64,000 bases of DNA from the NCBI GenBank assembly GCA_022826885.1, contig JAJDUB010000073.1, positions 65,388-129,387 of the forward strand, given 5' to 3'. The position numbers were made by a program, and so were the translations under genes. The notes beneath the pieces were generated by a model. That model searched no databases, had not been told where the DNA came from, and worked only from the letters and a program-made list of their open reading frames with translations. Below, piece by piece: positions 1 through 64,000 of the stretch. This DNA comes from Gammaproteobacteria bacterium (lineage in GTDB: Bacteria > Pseudomonadota > Gammaproteobacteria > Eutrophobiales > Eutrophobiaceae). Numbering within the stretch: position 1 is the stretch's first letter; every line of letters starts with the position of its first letter.

Positions 1-119
1 TGCGTGACTTCGCCTTTTTTTCCGAGGTAACGGACGCGCACGTCATCCAGGCTGCGCTCATCGGAGGCTTCTGTGACCTCATCCAGCGCCCGTGCAAGCA
101 GATCGCTGAGATCGGACAT
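1..119 (-). CDS. pheS: phenylalanine--tRNA ligase alpha subunit, N-terminal fragment (runs off the left edge)
   Basis: My own translation of the minus strand from ATG 119-117 gives MSDLSDLLARALDEVTEASDERSLDDVRVRYLGKKGEVT. This matches the conserved PheS N-terminus (..VRV.YLGKKG..). It lies directly downstream of rplT, as in the classical thrS-infC-rpmI-rplT-pheST cluster. It is absent from the ORF track because it is truncated. Confidence 0.8.
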   Translation of the reverse strand, partial: MSDLSDLLARALDEVTEASDERSLDDVRVRYLGKKGEVT

Positions 120-153
120 GACAAATAAGAGGCAATATCACCTGGAAAGAGTA

Positions 154-507
154 CTAGATATGCTGCCTGGCCTGCTCCGCCAGTTGCGCAAACGCGGGCT
201 TGTCGTTGACGGCGAGTTCCGCCAGCACCTTACGATCTACCTGTATGTCCGCCTTGTGCAATCCGTCCATGAACCGGCTGTAGGACAGGCCATGCTCCCT
301 GGCCGCCGCATTGATGCGGGTGATCCAAAGCGCGCGGAATTGCCGTTTACGCTGGCGCCGGTCCCGGTAAGCGTATTGACCGGCTTTTGTCACGGCCTGT
401 TTGGCCACCCGGTAAACGTTTTTCCGGCGCCCGCGGTAACCTTTGGCCTGTTCTATGACTTTTTTATGTCTGGCGCGTGCGGTAACGCCCCGCTTTACTC
501 TTGGCAT
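154..507 (-). CDS. rplT: 50S ribosomal protein L20
   Basis: 117 aa starting [28 protein letters not shown], the textbook L20 N-terminus. Follows rpmI. Confidence 0.97.
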
Positions 508-519
508 AACTGGTATTCC

Positions 520-717
520 TCAACTGTAAGGCAACAACTGCGCCAGCGCCTTCTCGTCACTTTTGTCAATCAATTGCATGTGACGCAACTTCCTGATCCG
601 TTTTGCGCTTTTCTTGGTCAGAATATGGTTGCGATGGGACTGCCGATGTTTATACCGGCCCAACGCGGTCTTGCTGAAACGCTTGGCCGCGCCACGATTT
701 GTTTTCAATTTCGGCAT
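520..717 (-). CDS. rpmI: 50S ribosomal protein L35
   Basis: 65 aa, [17 protein letters not shown]..., typical L35. Sits between infC and rplT. Confidence 0.96.
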
Positions 718-740
718 AATCAGTTTTTCAGTTTCTCACA

Positions 741-1256
741 TCAACGTTTCGGAGCCAGGATCATGATCATCTGGCGGCCTTCGAGTTTCGCTTTCTGCTC
801 CACTTCCGCGCTCTGTTGCATATCCGCTTCTATCCGATCCAGCATTTTACTGCCGAGTTCCTGGTGAGCCATCTCCCGGCCACGAAAGCGCAAAGTCACT
901 TTTACCTTGTCGCCGTTTTGTACAAAACGCGTGATGTTCCTCAATTTGACCTGGTAATCGCCGTCATCAGTACCGGGCCTGAACTTCACTTCCTTGACCT
1001 GAATCTGTTTTTGCTTCTTCTTTGCGGCGTGCCTTTTCTTGTTCTGTTCAAACTGGAACTTGCCGAAGTCCATGATCCTGCAAACGGGAGGTTCTGAATT
1101 GGGGACAATCTCGACCAGGTCGAGTTCCGCATCATCCGCCTGTCTTAAGGCCTCATCGAGGCCGACGATACCGACCTGCCCTCCCTGCGCACCGATCAAC
1201 CTGACCTCATCGGCCGTGATTTCTTCATTCACGCGATTCTGTTTCTTGATTGCGAT
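741..1256 (-). CDS. infC: translation initiation factor IF-3, probable non-canonical AUC start
   Basis: The ORF-track protein (GTG at 1232) contains [27 protein letters not shown] and [14 protein letters not shown], all IF-3 hallmarks. In frame upstream, ATC at 1256-1254 has GGAGG (1269-1265) 8 nt before it, while GTG-1232 has no SD. IF-3 genes classically use a non-canonical start (AUU). Confidence 0.85.
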
Positions 1257-1302
1257 TCGCTGTTCCTCCGCGTTACTGTTACTTGTTCAATGGCGCCTGC
1301 GC

Positions 1303-3201
1303 TTAATCCGCCTGTTTCCGTGCGTGTTCAACAAAAGCGCTTAATGTTAGCACACCCAGGTCCTTCCCGTCACGGGTACGGACTGCAACGGTCTCATTTT
1401 CCTGCTCGCGCGCGCCGATAATCAACTGGTAAGGCACGCGTTGCAGTGCGTGCTGGCGGATTTTAAGATTGATCGTTTCATTTCTCAAGTCGGTATTTAC
1501 CCGGAAACCATGATCCTTGACGGTTTGCGCTACGGACAGGGCATATTCCGACTGGCGTTGGGTAATCGAGGACACCACGACCTGAACCGGGGCCAGCCAC
1601 AGCGGGAACGACCCGGCGTGGTGCTCGATGATAATGCCTATGAAACGCTCCAGCGAACCCAGGATAGCCCGGTGCAGCATCACCGGCGCCTTTTTCTCGC
1701 TGTTGTCGTCCACGTACTGGGCGCCCAACCGGCCCGGCATGGAAAAGTCCGCCTGTATGGTGCCGCACTGCCATACGCGGCCGATGCTGTCCTTCAGGGA
1801 AAAATCGATCTTGGGCCCGTAGAATGCGCCTTCACCCGGCTGCAGTTCCCAGTCCACCCCCGTGGCATTGATCGCCTGTTCCAGGGCCTGCTCGGCCTTG
1901 TCCCAGGCCGCGTCATCACCGACGCGGTTTTCCGGGCGGGTCGACAACTTCATGATCACCTCGTGGAAACCGAAATCACCGTAAACCTCGAACAGCAGGT
2001 CGATAAAACCGGACACTTCGGACTGGATCTGATCCTCGGTGCAGAAGATGTGGGCATCGTCCTGGGTAAACCCCCGCACCCGCATCAGTCCGTGCAAGGT
2101 CCCGGAGGCCTCGTTCCGGTGGCAGGAGCCGAATTCCGCAAAGCGTAACGGCAGGTCGCGATAGCTCTTCAGGCCCTGGTTGAACACCTGGATATGACCG
2201 GGACAATTCATGGGCTTGATGGCGTAATCGCGGTTTTCCGAACTGGTAGTGAACATGTCCTCGTGGAACTTGTCCCAGTGGCCGGATTTTTCCCACAGGC
2301 TGCGGTCCAGCACCAACGGAGTGTTGATCTCCTGGTAGCCTTTCCCGGCCAGTTTGGCGCGGATATAATCCCTGACGACGTTATACAGCGTCCAGCCCTT
2401 CGGGTGCCAGAACACCAGCCCCGGCGCCTCTTCCTGGAAATGGAACAGGTCCTGCTTGCGGCCCAGCTTGCGGTGGTCGCGTTTCTCCGCCTCTTCCAGC
2501 CGTTGCAGGTGCTGCTTCAACGCCTTGCGGTCCGGCCACGCCGTGCCGTAGATGCGCTGCAACATCTCGTTACGGGAGTCCCCGCGCCAGTAGGCCCCTG
2601 CCAGCCTGGTCAGTTTGAATGCACTGAGTTTGCCGGTGCTGGGAACATGGGGCCCGCGGCAAAGGTCGATAAATTCGCCCTGCCGGTACAACGACAATTC
2701 CTCGTCTGCGGGAATGGATTCGATGATCTGCGCCTTGTATTCCTCACCCTGGCTGCGGAAGAATGCCACGGCCTCGTCACGTCCCATGACGAAGCGGCTG
2801 ACGTCCAGGTCCCGGCCGGCCAGTCCCTTCATTTTCTCCTCGATTGCGGCCAGGTCTTCCGGCGTAAACGACCGATCAAAGGCGAAATCATAATAAAATC
2901 CGTCTTCAATGACCGGACCGATGGTTACCTGCGCTTCCGGGAACAACTCCTTCACCGCCTGGGCCATCAGGTGGGCGCAGGAATGGCGCAATACCTCCAG
3001 CCCTTCCTCATCCCGTGCAGTGATGATGCGCACGGTAGCATCATCTTCTACCCGGTGAGAGGCATCAACCAGCCTGCCGTCCACTTCGGCCGCGAGGGTC
3101 GCGCGCGCAAGCCCGGGGCCGATATCCGCGGCAATATCCATTACCGACAAGGGGTCTTCGTAACTGCGCCGACTACCGTCAGGCAGTGAAATAACAGGCA
3201 T
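1303..3201 (-). CDS. thrS: threonine--tRNA ligase
   Basis: 632 aa with a TGS-like N-terminus, the class II core (..[10 protein letters not shown].., ..[18 protein letters not shown]..) and an anticodon-binding C-terminus. It heads the thrS-infC-rpmI-rplT cluster. Confidence 0.97.
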
Positions 3202-3291
3202 ACTGTCTCCTTAACCAGTGGTGGCCCCCACAACAGGCCACATGTCAAAGACATAATCAATGTTGTGGATTGTAACCCTCGCCCATCGTCC

Positions 3292-3343
3292 GGGGACGGA
3301 TTTCAAACATGCCCCCGCATGTTGTAAGCGGGGGTCCGTCTCC
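3292..3343. repeat. REP-like palindrome, composite copy (GGGGACGGA ... TCCGTCTCC with a nested hairpin)
   Basis: The arms GGGGACGGA (3292-3300) and TCCGTCTCC (3335-3343) enclose 34 nt. That insert itself contains CCCCCGC (3312-3318)-N9-GCGGGGG (3328-3334). The arm sequence is the same as at 9399, 14138, 50657 and 53187. Confidence 0.6.
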
Positions 3344-3363
3344 TTTCTTCCAGGCCGGAAATA

Positions 3364-3440
3364 TGGTAGGCGCGATTGGATTCGAACCAACGACCCCTAC
3401 CGTGTCGAGGTAGTGCTCTAACCAACTGAGCTACGCGCCT
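3364..3440 (-). tRNA. tRNA-Val (anticodon GAC)
   Basis: The reverse complement AGGCGCGTAGCTCAGTTGGTTAGAGCACTACCTCGACACGGTAGGGGTCGTTGGTTCGAATCCAATCGCGCCTACCA folds as a 77-nt cloverleaf. It has a 7-bp acceptor stem, GCTC/GAGC D stem, CTACC/GGTAG anticodon stem, loop TCGACAC and an encoded CCA. Confidence 0.9.
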
Positions 3441-3469
3441 TTGGACTTCACAGTTTATAATAAACCGGA

Positions 3470-4147
3470 CTATCGGGCAAACAGGAAATCCGACGGGTCC
3501 AGGTCTGAGGGGTTGAACTGTCGTAAAATAATTCTACTGCCATCGTTACCGGACAGGTCGATCACGCTGTCATCGCCTTCCGCAATGATCGCCAGATCAT
3601 TGAATAACAGGCCGCCAAAACCGGCCAGGTCGATACGGTCTTCTCCATTTACAAAGCCGATTATAGAATCTGTTCTGCTATCTCCGGGGTGAAAGATGAA
3701 GATGTCTTTTCCCGTACCCCCCTCAAGCCTGTCAGTACCGCCTTGTCCATCCAGGATATCTGAACCTGCATTGCCCAGAAGAACATTGTTTCTACCATCA
3801 CCCGTGAGTAAATCATCATGATTTGAACCGAAAATATTTTCGATATTGCTGATGCTGTCGCCAGTCGCATCCCCCCCATAAGCTGAATTATTACTCAAAT
3901 TTATTTCTACCCCTGATTTTGACCCTCTGTAGTCTACTGTATCTATTCCATCTCCCCCATCAATGATATCCGCGCCCGCTCCTCCCCAGATCAAATTGTC
4001 GCCGGGGTCGCCGAGCAGCGTGTCGGCGTCCGAACCGCCGTACAGGTCGTAACCGACGTCTACCCCCCTGTCGGTCAATAATATGATCACCACTGCCAGG
4101 GTAAGGCCCAGGATCAGCAGGTCGGTTACGGAAATAAGGGGTTTCAT
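3470..4147 (-). CDS. membrane-anchored RTX (hemolysin-type calcium-binding repeat) protein
   Basis: 225 aa. The N-terminus is hydrophobic (LISVTDLLILGLTLAVVIILL). Gly/Asp nonapeptide repeats follow (GGSDADTLLGDPGDNLIWGGAGADIIDGGDGIDTV, LTGDGRNNVLLGNAGSDILDGQGGTDRLEGGTGKD). The C-terminal tail is ..ILRQFNPSDLDPSDFLF. Confidence 0.8.
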   Translation of the reverse strand: MKPLISVTDLLILGLTLAVVIILLTDRGVDVGYDLYGGSDADTLLGDPGDNLIWGGAGADIIDGGDGIDTVDYRGSKSGVEINLSNNSAYGGDATGDSISNIENIFGSNHDDLLTGDGRNNVLLGNAGSDILDGQGGTDRLEGGTGKDIFIFHPGDSRTDSIIGFVNGEDRIDLAGFGGLLFNDLAIIAEGDDSVIDLSGNDGSRIILRQFNPSDLDPSDFLFAR

Positions 4148-4197
4148 CAGCTATGTCCGTCCCTGCGGGTTACAGGCATTCCAAAAGCAATCACCAT

Positions 4198-6225
4198 CTA
4201 GCCGGCTCTTTGACCGTCATGAATTTCCAGGCTGAATTCCTTGATACGCGCTATCTCGTCGCGTATCTCCGCGGCCCGTTCGAATTCCAGGTCGCGGGCA
4301 TGCCGGTACATCTGCTCTTCCAACTGGCTGATTTTTTTCATAAGCAGGTCCGGGGGCAGTTCCATATAACCGGGTTTCTGCTCAGCTACTTTCGCATAAC
4401 GCCGCGCCTGGCCGCGCGGGTCGCTGTAAGCCCCTTCCAGGATATCGGTGACCGCCTTGCGGATCCCCTGAGGGGTGATGCCGTGACGTTCGTTAAAGCG
4501 TTGTTGTTTCTCCCTGCGCCGTTCGGTTTCCCGGAGCGCCCGTTCAATGGACCCGGTCACGGTATCGGCATACATGATGGCCTTGCCGTTGATATTGCGG
4601 GCGGCGCGGCCTATGGTCTGGATCAAGGTGGTCTCGGAACGCAGGAAACCTTCCTTGTCGGCATCCAGGATCGCTACCAGGGACACTTCCGGCATATCCA
4701 GCCCCTCGCGCAGCAGGTTGATCCCCACCAGCACGTCAAATTTTCCCAGGCGCAGGTCGCGGATGATCTCCACGCGTTCCACGGTGTCGATATCGGAGTG
4801 CAGGTAGCGCACCTTGACCCCGTGTTCCGCCAGGTAGTCGGTCAGGTCTTCCGCCATGCGCTTGGTCAGGGTGGTGACCAGCACCCGTTCATTACACTGT
4901 TCACGCAACCGGATTTCCGACAACAGGTCATCCACCTGGGTCGCAACCGGCCGTACTTCCACCTCCGGGTCGACCAGGCCGGTAGGACGAACCAGTTGTT
5001 CGACGATCTCGCCGGAGCGTTCGCGCTCATAAGGACCGGGCGTCGCCGAGACAAACACCGTCTGCGGCGACAGGTATTCGAACTCGTCAAAGCGCAACGG
5101 CCGGTTGTCCAGCGCGCAGGGCAGCCGGAAACCGTACTCCACCAGGTTTTCCTTGCGCGAACGGTCGCCGCGATACATGGCGCCCAGTTGGGGGACGGTC
5201 ACATGGCTCTCATCCACCACCAGCAGGGCATTATGGGGCAGGTAATCGAACAGGGTCGGCGGCGGCTCGCCCGGCCGCCTGCCGGACAGGTGGCGGGAGT
5301 AGTTTTCGATACCGGTGCAATAGCCGATTTCCATCATCATTTCCAGGTCGAACCGGGTGCGCTGTTCCAGCCGTTGTAATTCAACCAGCTTGTTAGCCTT
5401 GCGGAATTGTTCCAGGCGATCAGCCAACTCCTCCTTGATGGCCTCTATGGCCTCCAGAACTATCTCCCGTTCGGTGACGTAATGGGTCTTGGGGTGGATG
5501 GTGATGCGCGGGACCTGCCTGTAGACCTCGCCGGTCAGCGGATCGAAGATCGATATGGATTCGATCTCGTCATCGAACAGCTCCACCCGTATCCCCTCGC
5601 GCTCTGATTCCGCCGGATAGATATCGATGAGATCGCCCCGCACCCGGTAAGTGGCGCGGTGCAGTTCCACCTCGTTGCGGGTATATTGCATCTCCGCAAG
5701 CCGGCGCAGGATGAAACGCTGCTCCATCCTCTCGCCCCGGTCCAGATGCAGTACCATCTTCAGGTAGGCCTGGGGATCGCCCAGGCCGTAAATGGCGGAA
5801 ACGGTGGCAACGATGATGGTATCGGGCCGTTCCAGCAGCGCCTTGGTGGCGGACAGGCGCATCTGTTCAATATGCTCGTTGATGGAGGCGTCTTTTTCGA
5901 TATAGGTATCGGTGGAAGGCACGTATGCCTCCGGCTGGTAATAATCGTAATAGGAAACGAAGTATTCCACGGCATTGTCCGGGAAGAACTCGCGCATTTC
6001 TCCGTACAACTGCGCGGCCAGGGTCTTGTTCGGCGCAAGGACCAGCGTCGGACGCTGAATTTTCTCGATCAGGTTGGCGATGGTAAAGGTCTTGCCGGAA
6101 CCCGTTACACCGAGCAGAGCCTGTTGCGCGATACCGCTCCGGATGCAATCGTATAACTGCGCAATGGCCTCGGGTTGATCGCCCGATGGAGAAAAGTCAG
6201 CCTGTAATATAAATTTCTTTTTCAT
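4198..6225 (-). CDS. uvrB: excinuclease ABC subunit B
   Basis: Contains [11 protein letters not shown], the Walker [11 protein letters not shown], helicase motifs and a C-terminal UVR domain ([13 protein letters not shown]). I trimmed the ORF-track start (6312) to ATG 6225-6223 ([17 protein letters not shown]), which aligns with known UvrB N-termini. Confidence 0.95.
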
Positions 6226-6281
6226 AGCCCGAATTTTCCGCATTATAATACACGAACAGTTGTCCAGGAGAGGAAACCAGG

Positions 6282-7466
6282 TTGGAAAACAGAGTGGCGC
6301 ACCGCGCCGCAAACATCAAGCCCTCACCCACCCTCGCAGTTACCGCCAAGGCCGCGGAACTGAAAGCGGCGGGAAGGGATATTATTGCCCTGAGCGCGGG
6401 CGAGCCCGATTTCGACACGCCTGAACATATCAAGGAAGCCGCGATCAAGGCCATCCGTGACGGCAAAACCAAGTACACCGCGGCAGGCGGCATGCCTGAA
6501 CTCAAACAGGCGGTCGCGGACAAGTTCCGGCGGGAAAACGACCTTGCTTACAACCCGGACCAGGTCCTGGTCTCCTGCGGCGCCAAACACAGCATCTACA
6601 ACGTGATGCAAGCCCTGCTCAATCCGGGAGACGAGGTGATTGTCCCGTCGCCTTACTGGGTTTCCTACCCCGACATGGTGAAACTGGCCGGTGCGGAACC
6701 CGTGGTGATCCGGGCCGGGATCGAACAGCGTTTCAAGATCACCGGAAAACAACTGGAACGATCCATCACCGAAAATACGCGCCTGGTCATGTTCAACAGC
6801 CCGTCAAACCCGACCGGCGTCAGTTATTCCGATACGGAACTGGCGGAGCTCGCGGCGGTACTGGTGGAACACCCGGAAATCGTGGTCCTGACGGACGATA
6901 TCTATGAGCATATCCTGTGGGGGCAGGACGGTTTCAGGAACATCGTTAACGTGTGCCTGGAGCTGGCGGACAGGACGGTCGTCGTGAACGGGGTGTCCAA
7001 GGCCTACTCCATGACCGGCTGGCGCATCGGTTACCTGGGCGGTCCGCCGGCGCTGGTCAAGGCCGCGCAGAAGATTCAGTCGCAAAGCACTTCCAACCCG
7101 TCTTCCGTCTCCCAATACGCGGCCCTGGCCGCGCTGAACGGCGACCAGACTTATATCAACGAGAGCACGGCTATCTTCAAACAGCGTCATGACTTCGTCC
7201 TGGCCGGTCTGAACGCCATCGACGGCGTGGAATGCACCCCATCCGACGGCACGTTTTACAGCTTCCCCAATATGCAGGGCGTGATCGACAAGCTGGACGG
7301 CATCAACAATGATGTGGAACTGGGCGAATACCTGCTGGAACGGGCGGAAGTCGCCCTGGTGCCCGGATCGGCCTTCGGGGCAAAGGGCTACATGCGCCTG
7401 TCCTACGCCACCAGCATGGAAAACCTGGAAGCTGCGATAAAACGGCTGAGCGATGCGCTGGGTTGA
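6282..7466 (+). CDS. class I pyridoxal-phosphate aminotransferase (aspartate aminotransferase-like)
   Basis: 394 aa with [36 protein letters not shown] and the PLP-lysine motif [19 protein letters not shown] start at 6282; GTG at 6294 is an alternative. Confidence 0.9.
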
Positions 7467-7500
7467 TTTTATGTGTATAATCCGCGTCCCAACCAATTAA

Positions 7501-7576
7501 TCCCCGGTAGCTCAGTCGGTAGAGCGGGTGACTGTTAATCACTAGGTCGGCGGTTCGAGCCCGTCCCGGGGAGCCA
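7501..7576 (+). tRNA. tRNA-Asn (anticodon GUU)
   Basis: TCCCCGGTAGCTCAGTCGGTAGAGCGGGTGACTGTTAATCACTAGGTCGGCGGTTCGAGCCCGTCCCGGGGAGCCA is a 76-nt cloverleaf with anticodon loop CTGTTAA and an encoded CCA. Confidence 0.92.
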
Positions 7577-7588
7577 ATTCATCAAAGA

Positions 7589-9364
7589 GTGCGGTCTACT
7601 ACATTTATCATCAGGATAGAGCCTGGTGGCGTCAGCCCGGCTGGCCGGAAAAACCCGGTTTCCGACATTACGGGCGCAGGTCACGAATCGGAAAATGACA
7701 CCGGGCCGTTCAAGTGGTCGGACCTGACGGGCCGCGTGGTCGTGAAGGCATGGCCGGGCAACGCGCCTCGGGACGGGCGCAACGGCCTTTGCATAACGGC
7801 CGGCTGGCCGGTCGCCATTGAAGACCGCCTGGCCGGACACTACGCCGAGGTAGACCTCAATTCGTCCGGTCAAGGCACAGTACGGCAGGACCCGTACGGC
7901 TTGCACCCGCTCTACATCGGCAGTGATCGTGGTATCACCCTGGTAGCCAACAGGCCCCACCTGGTTGCAGGTGAGCTGGAACGACTTACGGGAACGCGCG
8001 CAGCGCGTGATTATCGCTGCGCGGCCTGGCTGGCATTCAGCGGCCGCCCCATCGGTGACCGGACCGGTTACGAAGACGTGCGCTGCGTTCCTTTCGGCGC
8101 AACCGTGCTGATTGATGCGAACCACGGCGCAAGGTTTTCCTTCAAAGACGCGCCATGGCTTCTCCCCGCCGCGGATATTGACGACTCGCGCATAGACCGG
8201 ATTGAATCCGAATTGATTGCGAATCTCCGTGCTGCAATCAAGGCAATGAGCGATCCGCCGCGGCTCCAACTTACCGGGGGACGCGACTCGCGCCTTGTTC
8301 TGGCGCTTGCTGTTCGGGCCGGATTATTACAGGACGTCGAGATTGTTACATTCGGAAAAGCAGGTACGCCGGACGCAATTGTCGCGAAGGAGCTGGCAAC
8401 AAGTCTCGGTCTCGATCATACCTTATCGAAGTGGGATGACGGGGTTGTCGTTCGACATCAGCTTTGTGCTCATGTCGGCCGTGTCGCGGGCGCCGTCAGT
8501 CCTGTCGATAGCAGCATTTCTCTTTCAAAAGACGGTCGCATGACCTTGTCAGGGTTTCACGGTGAAACATTGCGAACGCACTGGCCGGATATACCTGATT
8601 ATCAGGATCTGCAGTCTGTTGTTACGGGTTATTTGTCCGGACCGCCAGGAAAGGCCGGTATCCTGCACCGGGATGCATATACTTACGCCCTGACCGACGG
8701 TATTCAAAGCCTGCTCGAGCCGGCTGAGCAGATGGTCAGGCCGGAAGATTTATTTGATGCATATTCGATTCAACACAGGGTCCGCAGATGGCTGTCGGCG
8801 CGACCCGAGAGGCTTGCCGATAAGTTCCTTCCACTTTATTATCCGCCGGCCACTGAACTTGCCTTTCAAATGGGCTGGCGCGACCGCGTTGCAGGACGGA
8901 TACATAACACGATTATCGAGCGGGCCGGACGACTGCTGTCAGAACCGCCCTACTATAAGCCCGGCGGCCTCTACAAACCGGCGATAACATCATTGCCCAT
9001 ACGGAAGGGACGTAACAAGCCGGGCGCCAGGAAGCGCAACGATAGCGCTGATGGATATGAGCGAAGTCTGGACAAGAAAACCCTGGACAAACTGATATTG
9101 AAACACGTTGAAAAGGGCTTCAATAACGCGAAGCCACCGGCAGCAACTGCCGAAGGTTGCTCAAAAGACCCCACCCTGATCAAACGGCAGGAGGCATACC
9201 GGGAACTGATCGCCGCCCGGGACGACAACCCGGTATTCGACCTTGTAGACCGTGACCGCCTCATTGATGCCGTCAACCGTTTACCTGGTCTTAACCCTTA
9301 TGTTGCCCTGCAGGTACACGGCGCCATGACCGGCGTTATCTGGCTGGGGCGACTGGAAGAGTAA
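7589..9364 (+). CDS. asparagine synthetase B-family (PP-loop ATP pyrophosphatase) protein lacking the N-terminal Cys nucleophile
   Basis: 591 aa. LQLTGGRDSRLVLALA resembles the SGGxDS PP-loop of AsnB-type enzymes. DPYGLHPLYIGSDRGITLVANRP resembles the AsnB N-domain. There is no Cys at position 2. The C-terminal third is basic, and the start is GTG. Confidence 0.55.
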   Translation: MRSTTFIIRIEPGGVSPAGRKNPVSDITGAGHESENDTGPFKWSDLTGRVVVKAWPGNAPRDGRNGLCITAGWPVAIEDRLAGHYAEVDLNSSGQGTVRQDPYGLHPLYIGSDRGITLVANRPHLVAGELERLTGTRAARDYRCAAWLAFSGRPIGDRTGYEDVRCVPFGATVLIDANHGARFSFKDAPWLLPAADIDDSRIDRIESELIANLRAAIKAMSDPPRLQLTGGRDSRLVLALAVRAGLLQDVEIVTFGKAGTPDAIVAKELATSLGLDHTLSKWDDGVVVRHQLCAHVGRVAGAVSPVDSSISLSKDGRMTLSGFHGETLRTHWPDIPDYQDLQSVVTGYLSGPPGKAGILHRDAYTYALTDGIQSLLEPAEQMVRPEDLFDAYSIQHRVRRWLSARPERLADKFLPLYYPPATELAFQMGWRDRVAGRIHNTIIERAGRLLSEPPYYKPGGLYKPAITSLPIRKGRNKPGARKRNDSADGYERSLDKKTLDKLILKHVEKGFNNAKPPAATAEGCSKDPTLIKRQEAYRELIAARDDNPVFDLVDRDRLIDAVNRLPGLNPYVALQVHGAMTGVIWLGRLEE

Positions 9365-9377
9365 TATCAGGGCAAAA

Positions 9378-9423
9378 GGGGACGGAATCGCGCGTGATGG
9401 GGACGGAATTGAATTCCGTCCTC
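9378..9423. repeat. REP-like palindrome (solo half-site plus a full copy)
   Basis: GGGGACGGAATC at 9378-9389 is a half-site. GGGGACGGAATTGAATTCCGTCCTC at 9399-9423 is a full palindrome. They lie between the convergent stops of the AsnB-like gene and galU. Confidence 0.6.
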
Positions 9424-9427
9424 GTCG

Positions 9428-10300
9428 TTAATCTTTAATCAGGTCATCCAGGTATGAACGAAACTCTGCGCCGACCGCCTCATGTCTCAGCGCGTATTCA
9501 ACATTGGCTTTCATCAGTCCCAGGATTGAGCCGCAGTCGTAGCGCCGGCCCCGGAATTCACACAGGTACACATCTTCCTGTCCCAGCAGCGCCGCAATCG
9601 CATCGGTTAACTGGATCTCGTTTCCCGCCCCCCTGGGCGTGGTTTCCAGTAACGGCATGATCCGCGGCGTGAAGATATAACGCCCTACCACCGCCAGGGT
9701 CGAAGGCGCCTTGTCCGGGGCGGGTTTTTCCACGATTGATTTCATCCTGTTGATGCCGTCAACGCCGTTGTGTGTCTCAATGATCCCGTAACGGGAAACC
9801 TGCTCGCGGGCCACGTTCTCCACTGCCACCACACTGGCGTTTTTCTCCCGGTAAACGTCAACCATCTGCTGCAGGCAGGTGCGTTCATCGTGGTAAATCA
9901 GGTCGTCGGGCAGGATAACGGCAAACGGTTCATCGTCCAGCAGCGGCCTGGCGCACAGGACTGCATGGCCCAGCCCCAGGGGTTCATGCTGGATGACGTA
10001 ACGGCAAACCGTACCGGATGGGGGAATATTCTTCACCAGTTCAAGCAACTCCTGTTTCCCCCGCTGCTCAAGTTCCCTTTCCAGCCTCTCATTGGCCTGG
10101 AAATGATCCCGGATGATCCTTTTCGTTTCCGCAGTAACAAAAATCAGTTCCCTGATACCCGCGCTGAGCGCTTCCTCAACCGCGTGCTGAATAATGGGGC
10201 GGTCCACCAGGGTCAACATCTCCTTGGCGAGAACCTTCGTGGCCGGCAGTGTGCGGGTACCCAGGCCCGCAACCGGAAACACGGCCTTGTTAATTTCCAA
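9428..10300 (-). CDS. galU: UTP--glucose-1-phosphate uridylyltransferase
   Basis: 290 aa with KAVFPVAGLGTRTLPATKVLAKEML and VEKP motifs, typical of GalU. Confidence 0.93.
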   Translation of the reverse strand: MEINKAVFPVAGLGTRTLPATKVLAKEMLTLVDRPIIQHAVEEALSAGIRELIFVTAETKRIIRDHFQANERLERELEQRGKQELLELVKNIPPSGTVCRYVIQHEPLGLGHAVLCARPLLDDEPFAVILPDDLIYHDERTCLQQMVDVYREKNASVVAVENVAREQVSRYGIIETHNGVDGINRMKSIVEKPAPDKAPSTLAVVGRYIFTPRIMPLLETTPRGAGNEIQLTDAIAALLGQEDVYLCEFRGRRYDCGSILGLMKANVEYALRHEAVGAEFRSYLDDLIKD

Positions 10301-10314
10301 GCAGCACTCTCCGG

Positions 10315-12195
10315 CTATGCTACCTTGACAATATCAAGGGGCTGTTCATCAGCGCCGAGGGGAACAAGGTCGGCCAGAATTCTTATTATCTCGTCGTCAT
10401 CCGCATCCGCAAGGGCCCGTTCCAGGCGGGCTACCACCTGTTTGACCCTGTTCCAGTCAGCCGGGGCATGTTTTGCCCGAAACACTTTCTTGTTTCCGGT
10501 TTCTTCCTTGCCTTCACTGTCATAAAACAGTTCTTCGTACAATTTTTCGCCGGGCCGTAAACCCACATACTGAATTTCGATATCCTTGCCGGGTTCTTTT
10601 CCGGATAAACGGATCATCTGTTCGGCCAGGTAACCAATCCTGACCGGAGAACCCATATCCAGTACGAAAATACCTCCCTCTCCCTCCACCACGCTGGCCT
10701 GCAAAATCAACTGGCACGCTTCTCTTGCCGTCATGAAATAGCGGGTAATATCAGGATGGGTTACCGTCAGCGGCCCCCCTGCCCGTATCTGTTCCCTGAA
10801 TAACGGGACCACGCTGCCGTCCGAACCCAGCACGTTACCGAACCTGACGGTAATAAAACGCGTAGCGGAAACCGCGTTCATGCCTTCGCAGTAGATCTCA
10901 CCGGCGCGCTTGGTCATCCCGAGCATATTGGTGGGATTGACCGCTTTATCGGTGGAAATAAACACAAATTTGTCGCAATGGAATTTGCTCGCGGCCTCGG
11001 CGACGACCCTGGTGCCGATGATATTATTTTTTACGGCTTCACCGGGATGGGCCTGTAACAGGGAAACGTGCTTATACGAAGCTGCATGAAATATCAAGTC
11101 CGGGCGGTAGTTCCCGGTAATATTCTCAACCGCCCGTTGATCACAGACATCGCCCAGCACCGTGACCAGTCTGACCTGCGGATATTTCGTTTCCAGTTCC
11201 TGCTGTATCCGGTACAGGTTAAACTCACTGCGTTCAAAAACAATCAGCGCACTCGGCGCAAAGTTGGCAACCTGCCGGCAAAGCTCCGTTCCAATGGATC
11301 CGCCGCCGCCTGTGACCATGATGACCTTGCCGGACAATCCGGCCTGCATCATGTCCCGGTCCAGTTCGATTTTTTCCCTTCCCAGCAGGTCCTCGATGGA
11401 GACTTCCTGTATGGCATTCACGGTCACCTGTCCTGAAATCAAATCCTCGAGCCTGGGCAGGGTTTTAAATGCCGTATTAGCGCTCTCACAGATCGCGACC
11501 AGTCTTTGCATTCTTTCCGATGACAATGAAGGGATAGCTATGATAACCAGGTCGACAGCATGCTTGTTTACGACCTCCGGAATTTCATCGAAAACGCCCA
11601 ATACCCGTATACCATGAATTTCCCGGCCTGTTTTATCCGGATCATCATCAATCAGACCCACGGGCAGGTATTGCGCCCGGCTGTGCCTTAACATATCCCT
11701 CAGCAATCTTCCTCCGGCATCACCGGCGCCGATCACCAGAACCCGCTTGCCGCTGCTGATTCCCACCCGGTGGTCTTTCAGGTATCGATAGATGATCCTG
11801 TCTCCCCCGAGAAAAGCGAACAACAGGATTGCATACAGCGGAATTACCGTCCTGGGCACCGCTTCCATCCTGGTGACGAGGAAAACCGCCAGCGTGATGA
11901 TTAAGACCCCGAGAAAAATCGATTTGCCGATGCGCACAAGATCGGGCAGGGAAGCAAAGCGCCAGATACCGCGATACAGCCCGAAAATCACATAGCTGAA
12001 CGCCTGGCAGACAATGACTACCGGCAACACCAGGGTCGCAGTTCGCAGGAATTCTTCAGGAATGGTACCCAGGTTGAACCTCAACCAGTATGCCAGGTAC
12101 CACGCCACCGGGATCATCAATACATCATGCAGAAATATGGTTACCCGCCCGTAGGATTGCAACATGGATGACTTTTTGCCTTTTTTATCGTTCAT
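10315..12195 (-). CDS. membrane-bound nucleotide-sugar 4,6-dehydratase (CapD/WbpM/PglF family)
   Basis: 626 aa. It has about four N-terminal TM helices, a first Rossmann region (VLVIGAGDAGG), then the SDR catalytic domain (VTGGGGSIGTEL ... YKHVSL..MGMTKRAGE). Confidence 0.88.
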   Translation of the reverse strand: MNDKKGKKSSMLQSYGRVTIFLHDVLMIPVAWYLAYWLRFNLGTIPEEFLRTATLVLPVVIVCQAFSYVIFGLYRGIWRFASLPDLVRIGKSIFLGVLIITLAVFLVTRMEAVPRTVIPLYAILLFAFLGGDRIIYRYLKDHRVGISSGKRVLVIGAGDAGGRLLRDMLRHSRAQYLPVGLIDDDPDKTGREIHGIRVLGVFDEIPEVVNKHAVDLVIIAIPSLSSERMQRLVAICESANTAFKTLPRLEDLISGQVTVNAIQEVSIEDLLGREKIELDRDMMQAGLSGKVIMVTGGGGSIGTELCRQVANFAPSALIVFERSEFNLYRIQQELETKYPQVRLVTVLGDVCDQRAVENITGNYRPDLIFHAASYKHVSLLQAHPGEAVKNNIIGTRVVAEAASKFHCDKFVFISTDKAVNPTNMLGMTKRAGEIYCEGMNAVSATRFITVRFGNVLGSDGSVVPLFREQIRAGGPLTVTHPDITRYFMTAREACQLILQASVVEGEGGIFVLDMGSPVRIGYLAEQMIRLSGKEPGKDIEIQYVGLRPGEKLYEELFYDSEGKEETGNKKVFRAKHAPADWNRVKQVVARLERALADADDDEIIRILADLVPLGADEQPLDIVKVA

Positions 12196-12267
12196 TACAT
12201 ACTGAAACCTGCACCGGCGTTCGCCGGTATCATACTACAGCCGGGTGCTGAGTAATAGTGAACGGAA

Positions 12268-13257
12268 TTGGCTTACTCGCCCTTCATACCTTATTATCAG
12301 CACTTCATGCTAAACCTGCAGGAAATAACCGAACCATCCCGCCATGGCGACCTGCCGGAAGGGATCAGCGTGGTTATGGTGTCATACTGGACCGGTCCCG
12401 TCTTGTCCGAGGCCATCGAGGCGGTGCTTGCGCCGGAGCAGGCAGCCGTAGTCGAACTCATAGTGGTCGACAACGGCAATCCGCCGGCAGTCACCCGGGA
12501 ACTTGCCCAGCGGGCAGGGGAGGAAGCGCGGCTGACACTCATCAGCGGTCACGGCAACGTCGGGTTCGCGCGCGGCTGCAACATCGGCGCGCGCCGGGCC
12601 AGGGGTCGCTACCTGTTGCTGTTGAACCCGGACTGCCGCCTCAGCCCCGGCGCGCTCCCCGCCTTGCTGGCTGAAGCCGAAAGCCTGGGCCATGACTGGA
12701 TGCTGGGCTGCCGCGTGCTCAACCCCGACGGGAGCGACCAACGCGGATCGCGGCGCGCCCTGCTCACTCCGTACACTGCCCTGGTTGAAACATTCCGTCT
12801 TGACAGGCTGGCGCCGGGGTTGTTGCGCCGCTACCGGCTCAACTGTCATGACAGCCCGCTCCCTGCAGAGACCAGTTGCGTGCCGGCCATCAGCGGCGCT
12901 TGCATGATGCTGCCGGCCGCGACTTTCCATGCCGCAGGCGGCATGGACGAGGGTTATTTTCTGCATGTGGACGATCTCGACCTCTGCTTCAGGCTGCACA
13001 GGACCGGAATCCCGATCTATTTCACGCCGCACGTGGAAGCAATCCATCACGCCGGCAGCAGCCGAATCAACCCGGTGCAGGTGGAGTGGCACAAGATGCG
13101 CGGCTTCCTGCGTTATTTCCGCGTGCATTACCACGGCCTGCGCTGGTTGCCTGTACTCGGACCCCTGGCCGCCGGTATCCTGTTCCGGTTCGTGGTAAAG
13201 GTAATACAATCACTGTTCCACCAGGCGCGGCACGGGACACATGACGCCCGCCGCTGA
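12268..13257 (+). CDS. family 2 glycosyltransferase
   Basis: 329 aa with VSVVMVSYWTGPVL..LIVVDNGNP..LLLNPDC, a GT-A/GT2 signature. ATG at 12307 is an alternative start. The 3' end overlaps the next gene by 17 nt. Confidence 0.8.
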   Translation: MAYSPFIPYYQHFMLNLQEITEPSRHGDLPEGISVVMVSYWTGPVLSEAIEAVLAPEQAAVVELIVVDNGNPPAVTRELAQRAGEEARLTLISGHGNVGFARGCNIGARRARGRYLLLLNPDCRLSPGALPALLAEAESLGHDWMLGCRVLNPDGSDQRGSRRALLTPYTALVETFRLDRLAPGLLRRYRLNCHDSPLPAETSCVPAISGACMMLPAATFHAAGGMDEGYFLHVDDLDLCFRLHRTGIPIYFTPHVEAIHHAGSSRINPVQVEWHKMRGFLRYFRVHYHGLRWLPVLGPLAAGILFRFVVKVIQSLFHQARHGTHDARR

Positions 13258-14131
13258 CACCGGGATAAGCAGAGAACGCTTCGCCGTCATTCTCGGCGCG
13301 ACCAGTCTGGTAGGCCGGTACCTCGCGCAGCGTCTGGCCGACCGCGGATTCAGGGGATTATGCCTCACTCGCCATACCGGGCCTGCCCCCTTTGAAGCGC
13401 CTCCCGGCTTCTCCTGGAACACGGTATCCGAAGGAGAAAATCTGGACATTCCCGCCTCTGCAACCTTGTTCTCCCTCACTCCCGTCACGGCGCTACCGGC
13501 CCTCATCAATCTCATCGCCGGAGGAAACCGGTTGATCGCGCTGAGTTCATCCAGTGTCGTTTTCAAAGCGCAAAGTTCCAGTCCCGGTGAGCGGGATCAG
13601 GCACAGGCACAGGGGCGGGCCGAGAAGCGGGTCCAATCGCTCTGTCATAATCGGGGGATCGCCTGGACGCTGTTTCGGCCTGCCCTGATTTACGACCCGG
13701 GACGCGACCGCAACGTGAGCAGGATCGCAACCTTCGTGCGGCGTTTCGGGTTTTTCCCGGTAGTGTGGCCGGGCACCGGATACTGCCAGCCTATCCACGC
13801 CGGCGACGTGGCTCAGGCCATGGTCGCCGCCTCAAATGCTGCCCGTGCAAGAGACACGCTCTTCGACCTGCCCGGTGGCGAAACGCTGACCTACCGCGAG
13901 ATGGTCCGCAGGATTTTCGCATCCCTGGGGAGACGCCCCGTGCTTGTCTACCTGCCGCTCAGTTTTGCCCGCGCTGCGTTTTACCTGTGGCAGACACTGA
14001 CAGGCGAAAAATACAGCAGCGCGAGCCTGGAGCGGATGAATATGGCGCTTACCCTGGACCCGACCCCGGTACGGGAGCATTTCGGCATTACAAGCAGGCC
14101 GTTTCGTCCCGAATTTCCCGACCTGAAGTAA
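13241..14131 (+). CDS. NAD(P)-dependent epimerase/reductase (SDR family)
   Basis: 296 aa with the Rossmann motif ILGATSLVGRYLAQRL. The context with the WbpM-like dehydratase suggests, but does not prove, a 4-keto-6-deoxy-HexNAc reductase role. Confidence 0.6.
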   Translation: MTPAADTGISRERFAVILGATSLVGRYLAQRLADRGFRGLCLTRHTGPAPFEAPPGFSWNTVSEGENLDIPASATLFSLTPVTALPALINLIAGGNRLIALSSSSVVFKAQSSSPGERDQAQAQGRAEKRVQSLCHNRGIAWTLFRPALIYDPGRDRNVSRIATFVRRFGFFPVVWPGTGYCQPIHAGDVAQAMVAASNAARARDTLFDLPGGETLTYREMVRRIFASLGRRPVLVYLPLSFARAAFYLWQTLTGEKYSSASLERMNMALTLDPTPVREHFGITSRPFRPEFPDLK

Positions 14132-14137
14132 CCGAAT

Positions 14138-14161
14138 GGGGACGGATTTAAATCCGTCCCC
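14138..14161. repeat. REP-like perfect palindrome GGGGACGGATTTAAATCCGTCCCC
   Basis: A 24-nt perfect palindrome. It starts 7 nt after the SDR stop and overlaps the last codons and stop of the convergent rmlA gene. Confidence 0.7.
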
Positions 14162-15047
14162 GGTTGTGCAGCTCAAGCTCATCCGCCAGTCGCAGCAGGT
14201 ATTCGCCGTAGCCGTTCTTGCGCAGTTCATGGCCGATAGCAACCAGTTCCTCGCGGCTGATCCAGCCGTTCAGGTAAGCGATCTCCTCGGGAACGGCGAT
14301 ACGCTGGTTCTGGCGCTTCTCTACGGTCTGGACAAAACCGGCAGCCTCAACCAGGCTGTCATGCGTCCCCGTGTCGAACCAGGCAAACCCGCGGCCCAGC
14401 AACTCCACGCGCAGGTCGCCGCGTTCCAGGTAACGTTCGTTGACAGAGGTGATCTCCAGTTCTCCCCGGGCACTCGGCTTGATGTCCGTAGCGATGTTGA
14501 CGATATCGTTGTCGTAGAAGTACAGTCCCGTCACCGCCCAGTGAGAGCGCGGGAGCGTCGGTTTTTCCTCGATGGAGGTTGCCCGGCCAGCCTCGTCGAA
14601 GGAAACTACCCCATAGCGTTCGGGATCGCGAACCTGAATAGCAAACACCGTGGCTCCATGCTGCTGAGAAGCCGCCAGATGCAACTTATCCGTCAAACCG
14701 TGCCCATAAAAAATATTGTCACCGAGAGCCAGGGCACAGGAGTCGTCCCCGATGAATTCCCTGCCGATCAGGAAGGCCTGGGCCAACCCGTCAGGGCTCG
14801 ACTGTACGGCGTAGCGCAGCGACAGACCCCAACGGCTCCCGTCGCCAAGGAGTCGCTGGAAGTCGGGCCCTTGTTGCGGCGTGGTGATTACCAGGATGTC
14901 CCGGATTCCCGCCAGCATCAGGACGCTTAACGGGTAGTAGATCATTGGCTTGTCGTAGATGGGCAGGAGTTGTTTGCTCACCACGCTGGTCACGGGATAG
15001 AGTCGCGTGCCTTCTCCCCCGGCGAGGATGATACCCTTGTATTTCAT
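14148..15047 (-). CDS. rmlA: glucose-1-phosphate thymidylyltransferase
   Basis: 299 aa starting [41 protein letters not shown], textbook RmlA. Overlaps rmlD by 4 nt. Confidence 0.96.
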
Positions 15048-15949
15048 ATGCCTTCCCTCAGGCAGAGTTCCGCGACCAGTCTTTGTACATGGAACTGCCA
15101 GGGGGGTGGGTAAATTCCGAATGTATCGGTTAATTTCTGCGTATCAAGGCGAGAATTCAGTGGACGTTTTGCCGCTGAGCGATACCGGGCAGTCGAAACA
15201 GGGTGTACATTTTGCGAACGCAGGCGCCGTTTATTGCTGAGACTGTGCATCTGATCAAGCAGATAGCAGGCAAAACCGTGCCAGCTTGTCGAACCGGAGG
15301 CAGTCAGATGGAAGACACCCGCCACCTGCCCTCCGAATTCACCACCGTGCGATACCCGATACAGACAGGTAGCGGTTGCATCCGCAATAAATTCGGCACT
15401 GGTAGGCGCGCCGACCTGGTCGGCAACTATTTCCAGCCTGTCCTTCTCGCCGGCAAGGCGCATGATAGTTTTAACGAAATTGGAGCCACGCGCCGAGTAT
15501 ACCCAACTGGTGCGGAAAATCAGGTGAGAGCACCGACTCTCCTGTAAAGCTATCTCTCCTTGAAGCTTGGTCCTGCCGTAGGTATTGAGTGGACCGGGCT
15601 TGTCGGTTTCGGAATATATGCCCGACTTTTCGCCGTCAAAGACATAATCCGTGGAATAGTGAAGCAGCCATATATTGCGGCGCTTTGCCTCATTCGCCAT
15701 CAGTTCAACGGCTTTCGCATTGATAGTTTCCGCTTTGTCCGGTTCGGATTCGGCTTTGTCTACGGCCGTGTAGGCAGCGGCGTTGACTACGACATCCGGA
15801 CTGTAATCATGAATCGCCGCTCTCACGGCGCGTGGGTTCTCCAGGTCCACGGTCTGCCGGTTGCAGGCTTGCAAGGAACCCAGAGGGGCCAGCGACCGCT
15901 GCAATTCCCAACCCACCTGTCCGTTGGAACCGAACAACAATATCTTCAC
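15044..15949 (-). CDS. rmlD: dTDP-4-dehydrorhamnose reductase
   Basis: 301 aa with [16 protein letters not shown].., [12 protein letters not shown] and STDYVFDG, typical RmlD. It has 4-nt overlaps on both sides. Confidence 0.93.
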
Positions 15950-17004
15950 CGGTATTGTTTCCTGACCCAGTTATGATAGTCGCCGCCGGTAGTCGCGGCT
16001 ACCCAATCCTGGTTTTCCAGGTACCATGATACGGTCTTGCGAATACCCGACTCGACCGTTTCTGACGCCCTCCAGCCGAGGTCCCGTTGAATCCTGGAGG
16101 AGTCCATGGCATAACGCCGGTCATGTCCGGGCCTGTCCTTAACGAGAGTGATCAGGGATTTATAGGATTCAGCACCGTTTCCGGGGCGTATTTCGTCCAG
16201 AATTTCACAAAGCATATTCGCAATCTCAAGATTGGTCTTTTCGTTATTGCCTCCGATATTGTAAACCTCTCCGACTTCACCCGCTTCAAGAACCTGCCTG
16301 ATGGCGGCACAGTGATCGCGCACATAGAGCCAGTCACGCACCTGCCTGCCGTCGCCGTACAGGGGTAGTGATTTTTGTGCAAGAGCATTGTGGATAAACA
16401 ATGGAATCAGTTTCTCGGGAAACTGAAACGGACCATAATTATTGGAACAGTTAGTGGTGAGCACAGGCAGTCCATAGGTATGATGAAATGCGCGAACCAG
16501 GTGATCGGAAGCAGCCTTGCTGGCGCTGTAGGGATTGTTTGGCTTGTAGCTGTTGTCTTCCGTAAAAGCCGGCTCGTCGGGTTCAAGCGCGCCATACACC
16601 TCATCGGTAGACACATGCAGGAAACGGAACCCGGCCTTTTCCGTCTCCGGCAGTTCACTCCAGTGACTCAAGATGTTATTCAACAACCTGTAGACGCCGA
16701 CGACGTTAGTCCCGATAAAATCCTCCGCGCAGTGAATGGAGCGATCAACATGTGATTCAGCGGCAAAGTTGATGACCGCGCGGGGTTTGTATTCAGCCAG
16801 CAGTTTCGGGATTAAGGCAGAATCGCCAATATCTCCCTGGATGAAGGCATAGTTCTGATTGTCTTCAACGGAGGTCAGGTTTCGCAGATTACCGGCATAA
16901 GTGAGCTTATCCAGGTTGACTACAACTTCGTTTCGGGTTTGCAGCCAGTCAATTATAAAATTCGCACCGATAAAACCGGCGCCTCCGGTAACGAGAATAG
17001 TCAT
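15946..17004 (-). CDS. rmlB: dTDP-glucose 4,6-dehydratase
   Basis: 352 aa with ILVTGGAGFIGANF, HVSTDEVYG and YSASKAASDHLV, typical RmlB. Confidence 0.96.
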   Translation of the reverse strand: MTILVTGGAGFIGANFIIDWLQTRNEVVVNLDKLTYAGNLRNLTSVEDNQNYAFIQGDIGDSALIPKLLAEYKPRAVINFAAESHVDRSIHCAEDFIGTNVVGVYRLLNNILSHWSELPETEKAGFRFLHVSTDEVYGALEPDEPAFTEDNSYKPNNPYSASKAASDHLVRAFHHTYGLPVLTTNCSNNYGPFQFPEKLIPLFIHNALAQKSLPLYGDGRQVRDWLYVRDHCAAIRQVLEAGEVGEVYNIGGNNEKTNLEIANMLCEILDEIRPGNGAESYKSLITLVKDRPGHDRRYAMDSSRIQRDLGWRASETVESGIRKTVSWYLENQDWVAATTGGDYHNWVRKQYR

Positions 17005-17080
17005 GGAACCTGTATCTTATACTGTAAGCTGTCAGGCATGAAAGATATGGCAGGAGCGATAGTACTGATGACCGTACCGG

Positions 17081-17635
17081 CTATTCAAACGGCGTGATGA
17101 GTTCGGCAAGTCGCGGATGTCTACCATCCTTGTTCGAAAGAACGGCTTCCTCGTCAGAAATTGGCCAGTTTATCCCAAGCGCGGGGTCATTCCACAGCAG
17201 CCCCTTGTCGTGGTCAGGCGCATAATAATTGCTGACCTTGTATATCACCTCGGTGTCCGGTTCAAGCGTCATGAATCCATGAGCAAAGCCGATCGGAACC
17301 AGGATCTGGTTCCAGGCCTCCGCCGAAAGCACGGCGCTGACATGCCGGGCGTAAGTCGGCGAGCCTTGACGCAAATCAACAGCAACATCGAACACCGAGC
17401 CGCGCGCCACGCGCACCAGTTTGTCCTGGGCGAAGGGCGGTGTCTGGAAATGCAACCCGCGCACCGTTCCCTTATCAGCCGAGTAAGAGTGGTTGTCTTG
17501 CACGAAGTCGATGTCGATCCCAACCGCGGCGAGCGTTTTTCTGTTATATGTCTCGGAAAAGAAACCGCGCCGGTCGCCGTGCTTCCCGGGGCTCAGCAAC
17601 CTCACATCGGGGATGTTCAAATGTTCAACCTGCAT
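17081..17635 (-). CDS. rmlC: dTDP-4-dehydrorhamnose 3,5-epimerase
   Basis: 184 aa with GDRRGFFSETY, VRGLHFQ and YAPDHDKGLLWNDP, typical RmlC. Confidence 0.95.
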   Translation of the reverse strand: MQVEHLNIPDVRLLSPGKHGDRRGFFSETYNRKTLAAVGIDIDFVQDNHSYSADKGTVRGLHFQTPPFAQDKLVRVARGSVFDVAVDLRQGSPTYARHVSAVLSAEAWNQILVPIGFAHGFMTLEPDTEVIYKVSNYYAPDHDKGLLWNDPALGINWPISDEEAVLSNKDGRHPRLAELITPFE

Positions 17636-17637
17636 TC

Positions 17638-18297
17638 CTAATCCGGCAACAGACGATAGAAGGACCGTATCCCATGTTTTGAAAGATAGAGCGGCCGGTA
17701 GGCGGTGATATTATTAAAACCACAGGTGGTAAACAGCCTGAAATATGATGTTTCAGTATGCCAGAAAGAGTTTCTGTTGGAGACGGAAGCCATGGGATTA
17801 TCCTTTTCAGGGTACAGGATCCCCTCATACCCGTTTAATTGTACCAGCGAGTGTTGCCATTCATCCACAGGGAAACGGACCACCTGATCCGGGCAATATA
17901 CCTGTGTATCAACCAGAACTTCCTTCCCCCGGCAGCGCCGCAGAAGCGCGATCTGATCATCGAGTTCAAAGTGGTAAAGTAAACCGAAAATCAGCACGAC
18001 GTCATAGGCCTCCAGGTTGAACTCGCGTACATCTTTGTGGATAAAGTGAATTCCCTGTTTTTCTATATCTTCGGGCACGCGTTCGTCGCGGCCGTCTACC
18101 GCGAACACCTCAGCGCCGAACTCCCTGGCAATGCGGGCAAACGCACACGGGCCCGCGCCCAGGTCGGCCACCCACTTGCCCGATACATTAACCTCACCGG
18201 TCAGCAACCTGCGAAAAATTTTATGGCGCAGGTGTCCTTCGTCCTGGTGTTTACCCAATTCCAGGGTGGTTATTTTCAGTTGATCACTGCCGGCCAT
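17638..18297 (-). CDS. class I SAM-dependent methyltransferase
   Basis: 219 aa with the motif I-like VADLGAGPCAFARIAREFGAEVFAVD and the downstream DVVLIFGLLYH. Confidence 0.75.
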   Translation of the reverse strand: MAGSDQLKITTLELGKHQDEGHLRHKIFRRLLTGEVNVSGKWVADLGAGPCAFARIAREFGAEVFAVDGRDERVPEDIEKQGIHFIHKDVREFNLEAYDVVLIFGLLYHFELDDQIALLRRCRGKEVLVDTQVYCPDQVVRFPVDEWQHSLVQLNGYEGILYPEKDNPMASVSNRNSFWHTETSYFRLFTTCGFNNITAYRPLYLSKHGIRSFYRLLPD

Positions 18298-18358
18298 GGT
18301 TCCCGTTGCGACTCAGTTTCCCGGTGTCCGGATTTTGCACATGTTCCACGTGCATCGT

Positions 18359-19018
18359 TTATGCTCTCACCATTGAAAATTCTTTACACCAGAACTGCAT
18401 CGCTTCAATCCATATGTTGTCCAGGGAGGTGAAGTAAACAAAATCTGAATCTCCGGTCACTGCATCAGCCGCCTCGATTTGCAAAATATGGGCGCGGGGT
18501 TGCGCCTCGCCGAAGCGCTGCAACAAGTCACGCCCGTACACGCGATAATGATAGTGCTCTTCCGGTTTAGGGTAACCCCATTCTTTTGTCCCGGCATGAT
18601 GTTTCGGATTTGGTACCGAGAACTGAAGGAAGCCCGTAGGCTTGAGAATGCGCAAGATTTCGCGGAATGCCTGACGGTCATTTTCAACATGTTCCAGGAT
18701 ATGGTTGCAGATCACGATATCATACAACCCGTCTTCACGCTCTATCTGCTGTAAGTCCAGGGAATTACGCGAATCGTAGATTGAAACTTCGAAACCACCG
18801 AACCATTTTTCTTCCACTGTAGGCTCCTCACTGAACTGCAAAACCTGTTTCTGCCCGAATATCTCTACGGGAATGCAACTCCATACACGGCGAATTAACC
18901 TGTGACGTTCCAGTGATCCGCAATCGGCACATACCGGCAACTTTCCCGTTCGGGATTTTCTTCCGTAAGGCCCCTCCTTGAACAGGATACCACCGCAGAT
19001 ATTGCACTCTATAGCCAT
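18359..19018 (-). CDS. SAM-dependent methyltransferase with N-terminal Cys4 zinc ribbon
   Basis: 219 aa. CNICGG..(19)..CADCGSLERHR forms a Cys4 ribbon, followed by DIVICNHILEHVENDRQAFREILRILKPTGFLQFSVP (Methyltransf_11-like). Confidence 0.75.
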   Translation of the reverse strand: MAIECNICGGILFKEGPYGRKSRTGKLPVCADCGSLERHRLIRRVWSCIPVEIFGQKQVLQFSEEPTVEEKWFGGFEVSIYDSRNSLDLQQIEREDGLYDIVICNHILEHVENDRQAFREILRILKPTGFLQFSVPNPKHHAGTKEWGYPKPEEHYHYRVYGRDLLQRFGEAQPRAHILQIEAADAVTGDSDFVYFTSLDNIWIEAMQFWCKEFSMVRA

Positions 19019-19063
19019 AAACCTGTTAAATTCACGCTTCAGCCAATGTAGAGGTGTGGGACG

Positions 19064-20218
19064 TCAACGCGACCGGCCTTTTGTCATTGATGTCCTTATA
19101 AGCAACTGCGCAAAAAAGTGCAACAGATTATTCAATGTCCAGTAAAGCACCATGGCGGCGGGAAACGGGTATAAAAGAAGTAGAAAAGCCAGCGCCATCC
19201 AGCAAAGGTTGCGCCTTTGGCGGGTACGCTCTCTGTTTGACCACAGGTCATTCCGGAACGTCAGGACAGACAGATATGTCACCGCAAACATTACGAACGG
19301 CAGCAGGTGAACAGTCTCCCCGAACAGCGGAATATTGAAGGGTATCACGGCAATTACGTCCGGATATGCCAGGTCATCGATCCAGAGAAAGGATTGACCC
19401 GCCAACTGCGGCATTTCTCCCAGTGCATTGAAAACAGCGATCCAGATCGGGACCTGAACCAGCACGCCCAACAGCGGCTTCAACGAATAGAACGGTGTAA
19501 CTCCCAGGGTCCTGTGAACTGCCATTATGCGATTGTGAGCCTCTTCACCGTCATAGTTCTCCTTGATATCGGCTATTCGCGGTTCGAGCAACGACCGGAC
19601 CCGACTGACCTCGTCCTGCAAACCGGCAACCACATTATTAACAGGGAATAGCGCCAGTTTCAGCAGGATGCTGAACACTACTATTGCAAGGCCCCAGTGA
19701 TTGACCGCGTGAGCCTGGATCGTCACCAGGGAATACTCGACGACCTTGGCCAACCAGGATAACGGCGCCCACAGGTGTGCATACCGGACCTGGTCCAGTT
19801 CGGGCGCTACCGTATGGAGATCGGATTTCTTTACAAGTTGCAGGCGCCCCGGTTCGACCTGCGTTTTCAGATACTCCAGCGTACCTTTCCGACCGCTCAG
19901 ACGCAGGCCAGGATCGGTGCCCTGCACCAACAACACCTTGAAGCGTGCGGCCACGGCCAGCCACGTACCGTTCTCCAGGATGAACGCATCACCATGCTCC
20001 AGTGGTTGAAAAACATCTTTTCCTACGAAATAGAAATTCACGTCGTTGTAATAGGAGGCGAGTCCGGCAAAATGATGCGTCTCTCCCGTGGCCTGGAACT
20101 CACACCAGGGGTCCGCAGAACTGCTCATGCAGTGCTCATGATCGGCTGACCATCCGGTTACGCACGCACACGAATTGCCTGCGGCCAGCAACAGGTATAA
20201 AAAACAGACTATACGCAA
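19064..20218 (-). CDS. YidC/Oxa1-family membrane insertase paralog
   Basis: 384 aa. WGLAIVVFSILLKLALFPVNNVVAGLQDEVSRVRSLLEPRIADIKENY..HRTLGVTPFYSLKPLLGVLVQVPIWIAVFNAL..FLWIDDLAYPD..PAAMVLYWTLNNLLHFFAQ matches the conserved YidC core helices. A signal/lipoprotein-like N-terminus and a ~150-aa periplasmic domain precede the core. Confidence 0.8.
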   Translation of the reverse strand: MRIVCFLYLLLAAGNSCACVTGWSADHEHCMSSSADPWCEFQATGETHHFAGLASYYNDVNFYFVGKDVFQPLEHGDAFILENGTWLAVAARFKVLLVQGTDPGLRLSGRKGTLEYLKTQVEPGRLQLVKKSDLHTVAPELDQVRYAHLWAPLSWLAKVVEYSLVTIQAHAVNHWGLAIVVFSILLKLALFPVNNVVAGLQDEVSRVRSLLEPRIADIKENYDGEEAHNRIMAVHRTLGVTPFYSLKPLLGVLVQVPIWIAVFNALGEMPQLAGQSFLWIDDLAYPDVIAVIPFNIPLFGETVHLLPFVMFAVTYLSVLTFRNDLWSNRERTRQRRNLCWMALAFLLLLYPFPAAMVLYWTLNNLLHFFAQLLIRTSMTKGRSR

Positions 20219-20231
20219 AACCGATCGCTCG

Positions 20232-22274
20232 CTAATGCAGGCATTGACGAAGTTCTCTCACCGTATCGACGATGCAGACCCGAGTGAAGTCCTCTCGTTT
20301 TCTCAACCTGGCTGTTATGGTATCTTCCCCGACAAAGCGCGTTATTCGTTTACCGTCCCCTACCGCAATTAAATGATGACGTTCCCTGTCACGATAACGT
20401 ATCCAGACTTTTTTCTCGTCTGTTATACCGAAATCGTTTATTTCAAGAAATTCGGCTACAGGGAATTGGGTAAAGTTTTTCTTTGTCCAATTGAATTCCC
20501 CTGTCTTCTTCCAGGAGGATTTTTTTGTAAGCGGACCGGACACTTCATATTCACCCAACTGAAGAAACCTGTCGTCATGGCCTGCTTCAACCCGTGATTG
20601 CCTCGTATGGTAATACCGCCGTACCCGGTTATCCGGCTTCTCATTCAAGAAATCAACGCCGTCGAAATCAACGCCCAGTTGCAACAACTCCGACATGGTT
20701 TTTGGTATGTCGGTTAGCGATATCTCAGCATCGACGGTTACCAGTTCGCCCCGTCCACCAGGTGGTTTAAGCAATAATAATGGATTGCTGTTGCCGATAT
20801 ACTTTGGAAAATTACGCACGTCGTCGTCAGGACCTGGCTTGAAATCCTGAAATGGCAAGTTCATCCCGTGGTCGCCATGTACCAGTATTGTTGCCGTGTC
20901 ATATATCCCGGAGCGTTTGAGTTTATCCAGCAACTTGACCACCTGGACCAGCGCACAGCGGGCCTGGTTATAGATATGGATGTATTCACGTTTGAGTTCC
21001 TTTTCCGAAAACCTGCAATTCGAGTCCGTAACAAAAGGCGGGTGAGGCGTAATCAGGTGAAACAGCTTATACACCCTGGACTGCTCTGCAAACCTGAACC
21101 TTTCAATCACTTCCTTCAGGAACTGAATGCCTATGTGATGGTTGAAAGTCAACCCCAGGTCCCGCGCATATAACCCGGAATACCTCCAGCGCCCCTGGTT
21201 GTATATTGATTTCTTAAGCAGTTTCGGCGCACTGCGAAACAATGACAAATCAAACAGGTAGGCAGTTTGATAATACACCACTTCCCGGACACTTATTGCA
21301 GAACTGTAAGGCTTGGGCATAAAGAAAAATTGCGAATAAAATTCCTGGTCCTTAATCACAATAAACGGGGTGGCGACATCGATTGTGAAACCGCTCCGTG
21401 TTGCCGCTTCCAGAATATTCGGGACATGTTTCACGGGCGTTGCCGTACCCATTCTGGCCACGCGGCTATTGAACAGGTAAGTTTTCATCGGTTCGTTATT
21501 CGTATATTCCCGGCCGGTGAGAAACGCTGCAAACGAAAGCTGTGTGACTTCGGACGCCGTCAAGGTATCGGGATAATACAAAAAACCGTCCAGTGCTGAT
21601 GCGATCTCATTGTCGTTCCTGATGACGTCCTGAAAAAGACCGGACTGAAATCCGTCCAGCACAATATGAAGTACGTTTTCTTTCCTGGAAAAATTGCTGA
21701 TCGCACTCATTTCAGTGTTCACATCCGGGCCTTCATCATCGGCCTCGTTGCCTGATGAAATCAGCGCCTCCAGGTTGGCCGGAATTTCGTCAAGGCTGTC
21801 GCTGCGTGATAATACCAGCACGCCCAGGTTGATAAGCTGGAACAGACAAATACCGGTAAACAACATCCTGATGTTGTCAAGCACCTTGTGCCTGAACGCG
21901 TATATGAGCCCACCGCTGAAACCGTAGATAATTAAATCCACGGCAATTTGCATTGTTGTGAAGGTATGCAGACCCTGGCCATCCAGGACGTTGAGGGACT
22001 CGCTTAACAAAAAAAACTGGATGGTACTGACGACTACGAGGAACAAAAGCGTATTGACAACCAACAGATGACTTCTTTTCCCTGCCAGGGTAATCATTGC
22101 GAAGATAACGATAAAAATTACGGCGCCGGCCTTGACCAGGAATACCCAGAACTCGAACAGCGGGATAATGAATTCACTGCTGTTCGTCACGAACAGGACA
22201 GCACATGGAACCACCGAGAGACAGATGGAAGCAGTTACTGCAATATACAAGTGGTTCGAAATAACACTCTTCAT
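20232..22274 (-). CDS. polytopic membrane sulfatase-like transferase (LtaS/OpgB/phosphoglycerol- or phosphoethanolamine-transferase-like)
   Basis: The N-terminal multi-TM region is followed by an alkaline-phosphatase-superfamily domain (VLHIVLDGFQSG, LTASEVTQLSFAAFLTG, HLITPHPPF, ILVHGDHG). I trimmed the start to ATG 22274-22272, which forms an ATGA overlap with the upstream stop. Confidence 0.7.
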   Translation of the reverse strand: MKSVISNHLYIAVTASICLSVVPCAVLFVTNSSEFIIPLFEFWVFLVKAGAVIFIVIFAMITLAGKRSHLLVVNTLLFLVVVSTIQFFLLSESLNVLDGQGLHTFTTMQIAVDLIIYGFSGGLIYAFRHKVLDNIRMLFTGICLFQLINLGVLVLSRSDSLDEIPANLEALISSGNEADDEGPDVNTEMSAISNFSRKENVLHIVLDGFQSGLFQDVIRNDNEIASALDGFLYYPDTLTASEVTQLSFAAFLTGREYTNNEPMKTYLFNSRVARMGTATPVKHVPNILEAATRSGFTIDVATPFIVIKDQEFYSQFFFMPKPYSSAISVREVVYYQTAYLFDLSLFRSAPKLLKKSIYNQGRWRYSGLYARDLGLTFNHHIGIQFLKEVIERFRFAEQSRVYKLFHLITPHPPFVTDSNCRFSEKELKREYIHIYNQARCALVQVVKLLDKLKRSGIYDTATILVHGDHGMNLPFQDFKPGPDDDVRNFPKYIGNSNPLLLLKPPGGRGELVTVDAEISLTDIPKTMSELLQLGVDFDGVDFLNEKPDNRVRRYYHTRQSRVEAGHDDRFLQLGEYEVSGPLTKKSSWKKTGEFNWTKKNFTQFPVAEFLEINDFGITDEKKVWIRYRDRERHHLIAVGDGKRITRFVGEDTITARLRKREDFTRVCIVDTVRELRQCLH

Positions 22275-23434
22275 CTGCCCGGCCCCCTGGCAGCTTCCAC
22301 CTCTGACAGAATTTGCAGCAGGCACCTGGCCCCGTAGACACCGCTTTCACCGGGGTTAAAGACCATGTTACCAGGCCCGGAACCGGTAATGGCCGACCGC
22401 TTCAACAGTCCCTCGATCTTCTCCGTTACCCGATCAATCTCATGCAGTCCGAGGATATCGCTACGCCCGGTTTTTCTGATCCTGCATTCCAGCGGCTCCA
22501 TGGCAATCCTGTGATGGTCCGGATTATTGACCTTCATCGGCACATCCACATACAACACCGGCTTGTTGAGAGCGAACATGTATTCGAGCGCCACTCCGGA
22601 CCAATCACTGATCATCATATCCGAGTCATGTAAAGTATCCTCACCCACAACGTTCAATTCATGGGTGAATAACGGATCCGCCTCGTATTGTGTCAAAATT
22701 GCGCCGACCTTGTCCCCGGCAAATTTAAGCGTCTGCGGATGGGGTCGAAGTGTTACCCGGTATTGGCCTCGAAGCAAGTGATCGACAATGGATGCACCAA
22801 TGCCCGATTCAATCATACCTCCAGGGCCCCAGGATGGAGCAACCAGTACATGACTGTGCGCTCCAGCGGAATTCTCTTCCCGGGAACGATCCCGGGACTG
22901 ACTGAGAATGGTATCCAGGCGGCCATATCCATGCTCCACCAGCCTCTTGGGACGCAGGTTGAATTCCGCTTCCATGGCCCGTATTTCCGTGATGTGGTGA
23001 GGCCCGGCGCAAAAAATCGTATCGTAATGATCAAACGCTCCTTTTCTATAAACCATATACAGACTTACCAGCGAATGCTGCACGTAGACGTAATGAACAT
23101 CATGTCGGGAACGCTTGACCTGGTACTGGTGCAGGTCGGGCATGGTCATGACGAAAACATTCGTTTCGATATTCCTGAACAACCAGTCCCGTACATGCCC
23201 CTCGTCAATCACGAATTTCCGGTAATCCGGATGCGCAATGAGTAAGCCGGGATCATCCTCATCCGAAGTGATATAACAAACCGGCACGTCTGACAGCGCC
23301 AGCACTTCCACAACCAGGGGTTGAAGGTGTGGCCAGTAATTCCTGCCTTCCGAATAGAAGGTGATCCGGCGGGTGCGTCCGGGCAGTTGAATATATCGGA
23401 TTACATTGCACAGGTGTTGAACGAATCTGAACAT
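22271..23434 (-). CDS. CDP-glycerol/polyol-phosphate glycerophosphotransferase-like protein (TagB/TagF family)
   Basis: 387 aa. HGYGRLD, VLVAPSWGPGG and SDMMISDWSGVALEYMF resemble the TagF-family motifs (GYPR.D, ILYAPTWR, SD.LITDYSS..FDF). Confidence 0.6.
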   Translation of the reverse strand: MFRFVQHLCNVIRYIQLPGRTRRITFYSEGRNYWPHLQPLVVEVLALSDVPVCYITSDEDDPGLLIAHPDYRKFVIDEGHVRDWLFRNIETNVFVMTMPDLHQYQVKRSRHDVHYVYVQHSLVSLYMVYRKGAFDHYDTIFCAGPHHITEIRAMEAEFNLRPKRLVEHGYGRLDTILSQSRDRSREENSAGAHSHVLVAPSWGPGGMIESGIGASIVDHLLRGQYRVTLRPHPQTLKFAGDKVGAILTQYEADPLFTHELNVVGEDTLHDSDMMISDWSGVALEYMFALNKPVLYVDVPMKVNNPDHHRIAMEPLECRIRKTGRSDILGLHEIDRVTEKIEGLLKRSAITGSGPGNMVFNPGESGVYGARCLLQILSEVEAARGPGR

Positions 23435-23468
23435 GGACGGGATCTAGCTCTGAGAGCCGGTGCGACCA

Positions 23469-24128
23469 CTATATTTTTCTGGCAAAAACCCGGCTGACGA
23501 GGGGGTCTTCCTGCTTGTATTTGGCCATGCCGGAACCGGTTACGGCATATTCTACGGAAAACCCGAGATTATCAATGAGTTTCAGTTGAAATTTATCCGT
23601 ATCCAGGTAACGCCGAAAATGATCCGGATAGTGTTTGTAACGGTCGGCATCCTCCTTAGTCCTGAATTCAAAAAAAACCCGCTCATTCGGTTTCATACAA
23701 TCAGAAAGCGCCTCCAGAAACCAGTCTTCTTCAGACTCATCCAGTGAGTGCAGAACAAAGCGGGAGTAATGCACCAGAAAACCGTTATTGTTTTTTTTTC
23801 GAGCGATCTGAACGACGTTTTCAACGTCCGGACGGCAGGACAGGTCACCCTGCAGAAATATGACTTTTTCATGAAGCCCTCTCAACCTGGCCTCATGAGC
23901 GCCAATTTTCACTGCTTCAGTGGATAAATCCATGGCTAACATCATGTGTCCTTGCGCGGCGAAGAACAGGGAGTCCCTGCCGTTACCGCTGCCCCAATCC
24001 ACTATGGTCGAATGTGAAGCAATTTCAGATGCAACCAGGGCGCAAAACTGGGTGGGCACCAGTGAATGCCGCTGCTTGTAGAACTCTCTCCAGTACGTTT
24101 TGCGCTGTTCACGGCTTCTGTTCGTCAT
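23469..24128 (-). CDS. class I SAM-dependent methyltransferase
   Basis: 219 aa with IVDWGSGNGRDSLFFAAQGHMMLAMDLS (motif I). Confidence 0.75.
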   Translation of the reverse strand: MTNRSREQRKTYWREFYKQRHSLVPTQFCALVASEIASHSTIVDWGSGNGRDSLFFAAQGHMMLAMDLSTEAVKIGAHEARLRGLHEKVIFLQGDLSCRPDVENVVQIARKKNNNGFLVHYSRFVLHSLDESEEDWFLEALSDCMKPNERVFFEFRTKEDADRYKHYPDHFRRYLDTDKFQLKLIDNLGFSVEYAVTGSGMAKYKQEDPLVSRVFARKI

Positions 24129-24176
24129 TGTTCGGTCTTGTTATAATGGCACAACTGATTGCGGAACCGGTCCGGA

Positions 24177-24422
24177 TCATTCTTCCTGAGACTTTTCAGG
24201 TTCAGGGTCCGGTTTGTCGGCGGATCGGGTCTGCCTGGTAAACAGCGCTTTCAGTTTGTACCAGTATGTTTTGACAGTTAATCCCAACGCTACAAAAAAG
24301 CCGATGATTAACGACATGATGGCACTGCCTGAGCCCGGATCAATATAAGCGACGGCAGGTAACCAGGCCGTAACCAGAACGGCAAATACAATAAACCGGA
24401 CGACCCACATAATTCGTTTCAT
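24177..24422 (-). CDS. small two-TM membrane protein (hypothetical)
   Basis: 81 aa from ATG 24422-24420 (the ORF track begins at TTG 24434). It has two hydrophobic helices flanking YIDPGSGS and an acidic/basic tail. The ATGA start/stop overlap with the upstream giant gene argues that it is translated. Confidence 0.55.
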   Translation of the reverse strand: MKRIMWVVRFIVFAVLVTAWLPAVAYIDPGSGSAIMSLIIGFFVALGLTVKTYWYKLKALFTRQTRSADKPDPEPEKSQEE

Positions 24423-27400
24423 GACTTTTTCCAATAGAATGAGAGCATCTGATTCGTGATAACATCCGGGGCGTGCTCGGAGCTTGGAGACTCCATTCTG
24501 AGATCGATTCCATCGCCAGCCATAATCTCTACCATGTCTTCTCCAAAATCAGTATACACCAAAGACTTCCCCCCCCCGGGCGCACTGTGGTAATGCCTGG
24601 GTAATACGAACACATCCTCCGGGCCGCTGGTATCCACCCTGAACACGGTTTTGGAACGCATCGGACGCTGTGAGGGTATGCTGAAGATATGCAAACCGCC
24701 TGGTTTAAGGATCCTGTTTACATCCTGGAAGCCGACAAAAGGCTTGCGAACATGTTCAAAGATATCCGAGGACAACACCAGGTCGAAGGAATTGTCTCCG
24801 TAAGTCAGGTTCATCAGATCCTGGCATTGAACGTCCTCGCGATACTCACCGGGAGCAACGTCTTCCCAGAAGTAGGAGTTAATGTAACCGGGCAGCTTCC
24901 GGAACAGTTTGCGGAACGGCCCTATCAGCCCGGGTTCATAAATCTTGAGATTCTGAAATTCGGCTTCGTTCACTAAATCGGCAAGGTGCCTGGAGCCTTC
25001 CCTGGAGAAATGATCAAGAATGAGTTGCGCCTGTTCCCGGTAACGCAGACTGGCTTCACAATTCCCACACCGGTATGTCTCCCTGATAGATTGTTCCTCG
25101 CGGCGCAGATAACCGGTATGCCCACACACCGCGCAGGAGTCAATGTACCCGTCCTTGTCGAAGTCAGCAGCGGCAGGCTTGCTGTGCGCTGCTTCGCGCC
25201 TGGCGAATTCCTTACCGACCAGTGTTAATATACGTGTCACCCTCTCGTCCCATGAGTTGGCTTCCAACAGATTCCGCATCCGTTCAATGTTGCCGGAGAC
25301 GGGGTTATTTTCCAGACAGTGGCTGATCCGCTCAATGAACTCGTCCGGGTTACGGCCAACCTGCACGAACTCGCGAAAATCCCCTATATTGGCAATGTGA
25401 GTGCTCACGACCGGCACATGCAGGGAAAAATACACATAGAGCTTCAGTGGATTCATACTCCGGGTAAGTTCGCTGTCCAGGTGGGGAATCATCGCCACGT
25501 CGAAGTGACGGATGTAGCGAAGCGCTTCCTCGTAGACACGAACTCCGAGGAAACGGACATTGCTGAATTTGTCCAGCTTCCTGATCTCCCTGCTCTTGTG
25601 CATGGAGCCGATGAAGACCAGGTTCCAGTCGGGCCGTTTGCTTGCCACGGTCGTCAACAGGTCGATATCGATGCGCGTGATGTCCAGGTTCCCGGCGTAC
25701 CCGATCACCGGTCCCTTGATGCGTCTCAACTCGGCGGGTTTTTTCCAGTGCCGCGCCTCATCTTCCAGTATCTCGGCCGCGTTGGGGAGCAAATGAATAT
25801 TATCAGCGTACTCCTGCATGTCTTCAAAGACACTGCGGCAATTGGCAAAAGTGACGTGAGTGCGCGCCAGGATCTCTTCATAGTTGCGGCGTAATTTCTC
25901 CTTGTATCGAGGCTTGCCGGGCCATTTACGTTGATCGTCGATCACGTCGGACACGACCAGGCCGGGCTTGAACCGATCCGCAATCATGGGGAAATCGAAT
26001 TTATTGGGGCAAACCCAGAAGACCGTGCGCCGTTGGCCGATCTGCTGCTCTCTCATCACCCGGGCCAGGTAATCGAGATAGTCCCCCTCAGCGGGCAGCA
26101 CCCAGTTCCGGAAACCTGAGGCACGATGCCGACCGGCGAAGATGAACGTATCGGAACGAACTTTACCCCTGTCCTGCAGGCGCAATCTCCGTTTCAGGGT
26201 ATTGGAAAGAACCAGGCCGGCATGACTGTGACGGCCACCTTGCCCGGACTTGAGAACGTCATGACCGGAACTGAAGATATTGACCGGCGCATCAAAATGA
26301 AGAATACGGTTAACCCGGGGGTCCCTGGCCAGGTACTTCACCAGCATATCCTGGCGCCGTCCGTAAATGCCGGTATCGTTTTGTTTCCAGAAAAATACGA
26401 TGTCTATCTTGTCGTCGACATAAGAACCGGCCTTGCGTACGTTAACGTCCGCTGCCTGGGCGGAGGGTGGAAGCAGACTTGCATCAGAAGCAGGCTGACC
26501 TCCCGCGACGACCTGCGCGCTCACCCGGGGCAAACCGGTCTCACCGGAGAATATCCTGCGGTGATAGGCGACCAGTTCGCGGAATGCATCCGGTATCGGA
26601 ACCGGATTGTTCAAAACCCGGTCGATGGTATCCTGCAGCCTGGGCAGGTTGGCGGCGTAGCTGTATTCACGTAAAAAAATCTCCCGGTTTTGCGTCGCCT
26701 TGTGTTTGTATGCATCGTAATCGCTGAAGATCTCATCGATCTTCCTGTCCAGTGGCGTATCGCCCAATAACTCCAGCAGTCCCTTCTTCGCGAGATTCAC
26801 CAGGGGCGGCACATCTGTCGCCAATACCGGAATACCCATCGAAAGTCCGTCCGAGAACTTGCCGGGCATTTGAAACCGGGTGGTAACCTGCTCCATGTCC
26901 TGGAGCAGGCAAATCAGGTCGCCGGCACTCAGGTAGCCGGGTAAATCAGTGAATGGCACGTTGGGAACCACTTTCACATGCGCGGACTTGATGCCGGCGA
27001 AAAATCGGCGCGCCTCGTTGTCCACCGGGGAACCGACGATCAGCAGCTTGTAGTCCGGGCGCTTCAGGGTCTCCAAAGCCGTCACAATGCGCGTGAAGCC
27101 CTTGTGCATTCGGGGTGTGCCGGCGAACAGGATAACCTTATCTTCCGCAGTGAAGCCAAGTTCCGCACGGATCGCATCACGCGGGTAGGCAGCCGGGTCA
27201 AAATCGTGATCGTCGCGGATATGCGGCAATACCATGCCGCCGAATTTCTTCCTCAATTCCTCATTGGAGACTGTGACCTGATCGAACATCTGTATAAGTG
27301 ATTCGCCGTAACGGGTCCAGGTCTCGTCATGCGGACAGAAAAAGTCCGGCCTGTGACGTTTTCGTTTCACCTGCTTCAGTGAAAGTGGTTTACGGTTCCT

Positions 27401-29524
27401 GAAAAATCCCGGTTCGTAGTCGTCCACGTCCACAATAACCGGCCGGTTCCTGTGTAACTTGGCGAGGATAGCGAGTTCCAGTCCGGGCAACCTCGGTTTG
27501 GATACATAAATGACATCCCCTTCTATCTGCCGGGCGATGTCCTCCATACGCTTGAAATGCTCCGGAAAGTTACTTCCGGGGAAACTTTTTACGGCAACCC
27601 GGCTGCAGTTGCGCAGCGGTTCCCAGACCTCGTTCCCGAATCGGGGAAATTGGGCGCCGATCAGATCAACGTCGTAATTGTGCCGCAAAACATCTGCAAG
27701 CAAATAGGCGCGGCCAAGAGGATTGTGCCCTAAATCCCATGTGATGACCGTAATCTTCGTTCTGGATTCACCGGCAGCGGGCTGCTTTCGTACGTCCGGG
27801 CGCTGTGCTTGCCCACGCTCCCGGACAAGCTTTGCCAACCGATCCGTTAACCCAGGTTGCCCTGCTTCAGGGAGCGTAGCGGTTTTTCTTCCTGATTTTG
27901 CCCGTGCGTTGCGAACGGCCTCGATAACTCGGGAAAACCGGCCAGTGCTCAACCATAAAAAAAAAATGACCGCCCGGCGCAGCTTTCCCAGGAGCCATCT
28001 GACACAACGCGACAGCACGCGCAACGGGGCGGTGATTTTCCAACTGGTCGAGTTATACAGTTCACCGATCGTCCTGTTGCGGTCCTCCAGCGTCGCAGTG
28101 CGAGACTTCAGCGTCGCAGTGCGTTCCTCCAGACTGCTCCTCAGACGCCTCGCTGATGCCTCCAGGGTTTTGATCCTCTTTTCACGAGCCTTCAGCGTCG
28201 CAGTCCGTTCCTCCAGGTTGCCCCTCAGCCGTTCTGCAGAACCCTCCAGGGCTTCGATCCTCTTTTCGCGAGCCTTCAGCGTCGCAGTCCGTTCCTCCAG
28301 GTTGCCCCTCAGCCGCTCTGCAGAACCCTCCAGGGCTTCGATCCTCTTTTCGCGAACCTTAAGCATCTCACCGCGCACCTCCAGTTTGCCTCTCAGCCGG
28401 GTTCCGGATTCTTCAAGCGCTTTTATCCGTTCGTCGCGGATTCTCAGGGTTGCAGTACGCTCCTCCAGCCTGCTCCTCCACTGGTCCAGCGAACTCTCCA
28501 GCGCATTGATCCGCTCCTCGCGTACCTTCAATGCCGCAGCATGCTCATCCAGGTTGTCCCTCAACAGGCCCACCGAAGCCTCCAGGGATTCAATCCTTGC
28601 TTCACTGAGCTTCACCGATGCGCTCAACTCTTGTGTCCTGTCGTTATGAAGGTTGAACGACACCTCTACCGATTCCAGATCAAGCAGGGCTTGTCTGGTC
28701 GCTCCCGAAACCGGAATGTTCAGGTCGCCATCAAAAACCTCATCACTGCGAAGGCGCAGCCAGAGCGCACGCTGTGACGGCAAAAGGTAATTCTCCGTCT
28801 CCTCATCGGTCGCCCTTTGGCGGTGAAGGTCGAGGTCAATGAACTGCTCGATAAGTCCGCTGTCCGGTTTTATCGAATGCCCTCCTCCCGGCCCTTCAAG
28901 TTCCTTAACGAGTGCATTCAATGTTTCAACCGGGTGTTGCATGAGTACTTCGTATGAAAGAGAAATGCGCGCCAGACCCTCGGATGCCTTCAAAGCGTGG
29001 AGATTGTATACCTCCCAGAGGGCGAGCCCTGCGGAGATACTGAAACCGTTGCGCGCCTGCAGGGAACGCGCAACTTCGAGAGGGTTACGATAGATATGGA
29101 CGCAAACGGGATTGTTTACATAGTGTCGCAAAACCGGCAGCAGAAGGCAGAGACGCGGCTCCTTGATGACCCAGGCCTGAAATTTGTCCAGTTCGGAAAC
29201 AATCCTTTCAAACTTTCGGCGTTGCTCGTCCTGCGCCGCGCGCGGGATGGCTTTCGGATCGAAGTTGGCGATCTTCCACCAATCGGCTCCCGCCGAATGC
29301 AACATCCGATCGCACAGTTCGCGCATGTCACGCCTTTCCCAGAACCCCTGGGGATTCTCGGCATTCGCCTCCGTAAGTTCCTTTTCTTCCCCTACCCACA
29401 CATCGCAGTGCCGCAGCGCCCCCGTTATGGCGCTGGTGCCCGACCGGTGCATTCCGAGCACAAAAAGTGCCGGTCTGGTGCTTTTCTCATCCAGGTTCTG
29501 TGAGACGATGTTATCGATTTTCAT
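24419..29524 (-). CDS. 1701-aa multidomain glycan assembly protein: sulfotransferase, 6 x 28-aa coiled coil, two GT-B glycosyltransferase domains, Zn-ribbon SAM methyltransferase
   Basis: aa 18-37 LFVLGMHRSGTSAITGAL is a sulfotransferase PAPS-loop-like motif. aa 306-473 are heptad-rich 28-aa repeats, followed by STSWKITAPLR. aa ~590-960 look GT4-like (ILFAGTPRMHKGF.., GIPVLATDVPPL). aa ~1000-1440 form a second GT-B domain (VIGYAGNLDITRID.., NPLKLYVYFSLHVPVVST). aa ~1470-1701 carry CAVCGH..CGNCEAS plus FDLVLSSDIFEHVRKPFVGFQDVNRILKPGGLHIFSIP. Confidence 0.8.
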   Translation of the reverse strand: MKIDNIVSQNLDEKSTRPALFVLGMHRSGTSAITGALRHCDVWVGEEKELTEANAENPQGFWERRDMRELCDRMLHSAGADWWKIANFDPKAIPRAAQDEQRRKFERIVSELDKFQAWVIKEPRLCLLLPVLRHYVNNPVCVHIYRNPLEVARSLQARNGFSISAGLALWEVYNLHALKASEGLARISLSYEVLMQHPVETLNALVKELEGPGGGHSIKPDSGLIEQFIDLDLHRQRATDEETENYLLPSQRALWLRLRSDEVFDGDLNIPVSGATRQALLDLESVEVSFNLHNDRTQELSASVKLSEARIESLEASVGLLRDNLDEHAAALKVREERINALESSLDQWRSRLEERTATLRIRDERIKALEESGTRLRGKLEVRGEMLKVREKRIEALEGSAERLRGNLEERTATLKAREKRIEALEGSAERLRGNLEERTATLKAREKRIKTLEASARRLRSSLEERTATLKSRTATLEDRNRTIGELYNSTSWKITAPLRVLSRCVRWLLGKLRRAVIFFLWLSTGRFSRVIEAVRNARAKSGRKTATLPEAGQPGLTDRLAKLVRERGQAQRPDVRKQPAAGESRTKITVITWDLGHNPLGRAYLLADVLRHNYDVDLIGAQFPRFGNEVWEPLRNCSRVAVKSFPGSNFPEHFKRMEDIARQIEGDVIYVSKPRLPGLELAILAKLHRNRPVIVDVDDYEPGFFRNRKPLSLKQVKRKRHRPDFFCPHDETWTRYGESLIQMFDQVTVSNEELRKKFGGMVLPHIRDDHDFDPAAYPRDAIRAELGFTAEDKVILFAGTPRMHKGFTRIVTALETLKRPDYKLLIVGSPVDNEARRFFAGIKSAHVKVVPNVPFTDLPGYLSAGDLICLLQDMEQVTTRFQMPGKFSDGLSMGIPVLATDVPPLVNLAKKGLLELLGDTPLDRKIDEIFSDYDAYKHKATQNREIFLREYSYAANLPRLQDTIDRVLNNPVPIPDAFRELVAYHRRIFSGETGLPRVSAQVVAGGQPASDASLLPPSAQAADVNVRKAGSYVDDKIDIVFFWKQNDTGIYGRRQDMLVKYLARDPRVNRILHFDAPVNIFSSGHDVLKSGQGGRHSHAGLVLSNTLKRRLRLQDRGKVRSDTFIFAGRHRASGFRNWVLPAEGDYLDYLARVMREQQIGQRRTVFWVCPNKFDFPMIADRFKPGLVVSDVIDDQRKWPGKPRYKEKLRRNYEEILARTHVTFANCRSVFEDMQEYADNIHLLPNAAEILEDEARHWKKPAELRRIKGPVIGYAGNLDITRIDIDLLTTVASKRPDWNLVFIGSMHKSREIRKLDKFSNVRFLGVRVYEEALRYIRHFDVAMIPHLDSELTRSMNPLKLYVYFSLHVPVVSTHIANIGDFREFVQVGRNPDEFIERISHCLENNPVSGNIERMRNLLEANSWDERVTRILTLVGKEFARREAAHSKPAAADFDKDGYIDSCAVCGHTGYLRREEQSIRETYRCGNCEASLRYREQAQLILDHFSREGSRHLADLVNEAEFQNLKIYEPGLIGPFRKLFRKLPGYINSYFWEDVAPGEYREDVQCQDLMNLTYGDNSFDLVLSSDIFEHVRKPFVGFQDVNRILKPGGLHIFSIPSQRPMRSKTVFRVDTSGPEDVFVLPRHYHSAPGGGKSLVYTDFGEDMVEIMAGDGIDLRMESPSSEHAPDVITNQMLSFYWKKS
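28106..28609. repeat. six tandem 84-bp (28-codon) repeats inside the giant gene; copies at 28190-28273 and 28274-28357 are nearly identical
   Basis: Read directly: ccttcagcgtcgcagtccgttcctccaggttgcccctcagccg(t/c)tctgcagaaccctccagggcttcgatcctcttttcgcga occurs twice with an 84-bp period and only about 2 mismatches. The flanking units are more diverged. The protein units run VREKRIEALEGSAERLRGNLEERTATLK. Confidence 0.9.
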
Positions 29525-29526
29525 GG

Positions 29527-30282
29527 TCAGGCCGCCTGCCTGTATTCCTGTAGCACCTCCTGTATCGGTCCGCGGGCCTTGACTTTACCGGCATCGAGCA
29601 GGACCCCAGTGGTGCAGATGCGTTCCAGCAGGGAGAGGTTCTGCGAGGCAACCACCAGAATTCTGGCGCGGTCCATGAAATCATCAAGCCGGCGCCTGGC
29701 CTTGTCGACGAAGATCCGGTCACCGACGCTGAGCCATTCGTCCATCAACAGTATCTCAGGATCAAAGCAGGTACATACCGCGAAGGCGAGGCGCAGCCGC
29801 ATACCGTTCGAGTAAGTGTGTACCGGCATAGCCAGGTAGTCGCCCAGTTCAGTGAACTCCGCAACTTCATCCATACGCTCGCGCACCTCATCCGGCATAA
29901 GGCCCAGGAACAATCCGCGCATCATGATGTTTTCGTAGCCCGTCGCCTCGGGGTCGATTCCCAGGGAAATATTCAGCAGCGCAGCGGTTCTCCCATGCCG
30001 CACCACACTGCCGCGTGTCGGTTCATAAGCGCCTGCGAGAACTCGAAGCAACGTCGTCTTGCCCGCGCCGTTGCATCCGATGAGCCCAACTCTCTCCCCG
30101 TGTTCGAACGCGAGGCTGACATTTTCAAGTGCGCGTACACACAACCGATTACCCGCGTCGCGCCCGATACGCCCGCCGGTGCCATGATGCAAAATGCGAT
30201 GCTTCAGCGAACGCGTGCTGGTGTTATAGATCGGAAAAACGACCGTGACTGCATCGAGTTCAAGGTTCGCCATGGCGCTCAC
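29527..30282 (-). CDS. wzt: polysaccharide/O-antigen ABC transporter ATP-binding protein (short form, no C-terminal carbohydrate-binding extension)
   Basis: 251 aa with Walker A GCNGAGKTTLL, signature-like YSNGMRLRLAF and Walker B ILLMDEWLSVGD. Overlaps wzm by 4 nt. Confidence 0.88.
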   Translation of the reverse strand: MSAMANLELDAVTVVFPIYNTSTRSLKHRILHHGTGGRIGRDAGNRLCVRALENVSLAFEHGERVGLIGCNGAGKTTLLRVLAGAYEPTRGSVVRHGRTAALLNISLGIDPEATGYENIMMRGLFLGLMPDEVRERMDEVAEFTELGDYLAMPVHTYSNGMRLRLAFAVCTCFDPEILLMDEWLSVGDRIFVDKARRRLDDFMDRARILVVASQNLSLLERICTTGVLLDAGKVKARGPIQEVLQEYRQAA

Positions 30283-31184
30283 ACCCAGTACGCCACTCGC
30301 CGGCGGTAATTACGGAACATATCCAAAGCCACGAGCCAGCCACCCAGCGTCATACCCAAAACCGTAATCCAGGAGACAAGCTGCGGCGCCTGTCCCAGCA
30401 ATGGCGCCCGCACCAACTCCAAATAGTGAAAAAACGGGTTGAAATCCAGCAATATGGCGCGGCCGGGCAATAATTCGGGCATCCAGATGATCGGCGTAAC
30501 GAAAAAGGCTATCCGTACGATACTGTCCATGACAGGCGGCACATCGCGGAAGCGGGCCGAGACAAGACCGAACAACAACCCCATCCATACGCCGTTCAGG
30601 CACAGGAGAACGAGACCCGGAACAACGAGTAATCCGGTCCAACCCGGCCAAATCGAGAAGATGATGGCGACTACGACAAAAATCGCGGCATTATGGAAAA
30701 ATATGAGCAGGTTGCGCCATATCACGCGATAAACATGCACCGACAAGGGCAGGTCTACCTGCTTGATTATGCTCCCGGCATCGGTAAACGCGCTGCAGCC
30801 TTCATTGATAAAGCCGGAAATCAGGGTCCAGATGATAAATCCAAGCGCAAGAAACGGCGCATAATCTGCTATTTCAACCTTCAACAAGGCGCCGTACAGT
30901 ACACTCAGTGCCGCCACGAGTACGCCCATGCTGATGGTAAGCCAGAACGGGCCGATCATGGAACGCCGATAACGCCGGCGGACGTCCTGCCAGCCGAGCA
31001 ATCCCCACAGGTGGAAGCTGCGCGCGCCTTTGCTCAGGTCAAGCAGGGCGGCGGCAATCTGTGAGGCGGCAGGCGACTGAGACACCGGTACGGTTTGTGG
31101 TCCGAACCCGTCGCCTGAGGTATCTATCGTCTCATCGTCTCGGGTTGCGCTGGGGACTTTTTCCTGGATCTGGTGACTCTGCAT
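30279..31184 (-). CDS. wzm: polysaccharide/O-antigen ABC-2 type transporter permease
   Basis: 301 aa. A hydrophilic N-terminus is followed by about six TM helices (..RRYRRSMIGPFWLTISMG.. is typical of ABC-2/Wzm). Coupled to wzt. Confidence 0.85.
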   Translation of the reverse strand: MQSHQIQEKVPSATRDDETIDTSGDGFGPQTVPVSQSPAASQIAAALLDLSKGARSFHLWGLLGWQDVRRRYRRSMIGPFWLTISMGVLVAALSVLYGALLKVEIADYAPFLALGFIIWTLISGFINEGCSAFTDAGSIIKQVDLPLSVHVYRVIWRNLLIFFHNAAIFVVVAIIFSIWPGWTGLLVVPGLVLLCLNGVWMGLLFGLVSARFRDVPPVMDSIVRIAFFVTPIIWMPELLPGRAILLDFNPFFHYLELVRAPLLGQAPQLVSWITVLGMTLGGWLVALDMFRNYRRRVAYWV

Positions 31185-31366
31185 TTGGAAGTATTATAAC
31201 AATTGTCAAAAAAATGACCCAGGGGATTTTGATTCCGTCGGGACAAGAGTCGATTTTTTTAGTAACCTACATGGATGTATACCGTTACTTCAGTTGAACA
31301 GTTGCAAAGTGTCAGACCGGCTGTCGCTGACATCCTCAGACCGGGGGCCAACTCGTAGCTTGAGCA

Positions 31367-32383
31367 GTGGAAGCGGTACTAGTCACTCTGGTTGCCGGGT
31401 TGGTGTCCGCCCTTCTTACGTGGATGCTTGTTCGTGCGGCGCTGAAGCTTTTGATTGCATATAACGTTGTCGACCGGCCCGGCACACGCTCCAGCCATGG
31501 AGGGAACGTTCCCACGGGCGGAGGTATTGCAGTTATCGGCGTGGTTCTGACAAGCTGGATGTGTCTGGCCCTCATCACCGGCACGCTTGGAGAGACCCTG
31601 ATCATCGTGACTGCAGCGGCTGTACTGGCAGGGATTTCCTTTATAGACGATATAAGACATGTCCCGAAGTTGGCGCGCCTCACAACCCATATCGCTGCCG
31701 TTGCCCTGGGGATTACCCTGTTGCCTGATACGGCGCTGCTGTTCGGCGGAGTGCTGCCGCCCTGGGCGGATCGTCTGGTGACCGGTGTAGCCTGGGTCTG
31801 GTTCATCAATCTTTTCAACTTCATGGATGGGATCGACGGGATCACGGGCGTCGAAACCATCGCGGTGGCGGGGGGTGTGGCAACGGCTCTGTTGCTCATG
31901 GCGCCGATAGAGAGCAGCGTCTGGTCGAAAGCATCGCTGGCTGCCGTGCTGGCAGGCGCGGCAGCGGGTTTTCTCGTGCTTAACTGGCATCCGGCGCGCC
32001 TGTTCCTGGGTGATGCAGGGAGTGTCCCGCTCGGTTACCTGCTGGGCTGGTTGCTGGTCTGGACCGCCTGTGTCGCGGGTCTCTGGTGGCTGGCACTGGT
32101 GTTGCCGTTGTACTACTGGGCCGACGCCACACTTACCCTACTGGCGCGGGGCTCGCGGGGAGAGAAAGTCTGGCTCGCCCATCGTCAGCACGCTTACCAG
32201 GTCGCGGTCAGGTCGGGAGCGAGTCACGCCGATGTGGCAGGGTTTATTGCCTTGATTAATCTCGCGCTGGTCGGGCTGGCGTTGGCGGCGACAGTCAGGC
32301 TGATTCCCGTCTGGTCAACCATTACCCTGGCCGTCGTCCTGGCTGCGATGGCACTGTGGCGTCTGCGCCACTGGCCCGATTGA
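31367..32383 (+). CDS. family 4 glycosyltransferase, undecaprenyl-phosphate HexNAc-1-phosphate transferase (WbpL/WecA/MraY-like)
   Basis: 338 aa, polytopic, with VVDRPGTRSSHGGNVPTGGGIA and NLFNFMDGIDGI motifs. GTG start. Divergent from wzm. Confidence 0.85.
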   Translation: MEAVLVTLVAGLVSALLTWMLVRAALKLLIAYNVVDRPGTRSSHGGNVPTGGGIAVIGVVLTSWMCLALITGTLGETLIIVTAAAVLAGISFIDDIRHVPKLARLTTHIAAVALGITLLPDTALLFGGVLPPWADRLVTGVAWVWFINLFNFMDGIDGITGVETIAVAGGVATALLLMAPIESSVWSKASLAAVLAGAAAGFLVLNWHPARLFLGDAGSVPLGYLLGWLLVWTACVAGLWWLALVLPLYYWADATLTLLARGSRGEKVWLAHRQHAYQVAVRSGASHADVAGFIALINLALVGLALAATVRLIPVWSTITLAVVLAAMALWRLRHWPD

Positions 32384-32421
32384 AATTTACCGCCATTTAT
32401 CCAATAAATCTGACGCTTAAG

Positions 32422-33363
32422 ATGCCCTTGACTAAAAGTAATACCGCCGCGAGTGCTGGTCGGGCTATTTCTGGTCCGCACTCATCGAAAGAACGCGGTT
32501 TTGAAAATAATATTCCAAAAGAACTCTTTTTGTATTGGCATCAGGGCTGGAATAACGCACCGGAAATCGTTAATCACTGTGCTGCCACATGGCAAAGGCA
32601 CAACCCAACCTGGGACATCAACCTATTGGACTCAACCACCATAGCAGATAAAGTCAGGCTCCCGGCAGCCCTTAAATCCATGAACCTGCCGCTCCCCGCA
32701 CTTTCAGACGTAATAAGAATATGCTTGCTTAAAAAGTATGGCGGTGTCTGGGCAGACGCCACACTCTGGTGTGTACGACCGTTGGATGACTGGATAGATA
32801 ACGTGTGTGTTCGCACCGGCTTTTTTGCCTACGACAAACCAGGCCCGGATCGCCCCATCAGCAGTTGGTTTCTGGCAGCCGGCAAGGAATGCCGCATCGT
32901 TGATATCTGGCACTCCGCAGTACTGCATTTATTGGCAAAGACGCAAGCACATGCTCGATTCAGGTGGGTTTTCGACAATAAGGAAAAGAACTGGCTGCTG
33001 AATTCGCTCAGCCGACTGTGTATGGGTTACCTATTGCAACGCTACCAGTACGGACATTTACTGGTTACATCTTCCGATGATCCTGAAGATGATAACTATT
33101 TCTGGTTCCACTACCTGTTCGGGAAATTGCTGGAACAGAACAGTGAGTTCCGTCAACTCTGGGCATCAACCCCCAAGATAAGCGCGGACGGCCCCCAGTT
33201 ATTACGACGTGGAGGACTCCTGGAACCGGCAACGGACCGCACCAATCTCCTGATAAGAGAAAAAGTTTCAAACGTGCATAAGCTGACGCACCGTGCGGCT
33301 TTACCTGATGATATTACCGGGACGGTCCTGGATTCCCTTTACCAGTCCGGTGAATGTAACTGA
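32422..33363 (+). CDS. GT32/capsular-polysaccharide-synthesis-type glycosyltransferase
   Basis: IPKELFLYWHQGWNNAPEIV..WQRHNPTWDINLLD..LSDVIRICLLKKYGGVWADATLWC resembles the Caps_synth / Och1-like DXD family. I trimmed the start to ATG 32422, downstream of the previous stop. Confidence 0.65.
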   Translation: MPLTKSNTAASAGRAISGPHSSKERGFENNIPKELFLYWHQGWNNAPEIVNHCAATWQRHNPTWDINLLDSTTIADKVRLPAALKSMNLPLPALSDVIRICLLKKYGGVWADATLWCVRPLDDWIDNVCVRTGFFAYDKPGPDRPISSWFLAAGKECRIVDIWHSAVLHLLAKTQAHARFRWVFDNKEKNWLLNSLSRLCMGYLLQRYQYGHLLVTSSDDPEDDNYFWFHYLFGKLLEQNSEFRQLWASTPKISADGPQLLRRGGLLEPATDRTNLLIREKVSNVHKLTHRAALPDDITGTVLDSLYQSGECN

Positions 33364-33368
33364 CGCTG

Positions 33369-34988
33369 ATGCGAATCCACGAATACCTGCTCGATTTCTT
33401 TATGACGCTTTTTGCATTGTCGTCTCTGGCGTTATGGGGGATCGTCCTGTCCGGGGGCTCGTTCAGGGCCTACGCTATCCTGGCGTTGCTGGTCCCACTG
33501 GTTTCCGTTTACCTGGTTTTCATAAACAGTCGGGGACATATTCCTCCCGATCCCGATAATACCGCCCCCGAACGCTACGGAAATCGATTTGGGGTTGAAA
33601 CCATAGCGATCTTTGTGCTGCTTCTGTTGATTTTCTTATCCAAATCCGAACCAGTAACGCTTGTACTGCTATTGGTTGCATTGTTTCTGTTCCTGAGACA
33701 AACAAAGACTCAACCATGGCTTTTCACCTCATCTTCCATTCTGGAAAGATCGCCACTCGTACCCGGCGCCGCGCTGGTGATTGCCGTTACCTATACCCTG
33801 GTTTCACATCGATACGATCCGGACGATGCTCTCTACCTGTTTTACGGACTGCTGCCCCTGGACCAGCCCTTGCAGGAAATGAACCTCTTCCCATTCTACG
33901 ACACGGCCAAGATGACGGTCAGTTACCCGACCATTGAAGCGGTGGCTTCATATTGGACCGGCACCAGTTTCCTGCAGGTGTATTACCTCGTCGTTCCTGC
34001 CCTGGCGGCGATGCTGACCGTACTTGCCTATTACGGGCTGTTTCAGCGGCTCGGCGGCAGTTATGCGGGCGTGTTAACGCTGATGACCGTCATTATTCTG
34101 ATACTGTGGGCTGACAAGCACCAGGCTCCCGGCAATGATACCTTCGTACGATTGTACCAGGGCAAGTCAATATTTTATGCCGTGGTCTGTCCTTACCTCA
34201 TCAGTTCGGCAATCGGTATCCTGACGCGTTTCCCCGGAAGCAGTTTTCGTCTGGCAATGGCCAGCATTACGGGTATCGGCCTGACCCAGTCCGCAATCAT
34301 TTTGATACCCCTGTTTTTTGCGGGCTTGACTGTAACAGCATGGATAATCTACCGGGAACCACTCAGACACGCGCGCTACCTGCCCTTCCTGGTCGGTGGC
34401 GCCTCATTCCTGGTGTTGGGTATCTTTATGACAGCCAGCCTGGGGGGTATTCCTACCGCAAAAAATCTCAGATTTGACACCCTTCACGAAGCCCTTGATT
34501 TCAGGTACGGCGACGGGCTACGCGGATATCTCGGCATTGCAAGTATATGCCTGCTACCCCTGCTTGCACACAATGCTGCCAAACATAAAGCGACTATCGC
34601 GCTGAGCGCCGGACTGGCACTGGTTGTGTTGAATCCAGTCATTGTCTTTCTGGTCGCCAAAATCGCCTGGTCATTAGCCTGGCGCCTGCAATGGCTGCTA
34701 CCGGTAGCGGGGCTGGTGGCTGTAGGAATATATCTTGTGGCTGATTTCATCGCACGCGGCAAGCCGTATTTACGACTGTTGCTTTGCGCCCTGGGTTTGA
34801 TCGGATTTGCCATGCTCGGCCAGACAACATTTTATAAACATAACCGTAATGCCATTGGAATTCCGCAGATCAAACCACCGCCCACCATAAACGGGGTTTT
34901 CGAGCGCCACCACAACGGCCGTTACAAGCTCCACGCCGAATATCTCCTGGAAGACGGGCGTATCTGCATGGCGAACGGATGTTACTGA
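33369..34988 (+). CDS. polytopic membrane protein, possible GT-C-type glycosyltransferase (hypothetical)
   Basis: 539 aa with at least 10 hydrophobic segments. An early loop contains RYDPDDALYLFY, reminiscent of the acidic first-loop motif of GT-C enzymes. I recognise no stronger motif. Confidence 0.4.
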   Translation: MRIHEYLLDFFMTLFALSSLALWGIVLSGGSFRAYAILALLVPLVSVYLVFINSRGHIPPDPDNTAPERYGNRFGVETIAIFVLLLLIFLSKSEPVTLVLLLVALFLFLRQTKTQPWLFTSSSILERSPLVPGAALVIAVTYTLVSHRYDPDDALYLFYGLLPLDQPLQEMNLFPFYDTAKMTVSYPTIEAVASYWTGTSFLQVYYLVVPALAAMLTVLAYYGLFQRLGGSYAGVLTLMTVIILILWADKHQAPGNDTFVRLYQGKSIFYAVVCPYLISSAIGILTRFPGSSFRLAMASITGIGLTQSAIILIPLFFAGLTVTAWIIYREPLRHARYLPFLVGGASFLVLGIFMTASLGGIPTAKNLRFDTLHEALDFRYGDGLRGYLGIASICLLPLLAHNAAKHKATIALSAGLALVVLNPVIVFLVAKIAWSLAWRLQWLLPVAGLVAVGIYLVADFIARGKPYLRLLLCALGLIGFAMLGQTTFYKHNRNAIGIPQIKPPPTINGVFERHHNGRYKLHAEYLLEDGRICMANGCY

Positions 34989-35073
34989 ATGCATTGAACC
35001 GTTGTCGGTAGCTTCGACGGTGGCAAGTTCAAGTCTTAATGCAGAATTTTCAAGTTTGCATTGTATCAAGCAA

Positions 35074-35751
35074 CTACGAAACGGCCTTTATGAATGCGCT
35101 TGTATCGATCTTACCCCAGGCGTAAAGGCGTGCCAGTGCTTCATAGTCCCGGTGAAGGAATCGCATGAGGTTTTTGCGGGCTTTCGATGACAAGGGAGGA
35201 CCTCGCATATCGCTGTTTTCATGTATCTGATATTCGTTGTTAATTCCAAACACTTTCGCTATGTCCTGATTTAACGTTTCCTGCATCAGTACTGCCTCTA
35301 TCTGGTCGGGTCGGCAACGGTCCAAAAGATTAGTAAGATAGAAACTGATATCCATGCGAATATGACCGATCGTCCGCATGGCCTTAACGGCCTCAGGCCT
35401 TGGTATCCCGTCATCATCGTACAGCGATTCGCTCAGCACATTGATGTTGCCGTATTGCGTCAGGGCTTCAAATTCTCCAGGATCGCTATGTCGTTGCTCT
35501 TCGGTAACCACCACCAGTTTGTAGCGCCAGTTAAATGCCGAAATTGTCCGTTCAAGGGGGTTTCTGGCAAGGATGATGTACCTCATGTTCTTCCGGAAGA
35601 CTGGCTGTTGGACGTGAAATATGCGAAGCTCGTCCGCAATCCCTGCCTCCCGCAATGCTGCGTTCAGTGAACCACCGCCACACTTGCCGATACGGACCAG
35701 TGACGTTTGCGTGTGGTGGCCGGCACTTTTCTTACGCTCTATACTAAACAC
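35074..35751 (-). CDS. sulfotransferase-family protein
   Basis: 225 aa. RIGKCGGGSL resembles the 5'-phosphosulfate-binding loop. ILARNPLERTISAFNWRY resembles the RDP.eR..Sa. motif of Sulfotransfer_2-type enzymes. Confidence 0.55.
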   Translation of the reverse strand: MFSIERKKSAGHHTQTSLVRIGKCGGGSLNAALREAGIADELRIFHVQQPVFRKNMRYIILARNPLERTISAFNWRYKLVVVTEEQRHSDPGEFEALTQYGNINVLSESLYDDDGIPRPEAVKAMRTIGHIRMDISFYLTNLLDRCRPDQIEAVLMQETLNQDIAKVFGINNEYQIHENSDMRGPPLSSKARKNLMRFLHRDYEALARLYAWGKIDTSAFIKAVS

Positions 35752-36132
35752 CTGCTATTGCCTCTTGCGTTCTCAGCCGTCTTTAAGTTCCATTCATTTG
35801 GCCGGTGATACCCGATTACAGAGTCTGCCCCTCGGTTGTAGACAGGGGACAAACCATGGACGTGCTGTCCCCTCTGTTGCCAAAAAATAATTGATTTGTG
35901 AGTCTTCCCACATACATGCTGGCAAGAATGCATTACACTGTCAACATGATGGGCGCCCTTCATTTGCATAGCCTGCAGTCAGCTTGATTAGAGAGAGCGG
36001 TCAGCGTCTCTCCGGCCGTTGTGGGCGCCGCAAAACGCAATAAAACACCCCTCAAATGCCCGTTTCAAATCTCTAACACGGAATTTGGGGATAATATAAC
36101 CCACAAATTTGACAACCAGAGGAGATATCTTT

Positions 36133-36345
36133 ATGGACCGTAAATCCGATCTTGACAACCACGCTGATCAACTGAATCCAAATAACGACGCATACTGGGA
36201 TAGCCGAGCGTATGACGGACGCCCGGACGACTGGGAAGAACTTGTAAACGAAGATGAGCATGAGATATCGCAGGCAGATCTCGATAATCATGCTGACCAG
36301 CTTAACCCTAACTCCGACACTTACTCAAAATCGCGCAGCGGGTAG
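36133..36345 (+). CDS. small acidic protein with duplicated DLDNHADQLNPN-D-Y motif (hypothetical)
   Basis: 70 aa from ATG 36133, preceded by GAGGAG 8 nt upstream. The two motif copies are SDLDNHADQLNPNNDAYWDSR and ADLDNHADQLNPNSDTYSKSR. Confidence 0.55.
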   Translation: MDRKSDLDNHADQLNPNNDAYWDSRAYDGRPDDWEELVNEDEHEISQADLDNHADQLNPNSDTYSKSRSG

Positions 36346-36467
36346 GTCTCGCCGACAGTTGACCCCAAGGGATGGGGTCGGACCAACATAACCCTTAATC
36401 GACAGGATTCCCGGATTTGCCCGAAATGACGGCTTCACGTCCCGGGGAAAGAATTAATGCGGGAGAA

Positions 36468-36707
36468 CTATCCTAACGCAATGATGATGCCGGCAAAAAC
36501 GAACAGGGAACCGACCATCCATTTGACAAGACGGGCTTCCAGCCCTGCAATTTCGCTTTTCAGGTCGGACTTTGTCGCCAGCAGGTCGGACTTTGTTGCC
36601 AGTTGCTCCAACTGTGACACTTGAATGACGTCCTCCGATGCCTTGGTTGCGCTCTCCTCCGATGCGCCGGCTTCAATAAATGCCTTGTAGAGTGCGGTAC
36701 TGCTCAA
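36468..36707 (-). CDS. DUF1640/CCDC90-like tail-anchored coiled-coil protein
   Basis: ..LYKAFIEAGASEESATKASEDV..LATKSDLLATKSDLKSEIAGLEARLVKWMVGSLFVFAGIIIALG combines an N-terminal helical region, a coiled coil and a C-terminal TM helix. The proposed TTG start at 36707-36705 forms a TTGA overlap with the upstream stop. The ORF-track start at 36767 would overlap the upstream gene by 64 nt. Confidence 0.55.
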   Translation of the reverse strand: MSSTALYKAFIEAGASEESATKASEDVIQVSQLEQLATKSDLLATKSDLKSEIAGLEARLVKWMVGSLFVFAGIIIALG

Positions 36708-37102
36708 GTCAGCTTGAGCACCGCGACCATCACCGCCAGACCGCTGAGAAAATACCAGGTCATCCACTTGATCATTTCAACCTTGAGCTTTTGCGCGCTG
36801 ACCTCTATATCCTGCCTCGTGGCAAAGTTTTTCAGGTCGTCCTTGGTGGCCATGTTTTGCTTAACCGTTTCAAGGTCGTTCTTAACGATCTCCAGATCGT
36901 CCCTGACGGTCTCAATATCCCGCCGGGTCGCCAGGTTGCTGAGCAGGTCTCCCTGCTCCGCGGCCAGCGTTTCCGCCTGTTGCTCGTTAAACCCGCCGTC
37001 GGTCATTCGTTTCACATACCCGTGGCTGTCAAATATCAGCGTGTCTTTCATTACCGCCTGGTAATGGCCGGTCGTCGCTCCGATTGGTTTCGTTTCGGTC
37101 AT
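36704..37102 (-). CDS. DUF1640/CCDC90-like tail-anchored coiled-coil protein
   Basis: 132 aa from ATG 37102, preceded by GGGAGG. FDSHGYVKRMTDGGFNEQQAETLA..LATRRDIETVRDDLEIVKNDLETVKQNMATKDDLKNF..MIKWMTWYFLSGLAVMVAVLKL shows the same architecture as the downstream paralog. Confidence 0.65.
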   Translation of the reverse strand: MTETKPIGATTGHYQAVMKDTLIFDSHGYVKRMTDGGFNEQQAETLAAEQGDLLSNLATRRDIETVRDDLEIVKNDLETVKQNMATKDDLKNFATRQDIEVSAQKLKVEMIKWMTWYFLSGLAVMVAVLKLT

Positions 37103-37226
37103 TGTAACCTCCCTGCTTGTCCCTGTGGACTGGTAAATATTGATATAAACCTGATTGACGGATGAAGCCGTCAATCCCTGTCTCAACCCTACAGGAGGGG
37201 GGGCCAAGCGTCAACAAAAAAAGACA

Positions 37227-37542
37227 TTCGTACTTTTTTCCCAAAAATGTGAGTTTCCTCACATTTTTGTTGATTTTTTGCTTTTCAGGTTATCTGAAAC
37301 GGATAAAATCATCCTTGCCATAAGGAAACCAGGCGGTGGTCAGTCCGGCACGAACAAGAATAAACAACGCCGGATGACCGGTCGAATGGAATTCGGGATG
37401 TTGTATGCCCGCATGCCCGAGGGCGGCCCGGTTACTGCTTGCCAGGGCCACGGATCAGGGGCAGCCCAAGGGCGCCAGGGGGGTGGATACCTGTCTTCCG
37501 CTTAATGTCACCTCTCCACCCCCTTCTGGCAGGGGCATGACC
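37227..37542. repeat. copy 1 of a ~300-bp bipartite direct repeat (palindrome-bearing left module, variable middle, GC-rich structured right module)
   Basis: Aligns by eye with 38922-39218. The left ~95 bp and right ~157 bp are about 85-90% identical and the middle is divergent. The element ends in ..GGCAGGGGCATGACC in both copies. Confidence 0.85.
37245..37266. promoter_or_regulatory. perfect CRP/Vfr-type consensus palindrome AAATGTGA-N6-TCACATTT
   Basis: AAATGTGAGTTTCCTCACATTT matches all 16 half-site positions of the 22-bp CRP consensus AAATGTGATCTAGATCACATTT. Confidence 0.6.
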
Positions 37543-37567
37543 AGAAATTAATCACATAGAAATAACT

Positions 37568-37595
37568 TTGATTAACTAAAGCTATTTGCTATAGT
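37568..37595 (+). promoter_or_regulatory. candidate sigma70 promoter of the toxin-antitoxin pair
   Basis: TTGATT (37568-37573), a 16-nt spacer, then TATAGT (37590-37595), about 20 nt upstream of the GTG start at 37616. Pattern match only. Confidence 0.35.
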
Positions 37596-37615
37596 TTATA
37601 TAATGGACTAAAGCA

Positions 37616-37873
37616 GTGTATCGATTGATTATACGGAAACAAGCGATTAAGGCATTACAGGGCATGTCAGCCAAGGACTCCGGCCGTATTCGCCAGTTAC
37701 TGGATAGGCTGGCGGAAGAGCCTGAGCGACGCGATATTGATGTCAAGCCGTTACGAGGCAATCGGGGTTTCCGTCTGCGGACAGGTGACTACCGGGTAAT
37801 TTTTGATCGGGACGATCAAACACAAGTGATAGAGATTTTACGTATTGGTCCGCGTGGAGATGTTTATAAATAA
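37616..37873 (+). CDS. type II toxin, RelE/ParE superfamily
   Basis: 85 aa with ..LDRLAEEPERRDIDVKPLRGNRGFRLRTGDYRVIFDRDDQTQVIEILRIGPRGDVY, the classic RelE/ParE C-terminal pattern (R.G.YR.i...d......i..i.hR...Y). Confidence 0.85.
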   Translation: MYRLIIRKQAIKALQGMSAKDSGRIRQLLDRLAEEPERRDIDVKPLRGNRGFRLRTGDYRVIFDRDDQTQVIEILRIGPRGDVYK

Positions 37874-37888
37874 ATTGGGCAACGCATT

Positions 37889-38266
37889 ATGACTGAACCA
37901 CAAATTATTCGCGATAACAGAGGCAACCCGGCGTTCGCTGTAATCCCATGGCAGGAATATCAGCACCTGAAAGCGGGCAGCGCTGACGAGTTGCCAACCG
38001 ACGAAGAACTGTACGACGAAGCCAAATCCAGCACTGAGGAAAGCTTTCCCATTGAGGTAGCTGACCGTCTTGTGGCAGGGGAAAACCCGGTCAAGGTATA
38101 CCGCAACCTGCGAGGCTTGACGCAAACACAGCTCGCGGCGGCTGCGAATATCAATGCGGTTTACCTCTCACAAATTGAAACCGGGAAACGCACCGGGTCG
38201 ATAAAAACCCTGGCCGCCATAGCAAACGCCCTGAATGTCGCCGTGGATGATTTAAGGAAACCCTGA
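37889..38266 (+). CDS. antitoxin with C-terminal XRE-type helix-turn-helix
   Basis: 125 aa. RNLRGLTQTQLAAAANINAVYLSQIETGKRTGSIKTLAAIANALNVAVDDL is a Cro/C1-type HTH. The gene lies 15 nt downstream of the toxin (toxin-first, HigBA-like order). Confidence 0.8.
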   Translation: MTEPQIIRDNRGNPAFAVIPWQEYQHLKAGSADELPTDEELYDEAKSSTEESFPIEVADRLVAGENPVKVYRNLRGLTQTQLAAAANINAVYLSQIETGKRTGSIKTLAAIANALNVAVDDLRKP

Positions 38267-38342
38267 ACAAGCCTGTTCCTGTACCAGTTACGGGACAGAA
38301 ACCGAAGCGGGGTTTAAGATTGTAACACCAGCCGAAACCTTG

Positions 38343-38906
38343 TCAGCTTACTAGCTCGTACTCCTCCGTTTCCTCGCGAATCTCCAATGCATCCCTGGAA
38401 AGCAGGTCGCGGACTGCTTCATAAACTTCGAGATAATCCAATGACTTGCCGGACCGTAGTTGTATAAACCTGATGACGTGCGCCGGAGCGAGTCCGGGCA
38501 GGTTGAGCGACGTGTCAACCTCAAGCGGTCCTGGCTGGGCCTGTAAATCCAGGAAGGTTGCCGTGATTATCCGTCTCTGCGCGCGTCTGCGAATGTTCAA
38601 CTGCCAGAACTCGACCGCTCCCTTATCCCGGTAACTCAGGTACTTCTCTTTCGATTCATGCGTCAGTCCCACCTCAACCACCAGGTCGGATTCAGCCAGG
38701 GCAATTACCTCGTCCCTGCCTGCATGGAAGGCCACGTACTCCGACCCCAGGGAGTTGCGTTTAACCTCCTTCAGTCGTTTGCGCAACCTGTCTTCCACAC
38801 TCTGCAAGGAAGAGTCTTTCGGTAATGCCGTGGCGCTGCACATGATGTCGTCCCTCGATTTGAATAAAAGCTGTGTCAAGTATAGCAGGAAAGCGAAACA
38901 GGCCAT
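38343..38906 (-). CDS. Uma2 (DUF820)-like putative endonuclease
   Basis: SDLVVEVGLTHESKEKYLSYRDKGAVEFWQLN resembles the PD-(D/E)xK core of Uma2 proteins (PDLVVEV.S......D...K...Y...GV.EYW.vd). The start is uncertain; ATG at 38843 is an alternative. Confidence 0.5.
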   Translation of the reverse strand: MACFAFLLYLTQLLFKSRDDIMCSATALPKDSSLQSVEDRLRKRLKEVKRNSLGSEYVAFHAGRDEVIALAESDLVVEVGLTHESKEKYLSYRDKGAVEFWQLNIRRRAQRRIITATFLDLQAQPGPLEVDTSLNLPGLAPAHVIRFIQLRSGKSLDYLEVYEAVRDLLSRDALEIREETEEYELVS

Positions 38907-38921
38907 AAAACAACGCTACGC

Positions 38922-39218
38922 TTCGTACTTTTTTCCCGAAAATGTGAGTTTTCTCACATTTTCGCTGATTTTTTGCTTTTCAGTTTATCCGTGGTGAATA
39001 AAATCATTATTGCCTGAATGAAAGACGGCAACGGCGCTCCAAAATGGAGAACCCGCTAAATGGAATTCGGGTGGTTGTATGCCCGCATGCCCGAGGGCGG
39101 CCCCGGTCAGCTTTCGCCTGGGCCAGGGATCAAGGACAGCCTGAGGGCGCCAAGGGGGGTGGATACCTGTCTTCCACTTAATGTGTTCTCTCCACCCCCC
39201 TCTGGCAGGGGCATGACC
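38922..39218. repeat. copy 2 of the ~300-bp bipartite direct repeat
   Basis: See copy 1. It ends 20 nt before the stop codon of the oxidoreductase-aminotransferase fusion gene. Confidence 0.85.
38940..38961. promoter_or_regulatory. perfect CRP/Vfr-type consensus palindrome AAATGTGA-N6-TCACATTT
   Basis: AAATGTGAGTTTTCTCACATTT has both half-sites perfect. It lies 34 nt upstream of the longest Uma2-like ORF start on the minus strand. Confidence 0.6.
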
Positions 39219-39238
39219 GGTCGTCGGGACGGTAATTC

Positions 39239-41371
39239 TTACAACGCTTGCCGAATAATATCGCAAATCCTGTTTTGCGTTCCCTCCTCCAGGTACGGAT
39301 GCATAGGCAAACTCAGTACCGTTGCCGCTAACCGTTCGGAAACGGATAAATCCGGCGCAGACGGATAGCCGCGATAGGCAGTCTGCCTGTGCAGCGGTAT
39401 CGGGTAGTGCAGCGCGGTCGGAAATCCATTTTTCTTCAACTCCTCGGAAATTGCGTCACGTTCGTTTGATTTAACCGTATATTGCGCCCAGACAGAGGTG
39501 CGCCCCTCACGAACTACCGGAACATCGACCAGGTTTTCAAGCATCGAGGTGTAGCTTTGCGCAACCTGTTTGCGCAGGATGATCTCTTCCGGAAAAACAG
39601 AGAGCTTCTCGATCAATATCGCAGCCTGAATGGTGTCCAGCCTGCCGTTTATGCCGATATTCACGGCGTCGTGTTGATTCGCTCCCTTTCCATGTGCCCG
39701 CGTGCTTTTCAATTTGTCGGCGATTTCGTCGTCATCCGTAAATACCGCACCCCCATCGCCGTAACAGCCCAACGGTTTTGCCGGGAAAAAACTGGTGGTG
39801 GTAAGCTCCCCCAGTGTTCCGACCTTGTTGCCGTCCAATTCGGCGCCGAAACTCTGTGCGCCATCACAGATAACAAACAATCCGCGCTCCTCGGCAAACC
39901 GGTTTATCCCACTGTAATCGGCCGGCTGTCCGAACAGGTCGACCGGAATTATTCCCCTGGGTCTCAGACCATGCCGGACTGACTCGGAGACCGCGGCTTT
40001 CAGGCTTGCCATGTCAAGCAGGAAACAGTCTGCGTCAACATCAACGAAAACAGGTGTCGCCCCCAGCAAGGCGACAACTTCCGCGGTTGCGACGAAAGTG
40101 AACGAAGGAACAAAAATGGCATCACCCGGACCTGTATCATGGGTCATTAATGCCATAAGCAGGGCATCCGTGCCGCTGGCGCAAGTGATGACATGCCCGG
40201 CGCCTGTGAAATCGGACAGCCTTTCCTCAAGCTCCCTGACTTCCGGACCCATGATGTACTGGCCGTGATCGAGTATCTTTTGTATTGCCTGAGGTATCTT
40301 CCCGCCCAATCGTTGTTGCTGCGCCCTGAGATCAACGATAGCCGTTTTATTCAGCGCTGGATTTGCATTATTTATTGCCTGATACGAATGATTCCCGCGG
40401 ATTTCCTGTTCCGATGCCTGTAGTACCTTCAACACGCGGATCGCTTCACGGCCGTCAGTACGGCAGCCTGTCCTTCCCGCAATGCAGTCCAGGAAATGTT
40501 CCAACTCCTGTCGTAACGGCTCAACCGGAGTCACGGTAACTGCCTCGGCTTCAGCTTTGCCGGGCCCGTGCAGGCCGTTTTTACAGAGGAGGTCGTCTTT
40601 ATAAATCAGTAACTTGCGGTCCCATTCCTGGGTATCATTAAAAATTGCCATGCCTTCGTCACCCACGACCACCAGTTCCTGCACCTTGTAAGGGTGCAGC
40701 CAGGAAACAAAAACATGGGCATTCTCCCCACCGGGAAATGACAGGTAGATCGCAGCCACGTCAGCATACCGGGAATGAAGAAAAAACCCGCCTACGGCAG
40801 AAATCCTGTCCGGTTCGTCACCTACCAGCGACAGGATCATGGAAGCGTCATGGGGAACAAAGCTCCAGAGTATATTCTCCTCGCGCCTGACTTTCCCCAA
40901 ATTAGAGCGATGTGCATAGATATTACGCAAACGCCCCAGTTCACCCTGTGCCACCAGTTCCTTCAGCCTGATAAACGCAGGGTGGTATTGCAGGACGTGC
41001 CCTACCATCAACACCCGTGCCTGATTCTTCGACAACCTGTTTAAATCTTCAGCAGCGCCGACATCCATGGCAAGGGGCTTCTCAACAAACACGTGTTTTC
41101 CTGCCAGCAGCACTTTCCTTACAATTTCCGAATGTGTTTCTACCGGTGTCGCGACGGCCACCGCGTCAATATTCGCATCCCGGATCACCTCTTCGAAAGT
41201 GCATGTCCTTACGTTGTACTGTCCACCCGATTGCCGCGCCAGTTCCCGGTCCGAATCGCAGACCGCGGCCAATGCCCCCAGGTCGGAAAAATTGCGCACC
41301 AGGTTCCTGCCCCAGTAACCGCAGCCGACCACGGCCACGCGCGCCGGCGTTTGTTCTGTCATACTCATCAA
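39239..41371 (-). CDS. fusion protein: Gfo/Idh/MocA NAD-dependent sugar oxidoreductase (WbpB-like) plus DegT/DnrJ/EryC1 PLP aminotransferase (WbpE-like)
   Basis: 710 aa in a single ORF. The N-terminal half has VAVVGCGYWGRNLVRNF and the Gfo/Idh/MocA fold. From about aa 345, IVDLRAQQQRLGGKI..ILDHGQYIMGPEVRELE..ITCASGTDALLMAL..TTSFFPAKPLGCYGDGG is DegT-type. Confidence 0.85.
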   Translation of the reverse strand: MMSMTEQTPARVAVVGCGYWGRNLVRNFSDLGALAAVCDSDRELARQSGGQYNVRTCTFEEVIRDANIDAVAVATPVETHSEIVRKVLLAGKHVFVEKPLAMDVGAAEDLNRLSKNQARVLMVGHVLQYHPAFIRLKELVAQGELGRLRNIYAHRSNLGKVRREENILWSFVPHDASMILSLVGDEPDRISAVGGFFLHSRYADVAAIYLSFPGGENAHVFVSWLHPYKVQELVVVGDEGMAIFNDTQEWDRKLLIYKDDLLCKNGLHGPGKAEAEAVTVTPVEPLRQELEHFLDCIAGRTGCRTDGREAIRVLKVLQASEQEIRGNHSYQAINNANPALNKTAIVDLRAQQQRLGGKIPQAIQKILDHGQYIMGPEVRELEERLSDFTGAGHVITCASGTDALLMALMTHDTGPGDAIFVPSFTFVATAEVVALLGATPVFVDVDADCFLLDMASLKAAVSESVRHGLRPRGIIPVDLFGQPADYSGINRFAEERGLFVICDGAQSFGAELDGNKVGTLGELTTTSFFPAKPLGCYGDGGAVFTDDDEIADKLKSTRAHGKGANQHDAVNIGINGRLDTIQAAILIEKLSVFPEEIILRKQVAQSYTSMLENLVDVPVVREGRTSVWAQYTVKSNERDAISEELKKNGFPTALHYPIPLHRQTAYRGYPSAPDLSVSERLAATVLSLPMHPYLEEGTQNRICDIIRQAL

Positions 41372-41419
41372 TAACCCGAATTTAACGCGGAAATATGTCC
41401 CGACCGTAACTGAAATGCG

Positions 41420-42724
41420 CTAACGTCCCACACAGTAATAGTCAAAACCTGCCGCTCGCATCGTATCCGGCTCATAGACGTTGCGCAGGTCAACGAATAC
41501 GTTGCCGCGCATTGCTTTTCTGATCCTGTCCAGGTCCATGCCCCGGTAGACATTCCATTCTGTCATCAATACGGCTGCGTCGGCCCCCAACAAGGCCGCA
41601 TAAATGTCGTCGAAATACAGTACGGAGTCGGGCAACAGCGCCCTGGCCTCCGGCATGGCCTGCGGATCATGTGCCTGTATCGTGGCGCCGTTGTCAATCA
41701 ACTTGGGCAGGATGGACAAGGCAGGCGCATCCCGCATGTCATCGGTTTCCGGTTTAAAGGCCAGGCCCAGTACGGCCAGTGTCCTGCCGTTCCCGCTGCC
41801 GCCCAGGGCTGTCCTTATCTTGCTGACCATGCGCGCCTTTTGTGCCTCATTCACCTCTATCACCGCCTCGACGATACGGCTGGTCACGTTGTTTTCCTGC
41901 GCGATCCTGACCAGCGCCCGGGTATCCTTGGGGAAACAGGAACCGCCGTAACCGGGGCCCGGGTGCAAAAACTTTCTGCCGATCCGCCCGTCAAGTCCTA
42001 TACCCCTGGCAACGGCGTGGACATCCGCGTTCACGGCTTCACACAACGCGGAGATCTCATTGATGAAACTGATCTTGGTGGCCAGGAACGCGTTGGCCGC
42101 GTATTTGATTAACTCGGCGCTTTCCAGGTCGGTCACCACCATGGGCGTTTCAATGAGATTGAGGGGGCGATACAGTTCGCGCAGCACCTGTTCGGCGCGT
42201 TTTGACTCAACGCCGATGACCACGCGGTCCGGGCGCATGAAATCAGCCAGCGCCGCGCCTTCCCGTAAAAACTCGGGATTGGAGGCAACGTCAAATTCGG
42301 CTCCCGGATTCACCTCCCCCACGATTCGCTTGACGTTACGCGCGGTACCCACGGGCACGGTGGACTTGTCCACTATCACCGTATAGCCTTCGAGATGCGG
42401 GGCAATGTCCCTCGCCGCCTGGTATACGTATTTTAAGTCTGCGTGACCGTCGCCGCGTCGGGCCGGTGTCCCGACCGCGATAAAGACCAGGTCACACTGC
42501 GCAATTGTTTCATCATAACCGGCGCGGAAGGACAACCTGCCCTGTGCCTTGTTCTTGTTTATCAGATCCGCCAGGCCCGGTTCATAGATGGGGACGACTC
42601 CCTCCCTGAGTTTATCGATCCTGGCGGAATCGATATCAATGCAGGTTACGCTGGCGCCGAATTCGGCAAAACAGGCGCTCGAGACCAGCCCGACGTAGCC
42701 TGCGCCCACCATCGTAACGTTCAT
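41420..42724 (-). CDS. ugd: UDP-glucose 6-dehydrogenase
   Basis: 434 aa with MVGAGYVGLVSSACFAEFG, PIYEPGL and the catalytic GGSCFPKD. Confidence 0.9.
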   Translation of the reverse strand: MNVTMVGAGYVGLVSSACFAEFGASVTCIDIDSARIDKLREGVVPIYEPGLADLINKNKAQGRLSFRAGYDETIAQCDLVFIAVGTPARRGDGHADLKYVYQAARDIAPHLEGYTVIVDKSTVPVGTARNVKRIVGEVNPGAEFDVASNPEFLREGAALADFMRPDRVVIGVESKRAEQVLRELYRPLNLIETPMVVTDLESAELIKYAANAFLATKISFINEISALCEAVNADVHAVARGIGLDGRIGRKFLHPGPGYGGSCFPKDTRALVRIAQENNVTSRIVEAVIEVNEAQKARMVSKIRTALGGSGNGRTLAVLGLAFKPETDDMRDAPALSILPKLIDNGATIQAHDPQAMPEARALLPDSVLYFDDIYAALLGADAAVLMTEWNVYRGMDLDRIRKAMRGNVFVDLRNVYEPDTMRAAGFDYYCVGR

Positions 42725-42750
42725 GACGGATTACTTCCGGATGTCAGCAT

Positions 42751-43761
42751 TTAACCCACCCTATAGTATCTTTTATACCAGTCAACGAACTGTTTTATCC
42801 CCTGCTCAAGTGAAACCCGGGAGACAAATTTAAATTCCCCAGCCAACCTGGACGAGTCGGATTCGGTGTTAAGCACGTCACCGGGTTGCGCCTCCACAAA
42901 CTCCAGAACAGCTTTTCTGCCGATCTCCGCCTCAAGCATTCTAATATAATCCATGAGGTTGACCGCGTCTTGATTCCCCACGTTGTAAATCCGGTATCTT
43001 GCCGGGCCGGTTGCCGGATCAGGCCGGGTCGCGTCCCAGCCTGCATCCACGCCGGGTGTGTGGTCCGTTATTCTTACCGTTGCCTCCGCCACGTCGTCGA
43101 TATAGGTAAAATCCCTCCGGTGCTCTCCCCGGTTGAATACCTGTATTGGTTCGCCCGCGTATATTTTTTCCGTAAACAGAATGGGGGACATGTCCGGCCT
43201 GCCCCAGGGACCGTAAACGGTAAAGTAGCGCAGCCCGGTCACGGGGATGTCATACAGGCGGCTGTAGCTGTGCGCCATCAATTCGTTGGCGCGCTTCGTC
43301 GCGCCGTAGAGGGAAACCGGGTGCACGGCCGGGTCCGTTTCCGAAAAAGGCAGCTTCTCATTGGCGCCGTACACCGAGCTGGACGAAGCGTACACCAGGT
43401 GTTCCACGCCGGTAGCGCGGCAGCCTTCCAGGATATTCAGGAAGCCCTCGATATTGGCGCTGATGTAGCTGTGGGGATGGGTAATGGAATGGCGCACGCC
43501 CGCCTGCGCGGCCAGGTGCGCCACGCGCCGGGGCGATACCTCCCGGAACAGGTCCGCCGTGCGCGCCGCGTCCGATATATCCACTTTCCTGAAACTGAAG
43601 TTGTCGAATTCCTCCAGTAAAACCAGCCTGTCCTGCTTCAAGCCGGGGTCGTAATAGTCATTCAGGTTATCGACCCCAACGATTTCATCACCCCGCTCCA
43701 GCAGCCGCCTGGACAATGCCGCGCCGATAAACCCGGCGCAACCGGTAACAAGGAATTCCAT
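42751..43761 (-). CDS. NAD-dependent UDP-glucuronate 4-epimerase-like SDR
   Basis: 336 aa with LVTGCAGFIGAAL, VGVDNLNDYYDPGLK, SSSSVYG and YGATKRANE (YxxxK). Its position directly upstream of ugd supports a UDP-GlcA to UDP-GalA role. Confidence 0.8.
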   Translation of the reverse strand: MEFLVTGCAGFIGAALSRRLLERGDEIVGVDNLNDYYDPGLKQDRLVLLEEFDNFSFRKVDISDAARTADLFREVSPRRVAHLAAQAGVRHSITHPHSYISANIEGFLNILEGCRATGVEHLVYASSSSVYGANEKLPFSETDPAVHPVSLYGATKRANELMAHSYSRLYDIPVTGLRYFTVYGPWGRPDMSPILFTEKIYAGEPIQVFNRGEHRRDFTYIDDVAEATVRITDHTPGVDAGWDATRPDPATGPARYRIYNVGNQDAVNLMDYIRMLEAEIGRKAVLEFVEAQPGDVLNTESDSSRLAGEFKFVSRVSLEQGIKQFVDWYKRYYRVG

Positions 43762-43922
43762 ACTTATTCAAATAAACAGGATGAACATATACTCGACGGA
43801 TAAGTGTAATATGTTACAGGAAAACACTGGCGCCTACATTGAAGAGACTGCCGTATGTCAGACAGGGCTGATTTCATATATGCGCGCTTGATTGGTTTTA
43901 CATATCAATTGGAGAACATCAC

Positions 43923-46900
43923 TTGGCGATTATCAGAGAAGATAACGGGGATGCGAGAGCCGATGATTCAACCCAGTACTCGATAGCGCCCGGCGATGTT
44001 TTTCAGGGAACGCTCGATACCGCCGGCGATACCGACTGGATTAAAATCGAGCTCAGCGCCGGTACGATTTACGACATCAGCTTGGACGAAGTGGAGTCAG
44101 ACCAGTTCAGGCTTTTTAATCCAAATGGGGGTGGTGGCATATATGGCCCCTACCTGTTACCCTACAGTACTCTCTTCAGAGCACCAGACAGTGGCACATA
44201 TTACATCGCTATAGCCAGGACCAATTATGATGACTCTGATAATTACGAGATATCATTCCTCGAGCATCCGCTTTCAATAGCCAGCTACGATGAGATCGCC
44301 AGCTATCTTAAACGCAGCCCGGATGAAAGTTATATATACGATGTTGCGCCCGGCGGTACCCTGACTGCCAATGTCACTGCCCTGACCGAAGACGGGCAAC
44401 AACTTGCCCGGTGGGCGCTTGACGCCTGGACCGATGTAACCGGGATTGAATTCGAATTTGTCGATAATAACGCAAATATTTCTTTTGACGATGATGATTT
44501 AGGGAGTGCTTACAGCTCCTACACTGCAGTAGGCGGAATAAAAGTTTCTTCTCACATCAATGTCGGAGCAGACTGGCTGACCACATACGGATCCGGTATC
44601 GATAGCTTTACCTTCTATGCCTACCTTCATGAGATAGGTCATGCCCTGGGCCTTAACCATCCGGGCCCCTACGATGGGCGATTTCCAGACTCTATTGACA
44701 AGATATTCGGCAACGACTCCTACCAGACGACGGTGATGTCATACTTCAGACAGGATAGTGATAACTTCACCGAAGCCAGTTTCGCTATTCCCGTCACACC
44801 GATGATCGCGGATATTATCGCAATCCAGGATTTATACGGCACTCCGGTAGATATAAACCCCGGTAATACCCTGCATGGGCACGGCTCCAATGTTGAAGGC
44901 TATATGGCTGAATTGTTCGAGAGGTGGACCGGCCAGGGGGATTCATCTTTCGGCAATCCGGTCACATTGACCCTGTATGACAGCGGTGGTATTGACACCC
45001 TGGATCTGAGCACGGACAGTTCCAATCAGCGGGTTGACCTGCGCCCGGAAGGGATCTCCGACGTGTACGGACTGGTCGGCAACCTCATCATTGCGCGGGA
45101 TACGTTGATCGAGAACTTCATCGCCGGTTCCGGGGACGACGTAGTTACCGGCAACGATGAAGCGAATTATCTGCAGGGACGGGGCGGCAACGACGAGTTA
45201 CAAGGTAATGGCGGAAATGATGTGTTGGAAGGCGGCGCCGGCGCCGATCGGCATGAGGGTGGCGCCGGAATGGACTGGGTATCCTACCAGAAATCGAATA
45301 CCGCTGTGACAATCAACCTTGCACAGGGAACGCTGAGGGGAGGTCATGCCGAGGGCGATGTCATTATTGATATCGAAAATGTAATTGGTTCGGATTACGG
45401 CGATGTCCTGGAGGGTGACAGTGGCGCCAACTGGTTCGACGGTGGCCCGGGCAACGATGAGATTTCGGGAAATGGCGGGAATGACGTGCTGGAGGGAAGC
45501 GCGGGAGCGGACCGTCTTAGCGGTGGCGCCGGTGAAGATGTCGCCTCCTACGAGCAATCAGACGCCGCGGTGACAGTCCGTCTCCACTCGGGAGTGGTCC
45601 GGGGTGGCGACGCCGAAGGCGATACGTTCGGAGCGATGGTTACTGTCGGATATACCGACAGCAACGGCGAGGTACAGCAGGAGACCGTCCCCGATATAGA
45701 ACATATCCGCGGCTCTGCATTTGCCGACCTCCTGGCCGGAGACAGCCGCGCCAACCGGCTGGAGGGGGGCGACGGCGCCGACCGGCTGTACGGCGGGCCG
45801 GGCGGTGGCGATGACGAACTTTGGGGCGGCGACGGCGAAGATGCCCTGTTTGGCGGCAGCGGTAACGACGTGCTGGAAGGCGGGCCGGATGCGGACACGC
45901 TCAAGGGTGGATCCGGCGCCGACACGGCCTCTTACGCGCAATCGGATGCCGGGGTGACAGTGCGTCTGTATGATGGCACAGTGCGGGGAGGTCACGCCGA
46001 GGGTGACGACATTGCTGACATTGAGAACGTGAGAGGGTCTGCTCACGCGGATATATTGGAGGGCGATGAAAGCGCCAACCGCCTGGACGGCGCTGATGGT
46101 GCAGATGAGCTTTGGGGCAATGACGGTAATGACATGCTTGACGGGGGCGACGGGGACGACTTACTGGAGGGAGGCGCCGGGTCGGACCGCCTGGACGGGG
46201 GTACCGGGGTTGACTGGCTGTCTTATGCAGGGTCGGATGGGCCGGTGTCGGTAAGGCTCTATGACGGGTATGCCGCGCGCGGCCATGCCGAAGGCGACAT
46301 CATCAGCGGTTTCGAGAACCTGCGAGGCTCCGATTACTCGGATGCCCTGTCGGGGAGTGGCAGGGCAAACCGGCTGGAGGGCGGCGCCGGGGACGACCAG
46401 ATGTGGGGTGGCAGTGGCGATGACGTGCTGGAAGGCGGCGCCGGAGCAGACCGCCTGCACGGTGGATCGGGTGCAGACACAGTGGTCTATTGGAAATCAG
46501 ATGCTGCCATAACAATAAACCTGGAAGGAGGTACCGGCATGGGGGGTCATGCCGAGGGCGACACTATCGCTGAAGTTGAGAACGTGGAAGGCTCGGACCA
46601 TAACGATGTGCTGGAAGGCAATGGCGGTATCAACCTGCTGTATGGCGGTGCAGGCAACGATGAATTGCGCGGCGCCGGAGGTGACGACATACTTGAGGGT
46701 GGCGCCGGCGCTGATCGCCTGGAAGGTGGCGCCGGTATTGACTCGGCAATCTATCAGAGTTCTAACGAGGCAGTAACTGTAAACATCAGCGACGGCACGG
46801 CAACGGGAGGTCACGCAGAAGGCGATGTAATTCTCGGCGTTGAAATAATCATCGGCTCAGAATATGGCGATACCCTGATCGGGGGGGACGGAACTGACCG

Positions 46901-48266
46901 GCTTGATGGCGATGGTGGTGACGACATTCTGGAAGGTGGAGCCGGCGCCGACCGGCTGGAGGGCGGCGCCGGCATGGATACGGCAGTCTATCGGAATTCG
47001 AATGCAGCGATCACGGTTAATCTCGGCAACGGCACACTGATGGGAGGCCATGCCGAGGGTGATGTAATAATCAATATCGAGGGTATAGAAGGATCCGCTT
47101 ACGACGATGAGTTGACAGGCGATAACGGTCCCAACAGGCTGGAGGGCGGCGATGGTGACGATGAACTCAGGGGAGGTGACGGTAACGACCAGCTCCTTGG
47201 TGGCGGCGGTAACGACCTGCTGGAGGGAGGGGAGGATATAGATTTACTGGACGGCGGGCCGGGTACAGACACCGTGTCTTATGAAAATTCAACATTATCG
47301 GTAGATGTATCTCTGCTGTTTAACGGAGCTTCGACATTCAACTACAACGACGGGGAGGAACTTATCGACATTGAAAACGTAATCGGGTCTGATTACGGGG
47401 ATATTCTACGGGGTGATAGCGGTATCAATGAAATATATGGGGGCGGGGGTAACGATAACATTAACGGCCTCGCCGGTGATGACAGGCTTTTCGGTGAAGC
47501 CGGCGATGACCAGCTATGGGGACAGGCCGGCGCAGACCAGTTGCACGGCGGAGAGGGCGTAGATACGGTGGTGTATTGGTTTTCTGACGAAGCGGTGACG
47601 GTGAATCTCAAGGACGGCACGGCTCAGGGAGGTCACGCCGATGGTGATGTGCTTGTGGGTATCGAGAACCTGTGGGGGTCCGAGCATGATGACATATTGA
47701 CTGGCGACCATGGCGCCAACCGCCTGATTGCAGAACTCGGAAACAACGAATTCTACGGCAACGGTGGAGATGATGTGCTGGAAAGCGGCGCCGGCGCCGA
47801 CCTGCTGGACGGTGGTGAGGGCATGGATACGTTATCCTATAAGAGGTCAAGTGAAGGCGTGACGGTGAGCCTGTTGGAAGGCACCGCAGTGGGAGGTCAT
47901 GCGGAGGGTGATGTCTTTGTCAACGTTGAAAACATGGAAGGGTCTTTCCACGATGATGTACTGGTGGGTGATGACAAAGCTAACCGGCTATCGGGCTGGG
48001 TCGGTAACGACGAACTGGAAGGCGGAGAAGGCGCTGACCATTTCATATTCTCGTCCGGCAATAAAAACAGCACCATTCTGGATTTTACCGACAATGAGGA
48101 CTTGATAGACCTTACGGCCTTCCGGAATATTTCCGGCTTTGATAATCTCACCATAACATCTGACTCGGACGGCGTCACCATAAACCTGAGGGCCTACCGG
48201 GGGGGAACCATCCTGCTCGAGGGCTTCGACATCGCCAACCTCGACGCCTCCGACTTCATTTTCTGA
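43923..48266 (+). CDS. giant serralysin-type (M10B metzincin) zinc metalloprotease with about 1000 aa of RTX repeats and a C-terminal T1SS-type tail
   Basis: 1447 aa. It starts at TTG, preceded by GGAG. HEIGHALGLNH (44628-44660) and the Met-turn VMSYF mark the protease. From about 45135 to 48080 there are dozens of GGxGxDxL nonapeptides arranged in about ten larger units containing GGHAEGD.I..IEN..GS. The tail is ..ILLEGFDIANLDASDFIF. Confidence 0.88.
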   Translation: MAIIREDNGDARADDSTQYSIAPGDVFQGTLDTAGDTDWIKIELSAGTIYDISLDEVESDQFRLFNPNGGGGIYGPYLLPYSTLFRAPDSGTYYIAIARTNYDDSDNYEISFLEHPLSIASYDEIASYLKRSPDESYIYDVAPGGTLTANVTALTEDGQQLARWALDAWTDVTGIEFEFVDNNANISFDDDDLGSAYSSYTAVGGIKVSSHINVGADWLTTYGSGIDSFTFYAYLHEIGHALGLNHPGPYDGRFPDSIDKIFGNDSYQTTVMSYFRQDSDNFTEASFAIPVTPMIADIIAIQDLYGTPVDINPGNTLHGHGSNVEGYMAELFERWTGQGDSSFGNPVTLTLYDSGGIDTLDLSTDSSNQRVDLRPEGISDVYGLVGNLIIARDTLIENFIAGSGDDVVTGNDEANYLQGRGGNDELQGNGGNDVLEGGAGADRHEGGAGMDWVSYQKSNTAVTINLAQGTLRGGHAEGDVIIDIENVIGSDYGDVLEGDSGANWFDGGPGNDEISGNGGNDVLEGSAGADRLSGGAGEDVASYEQSDAAVTVRLHSGVVRGGDAEGDTFGAMVTVGYTDSNGEVQQETVPDIEHIRGSAFADLLAGDSRANRLEGGDGADRLYGGPGGGDDELWGGDGEDALFGGSGNDVLEGGPDADTLKGGSGADTASYAQSDAGVTVRLYDGTVRGGHAEGDDIADIENVRGSAHADILEGDESANRLDGADGADELWGNDGNDMLDGGDGDDLLEGGAGSDRLDGGTGVDWLSYAGSDGPVSVRLYDGYAARGHAEGDIISGFENLRGSDYSDALSGSGRANRLEGGAGDDQMWGGSGDDVLEGGAGADRLHGGSGADTVVYWKSDAAITINLEGGTGMGGHAEGDTIAEVENVEGSDHNDVLEGNGGINLLYGGAGNDELRGAGGDDILEGGAGADRLEGGAGIDSAIYQSSNEAVTVNISDGTATGGHAEGDVILGVEIIIGSEYGDTLIGGDGTDRLDGDGGDDILEGGAGADRLEGGAGMDTAVYRNSNAAITVNLGNGTLMGGHAEGDVIINIEGIEGSAYDDELTGDNGPNRLEGGDGDDELRGGDGNDQLLGGGGNDLLEGGEDIDLLDGGPGTDTVSYENSTLSVDVSLLFNGASTFNYNDGEELIDIENVIGSDYGDILRGDSGINEIYGGGGNDNINGLAGDDRLFGEAGDDQLWGQAGADQLHGGEGVDTVVYWFSDEAVTVNLKDGTAQGGHADGDVLVGIENLWGSEHDDILTGDHGANRLIAELGNNEFYGNGGDDVLESGAGADLLDGGEGMDTLSYKRSSEGVTVSLLEGTAVGGHAEGDVFVNVENMEGSFHDDVLVGDDKANRLSGWVGNDELEGGEGADHFIFSSGNKNSTILDFTDNEDLIDLTAFRNISGFDNLTITSDSDGVTINLRAYRGGTILLEGFDIANLDASDFIF

Positions 48267-48279
48267 TCATCTTGTCTCC

Positions 48280-48744
48280 ATGCATTGCAGACGCCTGGCA
48301 GCGCTGTTGATCTTCGGCACAGCCGTATCCGCGGCCCATGCCGACAAGACGCCGCTCCTGCTGTCCTGCCACGGCATACCCAAAACCGATGCGGCCGTTG
48401 TCGCCACTCTGTGCGATGCGCTGGCAACCGAACTGGACAAACGTAAACCGGGCCGCGTGGTCCGGCGCAGCGTAGCGCCGGACCCTCTCCCCAAGCGGGC
48501 CTGGGACGTAGTGCTTGAAGTCACCCGCACCGAAGACTACCACTGGGAAGCGCGCCTGGTATGGGCAAAGACCCGCCGCAAGGGTGACGCCGAACGCACC
48601 ACCGGGCCGGACGTCGAGATCTTCGGCATGGACGCGCCGCTGGGCCGGGGGGCTTACCCACATTTCATCCGCAGTTTGTTGAAAGTGAGCAAGCCGGAAT
48701 TTCTGGCGTCCCCTAGGGGAGTCGAACCCCTGTTGCCGCCGTGA
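48280..48744 (+). CDS. hypothetical secreted protein
   Basis: 154 aa with a signal-peptide-like N-terminus (MHCRRLAALLIFGTAVSAAHA). The last ~41 nt overlap tRNA-Glu on the opposite strand, so the 3' end is questionable. Confidence 0.4.
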   Translation: MHCRRLAALLIFGTAVSAAHADKTPLLLSCHGIPKTDAAVVATLCDALATELDKRKPGRVVRRSVAPDPLPKRAWDVVLEVTRTEDYHWEARLVWAKTRRKGDAERTTGPDVEIFGMDAPLGRGAYPHFIRSLLKVSKPEFLASPRGVEPLLPP

Positions 48745-48779
48745 AAGGGCGGTGTCCTAGGCCTCTAGACGAAGGGGAC
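48704..48779 (-). tRNA. tRNA-Glu (anticodon UUC)
   Basis: The reverse complement GTCCCCTTCGTCTAGAGGCCTAGGACACCGCCCTTTCACGGCGGCAACAGGGGTTCGACTCCCCTAGGGGACGCCA is nearly identical to the well-known enterobacterial tRNA-Glu. Confidence 0.95.
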
Positions 48780-48790
48780 AGGTGAGATCC

Positions 48791-48866
<76 letters not shown>

Positions 48867-48884
48867 TTTACGACCCGGGTTGTA

Positions 48885-49079
48885 TCACTGCGTCCTGCCG
48901 GTAACCGATACCTGAAATAAATCTTTCAGTACGTCGATTGATCCCTCAAGCCTTGCCATGTGTTCACGAAGATCCGCTATATGATTGTCGATCTTCGACA
49001 GTCTGGGTATGATAAGACCGGTCATGGCAATGCCCGTCCCCACAATGGTGAATACGATGGTAATAAGTTCGTAGTTCAT
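48885..49079 (-). CDS. small membrane protein (hypothetical)
   Basis: 64 aa with one N-terminal TM helix (LITIVFTIVGTGIAMTGLII) followed by a short amphipathic helix. It lies between gltX and the tRNA pair. No homolog recognised. Confidence 0.35.
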   Translation of the reverse strand: MNYELITIVFTIVGTGIAMTGLIIPRLSKIDNHIADLREHMARLEGSIDVLKDLFQVSVTGRTQ

Positions 49080-49210
49080 GATGCCACCTCCTGTATGCGT
49101 TGTGATGTAAAACCGGGTATATCAAGAACAACAGCCGCTATTCTACACTGTGACGTGATGTTGTCAAGCCGGCTTTTGTCCGGCTGATACCAGGTCAGGG
49201 ATACCCCGTA

Positions 49211-50635
49211 TCACTCCTGCGCAGCAACTCTGCGCTCAATCAGTTCCAGCGCGCGCGCCAGCCGGGACAGGGTCCTGTCGCGGCCCAGCAACTCCAGGGT
49301 AACGTCGATGGAGGGCGAGACCGCGCCGCCCGTTACCGCCACCCGCAGGGGCTGGGCGATCTTGCCGAACTTGATGGCCTGTTGCTCCGCCGCGGCATCT
49401 ATGGCGGCATGAATCGATTCCCTGTCCCAGGCATCCAACCCGGCCAGTGTCTCCCTCACCTGCCGTAGAGGCTCCAGCGCCACGGGACGCAGGTGCTTTT
49501 TCGCGGCGGTCTCATCGTATTCAGCAAACTCCTCGTAGAACAAACGGCTCTGATCGGCCATCTCCACTATTGTCTTCACGCGCTCCTTCTGTACCCCGGC
49601 CACTTCCTTTAGATCGGGCGCGCCGGTTACGTCAACACCTAGCTCAACCAGTTTTCTTTTAAGCAGGCAGGCAATCCGTTCCGCCTTGCTTTCCCTCAGA
49701 TAATGCTGGTTCAGCCAGGTCAGCTTGTCCGGGTTCAGCGCGGCCGCGGCCTTGTTGGCCCGGGCAATATCGAACAGTTCGGTCATCTCGCCAGTGCTGA
49801 AGATCTCCTGGTCGCCATGGGACCAGCCCAGCCGCACCAGGTAATTCAGCAGGGCTTCCGGCAGGTAGCCCTGTTCCCGGTATTCCAGCACACTCGCGGC
49901 GCCGTGGCGCTTGGAGAGTTTCTTGCCCTCCGGGTCCAGGATCAGGGGGAGATGGGCATACTTCGGCGCGTCATGGTCCAGGGCATTGAAAATGTTGATC
50001 TGCCTGGGCGTATTGTTGAGGTGGTCGTCCCCGCGCACTACATGGGTAATGCCCATATCGGCATCATCCACCACCACGGTCAGGTTGTAGGTCGGGGAAC
50101 CGTCGGAACGGGCAATGATCAAATCGTCCAGTTCCCGGTTGCTGATCACTACCCGGCCCTGGATGAGATCGTCGATGACCACGTCGCCGTCCAGCGGGTT
50201 TTTGAACCGCACCACCGGCGTATCGCCCTCCGCAGGCCGCCTTCCTAGGTCCCGGTATTTCCCGTTATACCTGGGTTTCTCGCCCCTGCTCATGGCCTCT
50301 TTGCGCATGGCTTCCAGTTCTTCCGGGGTGCAATAACAATAGTACGCCAGGTCCCGCTCCAGCAGTTCCCGGATCACCGCTTCATATTTTTCCGTGCGCT
50401 GCGACTGGTAGACGATGTCCCGATCATGGTCCAGTCCCAGCCATTCCATGCCTTCCAGGATTACGTTCAAAGCCGCTTCCGTGGATCTCTCCCGGTCGGT
50501 GTCTTCAATCCTCAGCAGGAACTCGCCGTTATGGCGCCGGGCGAACAGCCAGGAAAACAGGGCCGTGCGGATGCCGCCGATGTGCAGGAAACCGGTGGGG
50601 CTGGGCGCAAAACGGGTGATAACTTTACCGGTCAT
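49211..50635 (-). CDS. gltX: glutamate--tRNA ligase
   Basis: 474 aa with RFAPSPTGFLHIGG (HIGH), RIEDTD and KLSKRHG (KMSKS). Confidence 0.96.
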   Translation of the reverse strand: MTGKVITRFAPSPTGFLHIGGIRTALFSWLFARRHNGEFLLRIEDTDRERSTEAALNVILEGMEWLGLDHDRDIVYQSQRTEKYEAVIRELLERDLAYYCYCTPEELEAMRKEAMSRGEKPRYNGKYRDLGRRPAEGDTPVVRFKNPLDGDVVIDDLIQGRVVISNRELDDLIIARSDGSPTYNLTVVVDDADMGITHVVRGDDHLNNTPRQINIFNALDHDAPKYAHLPLILDPEGKKLSKRHGAASVLEYREQGYLPEALLNYLVRLGWSHGDQEIFSTGEMTELFDIARANKAAAALNPDKLTWLNQHYLRESKAERIACLLKRKLVELGVDVTGAPDLKEVAGVQKERVKTIVEMADQSRLFYEEFAEYDETAAKKHLRPVALEPLRQVRETLAGLDAWDRESIHAAIDAAAEQQAIKFGKIAQPLRVAVTGGAVSPSIDVTLELLGRDRTLSRLARALELIERRVAAQE

Positions 50636-50656
50636 TGACGTGCAACCGGAGACCTT

Positions 50657-50680
50657 GGGGACGGACTTAAGTCCGTCCCC
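50657..50680. repeat. REP-like perfect palindrome GGGGACGGACTTAAGTCCGTCCCC
   Basis: It has the same arms as the 14138 copy. The central T>C and A>G changes are compensatory and keep the palindrome perfect. Confidence 0.7.
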
Positions 50681-50702
50681 GGCTGGTGTCGGACGCGCGG
50701 GA

Positions 50703-52247
50703 TCAGCATCGTTGCGCTTCCTCGGTCAATAACGATACGCCGCATTGCACCCGCCTTCTCAACCAGGGGCTGGGGCGGTAGCGCGGGTCCCGGGTCAGCC
50801 TGAACAGGTTGTCCAGGATTTCCGCGATCCGCTCCCCGCCCACCCTGTCTCCCCAGGACAGCGGGCCGTGCGGGTACCCCAGGCCCAGGGTCACGGCGGC
50901 TTCTATGTCGGGAACGGAAGCGATGCGGCGCTGGGCGATATTGGTGGCAATGTTCACGATCACGGCCAGGATGCGCTGGCTGATGAAGCCCGGACTGTCG
51001 TTGATAACGGTGACCGGGACGCCGGCGACCGCCAGCAGGCCGTGCATGCTGTCACGCACCCCGGGTGCGGTCACCGGAGACAGCATCAGGGTACGTCTCT
51101 TGTCCGGGTCCGGGAGCGGGTCCACAGCCACCGTGCGGGCTGGGTTCAGGTTCTTCTCAGCGCAGGACTGGCTGACGTCGCTGCCCCAGGGCTGCAGCAC
51201 GATCATCGTGTCCTCATGCGCGGGCGAGTCCGCAACCCGGGCGCCGCCGGCCTTCAATTCTTCGGCCAGTTGCAGGGACGCGTTATCGCCTGCGCCCTCC
51301 AGCCACACCCTCGTGATGCTGATTTGCGGCGCCGGCGCCTCTTCAGGCTCGATCTTCCGGTTGTCCTCATAATGGTAAAACCCGCGTCCGGTCTTGCGCC
51401 CGAACAGGCCTGCAGCCATCCTGGGCCGGATCAGCGACGAGGGGCGGTACATGGGTTCCTGCAGGAACTGGTCATAAACGGACTGCATCACCTTGCCGGA
51501 CACGTCCAGCCCGGTCAGGTCCAGCAGTTCAAACGGCCCCATCCGGAACCCCAGGGCTTCGCGCATGACCCGGTCCACGTCAACGGGCCGGGCCACACCC
51601 TCTTCCAGGATACGCAAGGCTTCCGTGGTAAAACCGCGGCCGGCATGGTTCACCAGGAAACCGGGCTGGTCCGCGGCGACCACGGCGCGGTGGCCGGCGG
51701 AAGTAACCAGGGATGAAAGTTGTTCGATGACGGCCGCTTCGGTCAACGCCGCCGGTATGATCTCGACCACGCGCATGAGCGGGACCGGGTTGAAGAAATG
51801 CAGCCCCGCGACCCGCTCCGGCCTGGCGCAGGCCGCGGCGATGTCCGAGACCAGCAGGGAAGAAGTATTGCTTGCCAGGATGGCATCAGCGGAGACGATG
51901 TTTTCCAGTTCCGCAAACAACTGCTTCTTGACATCCAGCAGTTCCACGACCGCCTCGATGATGACCCGGCAGGATGCCAGTCCGTCCATGCTGCGGCACA
52001 GGTTGAGACCGGCGAGCATGGAGTCCGCCTCGCCCTGCGTGTACCTGCCCTTGTCCACCTGGCGCCCGACCATTTTGCCGATGAATTCGGCGGCGTTGTC
52101 CAGCGCGCCGGCCTGGGTGTCGTAGAGCCGGACCGGGTATCCGGCATGGAGGAACAACTGGGCAATGCCCCGGCCCATGACCCCGGCGCCGACGATGCCG
52201 ATGCGCAGGTCACGCCCTGCCGGGCCAGTTTTTGTCTTGTTTGTCAT
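50703..52247 (-). CDS. 3-hydroxyacyl-CoA dehydrogenase family protein (long form with duplicated C-terminal domain)
   Basis: 514 aa with IGIVGAGVMGRGIAQLF (NAD-binding), SNTSSL and GLHFFNPVPLMRVVE motifs, plus a second C-terminal domain with GFISQRIL. Confidence 0.85.
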   Translation of the reverse strand: MTNKTKTGPAGRDLRIGIVGAGVMGRGIAQLFLHAGYPVRLYDTQAGALDNAAEFIGKMVGRQVDKGRYTQGEADSMLAGLNLCRSMDGLASCRVIIEAVVELLDVKKQLFAELENIVSADAILASNTSSLLVSDIAAACARPERVAGLHFFNPVPLMRVVEIIPAALTEAAVIEQLSSLVTSAGHRAVVAADQPGFLVNHAGRGFTTEALRILEEGVARPVDVDRVMREALGFRMGPFELLDLTGLDVSGKVMQSVYDQFLQEPMYRPSSLIRPRMAAGLFGRKTGRGFYHYEDNRKIEPEEAPAPQISITRVWLEGAGDNASLQLAEELKAGGARVADSPAHEDTMIVLQPWGSDVSQSCAEKNLNPARTVAVDPLPDPDKRRTLMLSPVTAPGVRDSMHGLLAVAGVPVTVINDSPGFISQRILAVIVNIATNIAQRRIASVPDIEAAVTLGLGYPHGPLSWGDRVGGERIAEILDNLFRLTRDPRYRPSPWLRRRVQCGVSLLTEEAQRC

Positions 52248-52329
52248 TATGGGATAAGAGTAAAACTCGTCGGAATAGTATACTTTAACCCGAATCTCAG
52301 GAGTTTTTACCCTTACCCCGTATATTGGT

Positions 52330-52372
52330 GGGGTCAGAGTAAGAAATTCGTCAGAATTTTTACTCTGACCCC
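52330..52372. repeat. 13-bp-stem perfect inverted repeat in a divergent promoter region
   Basis: GGGGTCAGAGTAA (52330-42), 17 nt, then TTACTCTGACCCC (52360-72). A partial direct copy of the arm/loop (AGAGTAAAACTCGTCGGAAT) lies at about 52255-52275. Confidence 0.6.
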
Positions 52373-52377
52373 TGAAT

Positions 52378-53175
52378 TTGTCGAGGTATTATAACCTCAT
52401 GAACAGCAACAACTCAGGCAACGAAATACGGCTGCTGCCGGTGCGCGGCATGCCTGAAGTCATGCCCGGCGATGACCTGGCGGCGCTGTTGCTGGAAAGT
52501 TTGCATAAGCATCCGGTTGCCGATGGCGATATCCTGGTCGTTGCACAGAAGATCGTCTCCAAGGCGGAGAACCGGTACGTGGACCTGGCCGGGGTTACCC
52601 CTTCGGACCGGGCCCTGGAACTGGCCGGGGAAACGGGCAAGGACCCGCGCCTGGTCGAACTGATACTGTCCCAGTCAAAACGCGTGGTCAGGTACCGGCA
52701 GGACGTGCTTATCGTCGAACACAGGCTGGGATTCGTCCACGCCAATGCCGGCATCGATCATTCGAATATCCCGCAGGACGCCCGTTCGGAACGGGTGTTG
52801 TTGCTGCCGGAAGACCCCGATGCCAGCGCCGCCCGCATCCATGCCGCCATCAGGCAAACCTGCGGAGTAAACGCCGGCGTCATTATCAACGACAGCGCCG
52901 GGCGCGCCTGGCGCAACGGCGTGACCGGCATCGCCATCGGCGCCGCCGGCCTGCCCTGCCTGCTGGACCTGCGCGGCGAGGCCGACCTGCACGGGAACCC
53001 GTTGCGCGTGACCGAAGCAGGTATCGCCGACGACATCGCCGCCGCGGCCTCGCTGGTCATGGGACAGGCGGCCCAGGGGATACCTGCCGTGCTGGTCAAG
53101 GGCCTGGCGCTGCGCGGCCCGCACAATAATGCATCCGTCCTGATCAGGGACCCGGCCAAGGACCTGTTCAGGTGA
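52378..53175 (+). CDS. cofE: coenzyme F420-0:L-glutamate ligase
   Basis: LLPVRGMPEVMPGDDLAALL..GDILVVAQKIVSKAENRYVDL..IVEHRLGFVHANAGID.SN is typical CofE. The ORF-track start is TTG 52378; ATG 52399 is an alternative. Confidence 0.82.
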   Translation: MSRYYNLMNSNNSGNEIRLLPVRGMPEVMPGDDLAALLLESLHKHPVADGDILVVAQKIVSKAENRYVDLAGVTPSDRALELAGETGKDPRLVELILSQSKRVVRYRQDVLIVEHRLGFVHANAGIDHSNIPQDARSERVLLLPEDPDASAARIHAAIRQTCGVNAGVIINDSAGRAWRNGVTGIAIGAAGLPCLLDLRGEADLHGNPLRVTEAGIADDIAAAASLVMGQAAQGIPAVLVKGLALRGPHNNASVLIRDPAKDLFR

Positions 53176-53186
53176 CCCAGGATAAA

Positions 53187-53211
53187 GGGGACGGATTTAA
53201 AATCCGTCCCC
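53187..53211. repeat. REP-like palindrome GGGGACGGATTTAAAATCCGTCCCC
   Basis: A 25-nt palindrome between cofE and cofD. Confidence 0.7.
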
Positions 53212-53236
53212 GGAGCGTATATGTAATAATTCCCGT

Positions 53237-54190
53237 ATGAATCCATCGATCCTGGCTCTGTGCGGCGGCGTGGGCGGCGCGAAACTGGCTCTCGGACTCA
53301 GCCGGACCCTCAGGCCGGATGAACTCCTCATCGCCGTCAACACCGGCGATGACTTCCTGCACCTGGGCCTGCACATCTCACCCGACCTCGATACGGTCAT
53401 GTACACGCTGGCCGGCGCGGCGGACCCGGAACGGGGCTGGGGGCTGGCCGGCGAGACCTGGAACTTCATGGAAGCGATAGCCCGTTTCGAAGGTTCGGAC
53501 TGGTTCAGGCTGGGAGACAGGGACCTCGCCACCCATGTGTACCGGACCCGGGCCCTGCAACAGGGACTGGGACTGGCCGAAGTTACGAAGTCGCTCTGCG
53601 ATGCCTTCGGCATTGCGCACCGGGTCCTGCCCATGACCGACGACCCGTTGCAGACAATCATCGCAACCGATCAGGGAGACCTGCCGTTCCAGGATTACTT
53701 CGTGCGCCTGGATTGCCGGCCCCGGGTGCGGTCCGTCAGGTTCAACTGGGTCGAAATGGCCCGCCCGCATCCCGAATTTGCCGCCCTGCTCAACAACCGG
53801 GAACTGCGCGCCGTGATCCTGTGCCCGTCGAACCCGTTCCTGAGCATCGATCCGATCCTGTCCCTGGAAGGCGTCCGTCCGGGCCTGCAATCCTCCCCTG
53901 CGCCCGTGGTCGCGGTATCTCCCATCGTCGGCGGCAAGGCCCTGAAAGGTCCCGCGGCCAGGACCATGGAGGAACTGGGCATGGCGCCGGGCAACCTGGC
54001 GATCGCGGAATACTACCGCGACTTCCTTGACGGGCTGATCATCGACAGGATTGATGAACATGAAGCGGCGGCCATCGAGAAACTGGGGATCAAGGTGAAA
54101 ATCGTCGATACCGTCATGCGCTCCATGCAGGACAGGATTGACCTGGCCGAAACAACCCTGGAGTTCGCGATCGGGTTAACCCGCAGATGA
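53237..54190 (+). CDS. cofD: 2-phospho-L-lactate transferase (F420 biosynthesis)
   Basis: 317 aa with LCGGVGGAKLALGL, VNTGDDF.HLGL.ISPDLDTVMYTLAG and NPFLSI motifs, typical of CofD/FbiA. Confidence 0.88.
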   Translation: MNPSILALCGGVGGAKLALGLSRTLRPDELLIAVNTGDDFLHLGLHISPDLDTVMYTLAGAADPERGWGLAGETWNFMEAIARFEGSDWFRLGDRDLATHVYRTRALQQGLGLAEVTKSLCDAFGIAHRVLPMTDDPLQTIIATDQGDLPFQDYFVRLDCRPRVRSVRFNWVEMARPHPEFAALLNNRELRAVILCPSNPFLSIDPILSLEGVRPGLQSSPAPVVAVSPIVGGKALKGPAARTMEELGMAPGNLAIAEYYRDFLDGLIIDRIDEHEAAAIEKLGIKVKIVDTVMRSMQDRIDLAETTLEFAIGLTRR

Positions 54191-54191
54191 A

Positions 54192-54339
54192 TTATCCGCA
54201 GATGACGCAGATTAGCGCAGATGAAATGATGATTGTTATTCACATTTTAAGTTCAGTCGGTAGCAATATAATCAGTCAGGACACAGAATCACAGAAATAA
54301 TAAAAATAATCTGCGTTAATCTGCGTCATCTGCGGATAA
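54192..54339. repeat. 148-bp element: 31-bp near-perfect terminal inverted repeats built from reiterated CGCAGAT units, flanking an AT-rich 86-bp core (MITE-like or giant hairpin)
   Basis: The left arm is TTATCCGCAGATGACGCAGATTAGCGCAGAT (54192-54222). The reverse complement of the right arm (54309-54339) is TTATCCGCAGATGACGCAGATTAACGCAGAT, with 1 mismatch. The core is strikingly AT-rich compared with its surroundings. Confidence 0.75.
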
Positions 54340-54342
54340 CAT

Positions 54343-55080
54343 TCAATCGCAATCAAGGCGTTTCTCCCAGGCTTTCTGGTTGCGGCGGGCATCCTGGATG
54401 TACGGCGAGAGGCGGATCAGGAACAGCACGGCCCGGTTGAGCAGCGATCCGGGAAACTTCAAGGGCCGCTTGACGTCGATAAACAGCACCACCCGCCTGC
54501 CGCCGGTATTGTTTTCCACCCGGTGCCGGTAGGTGTCATCGAACACGATACAACGGCCTTCCTCCCAGGTACTGGTTTCCCCGCCCACCTCTATCCAGCA
54601 GTCCTGCCGCGGTTCGGGCACGATAAGGGCCAGGTGGCAACGTAACAGGCCGCGATAAGGCCCGCGGTGCAGGGGTATGTGCTTGCCGGGCGCCAGCACG
54701 GAAAAAAATGCCGTGAACATACCGGGTATCGACTCGAGGATGCGCGTGGTTTCCGGGCAGGCCTTGCAGTTGTTTTCCATCTTGTAACCGTATCCGTAAA
54801 GGAACCAGGACTTCCACTTGTCATCCCGGGAGATATTGTATTGATCGCGCGAGATGTCCTGGAAATTCGGGATGCGCTCGGGGGCCTCCAGCAACCGCTC
54901 CAGTTCCGCGCGCATCAATTTCCAGTCGGCCTCCAGGGTGCGCACCCAGGAAAATTCCGAGGGGGCAAGGAAAGGCGTATCGGGAACCAGCGAATACCTG
55001 ATCAGGATGCGCTCTATGCGCTTGATGAGCCACAGCCCAAGCGTTACGCTGGGCCGGCGTTTTTTCTTCTCTGTTGGCAC
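54343..55080 (-). CDS. aspartyl/asparaginyl beta-hydroxylase family protein (LpxO-like Fe/2-oxoglutarate dioxygenase)
   Basis: 245 aa. FSVLAPGKHIPLHRGPYRGLLRCHLALIVP..CWIEVGGE...WEEGRCIVFDDTYRHRVENNT matches the Asp/Asn hydroxylase (LpxO) family pattern. Confidence 0.8.
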   Translation of the reverse strand: MPTEKKKRRPSVTLGLWLIKRIERILIRYSLVPDTPFLAPSEFSWVRTLEADWKLMRAELERLLEAPERIPNFQDISRDQYNISRDDKWKSWFLYGYGYKMENNCKACPETTRILESIPGMFTAFFSVLAPGKHIPLHRGPYRGLLRCHLALIVPEPRQDCWIEVGGETSTWEEGRCIVFDDTYRHRVENNTGGRRVVLFIDVKRPLKFPGSLLNRAVLFLIRLSPYIQDARRNQKAWEKRLDCD

Positions 55081-55120
55081 TTCGGGTAACCGGTCGATTC
55101 AGTTCGGGATGTAGTGTACG

Positions 55121-56242
55121 TTAGGTGCGAAGCGGATTCAGAAACCTGCTGATAGCATCGGCGCCGCGTTCAGATGGCGGACCATCGGCTGTAGCAAATG
55201 CGGCGTCGATAAATACGTCCTGCTTTGGTCTGAATTTTTCATCGAACTCATGATGAGCTGATGCCAATACCGCCTCAAGATCGTCAATTTTGTCGATTAC
55301 CGGGCCCAGTTTCCAGAAGTCCATGGTTGACGCTTCAAGTCCGTTGGGATTCAGAAACACACAGGGACGGCGCCGATGATAGATGAACTCACAGACCTGG
55401 CTGGACACGTCACCCAGGTAGATATCAGCGGCTTGCGTGTAGCTCATATCGAAACAGCGTTGACTGCCCGTATCAATATGGATATTCGGCGCATCCCTGA
55501 AATCGTCCAGATTGATATTATCGTGATATCTCCTGTGTTTAAAGAGCCGGGCATGCGGCGCAAATATCAGGTTATAATCCTGGTTGTCTTTGAAAAAAGC
55601 AAGAATTTTCCGGCCCATTGGTATCCAGGAAGATTGCAGTCGATGAAAATGCGGCGTATACAACACAACAGGACGGTTATTCCTGAATAGTACGGGCGCC
55701 TCCGGCTTGATTTTCTGCAGGACTTCAAACTTGGGATAACCCACTATCTGACAACAATCTTCAGGCAACCTGTCCTTAAAGCGCTCGTAGTAAGACTGTC
55801 CCGGTACCAGGAGACAATCAAATTTCAACCTGCCCTTATTGAATGATGTGGGCCTGTCCCCCGCGCCGTGGCGGAGACCGATAAATTTAATACTGCGAAA
55901 AGAGGGCAACGCTTTTAATATGATGTAATTCTTTTCGGGCGCAATCAGTGCGTCATAAGATGCCAGTATCTCCAAATTTGCCATTAAAGCCAACGGCCGG
56001 TGGAGAAAGGGGAAACGCCTCGCCGCCCAATCAGCTATTCGACCCTGTTTTAACAACCGGAACCTGCATCGGTGATGCGGATATGCCGTAGCTATGCGTT
56101 CAGCCTCGTCCCGGGCTTCCATGGTGGAAAAAAGAAGTTCTGTCTGAAAATCGGGCCGCATTCGAGACAATGCGAAGGCAAAGGGAGCGCCGTGCAACAC
56201 CTGGTACGTCAGGTAATGATTAAACAGGAAGCCTACTCGCAT
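55121..56242 (-). CDS. TagB/TagF-like GT-B fold protein (putative polyol-phosphate transferase)
   Basis: About 373 aa. VGYPKFE, VVLYTPHF and IYLGDVSSQVCEFIY loosely match TagF-family motifs. ATG 56242-56240 overlaps the asnB stop by 1 nt; the ORF track starts one codon earlier at TTG 56245. Confidence 0.4.
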   Translation of the reverse strand: MRVGFLFNHYLTYQVLHGAPFAFALSRMRPDFQTELLFSTMEARDEAERIATAYPHHRCRFRLLKQGRIADWAARRFPFLHRPLALMANLEILASYDALIAPEKNYIILKALPSFRSIKFIGLRHGAGDRPTSFNKGRLKFDCLLVPGQSYYERFKDRLPEDCCQIVGYPKFEVLQKIKPEAPVLFRNNRPVVLYTPHFHRLQSSWIPMGRKILAFFKDNQDYNLIFAPHARLFKHRRYHDNINLDDFRDAPNIHIDTGSQRCFDMSYTQAADIYLGDVSSQVCEFIYHRRRPCVFLNPNGLEASTMDFWKLGPVIDKIDDLEAVLASAHHEFDEKFRPKQDVFIDAAFATADGPPSERGADAISRFLNPLRT

Positions 56243-58170
56243 CAATTCGATTGCGCCTCCAGCCAGGCTTGAAACATCAATACATTCCAGAGCGACCCGG
56301 TCCAGTCACCATGTCCCGAAAGATGCATATTCCATCTTTCGCGCACCATGGGCGGGTTAAGGAAACCTTCAGTGGCGAGCCGTTTTTCAGCCAGGAGATT
56401 TTCTGCCCAATCACGCAGCGATGTTTTCAACCAGTCCCCTACCGGGATCTTGAATCCTGTCTTGCGTCTATCCATCAATTGTTCAGGAACATACCTGTAA
56501 AGAACCTGCCGTAGCAGCCACTTTCGATCTTTTCTTCGAATCTTCTGATACCTGGGCAGACGCCAGACAAACTCCACAACCCGATGGTCGAGGATGGGGG
56601 TGCGAACTTCCAGTGAGACCGCCATACTGGCGCGGTCAACTTTGGTGAGGATGTCGTCCGGCAGGTAATTAATGGTATCCAGGTACTGTAATTGTTCGAT
56701 TGTATCGGCAAGGAGACCTTTTCTTGCAGCAGCCCACAAGATGTCGCCGGGGTCGCCCGCCCCGACAACCAGCTCCGCAGGGTCACTCCAGTCACTGATC
56801 AGCATTCGGTATAATTCTTCCGGCCCCGTCTTCAGAATATCAGCCAGCTTATACAACTTATGCCCCGCAAGAATGGTGTTCTTTCGTCCGGCAAGAGATT
56901 TCAGTGGGTTATTCCGGGCGAAGGAAGAGAGGCTTGTCAGGGCAGTTGCCATACCCCTGCCCAGGGAGCCATGGAACGGTTTACTCCACCGGCGCAATAA
57001 CTCAGCGGTCTGATAGCGGTTATAACCGGCAAACAACTCATCACCTCCATCACCGGACAATGCCACAGTGACGTGCCGGCGGGTCATCTGGGAGAGGAGG
57101 AAAGTCGGTATTTGTGATGAGTCGGCAAACGGTTCATCATAAATGGACGGCAGGTCCGGGATCACATCCCGCGCCTGGTTCGAATCGACATACAATTCCG
57201 TGTGGTCACTACCCAGGTGTTTTGCTATCGCTCTGGCATGGAGCGCCTCATTATAACTTGACTCATTGAAACCTATGGTAAAGGTTCTGACAGCCCGGGC
57301 ATCTGCCCTTTGCATAAGAGCCACTATTGTCGTCGAATCTATGCCACCGGAAAGAAACGCGCCGACCGGCACATCTGCAACTATGCGCCGCCTGACAGCA
57401 TCAGCCAGTAACTCGTCCAGTCTGCTGACGGCTTCGTAGTCGGGAGAGTGAACGGGCGCCGATCTGGCTTGTTCTATGGTGTTCGATATGCTCCAGTAAG
57501 CGCGGCTTTCGGGCTGTTGCCCTCTCTTGAGGGTAAGTATGTGGCCCGGCTCCAGTTTATGCACACCCTTGTATATACTGCGGGGCGACGGGATATACCT
57601 GTATTGCATGAAGGCCATCAGGGCAGCGCGATCAATCTGCGGCGTCCAGCCAGGGTGTTTTTTGATTGCTTTCAGTTCTGAGCCGAACAGGAACAGGTTG
57701 TCAAACGCGCCCCAATACAAAGGCTTGATGCCAAGACGGTCCCGGACCAGGGCCAGTCTGCATTCCTGCCTGTCCCATAACGCAAAAGCAAACATGCCGT
57801 TCAGTCTTCTCACGGCAGCTTCCACACCCCAGGCAGCGCACGCCTCCAGCACAACTTCAGTATCGGAGTGGCCGCGGAAACGGACATCACCAAGCTCTTT
57901 TCGCAGTTCTGTGGCGTTGTACACCTCGCCGTTGTAAACGATTACAAAACGTTCGCAGCACGAAACCATGGGTTGTCTGCCGGCCTGCGACAGGTCAACC
58001 ACTGCCAGACGGCGATAACCAAGCCCCAGGCCTGCCTGAACGTCTGACCACGTATCGGCATCATCCGGACCGCGATGTGTAATACTGTCAGCCATGGCAA
58101 ACGCCACCTGCCTGATCCAGGCAGCATCGCCTGTGCGTAAACCGTCAATGAATCCCGCTATCCCGCACAT
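56242..58170 (-). CDS. asnB: asparagine synthase (glutamine-hydrolysing)
   Basis: 642 aa with the MCGIAG N-terminal Cys2 nucleophile, the PP-loop FLSGGIDSTT and a full-length AsnB architecture. Confidence 0.9.
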   Translation of the reverse strand: MCGIAGFIDGLRTGDAAWIRQVAFAMADSITHRGPDDADTWSDVQAGLGLGYRRLAVVDLSQAGRQPMVSCCERFVIVYNGEVYNATELRKELGDVRFRGHSDTEVVLEACAAWGVEAAVRRLNGMFAFALWDRQECRLALVRDRLGIKPLYWGAFDNLFLFGSELKAIKKHPGWTPQIDRAALMAFMQYRYIPSPRSIYKGVHKLEPGHILTLKRGQQPESRAYWSISNTIEQARSAPVHSPDYEAVSRLDELLADAVRRRIVADVPVGAFLSGGIDSTTIVALMQRADARAVRTFTIGFNESSYNEALHARAIAKHLGSDHTELYVDSNQARDVIPDLPSIYDEPFADSSQIPTFLLSQMTRRHVTVALSGDGGDELFAGYNRYQTAELLRRWSKPFHGSLGRGMATALTSLSSFARNNPLKSLAGRKNTILAGHKLYKLADILKTGPEELYRMLISDWSDPAELVVGAGDPGDILWAAARKGLLADTIEQLQYLDTINYLPDDILTKVDRASMAVSLEVRTPILDHRVVEFVWRLPRYQKIRRKDRKWLLRQVLYRYVPEQLMDRRKTGFKIPVGDWLKTSLRDWAENLLAEKRLATEGFLNPPMVRERWNMHLSGHGDWTGSLWNVLMFQAWLEAQSN

Positions 58171-58186
58171 AATCCAGACTCACCTG

Positions 58187-59140
58187 TCATCGCAAAATTC
58201 TCTGTTTGACAAGTTTCAGGAACGCTCCCCAGCCGAACAGCAGGGGATAACGCCGCAGCCTCGGGGTGACCTCAATCTTCACGCCGGTATGCCGGCCGAT
58301 CTTCCAGGCGGCATAATCCACGCCATTGTCGAAGGTCAGGGCCGCCTTCAGCAGCCTCAATACCCACAGGAAGTGCCCGAGTCGGCGGCGGCGGCGCCAT
58401 TGCCTGTGCGACCTTCGGGTGGTTCCGGTATCGGCGAGGGAACGGTAGCTGTTATCATCCTCCCGGCGCAGCACAGTGCCGAGCGCGGGCAGGGCCGCGT
58501 CCAGCAAGGCGGTATAAGCGGCCTGGTTATAGGACGCCAGTTGCGCCGCCTTGGAGTCCGGTTCGGCCCGGAACTCGGTCGAATAGGACAGGGATAACGC
58601 ATTGGTCCAGATCGTTTCCACGTCGCCGACCTTTCCCTGCAGGGTCGGCAACGTCGTCCTCAGCAGCGTCAGCACGGAATGCGCCATCAGTTCCTCGAAT
58701 TCACGGCGCACGGCTTCGGTCCGGGCGTAAAGTATGCGCGCCGGCTGTGCGAAGCGCCCCCACAGGTAGGAGTGGAATCCGCGGCGGATGCCGTCGCGGA
58801 AATCCGCCATGCTTATGACAGCCAGTTTCAGCCGCACCGGCGCGCCCCCGGTGGGGATTTCCCGGTAAAACACGTTAGGGGGCAGGCAGGCGTTGAGGAG
58901 TGCCAGGTAACGCTTGTCGTAACTATTGCGGTAATTGTCGACAATCGCGAAAACATCGGCGATGCCGTCCTCCATGTTCTCTCCCCTTGCACAGGAACCG
59001 TAAAACAGGATGCCCTGCAAGGCGGCGCCGTAGGTTTCCCTGACCGCCTCGATGATCAACCCGCAGGAATCCGGCACGGGGCCGGCGCATTGCTGCGCGA
59101 TACGGCCGATCAATGCCTGTGGTATGTCCTGCCGAACCAT
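58187..59140 (-). CDS. hypothetical protein, possible nucleotidyltransferase fold (weak Tam41/Mmp37-like resemblance)
   Basis: 317 aa. ILFYGSCARGENMEDGIADVFAIVDNYRNSY is reminiscent of a GS...D nucleotidyltransferase-fold N-terminus. Its start abuts the stop of the upstream CDP-alcohol transferase gene. Confidence 0.3.
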   Translation of the reverse strand: MVRQDIPQALIGRIAQQCAGPVPDSCGLIIEAVRETYGAALQGILFYGSCARGENMEDGIADVFAIVDNYRNSYDKRYLALLNACLPPNVFYREIPTGGAPVRLKLAVISMADFRDGIRRGFHSYLWGRFAQPARILYARTEAVRREFEELMAHSVLTLLRTTLPTLQGKVGDVETIWTNALSLSYSTEFRAEPDSKAAQLASYNQAAYTALLDAALPALGTVLRREDDNSYRSLADTGTTRRSHRQWRRRRRLGHFLWVLRLLKAALTFDNGVDYAAWKIGRHTGVKIEVTPRLRRYPLLFGWGAFLKLVKQRILR

Positions 59141-60424
59141 TCAGGTAAAGATTTTCAACGCCAGCCTGCTGCAGTATCCCCCCTCTTCCGCAGTACGGGG
59201 GGCGACGCCGGCAAGCCAGGGTTCAAGCGCTCCGCGCTCGCGTTTCACCTTCCAGCCCATGCCCAGCCTGGCCAGCAGGAACAGGGTGGACAGGACGTGC
59301 CAGGCGACCACAATCACCAGGCCCGCATCGGGCCGGCCCGCAAGCAACGCGGCGGTCAGGATAAGCAGGTTGGGATTGCGCCGGGCGGTAATCAATCGAT
59401 TCAGGGAATCGGCCGGCTGCCACAGGAAAATCGGGAACGGCGCAACCCATTTTTCAAAAACCCCCTCACAGAACCGGCCGCCGATGTAGCCGGCAAGCAT
59501 GACCGCGACCAGCGGCGCCAAGGCGAGAGGGAGCGAGGCAACGCCCAGCCCCACAGCCCAGGCGATATACCAGAGGGGTGGATGGATCAGGTCCAGTCCA
59601 TGGTCCAGCAAGTCACCAAAGCGGCTCGAGGTAAGCGTTACCCTGGCCAGCTTGCCGTCCACGGTGTCCAGGAAGGTCATGAACCAGCCCAGCGCCAGTC
59701 CGGCAGCGAAATTACCGTACCAGAACGCGACTCCGGCCAGGACTGCCAGCACCAGGCTCAACCCGGTAACCTGGTTCGGCCTGATGCCGAGCCGGGCGCA
59801 GACCTTTGTCGCCTGCCTTGCGGGGACGGGCCAAACCCACTTGGTGACCAGGTCGGTCACCCCTTTGTAGGAACTGCTGAACAACTCCTGTTCCAGTTCA
59901 TCCCGGTTGTCCGTGCGGATTTGCCATACCCTGGCCGGCTCGTATTTTTTCAGGTGGTTATCATAGGGGTTGACCAGGTCATCGGGATTAATCCCCGGTG
60001 GCAATTCCCCTGCGGGGCCGGTTTCGAATATCACGGGGTCGTATATCTCGGACCGCAACGCAACAACGGCGTCGCTGCCCGGTTCGTACAACGCAAAGTC
60101 ATCATCGAAGCCGAGGATGGCCTGCAGCAGGCGGATGTGGAACAGGTAGTCCCCTCGCAGGAAAATAACCGGCGTACCGGGAGGGGCAGGCGTCTCGTCT
60201 GTGACGAACGTCACGTCGTTCATGCTTTTCAGCATGCGGGTCAATCTAACACGACCGCTCAGTCCCCATATCTCAATCGGGCTGTCGCCGATGATCCGTA
60301 CATGGCGATTCGTGATACCCTGTGCCTTATCCAGGTTAAGGAATCCCAACAATATCTCCTGAATAGATGACAGTGAAATCCGGTTTGACCATAGCGCACC
60401 TCTCGGACCCGCACCTGACCTCAC
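59141..60424 (-). CDS. CDP-alcohol phosphatidyltransferase family membrane protein with a ~190-aa soluble N-terminal domain
   Basis: DTVDGKLARVTLTSSRFGDLLDHGLD fits D-x2-DG-x2-AR-x8-G-x3-D-x3-D exactly, and multiple TM helices follow. The start is uncertain. TTG at 60349, preceded by AGGAG, would remove the 58-nt overlap with the divergent gene. Confidence 0.8.
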   Translation of the reverse strand: MRSGAGPRGALWSNRISLSSIQEILLGFLNLDKAQGITNRHVRIIGDSPIEIWGLSGRVRLTRMLKSMNDVTFVTDETPAPPGTPVIFLRGDYLFHIRLLQAILGFDDDFALYEPGSDAVVALRSEIYDPVIFETGPAGELPPGINPDDLVNPYDNHLKKYEPARVWQIRTDNRDELEQELFSSSYKGVTDLVTKWVWPVPARQATKVCARLGIRPNQVTGLSLVLAVLAGVAFWYGNFAAGLALGWFMTFLDTVDGKLARVTLTSSRFGDLLDHGLDLIHPPLWYIAWAVGLGVASLPLALAPLVAVMLAGYIGGRFCEGVFEKWVAPFPIFLWQPADSLNRLITARRNPNLLILTAALLAGRPDAGLVIVVAWHVLSTLFLLARLGMGWKVKRERGALEPWLAGVAPRTAEEGGYCSRLALKIFT

Positions 60425-61299
60425 TGCACCATGTTACATGGCGTGAATTACTCAATAAACGCGTTCTCGGCTATCTCTCCTGGCGGGTGAAACGGCGCCG
60501 GTCCCACAGCCGGGAGGTCCTGTCCCGTACACTTGCCGACCTGGCGGGCAGGCAGCCGGACCACCTTGTCATCAGCGGAGATTTCACTCACCTCGGCACG
60601 GCAATTGAATGCCGGGAAGCCGAAGCCTGGCTAAACAGCGTCGGCGCGCCCGATTATATATCAATTGTGCCGGGGAATCATGATCGTTACATAGACACTG
60701 ATATCGCCGAAACAATCGGGCGCTGGCGCGCCTGGATGCAGAACGACCCCGGCCAACGGGATAAGGGGACGGACTTTCCTTACCTGCGGGTGCGCGGCCC
60801 GGTGGCGATCATCGGCCTTTCGACTGCCGTACCCACGCCGCCCTTCTTCGCCAGCGGCAGGCTGGGCGGGGAACAGTTGCGGCGTCTCGACCGGCTGCTT
60901 GAAACGGCTGCGCAGCGGGGCCTGTACCGCATCGTGACCCTGCATCACAGCCCGCACTCCATGGGCTTCAGGCGCGGTCTGTCCGATGCGGACCAACTGT
61001 TGTCGACCCTGGCGGGTCCCGGCGCGGAGTTGATTATCCACGGCCACGGCCACCGGCAGATGCACGCAATGCTGCAGGCCGGCGAGCGGCGCATCCCGGT
61101 ATTCGGCGTGCCCTCCGCCTCGGCCAGCTACGACGATCCGGCAAAATCCCCCGGCTATAACGTTTACGAGGTAACCCGGGCGCAGGAAGGCTGGCGGACC
61201 CGCGTCAGGTCGTTCATCCTTGATGAGGAAACGCAGCAATTTGAGCAGGTGCTGGATAAAGTAATTATGCCACTTTCTGCAACCACAGGCTGCCTATGA
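60367..61299 (+). CDS. metallophosphoesterase (calcineurin-like)
   Basis: 310 aa with IAHLSDPHL, ISGDFTHLG, VPGNHD, LHHSP and HGHGH motifs. Confidence 0.85.
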   Translation: MTVKSGLTIAHLSDPHLTSLHHVTWRELLNKRVLGYLSWRVKRRRSHSREVLSRTLADLAGRQPDHLVISGDFTHLGTAIECREAEAWLNSVGAPDYISIVPGNHDRYIDTDIAETIGRWRAWMQNDPGQRDKGTDFPYLRVRGPVAIIGLSTAVPTPPFFASGRLGGEQLRRLDRLLETAAQRGLYRIVTLHHSPHSMGFRRGLSDADQLLSTLAGPGAELIIHGHGHRQMHAMLQAGERRIPVFGVPSASASYDDPAKSPGYNVYEVTRAQEGWRTRVRSFILDEETQQFEQVLDKVIMPLSATTGCL

Positions 61300-62329
61300 A
61301 CATCAGGGCCAGTCCGGGCGTCAGCGCCACCAGGGCATGGTTGAGGTCCAGTAATAATCCGGCATTGGACAAAATCTGGTCAAGCAGGTAAACACAGATG
61401 CCGGTGATGCCCGCCAGTACCAGGCGGTAGCCGATACCCGTCTGTCTCGAACCGAACACGAACGGGACCGACAGCAACAGCATGGCAAGCATGATCAGCC
61501 CGGCGCCGAATTTTCGCCAGTAAGCCAGGGAGATCTCATCATGCTGCTGTCCCGTGTCTTTCAGGTAGCGAATGTGGTGATATAACTCCGTCGGAGACAG
61601 GCTTTCTGCCGGCCTCGTCAGCTTGGACACCTCCTCGGAACTCAGGAACGGGCTCCAGTTCAGCCGCGCCGCAGACCTCGTGTCGACCTGTGTGCCGTCA
61701 AATTCCTTCATGGTGACGCCATGCAGGCTCCACCGGTCGTTGCTGATTATCTCCGCTCCCTGTGCATGGACATAAGCGGCCAGCAGGCCCTGGTCATCCA
61801 GGGTAAATATTTCCACGTCCTGCACATAGGAAGCGCGGATCGCTTCCCCAAGCCGCAATACCTGGTTTTCATCCCGCGTCCAGATGCCCAGGTCCTCGCC
61901 CAGTTCCGCGCTCTGGTTCAGGGCTTCCAGGCGATGGGCAATGGCCTTGCTCTGCATTTCCGGGGCAATGACCTGCTCCAGCGCACCCAGCAGCAATAAC
62001 AGGCACAGGCCGACTTTGAAAGACGCCAGGCTGATGCGCGCAGGTGTCAATCCGGCGGCGCGCATGGCGATAATTTCCGAATTCAGCGCCAGGCGCCCCA
62101 GCGCAATCACATTGCCTATCAGCGCGATAAACGGGAGCAGTTGAATCAACCTCCTGGGCAGCAACAACAGGACAATGTAAAACGCATCCTTCATGCGATA
62201 AAAACCCTGACCGACATCCTCCATCTGGTCTATAAGGTCGAAAAAGCTGAACAGCGGCAACAGGATCGCGGCAGCGATCAACAGCCCCATGCTGATCCGG
62301 CGCATCAGGTATGTCTCAACGGTGCTCAT
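61265..62329 (-). CDS. lptG: LPS export ABC transporter permease LptG
   Basis: YjgP/YjgQ family with ..YLMRRISMGLLIAAAILLPLFSFFDLIDQMEDVG.. and a periplasmic beta-jellyroll region. I trimmed the start to ATG 62329, since the ORF-track start at 62428 would overlap lptF. It follows lptF. Confidence 0.88.
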   Translation of the reverse strand: MSTVETYLMRRISMGLLIAAAILLPLFSFFDLIDQMEDVGQGFYRMKDAFYIVLLLLPRRLIQLLPFIALIGNVIALGRLALNSEIIAMRAAGLTPARISLASFKVGLCLLLLLGALEQVIAPEMQSKAIAHRLEALNQSAELGEDLGIWTRDENQVLRLGEAIRASYVQDVEIFTLDDQGLLAAYVHAQGAEIISNDRWSLHGVTMKEFDGTQVDTRSAARLNWSPFLSSEEVSKLTRPAESLSPTELYHHIRYLKDTGQQHDEISLAYWRKFGAGLIMLAMLLLSVPFVFGSRQTGIGYRLVLAGITGICVYLLDQILSNAGLLLDLNHALVALTPGLALMFIGSLWLQKVA

Positions 62330-62369
62330 ATACAATATCAGGCTTCTCGTTACCGGCGGATTGCCCCTG

Positions 62370-63449
62370 CTAACCGAATCTCTGCAGCAATCGCCGGTAA
62401 AATCTCTGGAACAGGTACAGGGAAACAACCAGCGCCATTAACGCGTGCAACCACCAGACACCGGGTATCTCGTCCATCACGCCCTGTTCCACCCAGGTCT
62501 GGGCAACGCCGCTGAGGTTGTAATACACCGCAAAAATCAGTGCGGCCATGAACACTCTTTCATTCTTCCCCTGCCTGGGGGAGGAATGGCTCAGGGGAAT
62601 CGCGATCAATGCGAGCAGCAGCGTGGCAAGCGGCCGGGACAGGCGCCACTGGGCCTCGGCTATATCCTGCGGAGTATCGGATTCGAGCAGGGCCGGTGTC
62701 GCCTGGGCCTTGCGTTTGTAGCCAATGCTCACTTCGGGGTCTTCATGAAACCTGATCAGCTTTTCGTAGCGAGCCACCTCGTCTTCCGGGGAATTACGCT
62801 CCAGCCTGTACAGCAGTCCGTCGTCGAGTGTTACCCGCAGCCTGCCGTCCTGCAGACTCTTGTCCTGCCTGGCGCTCACCGCCGCGGTAATCTCGCTGAC
62901 TTCCCCCTTGCGCGTATAGTAAAATATCCTGGACATCTCGCCGTTCGTCCTGTCCTTGCCGGCAATGTAAATCACCGTGCCGGTATCTTCGTTACCGTAG
63001 AAACGCCCCTCCTGGAACCGGTCGGTATTCAAATCGGCCTTGGCCCGGGCATCCAGGATGTAACTGTTCTGGTAGGCCCAGGGACGGCCGTACAGGGACA
63101 GCGCGCCCACTGCCAGGGCGATCGGTATGGAGATCACGATAACCGCTCCGATAATGCGTTGATTACTGCCGCCGGCGGCATTCAGGGCCACTATTTCCCG
63201 GTCCCGGTGCAACCTGCCCAGGCCGATAACGACGGAAGTGTAAAGGGCTATCGGGACCAGGACCTCCAGGGCGATGAACGTCTTCAGCAGGATCAGTTTG
63301 ACCATGAAGTAGATGCCCAGGGTCTCCGTTACGGCCTCAGCCAGGTATCTCGCGCCGCTGAAACAGGCAAACAGGGCAACCAGGATGATCAGTACGAAAC
63401 TGAAAGGCCTGAGCACTTCCCGTATGATATAGCGTTCAATATGCGACAT
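62370..63449 (-). CDS. lptF: LPS export ABC transporter permease LptF
   Basis: 359 aa with MSHIERYIIREVLRPFSFVLIILVALF.., YjgP/YjgQ family. Paired with lptG. Confidence 0.88.
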   Translation of the reverse strand: MSHIERYIIREVLRPFSFVLIILVALFACFSGARYLAEAVTETLGIYFMVKLILLKTFIALEVLVPIALYTSVVIGLGRLHRDREIVALNAAGGSNQRIIGAVIVISIPIALAVGALSLYGRPWAYQNSYILDARAKADLNTDRFQEGRFYGNEDTGTVIYIAGKDRTNGEMSRIFYYTRKGEVSEITAAVSARQDKSLQDGRLRVTLDDGLLYRLERNSPEDEVARYEKLIRFHEDPEVSIGYKRKAQATPALLESDTPQDIAEAQWRLSRPLATLLLALIAIPLSHSSPRQGKNERVFMAALIFAVYYNLSGVAQTWVEQGVMDEIPGVWWLHALMALVVSLYLFQRFYRRLLQRFG

Positions 63450-63567
63450 GCGGCATCCAGTCGGTTAAAGAAGTTCCCGCTGCCGGGAACCACCGGTTTG
63501 ATTGTATTATAAAATTCATTAAACTGCTCACCTCACGCATGGACATCCGCACGGAAAACACGACAAC

Positions 63568-64000
63568 ATGACTAACGCTATTATATTGAGCGCGGGTCAG
63601 GGTAAAAGGCTGCTGCCCCTGACCGAGACTTACCCCAAGTGCATGCTGTCCGTCGCCGGCAAAACCATCCTGGAGTGGCAGGTGCGAACATTACTGGCGG
63701 CTGATATCGGCAGGTTGCACATCATCACCGGGTTTAATTCGGACCTGGTTGAGGAACACATCAATGATCGGTTCGGCGCCGACCTGGACAGGATAAACAT
63801 AGTTTTCAATCCTTTCTACAACGTATCCGACAACCTGGCGAGTTGCTGGATGGCCCGTCACGCCATGGATGAGGACTTTATCCTGTTGAACGGTGACACG
63901 CTGTTTGAACCTGCCCTGCTGGACACCGTTCTCCGGTCCCCCGCGGCGCCGGTCACCCTGACCATCGACTACAAGGACTGTTACGACAATGACGACATGC
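63568..64000 (+). CDS. nucleotidyltransferase (sugar/alcohol-phosphate NTP-transferase family), 5' fragment running off the right edge
   Basis: My own translation from ATG 63568 gives MTNAIILSAGQGKRLLPLTETYPKCMLSVAGKTILEWQ...LLNGDTLFEP..., the glycine-rich NTP_transferase N-terminus (LSAGQGKRL). It is open to the end of the window. Confidence 0.75.
   Translation, partial: MTNAIILSAGQGKRLLPLTETYPKCMLSVAGKTILEWQVRTLLAADIGRLHIITGFNSDLVEEHINDRFGADLDRINIVFNPFYNVSDNLASCWMARHAMDEDFILLNGDTLFEPALLDTVLRSPAAPVTLTIDYKDCYDNDDM

Follow-up and report, generated by a model that had tools for sequence, protein, structure and literature searches.

A window of 64,000 nucleotides, the whole stretch of DNA analyzed here, holds two direct copies of an intergenic repeat unit whose family is real: its members share a promoter signature, lack coding potential, and are independent of any one neighboring gene. 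The family is best read as confined to a narrow, uncultured gammaproteobacterial lineage, in which it is scattered in accessory-gene hot spots. Judging from the sequence, we tentatively favor, at somewhat less than even confidence, the view that each copy is a self-contained plus-strand gene for a regulatory non-coding RNA, one of a lineage-restricted family with a CRP-type promoter. If transcribed, such a unit would be an unannotated regulatory RNA, specific to this lineage and subject to control of the cAMP-receptor type, and might link carbon status with accessory or surface functions. The features of both copies are collected in Table 1.

Table 1. Features of the two element copies and of the genes lying between them
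Feature	Position	Strand	Remarks
Element copy 1	37227..37545	+	T-tract upstream, CRP-type site, promoter, variable hairpin, GC-rich right module
CRP-type 22-mer AAATGTGAgtttccTCACATTT, copy 1	37245..37266		centre 37255.5
Sigma-70-type promoter TTTTCA-16-TAAAAT, copy 1	37282..37309	+	predicted start near 37316-37317
Variable middle hairpin, copy 1 version	37333..37385	+	-19.6 kcal/mol, z = -2.45
Right module, copy 1	37385..37542	+	158 nt
P2 arm, copy 1	~37415-37473	+	predicted fold, branched
P3 hairpin, copy 1	37474-37530	+	predicted fold, loop of ~27 nt
ParE-toxin/HTH_3-antitoxin pair	37616..38266	+	bracketed by the two copies
269-aa multicopy gene, internally deleted copy	38343..38843	-	divergent, left of copy 2
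Element copy 2	38922..39221	+	shortened middle hairpin; ortholog L047:11368-11690
CRP-type 22-mer AAATGTGAgttttcTCACATTT, copy 2	38940..38961		centre 38950.5
Sigma-70-type promoter TTTTCA-16-TAAAAT, copy 2	38977..39004	+	predicted start near 39011-39012
Variable middle hairpin, copy 2 version	39027..39060	+	-10.8 kcal/mol, z = -2.15
Right module, copy 2	39059..39218	+	predicted P1/P2/P3 architecture as in copy 1

The repeat unit and its relatives

Two direct copies of ~300 bp, bipartite and with a diverged middle, had been described in the original prediction, and this description was borne out by repeat search, alignment, and shuffle control. The repeat search of the window paired the left block 37227-37328 with 38922-39023 (84%), 37372-37429 with 39046-39103 (86%), 37427-37483 with 39102-39158 (77%), and, at the right end, 37477-37542 with 39153-39218 (92%). 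In the pairwise alignment, the left module was conserved, the middle was replaced and shorter in copy 2, and the right module was again conserved from AATGGAATTCGGG to GGCAGGGGCATGACC. Exactly two occurrences in the window were found for a 27-mer of the right module as well as for the 24-nt palindrome, and 0 of 100 shuffles matched.

Counting of copies in relatives, proposed at the outset, recovered at least 10 further versions in the lineage, namely nine full versions and one truncated version in related metagenome contigs and MAGs. They were reached with the translated element as a protein query, which led to mis-called open reading frames and from these to their contigs. Counts out of 11 given below refer to the full copies, i.e. 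the two in the window and the nine from relatives, which span 295-318 bp. The ends of the element are fuzzy: homology on the left decays over ~20-45 nt (in copy 1, weak family homology reaches ~20 nt further left of 37227), and on the right there are three different 3' extensions. Remnants were also seen, consisting of the right module only (L050) or of about the first 25 nt only (L049_a). The copy in L047 is a mosaic with a left part like copy 2 and a right part like that of L045; compared with copy 2, its element is 84% identical and the adjoining DegT-fusion gene 78%. Plasmid and phage collections gave no match to the element, distant blastn included. When metagenomes were scanned with the 20-mer GCCCGCATGCCCGAGGGCGG, 35 of 35 matches were coding sequence for the ARMPEGG peptide and none was a copy of the element; the same 20-mer was absent from the viral contigs searched. 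The ARMPEGG-like stretch of the element also gives false DNA matches to aminotransferase genes. No exact match was on record for two window proteins, and no papers naming the assemblies or runs were found.

No reading frame or start codon is conserved among the copies, indels shifting every frame between them, and a protein-coding gene was rejected on this ground. The ATG of the frame beginning MEFG was lost in L049, and the only database "homologues" of the element's open reading frames were other translated element copies. The frame comparison thus agreed with the earlier statement that these frames are lost between copies and that the unit is non-coding. Translation of the element accounts, in whole or in part, for at least six database "proteins" (P0001-P0003, P0051-P0053). 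With Rfam 15 at the gathering threshold, the whole window yielded only four tRNAs, all outside the element, and a search of 37000-39500 with E up to 10 returned nothing on the right module. The sole Rfam match within the element was that of psm_mec to the palindrome, a chance match of 21 bits against a gathering score of 85, and ARAGORN found nothing. The absence of a match to known RNA families, noted in the original prediction, stood in the Rfam 15 search, which covered riboswitches, RNase P, tmRNA, SRP, 6S, group II introns, ribozymes, Csr/Rsm, and sRNA-Xcc1, among others.

Promoter signature and predicted fold

All 11 full copies carry the same plus-strand signature of a CRP-type 22-mer, TTTTCA, a 16-nt spacer, and then the -10 hexamer. 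The 22-bp CRP consensus AAATGTGA-N6-TCACATTT was matched exactly in nine of them and with one mismatch in two; the only exact TGTGA-N6-TCACA sites in the window are the two in the element copies. TTTTCA is invariant (11 of 11), and the spacer is always 16 nt long while its sequence varies at ~10 positions. TAAAAT follows in 10 copies and TAAACT in the remaining one. The CRP centre precedes the -10 hexamer, counted from its first base, by 48.5-49.5 nt in each full copy, placing the centre at about -60.5 to -61.5 for a predicted start 6-7 nt past the hexamer. In both the match of the site and its spacing, the signature has the makings of a class I CRP-dependent sigma-70 promoter, and it is from these motifs that we infer the CRP dependence and the start site of the unit. 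Because the signature lies on the plus strand in 11 of 11 copies, the unit would be read rightwards.

Other readings of this region were rejected. A GacA/UvrY box (TGTAAG-N6-CTTACA) did not apply, as N4 separates TGTGAG from CTCACA, which fits CRP geometry exactly. An operator of the neighboring HTH antitoxin was rejected, since the element occurs without the toxin-antitoxin pair and the pair has its own promoter region including the direct repeat ACTAAAGC. A short minus-strand peptide across the promoter (MILS...KSKKS.KM) was dismissed as lysine-rich and lacking a ribosome-binding site; the residues at which it varies are those encoded over the promoter spacer. The 22-mer of copy 1 can also fold as a 12-bp AT-rich hairpin (-14.1 kcal/mol), and in the terminator scan the palindrome, with the T-run behind it, also scored as a terminator-like AT-rich hairpin, which tells against the favored reading.

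In the minimum free energy folds of both copies, the right module is closed by the stem P1, UAUGCCC (37404-37410 in copy 1) with GGGCAUG (37533-37539), so that the pairing ATGCCC...GGGCAT named in the original prediction was recovered, as was the predicted stem GGGGGGTGGA...TCCACCCCC of P3. The middle segment comes in three versions of unrelated sequence, each predicted to form a stable hairpin (z = -2.2 to -4.0); the hairpin of copy 2 is unrelated in sequence to that of copy 1 and is an apically shortened form of the version in L047. The folding energy of the whole element was unremarkable for its composition, with z = -1.5 and -1.3 on the plus strand and -0.6 and -0.9 on the minus strand. 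One consensus fold (P1/P2/P3) is compatible with every copy. Over its 48 pairs, 95.0% of cells were paired versus 94.9% in shuffles, the stems being little diverged, and pairs changed on both sides numbered 1 versus 0.7 expected, again with little stem divergence among the 11 copies. The RNAalifold covariation term was +0.3, and the covariation check that had been suggested found nothing above shuffled controls among the 11 copies. When each sequence was folded singly, variable columns fell mainly at positions left unpaired (with most references, the odds ratio was 0.29-0.5); this enrichment in loops appeared with minus-strand folds as well and could simply reflect conserved GC-rich blocks. 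Plus-strand stem transitions gave G-U versus A-C outcomes in ~9 to 4 events, which was not significant. A compensatory swap of CTG...CAG for CAG...CTG had been put forward as evidence of structure, but it fails in 5 of 11 copies, which have CAG...CAG or CUG...CCG. A candidate structured RNA stays the best reading of the element, but the evidence offered for structure is not supported: the 11 copies, with their little-diverged stems, show no covariation above shuffled controls, and the swap is not kept.

For a small-RNA gene, the promoter scan and the contexts provided an own promoter and no fixed downstream gene, and the terminator scan provided no Rho-independent terminator: no intrinsic terminator was found on the plus strand 3' of the right module, where P3 is followed by only 2-3 U. 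The 3' end therefore has no position set by a terminator, and transcripts might run on into the genes that follow. On the favored reading, a CRP-family regulator would bind the 22-bp site centred ~61 bp upstream of the start and, from its class I position, would help RNA polymerase to use a poor -35 (TTTTCA) together with a good -10 (TAAAAT). The transcript, of at least ~225 nt, would begin with a hairpin of freely changing sequence and end in a GC-rich domain closed by P1 and bearing the branched P2 arm and the long P3 hairpin. The RNA would most likely act in trans, via base pairing or protein binding; its 3' end and its fold, like this action, are deduced.

Genomic contexts and competing explanations

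The window copies lie inside an exopolysaccharide gene cluster. Convergent contexts occur in L037, in copy 2/L047 (facing the 3' end of the DegT-fusion gene), and in L050; the remaining copies precede non-homologous genes, encoding ParE, DUF6338, AAA-ATPase/PDDEXK_9, DDE_Tnp_1_assoc, and a 78-aa open reading frame. The convergent contexts and the unrelated downstream genes show that the element does not serve a single gene family as its riboswitch or leader. The multicopy 269-aa gene previously called Uma2-like had no Pfam match here, and the true start of its internally deleted copy beside element copy 2 is likely 38843 and not 38906. In three strains (the window, L040, and L042) the ParE-HTH pair has a copy of the element on either side, and homology between strains starts exactly at the left end of the element. 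Both observations favor the earlier proposal of a cassette boundary, which is weakened in that no recombinase or recombination-site features were found. As direct repeats, the copies are probably also substrates for homologous recombination, by which the genes between them would be gained, lost, and reshuffled; around a toxin-antitoxin pair, they would offer a simple route by which a hot spot acquires or loses genes.

An alternative that we regard as unlikely, though deserving of real weight, is a regulatory cassette copied before different genes, each of which it would bring under control of the CRP type, the right module being a 5' UTR, perhaps with a stabilizing or insulating effect, but without a role in trans. 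The promoter evidence for this explanation is identical to that for a non-coding RNA gene, and the lack of a terminator 3' of the right module suits it. The element and the ParE-HTH pair form one block common to the window and L042 (85% identity), inherited as such with homology from the left end of the element, and reuse of near-identical promoters before unrelated genes is documented in prokaryotes (PMC3575422). A co-directional gene follows 26-300 nt downstream in 6 of 9 contexts, but this is no more than chance; copy 2/L047, L037, and L050 have no such gene, and the setting of copy 2/L047 is kept in two genomes. The ParE-HTH pair, for its part, has its own strong predicted promoter at 37568-37595, between the element and the toxin gene, and the 158-nt right module is as conserved as the promoter, which a passive leader would not need. 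The least probable explanation is an upstream region or 5' UTR in minus orientation that regulates the left-hand gene (the DUF1640 pair or the Uma2-like gene), the arrangement assumed in the original prediction. Both window copies do have a minus-strand gene on their left, and in two independent cases, window/L047 and L049, the Uma2-like gene divergently adjoins the element. No minus-strand promoter-like site is common to the copies, however, the promoter signature being on the opposite strand throughout; between copy 1 and the DUF1640 gene there is a minus-strand terminator-like hairpin (37176-37153); the left-hand gene is on the plus strand in L037, L045, and L046; and in L042 and L040 the b copy follows the plus-strand HTH gene. 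L049 also has three further copies of the Uma2-like gene without a full element. With copies of relatives lying between convergent genes or upstream of plus-strand genes, the minus orientation is not supported.

It is improbable, too, that the element derives from, or serves as a site in, mobile or recombining DNA, whether as a non-autonomous transposon, as the target of a recombinase, or as the junction of an island; its hairpins would then act in DNA, and the promoter-like motifs would be incidental or form an outward-facing promoter. The copies do occupy hypervariable accessory regions beside toxin-antitoxin pairs, the Uma2-like gene, and transposase fragments, homology blocks between strains begin or end at the element ends, and the mosaics and the remnants mentioned above would be in keeping with such an origin. 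An indel of 561 bp abuts the right end of copy b, but it is a simple microhomology deletion and was rejected as evidence of mobility. A MITE or IS end was rejected because terminal inverted repeats (the first 50 nt of each copy matched the reverse complement of its last 50 nt exactly over 4-6 nt at most) and target-site duplications (the flanks share only 3-5-nt words, differing by copy) were lacking, and IS200/IS605-type ends because the hairpin on the left has no sequence relationship to that on the right. An integron attC site, to which the original prediction could not match the element, was rejected likewise: all 11 copies lack both the RYYYAAC and the GTTRRRY core site. Neither an integrase nor a transposase regularly adjoins the copies, the ends are fuzzy, and a conserved -35 and a conserved -10 flanking a variable spacer are not expected of a recombination site. 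We give very little credence to the idea that the right module is the RNA part of an undescribed system of accessory hot spots, either working with the neighboring nuclease-like gene called Uma2-like or marking or guiding recombination at cassette junctions, and is active in cassette turnover. Marginally less credible still is a special case of the RNA reading, namely a Csr/Rsm-type sponge sequestering a CsrA-like protein via A(N)GGA in loops. Each transcript would have 3-4 ANGGA motifs versus ~1 expected (p = 0.01-0.1 per copy, the copies being non-independent), and consensus folds put AAGGA in a hairpin loop, AUGGA in a triloop, and ACGGA in an internal loop. The half-site TGTGAG, which we take to resemble the left half of the Escherichia coli csrB UvrY box, was counted in its favor. 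On the other hand, total GGA is not enriched (5-10 versus 4-6 expected), and motifs are lost in some copies, with AGA for GGA in L049 and AAUGAAAG in copy 2 and L047. Known sponges bear many more sites, the half-sites are spaced by N4 and not by the N6 of GacA/UvrY boxes, and no Rfam Csr/Rsm model matched even at E = 10.

Comparison with known systems

Reused promoters (PMC3575422) are highly similar promoter-bearing intergenic segments before unrelated genes within and between related genomes. The element resembles these "putative mobile" promoters in standing before unrelated genes; it differs in being conserved for ~230 nt past the promoter into a GC-rich module and in occurring also without a downstream gene. 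With integron attC sites and the Vibrio VCRs it shares direct repeats that separate small accessory genes including toxin-antitoxin pairs. It is, however, ~315 bp long versus 57-141 bp, has no R''/R' core sites, and is not an imperfect palindrome from end to end; the genes that the copies enclose do not all point the same way, and no intI integrase was found among ten neighboring proteins scanned. Correia, ERIC, and other MITEs are likewise short multicopy intergenic repeats with promoter and hairpins, but they differ from the element in its fuzzy ends and its want of terminal inverted repeats and target duplications. CsrB, RsmY, and RsmZ are comparable as stand-alone RNAs behind a palindromic activator site with a few A(N)GGA in loops, features that in the element are predicted; they differ from it in that its GGA is not enriched, its motifs are not invariant, its palindrome has CRP-like spacing, and no covariance model matches.

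Further close parallels are class I CRP promoters such as lac P1, in which the site is centred at -61.5, and CRP-cAMP-activated small RNA genes of enterobacteria such as CyaR, of ~85 nt. The element has no sequence or Rfam similarity to CyaR, and it is set apart by a GC-rich putative transcript of at least ~225 nt versus ~85 nt, by the lack of a Rho-independent terminator, and by its multicopy occurrence in accessory regions. What it appears to share with both CyaR and lac P1 is a consensus CRP site at class I distance upstream of a sigma-70 promoter with a weak -35, and with CyaR in particular the character of a stand-alone non-coding unit that is not bound to one downstream gene.

Copies of the repeat and its relatives

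A repeat search of the window returned four collinear blocks of 77-92% identity between copies 1 and 2 of the element. In the pairwise alignment, the left module was conserved, the middle was replaced and shorter in copy 2, and the right module of ~158 nt was again conserved, which confirms the predicted pair of direct, bipartite repeats. A right-module 27-mer and the 24-nt palindrome were both present exactly twice in the window, with zero matches in shuffles of it. The proposal that the element is non-coding also held: indels broke every reading frame, none was conserved among the copies, and locus L049 lacks the start ATG of the "MEFG" ORF.

Comparison with Rfam 15, one of the checks suggested with the original prediction, yielded no family that explains the element. 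At gathering thresholds nothing in the window fell on it (only four tRNAs were reported elsewhere), and with E up to 10 there was no match within 37000-39500. ARAGORN recognized neither a tRNA nor a tmRNA in the element, and no plasmid or phage record was similar to it. A scan of 241 million JGI metagenome records with the GC-rich core 20-mer, GCCCGCATGCCCGAGGGCGG, which lies in the best-conserved block, gave no true element copy; all 35 loci obtained were coding sequences for the peptide ARMPEGG, which this word encodes. These unrelated genes (L002-L036) include a recurrent ARMPEGGMFV group, which we take to be aminotransferases, and the 20-mer is thus a trap for DNA word searches using the element. 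A 20-mer from the P3 hairpin of the right module matched one of 185,579 species-representative genomes and led to a true copy (L037:1668-1987) on the Gammaproteobacteria MAG chromosome OZ244846.1, from a close relative of the source of the window.

Because gene prediction occasionally places ORFs over the element, translated copies were used as protein queries. Six ORF hits were obtained among 5.8 billion proteins and their contigs were fetched; one further contig was reached via an antitoxin variant. nhmmer over the fetched loci revealed 11 distinct full copies and one truncated copy, and pairwise divergence was ~9-30% for the nine copies compared. The database proteins P0001-P0003 and P0051-P0053, as well as L001:1-279, are wholly or partly translated element in various frames; these proteins are spurious ORFs in public collections. 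By these scans, the family appears to be narrowly distributed.

Coordinates of the element copies and of neighboring genes
Feature	Location	Strand	Basis or remark
Element copy 1	37227-37545	+	repeat search, pairwise alignment
Element copy 2	38922-39221	+	repeat search, pairwise alignment
Uma2-like gene, window copy	38343-38906	-	
Uma2-like family, L047 copy	L047:10455-11264		
Uma2-like family, L049 copies	7476-8285, 8964-9773, 13466-14275, 10846-11061		
Serralysin/RTX-repeat protein, 1447 aa	window 43923-48266	+	directly after polysaccharide genes

Probable left-module promoter and predicted RNA fold

The CRP-type site AAATGTGA-N6-TCACATTT was found in all 11 full copies, exact in nine and with one mismatch in two. 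The 22-mer is a complete CRP-site consensus including the AAA/TTT flanks, and within the 64-kb window an exact TGTGA-N6-TCACA occurs twice, in copies 1 and 2, and nowhere else. In every full copy the site is followed by 9-10 nt and then TTTTGC. TTTTCA is invariant (11 of 11), the spacer after it is always 16 nt long although ~10 of its positions vary in sequence, and TAAAAT is present in 10 copies and TAAACT in one. As conserved hexamers flank a spacer of fixed length and free sequence, the left module carries a sigma-70 promoter signature. The center of the CRP-type site lies 48.5-49.5 nt before the -10 hexamer, i.e. at ~-61 from the inferred start, corresponding to class I spacing as in lac P1. 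The left module is thus probably a promoter reading rightwards, an assignment that we regard as fairly strong. The palindrome is predicted to be able to fold into an AT-rich hairpin of 12 bp, with a T-run after it, and may therefore also serve as a terminator for plus-strand genes upstream. A degenerate relative of the palindrome and its flanks, reading CCAAAAAATAATTGATTTGTGAGTCTTCCCACATACATGCTGG, lies at 35897-35912 in the window and at 11880-11895 in L038, just after a GC-rich hairpin and upstream of a minus-strand 225-aa ORF. It is kept at the orthologous place in L038, L039, L041, and L043 and could be either an additional binding site of the regulator or a leftover from the left end of the element.

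Two pairings claimed for the right module, the UAUGCCC/GGGCAUG closure and the hairpin GGGGGGUGGA...UCCACCCCC, were recovered in the minimum-free-energy folds of both copies. RNAalifold gave a single consensus fold for all copies, in which the right module is closed by a 7-bp P1 and contains a branched P2 arm and a long P3 hairpin with a loop of ~27 nt. Covariation was absent from this consensus (term +0.3), paired cells amounted to 95.0% versus 94.9% in shuffled controls, and one pair was changed on both sides versus 0.7 expected. The predicted compensatory swap, CUG...CAG versus CAG...CUG, did not stand: it is broken in 5 of 11 copies and sits in a loop that the consensus treats as variable. 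Folding energies of the whole element were unexceptional for its composition (z of -1.5 and -1.3 on the plus strand, -0.6 and -0.9 on the minus strand). Structural constraint is favored by three weaker observations. Three versions of the middle segment, unrelated in sequence, are each predicted to form a stable hairpin, that of copy 2 being an apically shortened L047 version. In single-sequence folds of either strand, the variable columns cluster at unpaired positions, a tendency that could be due in part to conserved GC blocks. Transitions in plus-strand stems, by our count, yielded G-U in ~9 and A-C in ~4 events, a difference that is not significant. The P1/P2/P3 fold is therefore a plausible prediction.

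Genomic setting and spread

The element is independent of any single neighbor gene. A ParE-toxin/HTH-antitoxin pair lies downstream of copy 1 and of its orthologs, the "a" copies of L038-L044. A second copy directly follows the antitoxin gene in L042 and L040; in the window, copy 2 also follows the pair, with the Uma2-like gene intervening. Homology between the window and L042 begins exactly at the element's left end and ends at the antitoxin stop codon. A convergent DegT-fusion gene has its 3' end toward copy 2 and toward the ortholog of that copy in L047 (GCA_022821755.1), L037 lies between convergent genes, and the context of L050 is likewise convergent. Further copies are upstream of DUF6338, an AAA-ATPase/PDDEXK_9 gene, a DDE_Tnp_1_assoc fragment, and a 78-aa ORF. 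For the ParE-HTH pair, a strong promoter of its own is predicted within 37568-37615 (TTGATT-16-TATAGT, TG before the -10); the direct repeat ACTAAAGC, a possible antitoxin operator, occurs twice in this stretch.

The pattern of spread suggests that the element was duplicated and recombined by homology within a hot spot rather than transposed. Terminal inverted repeats (longest match 4-6 nt) and flanking target duplications were not found, and attC core sites were absent from the element, in line with the earlier failure to match it to an integron attC site. Its ends are fuzzy: in some subfamilies weak homology continues 20-45 nt beyond the left end, and on the 3' side there are three or more different extensions, one of which (ACCGGGAAACGCACAGAC...) is common to L050, L037, and L046. 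The L047 copy is a mosaic of two subfamilies, one Uma2-like gene copy in L049 retains only the first ~25 nt of the element, and a microhomology deletion accounts for the 561-bp difference at the right end of copy b. L050 holds a remnant of the right module only (L050:174-701), which begins inside the P1 5' strand and is joined to a 158-aa ORF at the 3' end of that ORF; the last ~30 residues of P0053 are translated element.

Comparison of window positions 33369-43761 with L038-L044 and L047 showed that the stretch from DUF6077 to the GFO/DegT fusion, located in a PEP-CTERM/XrtA-type polysaccharide cluster, is hypervariable between strains. With genes for HicB, Fic, NYN, DUF1902, YjaZ, IS110, and rve, it is an accessory-gene hot spot inside a biosynthetic cluster. 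The gene originally called Uma2-like (no Pfam match here) belongs to a multicopy 269-aa family, with four copies of 85-93% mutual identity within 7 kb in L049. The window copy has an in-frame deletion of ~100 residues (56-155) and most likely starts at 38843 (MCSATALP...), which has a GAGGGA ribosome-binding site, not at 38906. The 24-nt motif TTTTCAGGTCGGACTTTGTCGCCA occurs three times at 36557-36852, within and between two small DUF1640/CCDC90-like genes, pointing to a tandem duplication of coiled-coil genes; the probable start of the upstream gene is 37103, preceded by a GGGAGG site, rather than 37207. GC skew is locally strong in the second half of the serralysin/RTX-repeat gene (+0.26 at 46001-48000).

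Weighing of the interpretations

The best overall reading is a CRP-activated non-coding RNA gene. A CRP-family regulator at ~-61 would activate a promoter with a weak -35; the product would be a GC-rich RNA of ~225 nt or longer that acts in trans on a target, and the copies would double as recombination substrates around accessory genes. This reading is offered tentatively, at slightly less than an even chance, because the discrete, functional, folded RNA is something that we infer. The main rival, a portable unit of promoter and leader lacking any role in trans, agrees with the lack of a terminator, but three convergent contexts and the conservation of the right module speak against it, and we consider it rather unlikely. 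Given the varied contexts, the element is not a riboswitch or a leader dedicated to a single gene family.

Other explanations are less likely than the portable promoter. A purely DNA-level repeat appears improbable, and an RNA acting as a Csr-type sponge more improbable still. The minus-strand reading is the least credible. The original prediction had each copy, in minus orientation, serving the minus-strand gene at its left; the contexts vary without a fixed neighbor, which argues strongly against such service, and at copy 1 a predicted terminator-like minus-strand hairpin (37176-37153) separates the DUF1640 gene from the element. The family is undescribed, but its kind is familiar: an sRNA-like repeat, restricted to one lineage, that carries a canonical promoter.

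Follow-up and report, generated by a model that had tools for sequence, protein, structure and literature searches.

Exact CRP-consensus palindromes are predicted to serve the promoter of a putative repeated RNA gene in uncultured Gammaproteobacteria

The window analyzed here, a stretch of 64,000 nucleotides, contains a direct repeat of about 300 nt in two copies. Alignment of both regions gave a mean column identity of 82%, with a 21-nt deletion in copy 2, and a 22-bp palindromic box is located at equal offset in each. On the plus strand, each copy consists of a T-run, CCC, an A-run, the box, a T-rich 15-nt tract, and the hexamer TTTTCA, followed by a 16-nt spacer, TAAAAT, about 8 nt, and then a G that opens a GC-rich stretch of about 225 nt. 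The features are given below; promoters and transcription starts are consensus predictions.

37227-37543, plus strand: whole repeat unit, copy 1 (direct repeat)
38922-39219, plus strand: whole repeat unit, copy 2 (direct repeat)
37245-37266, no strand assigned: CRP-type 22-bp box, copy 1, AAATGTGAGTTTCCTCACATTT; exact consensus, box kept in 12 of 12 element copies
38940-38961, no strand assigned: CRP-type 22-bp box, copy 2, AAATGTGAGTTTTCTCACATTT; centre at 38950.5
37267-37281, plus strand: T-rich tract between box and -35, copy 1, TTGTTGATTTTTTGC; equivalent in copy 2 at 38962-38976
37282-37309, plus strand: sigma-70-like promoter, copy 1, from the promoter scan; -35 TTTTCA at 37282-37287, 16-nt spacer, -10 TAAAAT at 37304-37309
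38977-39004, plus strand: sigma-70-like promoter, copy 2, from the promoter scan; TTTTCA, 16 nt, TAAAAT
37317-37542, plus strand: predicted structured noncoding transcript, copy 1, from folds; 5' hairpin of type A, predicted +1 at G 37317
39012-39218, plus strand: predicted structured noncoding transcript, copy 2; 5' hairpin of type B, 21-nt deletion within the hairpin
38343-38843, minus strand: Uma2-like (PD-(D/E)xK) gene, divergent from copy 2; assigned by blastp among the loci and by weak Pfam Uma2 matches on full-length relatives

The box of copy 1 starts 143 nt from the ATG (37102) of a DUF1640/CCDC90-like gene on the minus strand. That of copy 2 starts 34 nt from the farthest ATG (38906) of the Uma2-like gene and 97 nt from the likely real one (38843), and TAAAAT lies 38 nt past each box (37304-37309 and 38999-39004). 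The distances to the flanking minus-strand genes and to TAAAAT had been given correctly in the earlier note. A terminator-like hairpin (GATTGACGGCTTCATCCGTCAATC plus a T-rich tail) was seen on the minus strand at 37153-37176, where it separates the DUF1640/CCDC90-like gene start from element copy 1; it argues against minus-strand transcription from the box region into that gene. The Uma2-like gene (ATG 38843, Shine-Dalgarno sequence GAGGGA) encodes an internally deleted 166-aa form of a multi-copy family of about 270 aa; a 166-aa Uma2-like protein, P0055, is encoded on a contig of 199552 nt. Full-length relatives matched Pfam Uma2 below the gathering score and the PADLOC candidate defense family PDC-S17 with an E value of 1e-10. 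The spacing between the box and the promoter region of the Uma2-like gene differs by about 36 nt between copies, and the box is thus not in register with this gene. A ParE/RelE-type toxin gene (37616-37873) and an HTH_3 antitoxin gene (37889-38266), both on the plus strand, are located between the two repeat copies and are preceded by a promoter-like site of their own, TTGATT-16-TATAGT, at 37568-37595.

Both boxes conform to the CRP consensus. A search for exact AAATGTGA-N6-TCACATTT returned exactly these two sites in the window, and each matched the pattern AAATGTGANNNNNNTCACATTT with 0 mismatches, that is, at 16 of 16 consensus positions of the 22-bp two-fold symmetric CRP/Vfr-type operator. 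When up to two mismatches were tolerated, the same two palindromes and no further match in the window were obtained. The exact box is expected 0.03 times per window by chance, and two or more matches occurred in 0 of 100 dinucleotide-preserving shuffles. The observation of two perfect CRP-consensus sites, made in the earlier note, is real and far beyond chance. Because both boxes are copies within one repeat family, they do not represent independent events. Elsewhere in the window, at 35897-35939, a one-mismatch box, TGTGAGTCTTCCCACA (site 35897-35912), is followed by exactly 21 nt and then by TACACT. It has no -35 element, its spacing is that of class II promoters as found beside the crp-like gene (see below), and a small ORF (36134-36345) containing repeated DNHADQLNPN-like motifs follows about 190 nt downstream of it. 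This may be a third Crp-type site or a chance occurrence, 1.4 one-mismatch sites being expected.

Relatives of the element were collected for comparison. A scan with the RNA core, covering one genome per species, found it in three metagenome-assembled genomes of uncultured Gammaproteobacteria, and protein-guided look-ups added a fourth genome. The resulting set comprised 12 copies from five related uncultured Gammaproteobacteria genomes, the window included. At least six copies lie in three loci from contig CBDBDW010000002.1, and one locus (L005) has three element units within 5 kb. Element blastn searches against PLSDB plasmids and INPHARED phages gave no match, and a 20-mer of the RNA core gave three chance matches only in JGI metagenomes, all inside unrelated coding sequences. 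The threonyl-tRNA synthetase of the window has an identical counterpart on a contig of 199,552 nt and is 84-95% identical to proteins on many contigs of metagenome-assembled genomes, and the names of related contigs (ROBB21, SHAF22, KELL22, RHO3_bin_19) suggest sponge metagenomes as their origin.

Arrays of the element were observed at L005 750-6500, L001 2800-7000, and L026 6700-9300. In each unit, a Uma2-like gene and the RNA occupy opposite strands and are followed by cargo that varies: PIN, an AAA_16 ATPase, a DUF3782/PD-(D/E)xK protein, methylase-HNH, or IS elements. The plus-strand genes downstream of the RNA vary accordingly: PIN and DUF3782/PD-(D/E)xK protein genes in L005, and IS plus methylase-HNH genes in L026. 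Three genomes have their last copy directly adjacent to the end of the same polysaccharide-cluster gene, which encodes a DegT aminotransferase. At L002 1266-2545, an IS of about 1.25 kb with a DDE_Tnp_1 transposase, terminal repeats CAGGGCAA/TTGCCCTG, and a target duplication of about 9-10 bp (ATCCAAACCC) is inserted between the -35 and -10 hexamers of one element copy and parts the box from the RNA.

The 12 copies show no insertion or deletion between the box and the predicted start. Variability within this region, counted as alignment cells departing from the majority base across the 12 copies, was distributed as follows.

16 consensus positions of the box: 2 of 192 cells variable (1%)
Central six positions of the box (N6): 2 of 72
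-35 hexamer: 0 of 72
-10 hexamer: 3 of 72 (4%)
T-rich tract: 14 of 180 (8%)
Promoter spacer: 39 of 192 (20%)
Discriminator: 14 of 84
27 nt upstream of the box: 70 of 324 (22%)

Both variable consensus cells stem from a T-to-C change in the two copies of L026, which are diverged and carry the box AAATGTGAGTTTTCCCACATTT in an unchanged promoter layout. Thus, the half-sites were kept while neighboring DNA drifted; the central N6 is also almost invariant, and the positions that immediately flank the 22-mer differ between copies, most of the changes being uncompensated. Judged from the alignment, the pattern is that expected of a protein-binding site plus a sigma-70 promoter. The power of this conservation is limited because the copies are close relatives.

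A box without function, conserved through recent duplication or horizontal spread and matching CRP fortuitously, would be in keeping with the overall identity of the copies (75-95%) and with the conservation of the central N6. Within the very same copies, however, 17-22% of the cells are variable in the upstream flank, spacer, and discriminator as opposed to 1% in the box; furthermore, the box is found again at an unrelated locus whose flanks are likewise unrelated (see below), and an exact 16/16 consensus is expected only 0.03 times per window. We hold this explanation to be highly improbable.

The box stands in a fixed relation to the plus-strand promoter predicted within the element. Its centre in copy 1 (37255.5) precedes the -10 hexamer by 48.5 bp, and the same layout was found in 12 of 12 copies. 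The centre would lie at -60.5 if transcription started at 37316 and at -61.5 if it started at the conserved purine 37317, a purine being present 69 nt past the start of TGTGA in 12 copies. With the promoters as predicted, this spacing corresponds to that of class I CRP-dependent promoters. The place that the alpha-CTD of RNA polymerase takes in such promoters is occupied here by the T-rich tract, which by analogy may serve as its docking site.

The stretch of about 225 nt behind the promoter folded in silico into a 5' hairpin and a multi-branched domain closed by AUGCCC...GGGCAU. The 5' hairpin occurs in three sequence versions (A, B, and an L026 type), each of which forms a long hairpin in the same place. 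Folding of the alignment predicted 34 pairs in the 3' domain, three of them with compensatory double changes. The possibility that the repeat is a coding sequence was ruled out by 1-nt indels between copies inside the most conserved block, and the stretch is therefore considered noncoding. An identity as a Csr/Rsm-type RNA was rejected since dense GGA loops are lacking. Rfam 15, searched at gathering thresholds over the whole window, yielded no family for the downstream transcript, and chance-level matches only were returned for 37150-39350 at E values up to 10. The variable 5' part of the RNA showed complementarities of 12-15 nt with the window and all loci, which is chance level. An intrinsic terminator that would set the 3' end of the RNA was not seen past the stretch, so that read-through from the Crp-type promoter into the plus-strand toxin-antitoxin cargo is possible after copy 1. 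Because of the hairpin maintained in three versions, the compensatory pairs, and the conserved promoter directly upstream, we assign the stretch with moderate confidence as a putative RNA gene. The repeat as a whole looks like a self-contained plus-strand transcription unit.

The box was also encountered in a second, unrelated context. It lies 50-100 nt past the stop codon of a gene for a Crp-like protein in L010, L016-L021, L023, and L024, in the following versions.

L010: TGTGAGTTTTCTCACA
L016-L021: TGTGACTTTTCTCACA
L023: TGTGAGTTTTCTCACA
L024: TGTGGTGTTTCCCACA

All four versions are followed by exactly 21 unconserved nt and then by TAGACT (CAGACT in L016), behind which a conserved noncoding stretch of about 200 nt extends up to a convergent Na/H-exchanger gene. 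The box centre is 29.5 bp from the hexamer and would lie at -41.5, a class II geometry predicted from sequence. The noncoding stretch is a candidate for a second transcript (L010 1851-2110, L016 3766-4010, L023 3815-4050, and L024 3760-4000), starting about 7 nt past TAGACT with GCCTGTCCACAAGATGAGGTTTGTTACG and containing hairpins with CAGGA-type loops and visible compensatory changes; an Rfam search of the crp-adjacent loci gave no match for it. With boxes at -60.5/-61.5 and at -41.5, two different predicted RNA genes of the clade thus carry the box, each at one of the two canonical CRP activation distances.

Despite the unrelated surrounding DNA, a T-run, 1-3 C/G, and an A-run precede the box in both contexts (window 37232-37247 and 38927-38942; L010 1853-1866; L016 3766-3781; L023 3815-3831). 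This motif may extend a recognition or bending element. Such flanks, together with the multi-copy nature of the element (as on CBDBDW010000002.1) and the perfect or near-perfect consensus of all copies, could also mean that the sites mainly titrate the regulator, as high-affinity decoys or as architectural sites that bend DNA, and do not activate promoters. Neither strict spacing to conserved -35 and -10 hexamers nor a conserved structured transcript downstream would be needed for such a role, and we consider it improbable as the main function; it is compatible with activation and does not exclude it.

The palindrome also has the appearance of an intrinsic (rho-independent) terminator or an insulator hairpin, which at the 5' edge of the element would halt plus-strand read-through before the RNA promoter. 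A terminator scan flagged both window copies, each having a stem of 12 bp, a loop of 4 nt, and a T-run that begins 4 nt further on, and the calculated hairpin energies were -13.4 and -15.8 kcal/mol in the window and -9.7 to -15.8 kcal/mol across the element copies. In L010, L016, and L023, the box follows the co-directional crp-like gene at the distance stated above. In window copy 2, compensation is seen at one outer pair of the stem, and a symmetric A-to-G/T-to-C change in both arms of the L024 box fits a hairpin equally well. However, the stem of 10-12 bp is AT-rich with only 4-5 G-C pairs, and the window offers nothing for it to terminate, both genes upstream of the copies there being on the minus strand. 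The crp-adjacent copies do have a co-directional gene but no U-tract, and their hairpin weakens in three of four cases, to -3.9 (L016), -7.5 (L024), and -9.1 (L023) kcal/mol. Furthermore, the variants in L016 (TGTGAC...CTCACA) and L026 (TGTGA...CCACA) break pairs that are not compensated, the outermost pair is mismatched in five copies, and the fixed distances from box centre to hexamer (29.5 and 48.5 bp) would be left unexplained. In summary, neither a stem plus U-tract past a co-directional gene nor a stem maintained by compensatory changes was found, and there is little chance that termination accounts for the palindrome.

Proteins with a restriction-endonuclease fold often recognize palindromes, and a divergent Uma2-like gene, complete or reduced to its N-terminal part, precedes 8 of the first 10 copies. 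The box might be bound by another dimeric protein, either the Uma2-like PD-(D/E)xK nuclease, as a site of autoregulation or cleavage, or an HTH antitoxin. This appears quite improbable to us: window copy 1 and L004 have no upstream Uma2-like gene, no box accompanies the Uma2 homologs of L009 and L012, the box adjoins the crp-like operon where no Uma2 or toxin-antitoxin gene is next to it, and its sequence is the exact consensus of a different, well-understood family. Uma2 as an obligatory partner of the element was likewise rejected, given homologs without the element nearby (L009, L011, and L012) and two element copies without Uma2.

A candidate for the protein that binds the box is encoded in the clade. 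On related contigs, the gene for a Crp-like regulator of 239-246 aa belongs to a conserved operon that also encodes a class III cyclase and a phosphotransferase (APH); the regulator gene was found on eight contigs whose threonyl-tRNA synthetase is 84-89% identical to that of the window. In an alignment with the E. coli CRP sequence, eight clade members keep the residues of the cNMP pocket (G71, E72, R82, S83, and S128 in E. coli CRP numbering) as well as the residues that contact TGTGA (R180, E181, and R185), the helix reading H-R-E-A-I/V-S/T-R. A tblastn search of the window and the loci with the same sequence found no significant CRP homologue in the 64-kb window. For CBDBDW010000002.1 (4,918,764 nt) and OZ244846.1 (4,346,575 nt), there was no Crp-like orthologue among the matches and cluster members listed. 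Locus L026, which belongs to ERZ25072445:contig_4 (1,143,210 nt), carries two element copies, and the Crp-like protein P0244 is encoded on a contig of 1,143,210 nt; judged by this equal length, regulator and element apparently share one contig. The earlier note had held that its reading would fall if, among other things, the genome lacked a CRP-family regulator with a TGTGA-recognizing helix. Such a regulator, with R180, E181, and R185 kept, is present at the level of the clade and apparently on the one element-bearing contig.

Taken together, these observations point to each palindrome as probably being an operator for a cNMP-dependent activator of the Crp family in the promoter of the repeat's own RNA gene. 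Centred at -60.5/-61.5, the box would be bound by a dimer of the Crp-like protein, which would bend the DNA and recruit RNA polymerase through the alpha-CTD of the enzyme, positioned on the T-rich tract, in the manner of class I promoters such as lac P1. A weak -35 (TTTTCA) and a good -10 (TAAAAT) precede the predicted GC-rich RNA of about 225 nt, closed by a long-range helix. Through class I recruitment at the box, RNA output would follow the cyclic-nucleotide signal of the cyclase encoded beside the Crp-like gene. Binding, activation rather than repression, the transcription start, the identity of the nucleotide, and the function of the RNA are inferences in this model.

The original proposal of CRP control was consequently retained in one part and revised in another. 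A genuine operator of the Crp family type is indicated by the box being the most conserved part of the promoter in 12 copies, by its recurrence at class II distance, and by the conservation of the TGTGA-contact residues. The idea that the minus-strand genes are the target, or that the element imports control wherever it lands, was not supported: the box is found at varying distances from the flanking minus-strand genes, whereas the distance to the element's own plus-strand promoter is fixed in 12 of 12 copies. The comparative evidence thus supports the CRP-family reading well, with the plus-strand RNA promoter of the element as the predicted fixed target. Activation by CRP at class I and class II promoters is itself a textbook mechanism; what is new is the putative RNA family and its possible partnership with a Uma2-like nuclease.

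This partnership can be taken further. The Uma2-like nuclease gene and the divergent, cNMP-Crp-controlled RNA of about 225 nt could form a previously undescribed two-part module with one shared intergenic control region, in which the RNA would act as antitoxin, cofactor, or guide, and of which arrays would multiply, together with toxin-antitoxin and nuclease cargo, in variable islands bordering the O-antigen cluster. We regard this as a rather unlikely conjecture; a literature search on Uma2 yielded no report bearing on an RNA partner. If it were true, a second-messenger signal would gate a defense or addiction system in sponge symbionts. Confirmation of the operator itself would provide a sequence-level handle on cyclic-nucleotide signaling in an uncultured, sponge-associated gammaproteobacterial clade, in which a cyclase accompanies the Crp-like regulator and the best-predicted targets of the latter are at least two RNA genes. 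It would also define a multi-copy structured RNA family with a clean, testable promoter and show that perfect-consensus CRP boxes can be the norm of a lineage, which would help regulon models for unculturable organisms.

When compared with known systems, the window copies resemble intrinsic terminator hairpins in having an inverted repeat followed by a T-run on the plus strand, but they differ by an AT-rich stem, the lack of a gene to terminate, stem-breaking variants, and the missing U-tract in the crp-adjacent context. The GacA/UvrY box (TGTAAG-N6-CTTACA) of the Rsm/Csr RNAs is likewise a palindrome upstream of several paralogous noncoding RNA genes. In the element, however, the hexamers are 4 nt apart (16-bp dyad TGTGAG-N4-CTCACA) and not 6 nt (18 bp), the half-site is TGTGA instead of TGTAAG, and the RNA has no dense GGA-loop array. 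An identity with the GacA/UvrY box was rejected on the dyad spacing (16 versus 18 bp). The enterobacterial small RNAs CyaR and Spot 42 are controlled by CRP, the former being activated and the latter repressed. They share with the element, as predicted here, the arrangement of a noncoding RNA gene with a CRP site in its promoter and an RNA output linked to cAMP, but they have no sequence or Rfam similarity to the element RNA, which is about 225 nt long, GC-rich, multi-copy, free of an intrinsic terminator, and located in variable islands by nuclease and toxin-antitoxin genes.

Class II promoters of the galP1 type (centre at -41.5) are matched by the crp-adjacent boxes of L010, L016, L023, and L024 and by window 35897-35912, all of which have 21 nt, then a -10-like hexamer, and no -35; this assignment is a prediction from sequence and does not describe the geometry of the two window boxes. 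These resemble lac P1 of E. coli, a class I CRP-dependent promoter with CRP centred at -61.5, in the TGTGA-N6-TCACA dyad about 61 bp upstream of the predicted start, the weak -35, the good -10, and the A/T-rich tract between activator and -35. The distance from centre to hexamer is 49.5 bp at lac and 48.5 bp here, 1 bp closer. The regulator of the clade is a Crp-like protein of 240 aa that is about 27% identical to E. coli CRP over 158 aligned residues and is encoded beside a class III cyclase. In further distinction from class I promoters, the predicted product is a noncoding RNA that a genome encodes several times. Finally, natural CRP sites of E. coli depart from the full 22-bp consensus, whereas the box of the element matches it perfectly.

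Follow-up and report, generated by a model that had tools for sequence, protein, structure and literature searches.

A five-gene operon beside lptFG as a probable head-group assembly and export locus of a ceramide phosphoglycerate-type sphingolipid pathway, with accessory additions

What do five tightly packed minus-strand genes (54343-60346) lying beside lptG and lptF in a gammaproteobacterial genome build, and on which lipid? We addressed this question in the window, that is, the whole stretch of 64,000 nucleotides analysed here, in which the five open reading frames and their neighbours lie at these coordinates:

54343..55080, minus strand: OlsC/LpxO-family hydroxylase (Fe/2-oxoglutarate Asp/Asn-hydroxylase family), 245 aa, the operon's final gene
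55121..56242, minus strand: TagF-like GT-B phosphotransferase candidate, 373 aa, accessory, cassette member
56242..58170, minus strand: glutamine-dependent AsnB-family amidotransferase, 642 aa, accessory, cassette member
58187..59140, minus strand: CpgC-like Tam41/Mmp37-type nucleotidyltransferase, 317 aa
59141..60346, minus strand: CpgA-like CDP-alcohol phosphotransferase with an N-terminal cytoplasmic nucleotidyltransferase-like domain, 402 aa
60367..61299, plus strand: CC_1158-like calcineurin-type metallophosphoesterase, divergent from cpgA (PF00149, E=1.2e-13)
61265..62335, minus strand: LptG (TIGR04408, 290 bits, cut-off 240)
62370..63449, minus strand: LptF (TIGR04407, 317 bits, cut-off 230)
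63569..64000, plus strand: CpgD-like (CC_1152-like) cytidylyltransferase, truncated where the window ends (242 aa in loci L001 and L092)

This gene arrangement is far beyond chance. The abutting and overlapping junctions described in a sequence-only reading were reproduced: cpgA and cpgC abut at 59141/59140, a gap of 16 nt separates cpgC from asnB, and the asnB stop overlaps the ATG of the TagF-like gene by 1 nt; a further 40 nt lie between the TagF-like gene and the GTG of the hydroxylase gene. The TagF-like frame spans 55121-56245 and gives 374 aa if begun at a TTG, or 373 aa if begun at the ATG at 56242. For the CDP-alcohol phosphotransferase gene the previously proposed end at 59141 stands, but the start is most likely the TTG at 60346, after AGGAG, which yields 402 aa and is also called on a contig with an identical lptF; the alternative GTG at 60424 (frame 59141-60424) would run into the divergent metallophosphoesterase gene.

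The protein families assigned to the five operon products in that reading were all upheld. The CpgA-like protein matches PF01066 (E=2.2e-10), its CDP-OH motif D226-x2-D229-G-x2-A-R234-x8-G243-x3-D247-x3-D251 is intact and invariant in 30 homologues, and it is 45-50% identical to the Nitrosomonadaceae gene that takes the place of Neut_1104, which PMC11324152 S2D gives as orthologue of CC_1159. The CpgC-like protein is 42-48% identical to the gene at the position of Neut_1106, listed there as the orthologue of CC_1161. For the 317-aa CpgC-like protein, a profile and structure check gave Tam41 from S. pombe (6IG2, E=3.2e-5 with profile A1), and PF09139 is matched by 16 of 22 family members (best E=4.3e-10), while the window protein by itself gives E=0.011, short of the Pfam threshold.

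To place these genes in a wider context, we compared 90 related loci, 80 of other species having been found with the Tam41-like protein. The linkage of cpgA-cpgC to lptFG recurs in most of these 80 and is conserved from Nitrosomonadaceae to Desulfobacterota. The earlier suggestion of an envelope-lipid pathway with a meaningful lptFG neighbourhood was right. The Nitrosomonadaceae order (bCerS-like, CC_1153-like NTP_transf_3, lptF, lptG, CDP-OH transferase, DAGK_cat kinase, Tam41-like) is exactly that of Neut_1100-1106, the orthologues of CC_1154, CC_1153, CC_1156, CC_1155, CC_1159, CC_1160 and CC_1161 (PMC11324152 S2D). By this route, through Nitrosomonas homology and the published table rather than direct sequence comparison, the window genes correspond to Caulobacter CpgA (CC_1159), CpgC (CC_1161), CC_1158, LptF2/G2 and CpgD (CC_1152). 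The window proteins fall into the same families as their Caulobacter counterparts: Tam41 (IPR015222) for CC_1161, PF01066 plus a cytoplasmic domain at the N-terminus for CC_1159, calcineurin-like phosphoesterases for CC_1158, CofC-like proteins for CC_1153 and LicC-like nucleotidyltransferases for CC_1152. Desulfococcus multivorans has the same cluster, along with spt, an ACP, a reductase and an acyl-AMP ligase. The combination, once thought unmappable to a described pathway, thus has as its core the published Caulobacter locus for ceramide (di)phosphoglycerate (CPG/CPG2), and we consider it probable (roughly 0.72) that the operon and its neighbours serve head-group assembly and export in a phosphosphingolipid pathway of this type, with accessory additions. 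Conservation of the locus in Nitrosomonas and some gammaproteobacteria, and its association with lptFG, have been published (PMC9393093, PMC11324152, PMC12275187, bioRxiv 10.64898/2026.04.12.717747); genetics has been shown for cpgA/B/C/D and CC_1158, and biochemistry for CpgB and CpgD, in Caulobacter only.

Profile matches also confirmed the flanking genes. The divergent position of the metallophosphoesterase recurs in 17 gammaproteobacterial loci, in Desulfococcus (L083) and in L087, and PMC11324152 credits the phosphoesterase CC_1158 with a contribution to the formation of CPG2. LptG (called as 356 aa on L092) and LptF match the LPS LptG and LptF structures (E=1.6e-37 and 1.8e-34), and so resemble canonical LPS LptF/G and not a dedicated paralogue, a point that counts against the sphingolipid reading. 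The NTP-transferase at the window end, taken earlier for a possible CDP-alcohol synthase, is indeed a donor synthase of the CDP-alcohol type (CpgD-like): its full-length copy in L001 matches PF00483/PF12804, with LicC, a CTP:phosphocholine cytidylyltransferase, among its best PDB matches, a likeness described for Caulobacter CpgD too. In Nitrosospira (L075) the CpgD-like gene adjoins a HIT gene, as in Neut_0267/0268, which are listed as CC_1157/CC_1152 orthologues (PMC11324152 S2D).

The structure of the CpgA-like protein brings in a pathway to a soluble solute, of the IPCT/DIPPS type (di-myo-inositol-phosphate-like), in which the NTP-transferase would make a CDP-alcohol that an AF2299/DIPPS-like membrane enzyme condenses with a second small alcohol phosphate. 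With the AF2 model (pLDDT 80), Foldseek indeed returned AF2299 as best match (4o6n, E=1.5e-11), over 372 alignment columns that include the N-domain singled out in the sequence-only reading; the full-length fold resembles IPCT-DIPPS as well, and the 242-aa nucleotidyltransferase weakly matches the IPCT half of NF041135 (55 bits against a cut-off of 580). Such scores are, however, far under cut-offs, the canonical GxGxR-x-PK nucleotidyltransferase signature is absent from the CpgA-like N-domain, where W26, G27, G30 and R33 are the only invariant residues, the context in every lineage is lipid genes plus lptFG, and in Caulobacter the phenotype of the orthologue concerns lipids. We regard a soluble product as highly improbable.

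The nature of the lipid is addressed by the surrounding genes. L001 and L090 share the window's layout, and there bCerS and CC_1153-like genes stand directly beyond lptF; in close relatives these and ceramide-backbone genes occur just past the position of the window end. In L015 aasR, cerR and acpR adjoin bCerS, L059 has all of spt, acpR, cerR and aasR, and aasR is also found at the margin of L090, L004 and L014. Since spt, cerR and acpR are absent from the window, the case for a supply of ceramide in this genome comes from relatives; a ceramide kinase (CpgB) homologue was absent from the operon and from the whole 64 kb. Along the lines of the earlier reading, one could also imagine a glycerophospholipid or lipid A as what the operon builds or modifies, with a Tam41-like CDP-diacylglycerol synthase feeding a PIP-synthase-like enzyme to give a phosphatidyl-alcohol that is then amidated and hydroxylated, or with an LPS modification exported by LptFG. 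In its favour, Tam41 of mitochondria synthesises CDP-DAG, lipid A is the target of LpxO, CpgB reportedly phosphorylates DAG besides ceramide, the transferase domain finds its best NCBIfam/PDB matches in archaetidylinositol-phosphate and PIP synthases, and the missing spt and kinase genes count on the same side. Those matches nevertheless lie far under curated cut-offs (e.g. 57 bits against 180), no inositol-phosphate synthase was seen nearby, the cluster in relatives is flanked by bCerS and ceramide-backbone genes, and the synteny is one-for-one with a locus whose mutants are reported to lose CPG/CPG2 and nothing else. This explanation is improbable in our view; synteny and linked ceramide genes make a sphingolipid the most likely product, rather than a glycerolipid or LPS/lipid A.

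The hydroxylase is a PF05118 protein (E=2.5e-53), as proposed, but it scores higher with the NCBIfam OlsC model (248 bits, cut-off 450) than with LpxO (145 bits, cut-off 500), both below cut-off. Its gene directly follows cpgC in 17 gammaproteobacterial loci, and in L003 a single GTGA contains both its GTG and the stop of cpgC, an overlap that indicates translational coupling of the two in relatives. It was not seen among the Nitrosomonadaceae loci examined, and is a clade-wide addition to the cpg locus.

The five genes do not form a single conserved unit: asnB and the TagF-like gene occupy the cpgC-hydroxylase site only in the closest relatives among the 90 loci. These two form a compositionally foreign cassette of 3.1 kb, low in GC (GC3 0.59 for asnB and 0.54 for the TagF-like gene, against 0.72-0.82 for neighbours) and inserted precisely at the boundary of cpgC and the hydroxylase gene. 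AsnB has PF00733 and GATase_7 domains, an N-terminal MCGIAG nucleophile and an SGGIDS PP-loop, and scores 487 bits with TIGR01536 (cut-off 267). The 373-aa TagF-like protein itself has no Pfam match, PF04464 being present in some homologues, and TagF is its sole family-specific signal: the top PDB match of profile A4 is S. epidermidis TagF (E=1.2e-3), with the motifs GYP(K/R), YxP(H/T) and D(V/Y)SS aligned, and the AF2 model is a GT-B fold (pLDDT 89.8).

A foreign cassette cleanly inserted between two formerly overlapping genes raises the possibility that the core genes make a sphingolipid while AsnB and the TagF-like enzyme decorate a polysaccharide (O-antigen or capsule) with phospho-glyceramide or glycerophosphate, having entered the operon by chance landing or through a shared pool of CpgD-made CDP-glycerate. 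Enzymes of the TagF-like kind classically work on glycopolymers, D-glyceramide 2-phosphate is known as a substituent of bacterial surfaces, having been found on an O-antigen, and among specific models AsnB comes closest to that of the PEP-CTERM amidotransferase, which is associated with exopolysaccharide (TIGR03108, 575 bits, under its cut-off of 817). The AsnB/TagF-like pair also occurs at other sites (L084, L085, L091), and in these loci and L089 the cassette is remote from cpg genes and has polysaccharide genes or mobile elements as neighbours (a Polysacc_synt flippase in L085 and L091, with a sulfotransferase in the former and transposases in the latter; a GT4 glycosyltransferase in L089; an integrase near it in L084), so that it may act on a glycan. 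Against this, the TagF-like gene lies inside or adjoining cpg clusters in four independent arrangements that include very distant lineages (the window and L001; L090, without asnB; L083; L087), a recurrence that suggests a real tie to the pathway; in the window the gaps towards cpgC and the hydroxylase gene are as short as within an operon, and an spt fragment lies beside the cassette in L091. We therefore see a polysaccharide target as possible but rather unlikely, and hold that the three extra genes probably alter the head group or acyl chain of the sphingolipid.

In the sphingolipid pathway that we propose, ceramide would be made by the products of spt, acpR, cerR, aasR and bCerS, encoded just beyond the window in relatives, and phosphorylated by a CpgB-type kinase, whose gene the window lacks. 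CpgC would act on ceramide-1-phosphate, using CTP to form CDP-ceramide by analogy with its family, on the way to ceramide phosphoglycerate; the CpgD-like enzyme would supply CDP-glycerate, and the CpgA-like phosphotransferase would add a second phosphoglycerate, assisted by the CC_1158-like phosphoesterase. The lipid would then be exported to the outer membrane via LptB2FG. Three steps may be specific to this lineage. In the first, the OlsC/LpxO-family dioxygenase may hydroxylate one of the lipid's acyl chains. A tagD-type CDP-glycerol synthase was not found within the window, the nearby cytidylyltransferases being the CpgD-like and CC_1153-like ones, and the TagF-like enzyme might transfer one more CDP-activated phospho-alcohol unit, for which phosphoglycerate donated by CDP-glycerate is the most plausible candidate; higher phosphoglycerate polymers could not be excluded by Zik et al. 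AsnB could convert a glycerate carboxylate to an amide and so lower the negative charge of the lipid, the cassette thereby possibly providing an amidated extra phosphoglycerate unit. The D-glyceramide 2-phosphate mentioned above counts for this reading too.

The core locus therefore belongs to an already described pathway, that of the Caulobacter ceramide phosphoglycerates, which are anionic outer-membrane sphingolipids, and what is new are the three extra genes, from which an amidated, hydroxylated phospho-alcohol head group in this lineage is a reasonable prediction.

All five genes of the operon, and their neighbours, lie where the sequence-only reading had placed them, as listed here with the assignments we arrive at.

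54343-55080, minus strand: hydroxylase of the OlsC/LpxO family
55121-56245, minus strand: TagF-like protein of 374 aa
56242-58170, minus strand: asnB
58187-59140, minus strand: cpgC-like, 317-aa protein; Tam41/Mmp37-type profile match, position and homology of Neut_1106 type
59141-60346, minus strand: cpgA-like CDP-alcohol phosphotransferase; PF01066, invariant motif, AF2299-like two-domain fold
60367-61299, divergent: CC_1158-like phosphoesterase, PF00149
63569 to the window end (64000), partial: cpgD-like NTP_transferase; full length in L001 (the nearest relative) and L092 (a contig with the same lptF region), LicC among the top PDB matches

The junctions are as tight as claimed (0 nt, 16 nt, a 1-nt stop/start overlap and 40 nt, in order from the phosphotransferase to the hydroxylase), the metallophosphoesterase is indeed divergent, LptG and LptF score above their equivalog cut-offs, and the window ends within the NTP-transferase gene. 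The phosphotransferase gene probably starts at TTG 60346, behind an AGGAG, and not at GTG 60424; gene callers gave 402 aa on a contig with an identical LptF. Promoter and terminator scans performed at chance level and were uninformative on transcription units, and exact-protein look-ups of LptF and the phosphoesterase returned a single 5.5-kb Logan contig.

The view that this combination maps to no described pathway does not hold, as the core genes correspond to the published Caulobacter locus for ceramide phosphoglycerate (CPG) and diphosphoglycerate (CPG2) (PMC9393093, PMC11324152, PMC12275187, bioRxiv 10.64898/2026.04.12.717747). In Caulobacter, CC_1160/CpgB is a ceramide kinase, CC_1161/CpgC carries a Tam41 InterPro domain and is required for CPG, CC_1152/CpgD is a LicC-like CTP:phosphoglycerate cytidylyltransferase that yields CDP-glycerate, CC_1153 is a CofC-like NTase, CC_1158 a calcineurin-like phosphoesterase and CC_1154 is bCerS; CC_1155/1156 are LptG2/LptF2, needed for sphingolipid export. 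According to Table S2D of PMC11324152, the orthologues of CC_1154, CC_1153, CC_1156, CC_1155, CC_1159, CC_1160 and CC_1161 are, in this order, Neut_1100-1106, and those of CC_1157 and CC_1152 are Neut_0267/0268. Since the window genes are 42-50% identical to, and syntenic with, Nitrosomonadaceae genes, we assigned them as cpgA-, cpgC-, CC_1158- and cpgD-like, the homology to the Caulobacter proteins being chained through Nitrosomonas and that table and not drawn from direct alignment.

A scan with a Tam41-like profile, using one genome per species, gave at least 596 relatives, from which 80 loci were kept and the window proteins mapped onto them. In the Nitrosomonadaceae, one co-directional string encodes a 392-aa acyltransferase-like protein, an NTP_transf_3 protein, LptF, LptG, the CDP-OH transferase, a DAGK_cat lipid kinase and the Tam41-like protein, which is exactly the order of Neut_1100-1106, and a HIT/NTase pair in loci L075 and L001 mirrors Neut_0267/0268. 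Seventeen loci from uncultured gammaproteobacteria, the window's own clade, have the same genes together with a divergent metallophosphoesterase and a divergent 242-aa NTP-transferase, and in these an OlsC/LpxO-family hydroxylase gene directly follows the Tam41-like gene and is itself followed by cofD/cofE. The expected conservation of linkage across relatives thus stands for the cpgA/cpgC/lptFG core and, clade-wide, for the hydroxylase; it fails for asnB and the TagF-like gene, which occupy this operon position only in the window and L001. The core of the locus most likely represents the CPG/CPG2 route as now modelled for Caulobacter, with a product predicted from sequence. This core, its conservation in beta- and gammaproteobacteria and its Lpt association are already published, and the window is an additional member. 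In all 17 gammaproteobacterial loci the F420 genes cofE and cofD (window 52378-54190) adjoin the head-group cluster, and the CC_1153-like NTP_transf_3 protein (L001 1824-2621) matches CofC weakly, no cofC being seen in the window; the F420 and sphingolipid pathways may share NDP-phosphoglycerate-type chemistry, or the adjacency may be coincidence.

The cpgA-like protein is 45-50% identical to, and syntenic with, the Nitrosomonadaceae gene product listed as the CC_1159 orthologue. Its CDP-OH motif, D-x2-DG-x2-AR-x8-G-x3-D-x3-D, had been called perfect and is intact and invariant across 30 homologues. The N-terminal ~150 residues and the membrane domain superpose on Archaeoglobus AF2299 and on IPCT-DIPPS (Foldseek, E=1.5e-11), which identifies the extra soluble domain: it is the degenerate, cytidylyltransferase-like one that those archaeal enzymes are known to carry. 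The likeness extends over the whole-protein architecture (TM 0.57-0.68 over ~370 alignment columns), with the catalytic motif intact on the transmembrane helices, although sequence identity is only 12-17%, the N-domain has no canonical NTase signature and the gene is set among lipid and Lpt genes instead of solute synthesis. Identities as PIP synthase, DIPPS or cardiolipin synthase were rejected, their scores being far below cut-off and the locus context being one of sphingolipid genes. In L004, L014, L015 and about eight Nitrosospira-type loci (e.g. L017, L025, L027), no cpgA-like gene stands between lptG (or the phosphoesterase gene) and the genes for the kinase and the Tam41-like protein, so that cpgA behaves as an optional module, as in the 'CPG-only' genotype reported for Zymomonas. 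Desulfococcus multivorans (L083, 9157-12606) has two cpgA-like PF01066 paralogues, one on either side of the Tam41-like gene, with all the ceramide genes and an MsbA-like ABC transporter gene close by, an arrangement hinting that some lineages use a separate transferase for each phospho-alcohol transfer. Between the window and L001, cpgA and cpgC (58187-60346) are 87% identical and all neighbouring genes 93-99%; local recombination or faster evolution of both head-group enzymes could account for this.

For the 317-aa protein, the nucleotidyltransferase-fold call is borne out at the level of the family, which is of the Tam41/Mmp37 type. Many of its ~2,400 homologues have precomputed PF09139 (Tam41/Mmp37) matches, whereas the window protein alone reaches 15.5 bits (E=0.011), below the Pfam gathering threshold of 24 bits. 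A 22-sequence family profile matches S. pombe Tam41 (6IG2) with E=3.2e-5, and 16 of the 22 members match PF09139 at E<=0.01, the best at 4.3e-10. Family profile, position and homology to the Neut_1106 type together place it as the Tam41/Mmp37 protein beside cpgA/cpgB, and make it CpgC-like. As with mitochondrial Tam41 feeding the CDP-alcohol phosphatidyltransferases Pgs1/Crd1, a Tam41-fold nucleotidyltransferase is paired with a membrane enzyme of the CDP-alcohol phosphotransferase family, and the shared logic is likely CTP activation of a lipid phosphomonoester. The relationship to the mitochondrial CDP-diacylglycerol synthase is, however, remote (the window protein scores 15.5 bits and the profile E=3e-5), and the substrate is probably ceramide-1-phosphate, not phosphatidate.

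The locus further includes the CC_1158-like phosphoesterase and a CpgD-like enzyme, the substrate specificities of both being predicted from sequence. At a GC3 of 0.54, the partial cpgD-like gene (63569-63999) is on a par with the asnB/TagF-like cassette and well below lptF and lptG (0.74-0.75), and it is absent at the corresponding position in Nitrosomonadaceae; it may be a later acquisition in the window's clade. A tblastn search over the 64-kb window with the N. europaea DAGK_cat protein returned only noise for a ceramide kinase of the DAGK_cat/LCB5 type (CpgB). The kinase gene lies between cpgA and cpgC in 60 of the 80 loci, but most of the window's gammaproteobacterial clade, the window's closest relatives among them, has no such gene in the operon; the kinase may be encoded elsewhere in the genome. 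Queries with Desulfococcus proteins found no spt, cerR, acpR or aasR in the window, nor are bCerS or CC_1153 encoded within it; an Aminotran_1_2 protein at 6282-7466 was considered as Spt and rejected as not Spt-like. In L001 and L090, which share the window's layout, CC_1153-like and bCerS-like genes lie directly past lptF, followed by an acyl-AMP ligase gene, and in L015 and L059, of the same broad clade, aasR-cerR-acpR(-spt) stand beside bCerS; the aasR/cerR/acpR/spt linkage extends across L015, L059 and L090. The E. coli UTI89 sphingolipid operon, approached by a distant blastn bridge, gave no match.

Compared with Caulobacter CC_1152-CC_1168, the shared features are a PF01066 enzyme with an N-terminal cytoplasmic domain, a Tam41-like NTase, a calcineurin-like phosphoesterase, a LicC-like NTase, LptF/G within the locus, in the relatives also a CofC-like NTase and bCerS, and a local gene order that matches the Nitrosomonas cluster listed as orthologous by the Caulobacter authors. 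The window differs in having no ceramide kinase in the operon or elsewhere in its 64 kb, in three extra operon genes (the hydroxylase, the TagF-like gene and asnB), and in LptF/G proteins that look canonical and not like a divergent second copy, with no LptC2 or flippase seen. LptF scores 317 bits against a TIGR04407 cut-off of 230 and LptG 290 against 240 for TIGR04408, and both match LPS LptF/G structures over their full length; this canonical appearance leaves a dedicated sphingolipid exporter as no more than a possibility.

Of the three extra genes, the one for the hydroxylase belongs stably to the operon across the whole clade, its GTG start overlapping the cpgC stop in L003. Its family was correctly called (PF05118, 180.6 bits against 22.6), and it aligns over nearly its full length with OlsC, the ornithine-lipid 2-hydroxylase, which together with the lipid A 2-hydroxylase LpxO belongs to a family acting on acyl chains of outer-membrane lipids. 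The narrower LpxO-type label is not supported, the protein falling below both equivalog cut-offs (NF033391 for LpxO, 145/500; NF052565 for OlsC, 248/450). Its operon coupling to cpgC makes a sphingolipid the likely substrate. In Caulobacter the amide-linked acyl chain is hydroxylated by an unrelated DesA-family enzyme encoded elsewhere, and the simplest reading is that the window enzyme is a non-orthologous acyl hydroxylase for the same lipid class. The literature searched had nothing linking LpxO/OlsC-type hydroxylases with sphingolipids, nor such a gene within CPG-type loci. Where cofD and the hydroxylase gene converge, the space between them is taken up by a 31-nt inverted repeat (window 54192-54339; TTATCCGCAGATGACGCAGATTA..., 97% complementary, 86 nt between arms), the termini of which are kept at the same site in L003, L011, L001 and L090 around an interior that occurs in two unrelated versions; an Rfam search with the element gave no match, and it could be MITE/REP-like or a bidirectional terminator.

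The other two extra genes form a cassette, a 3.1-kb insertion exactly at the former cpgC/hydroxylase overlap, with a GC3 of 0.59 for asnB and 0.54 for the TagF-like gene against 0.72-0.82 for their neighbours. The AsnB-type call is secure (Pfam Asn_synthase and GATase domains; TIGR01536, 487 bits against a cut-off of 267, with the N-terminal Cys nucleophile in MCGIAG and the PP-loop SGGIDS), but the protein is not of the E. coli type (279 vs 499), and as a PEP-CTERM amidotransferase it scores 575 against a cut-off of 817. The TagF-like GT-B call finds partial support, in that S. epidermidis TagF is the top PDB match and best family-specific match of the family profile (E=1.2e-3), with GYP(R/K), YxP(T/H) and D-x-SS motifs aligned, and that the AF2 model, predicted with database homologues, has a GT-B fold (pLDDT 89.8), its top Foldseek matches being generic GT-B enzymes. 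The window protein itself stays below the Pfam threshold, with no match even at E<=10; PF04464 is found in a minority of its homologues, some of which are named TagB/SpsB-family in some sources. Fold, motifs and best match are those of the TagF/TagB glycerophosphotransferases of wall teichoic acid and the TagF-like capsule polymerases of Gram-negative pathogens, and the likely use of a CDP-activated three-carbon phospho-alcohol is shared too. The window enzyme departs from them in that the only linked donor synthase is CpgD-like (CDP-glycerate), no TagD-type CDP-glycerol synthase being found within the window, and in that it may act on a lipid head group as acceptor. A second PF04464 protein of the window (22271-23434) has no BLAST similarity to it and was rejected as a paralogue; this glycerophosphotransferase-like protein lies beside a sulfatase-family membrane protein (20232-22325) and a YidC-like protein (19064-20218), in a large surface-polysaccharide cluster (9428-43761) with rmlABCD-type genes, a WbpM-like dehydratase, GT2/GT4 enzymes, Wzm/Wzt-like ABC genes and a 1701-aa protein combining a sulfotransferase, two GT1 domains and a methyltransferase (24419-29524). 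RTX-repeat (HemolysinCabind) proteins are encoded at 3470-4147 and 43923-48266, one of them 1447 aa long, in which nine stretches match the repeat and one region resembles the serralysin C-terminus.

The surroundings of the cassette at other loci bear on its target. Related metagenomic genomes carry the same AsnB->TagF-like pair (59-81% identical) at other sites, next to an integrase (L084), transposases, Polysacc_synt and an spt fragment (L091), or a flippase and a sulfotransferase (L085), and in L089 in reversed order with a GT4 gene. These polysaccharide-gene neighbours favour the main rival explanation, in which the cassette modifies a glycan. Links between the TagF-like gene and cpg clusters exist apart from asnB as well: the gene directly follows cpgC in L090, where asnB is absent, abuts the cluster in L083 and L087, and lies 7-9 kb from cluster genes in L013 and L086. 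In Desulfococcus multivorans, reached through a distant TagF-like homologue, it stands beside the two PF01066 genes, the Tam41-like gene, a metallophosphoesterase gene and lptG/lptF, adjoined by genes for an acyl-AMP ligase, a reductase, an ACP, an alpha-oxoamine-synthase-type aminotransferase and the MsbA-like transporter, a set that is the signature of bacterial ceramide synthesis. The spt fragment in L091 (6177-6458; 94 aa, 51% identical to Spt) lies just upstream of the Polysacc_synt-AsnB-TagF-like set, amid genes for transposases and resolvases; the cassette seems to move along with sphingolipid-related DNA or to insert into it.

Taken as a pathway, the kinase would form ceramide-1-phosphate and the Tam41-like enzyme would carry out the activation step, with CDP-ceramide as the obvious expectation from its family. 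CpgD would supply CDP-glycerate, the PF01066 enzyme would transfer phosphoglycerate, the phosphoesterase would aid the route, and LptB2FG would export the lipid. Caulobacter genetics places the PF01066 enzyme after the Tam41-like enzyme, with CDP-glycerate and not an activated lipid as proposed donor. Upon this core, the hydroxylase would add an acyl 2-hydroxyl group, the TagF-like enzyme would transfer a further CDP-activated unit, for which CDP-glycerate is suggested as the only donor with a linked synthase in a window where no tagD-like gene was found, and AsnB would amidate the glycerate carboxylate. A chemical precedent exists in the D-glyceramide 2-phosphate of the Providencia alcalifaciens O22 O-antigen, a carboxyl-amidated phosphoglycerate unit of the kind expected from a phosphoglycerate transferase and an AsnB-type amidotransferase, although it is a polysaccharide substituent there and the likeness is a lead by chemistry only. 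Both this precedent and the fact that Zik et al. left higher phosphoglycerate polymers open lend plausibility to the add-on chemistry. The literature searched linked neither TagF-type enzymes nor asparagine synthetase with bacterial ceramide genes, and described no TagF-like or AsnB-type gene within CPG-type loci. One could speculate, with a probability of roughly one in four, that the TagF-like protein is a CDP-glycerate-dependent phosphoglycerate transferase extending the CPG head group and that AsnB amidates the glycerate carboxylates, giving a ceramide phospho-glyceramide on the sphingolipid itself.

If true, this would constitute a charge-tuned outer-membrane sphingolipid, analogous to the lipid A charge modifications that blunt cationic peptides, and would add two new enzyme activities, transfer from CDP-glycerate to a lipid acceptor by a member of the TagF family and amidation of a lipid head group by an AsnB paralogue. 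In Caulobacter, CPG2-type anionic sphingolipids can partly replace LPS and are also the polymyxin target. Head-group genes wrapped around an apparently housekeeping lptFG are found in uncultured gammaproteobacteria, several of them sponge-associated as their isolate names suggest, in Nitrosomonadaceae and in Desulfobacterota, with different lineages adding different accessory enzymes to the core. The recurrent TagF-like partner, AsnB and the OlsC/LpxO-type hydroxylase are testable candidates for new sphingolipid head-group chemistry, namely extra phosphoglycerate units, charge-removing amidation and acyl hydroxylation, which, if confirmed, would make up a sphingolipid counterpart to lipid A remodelling.
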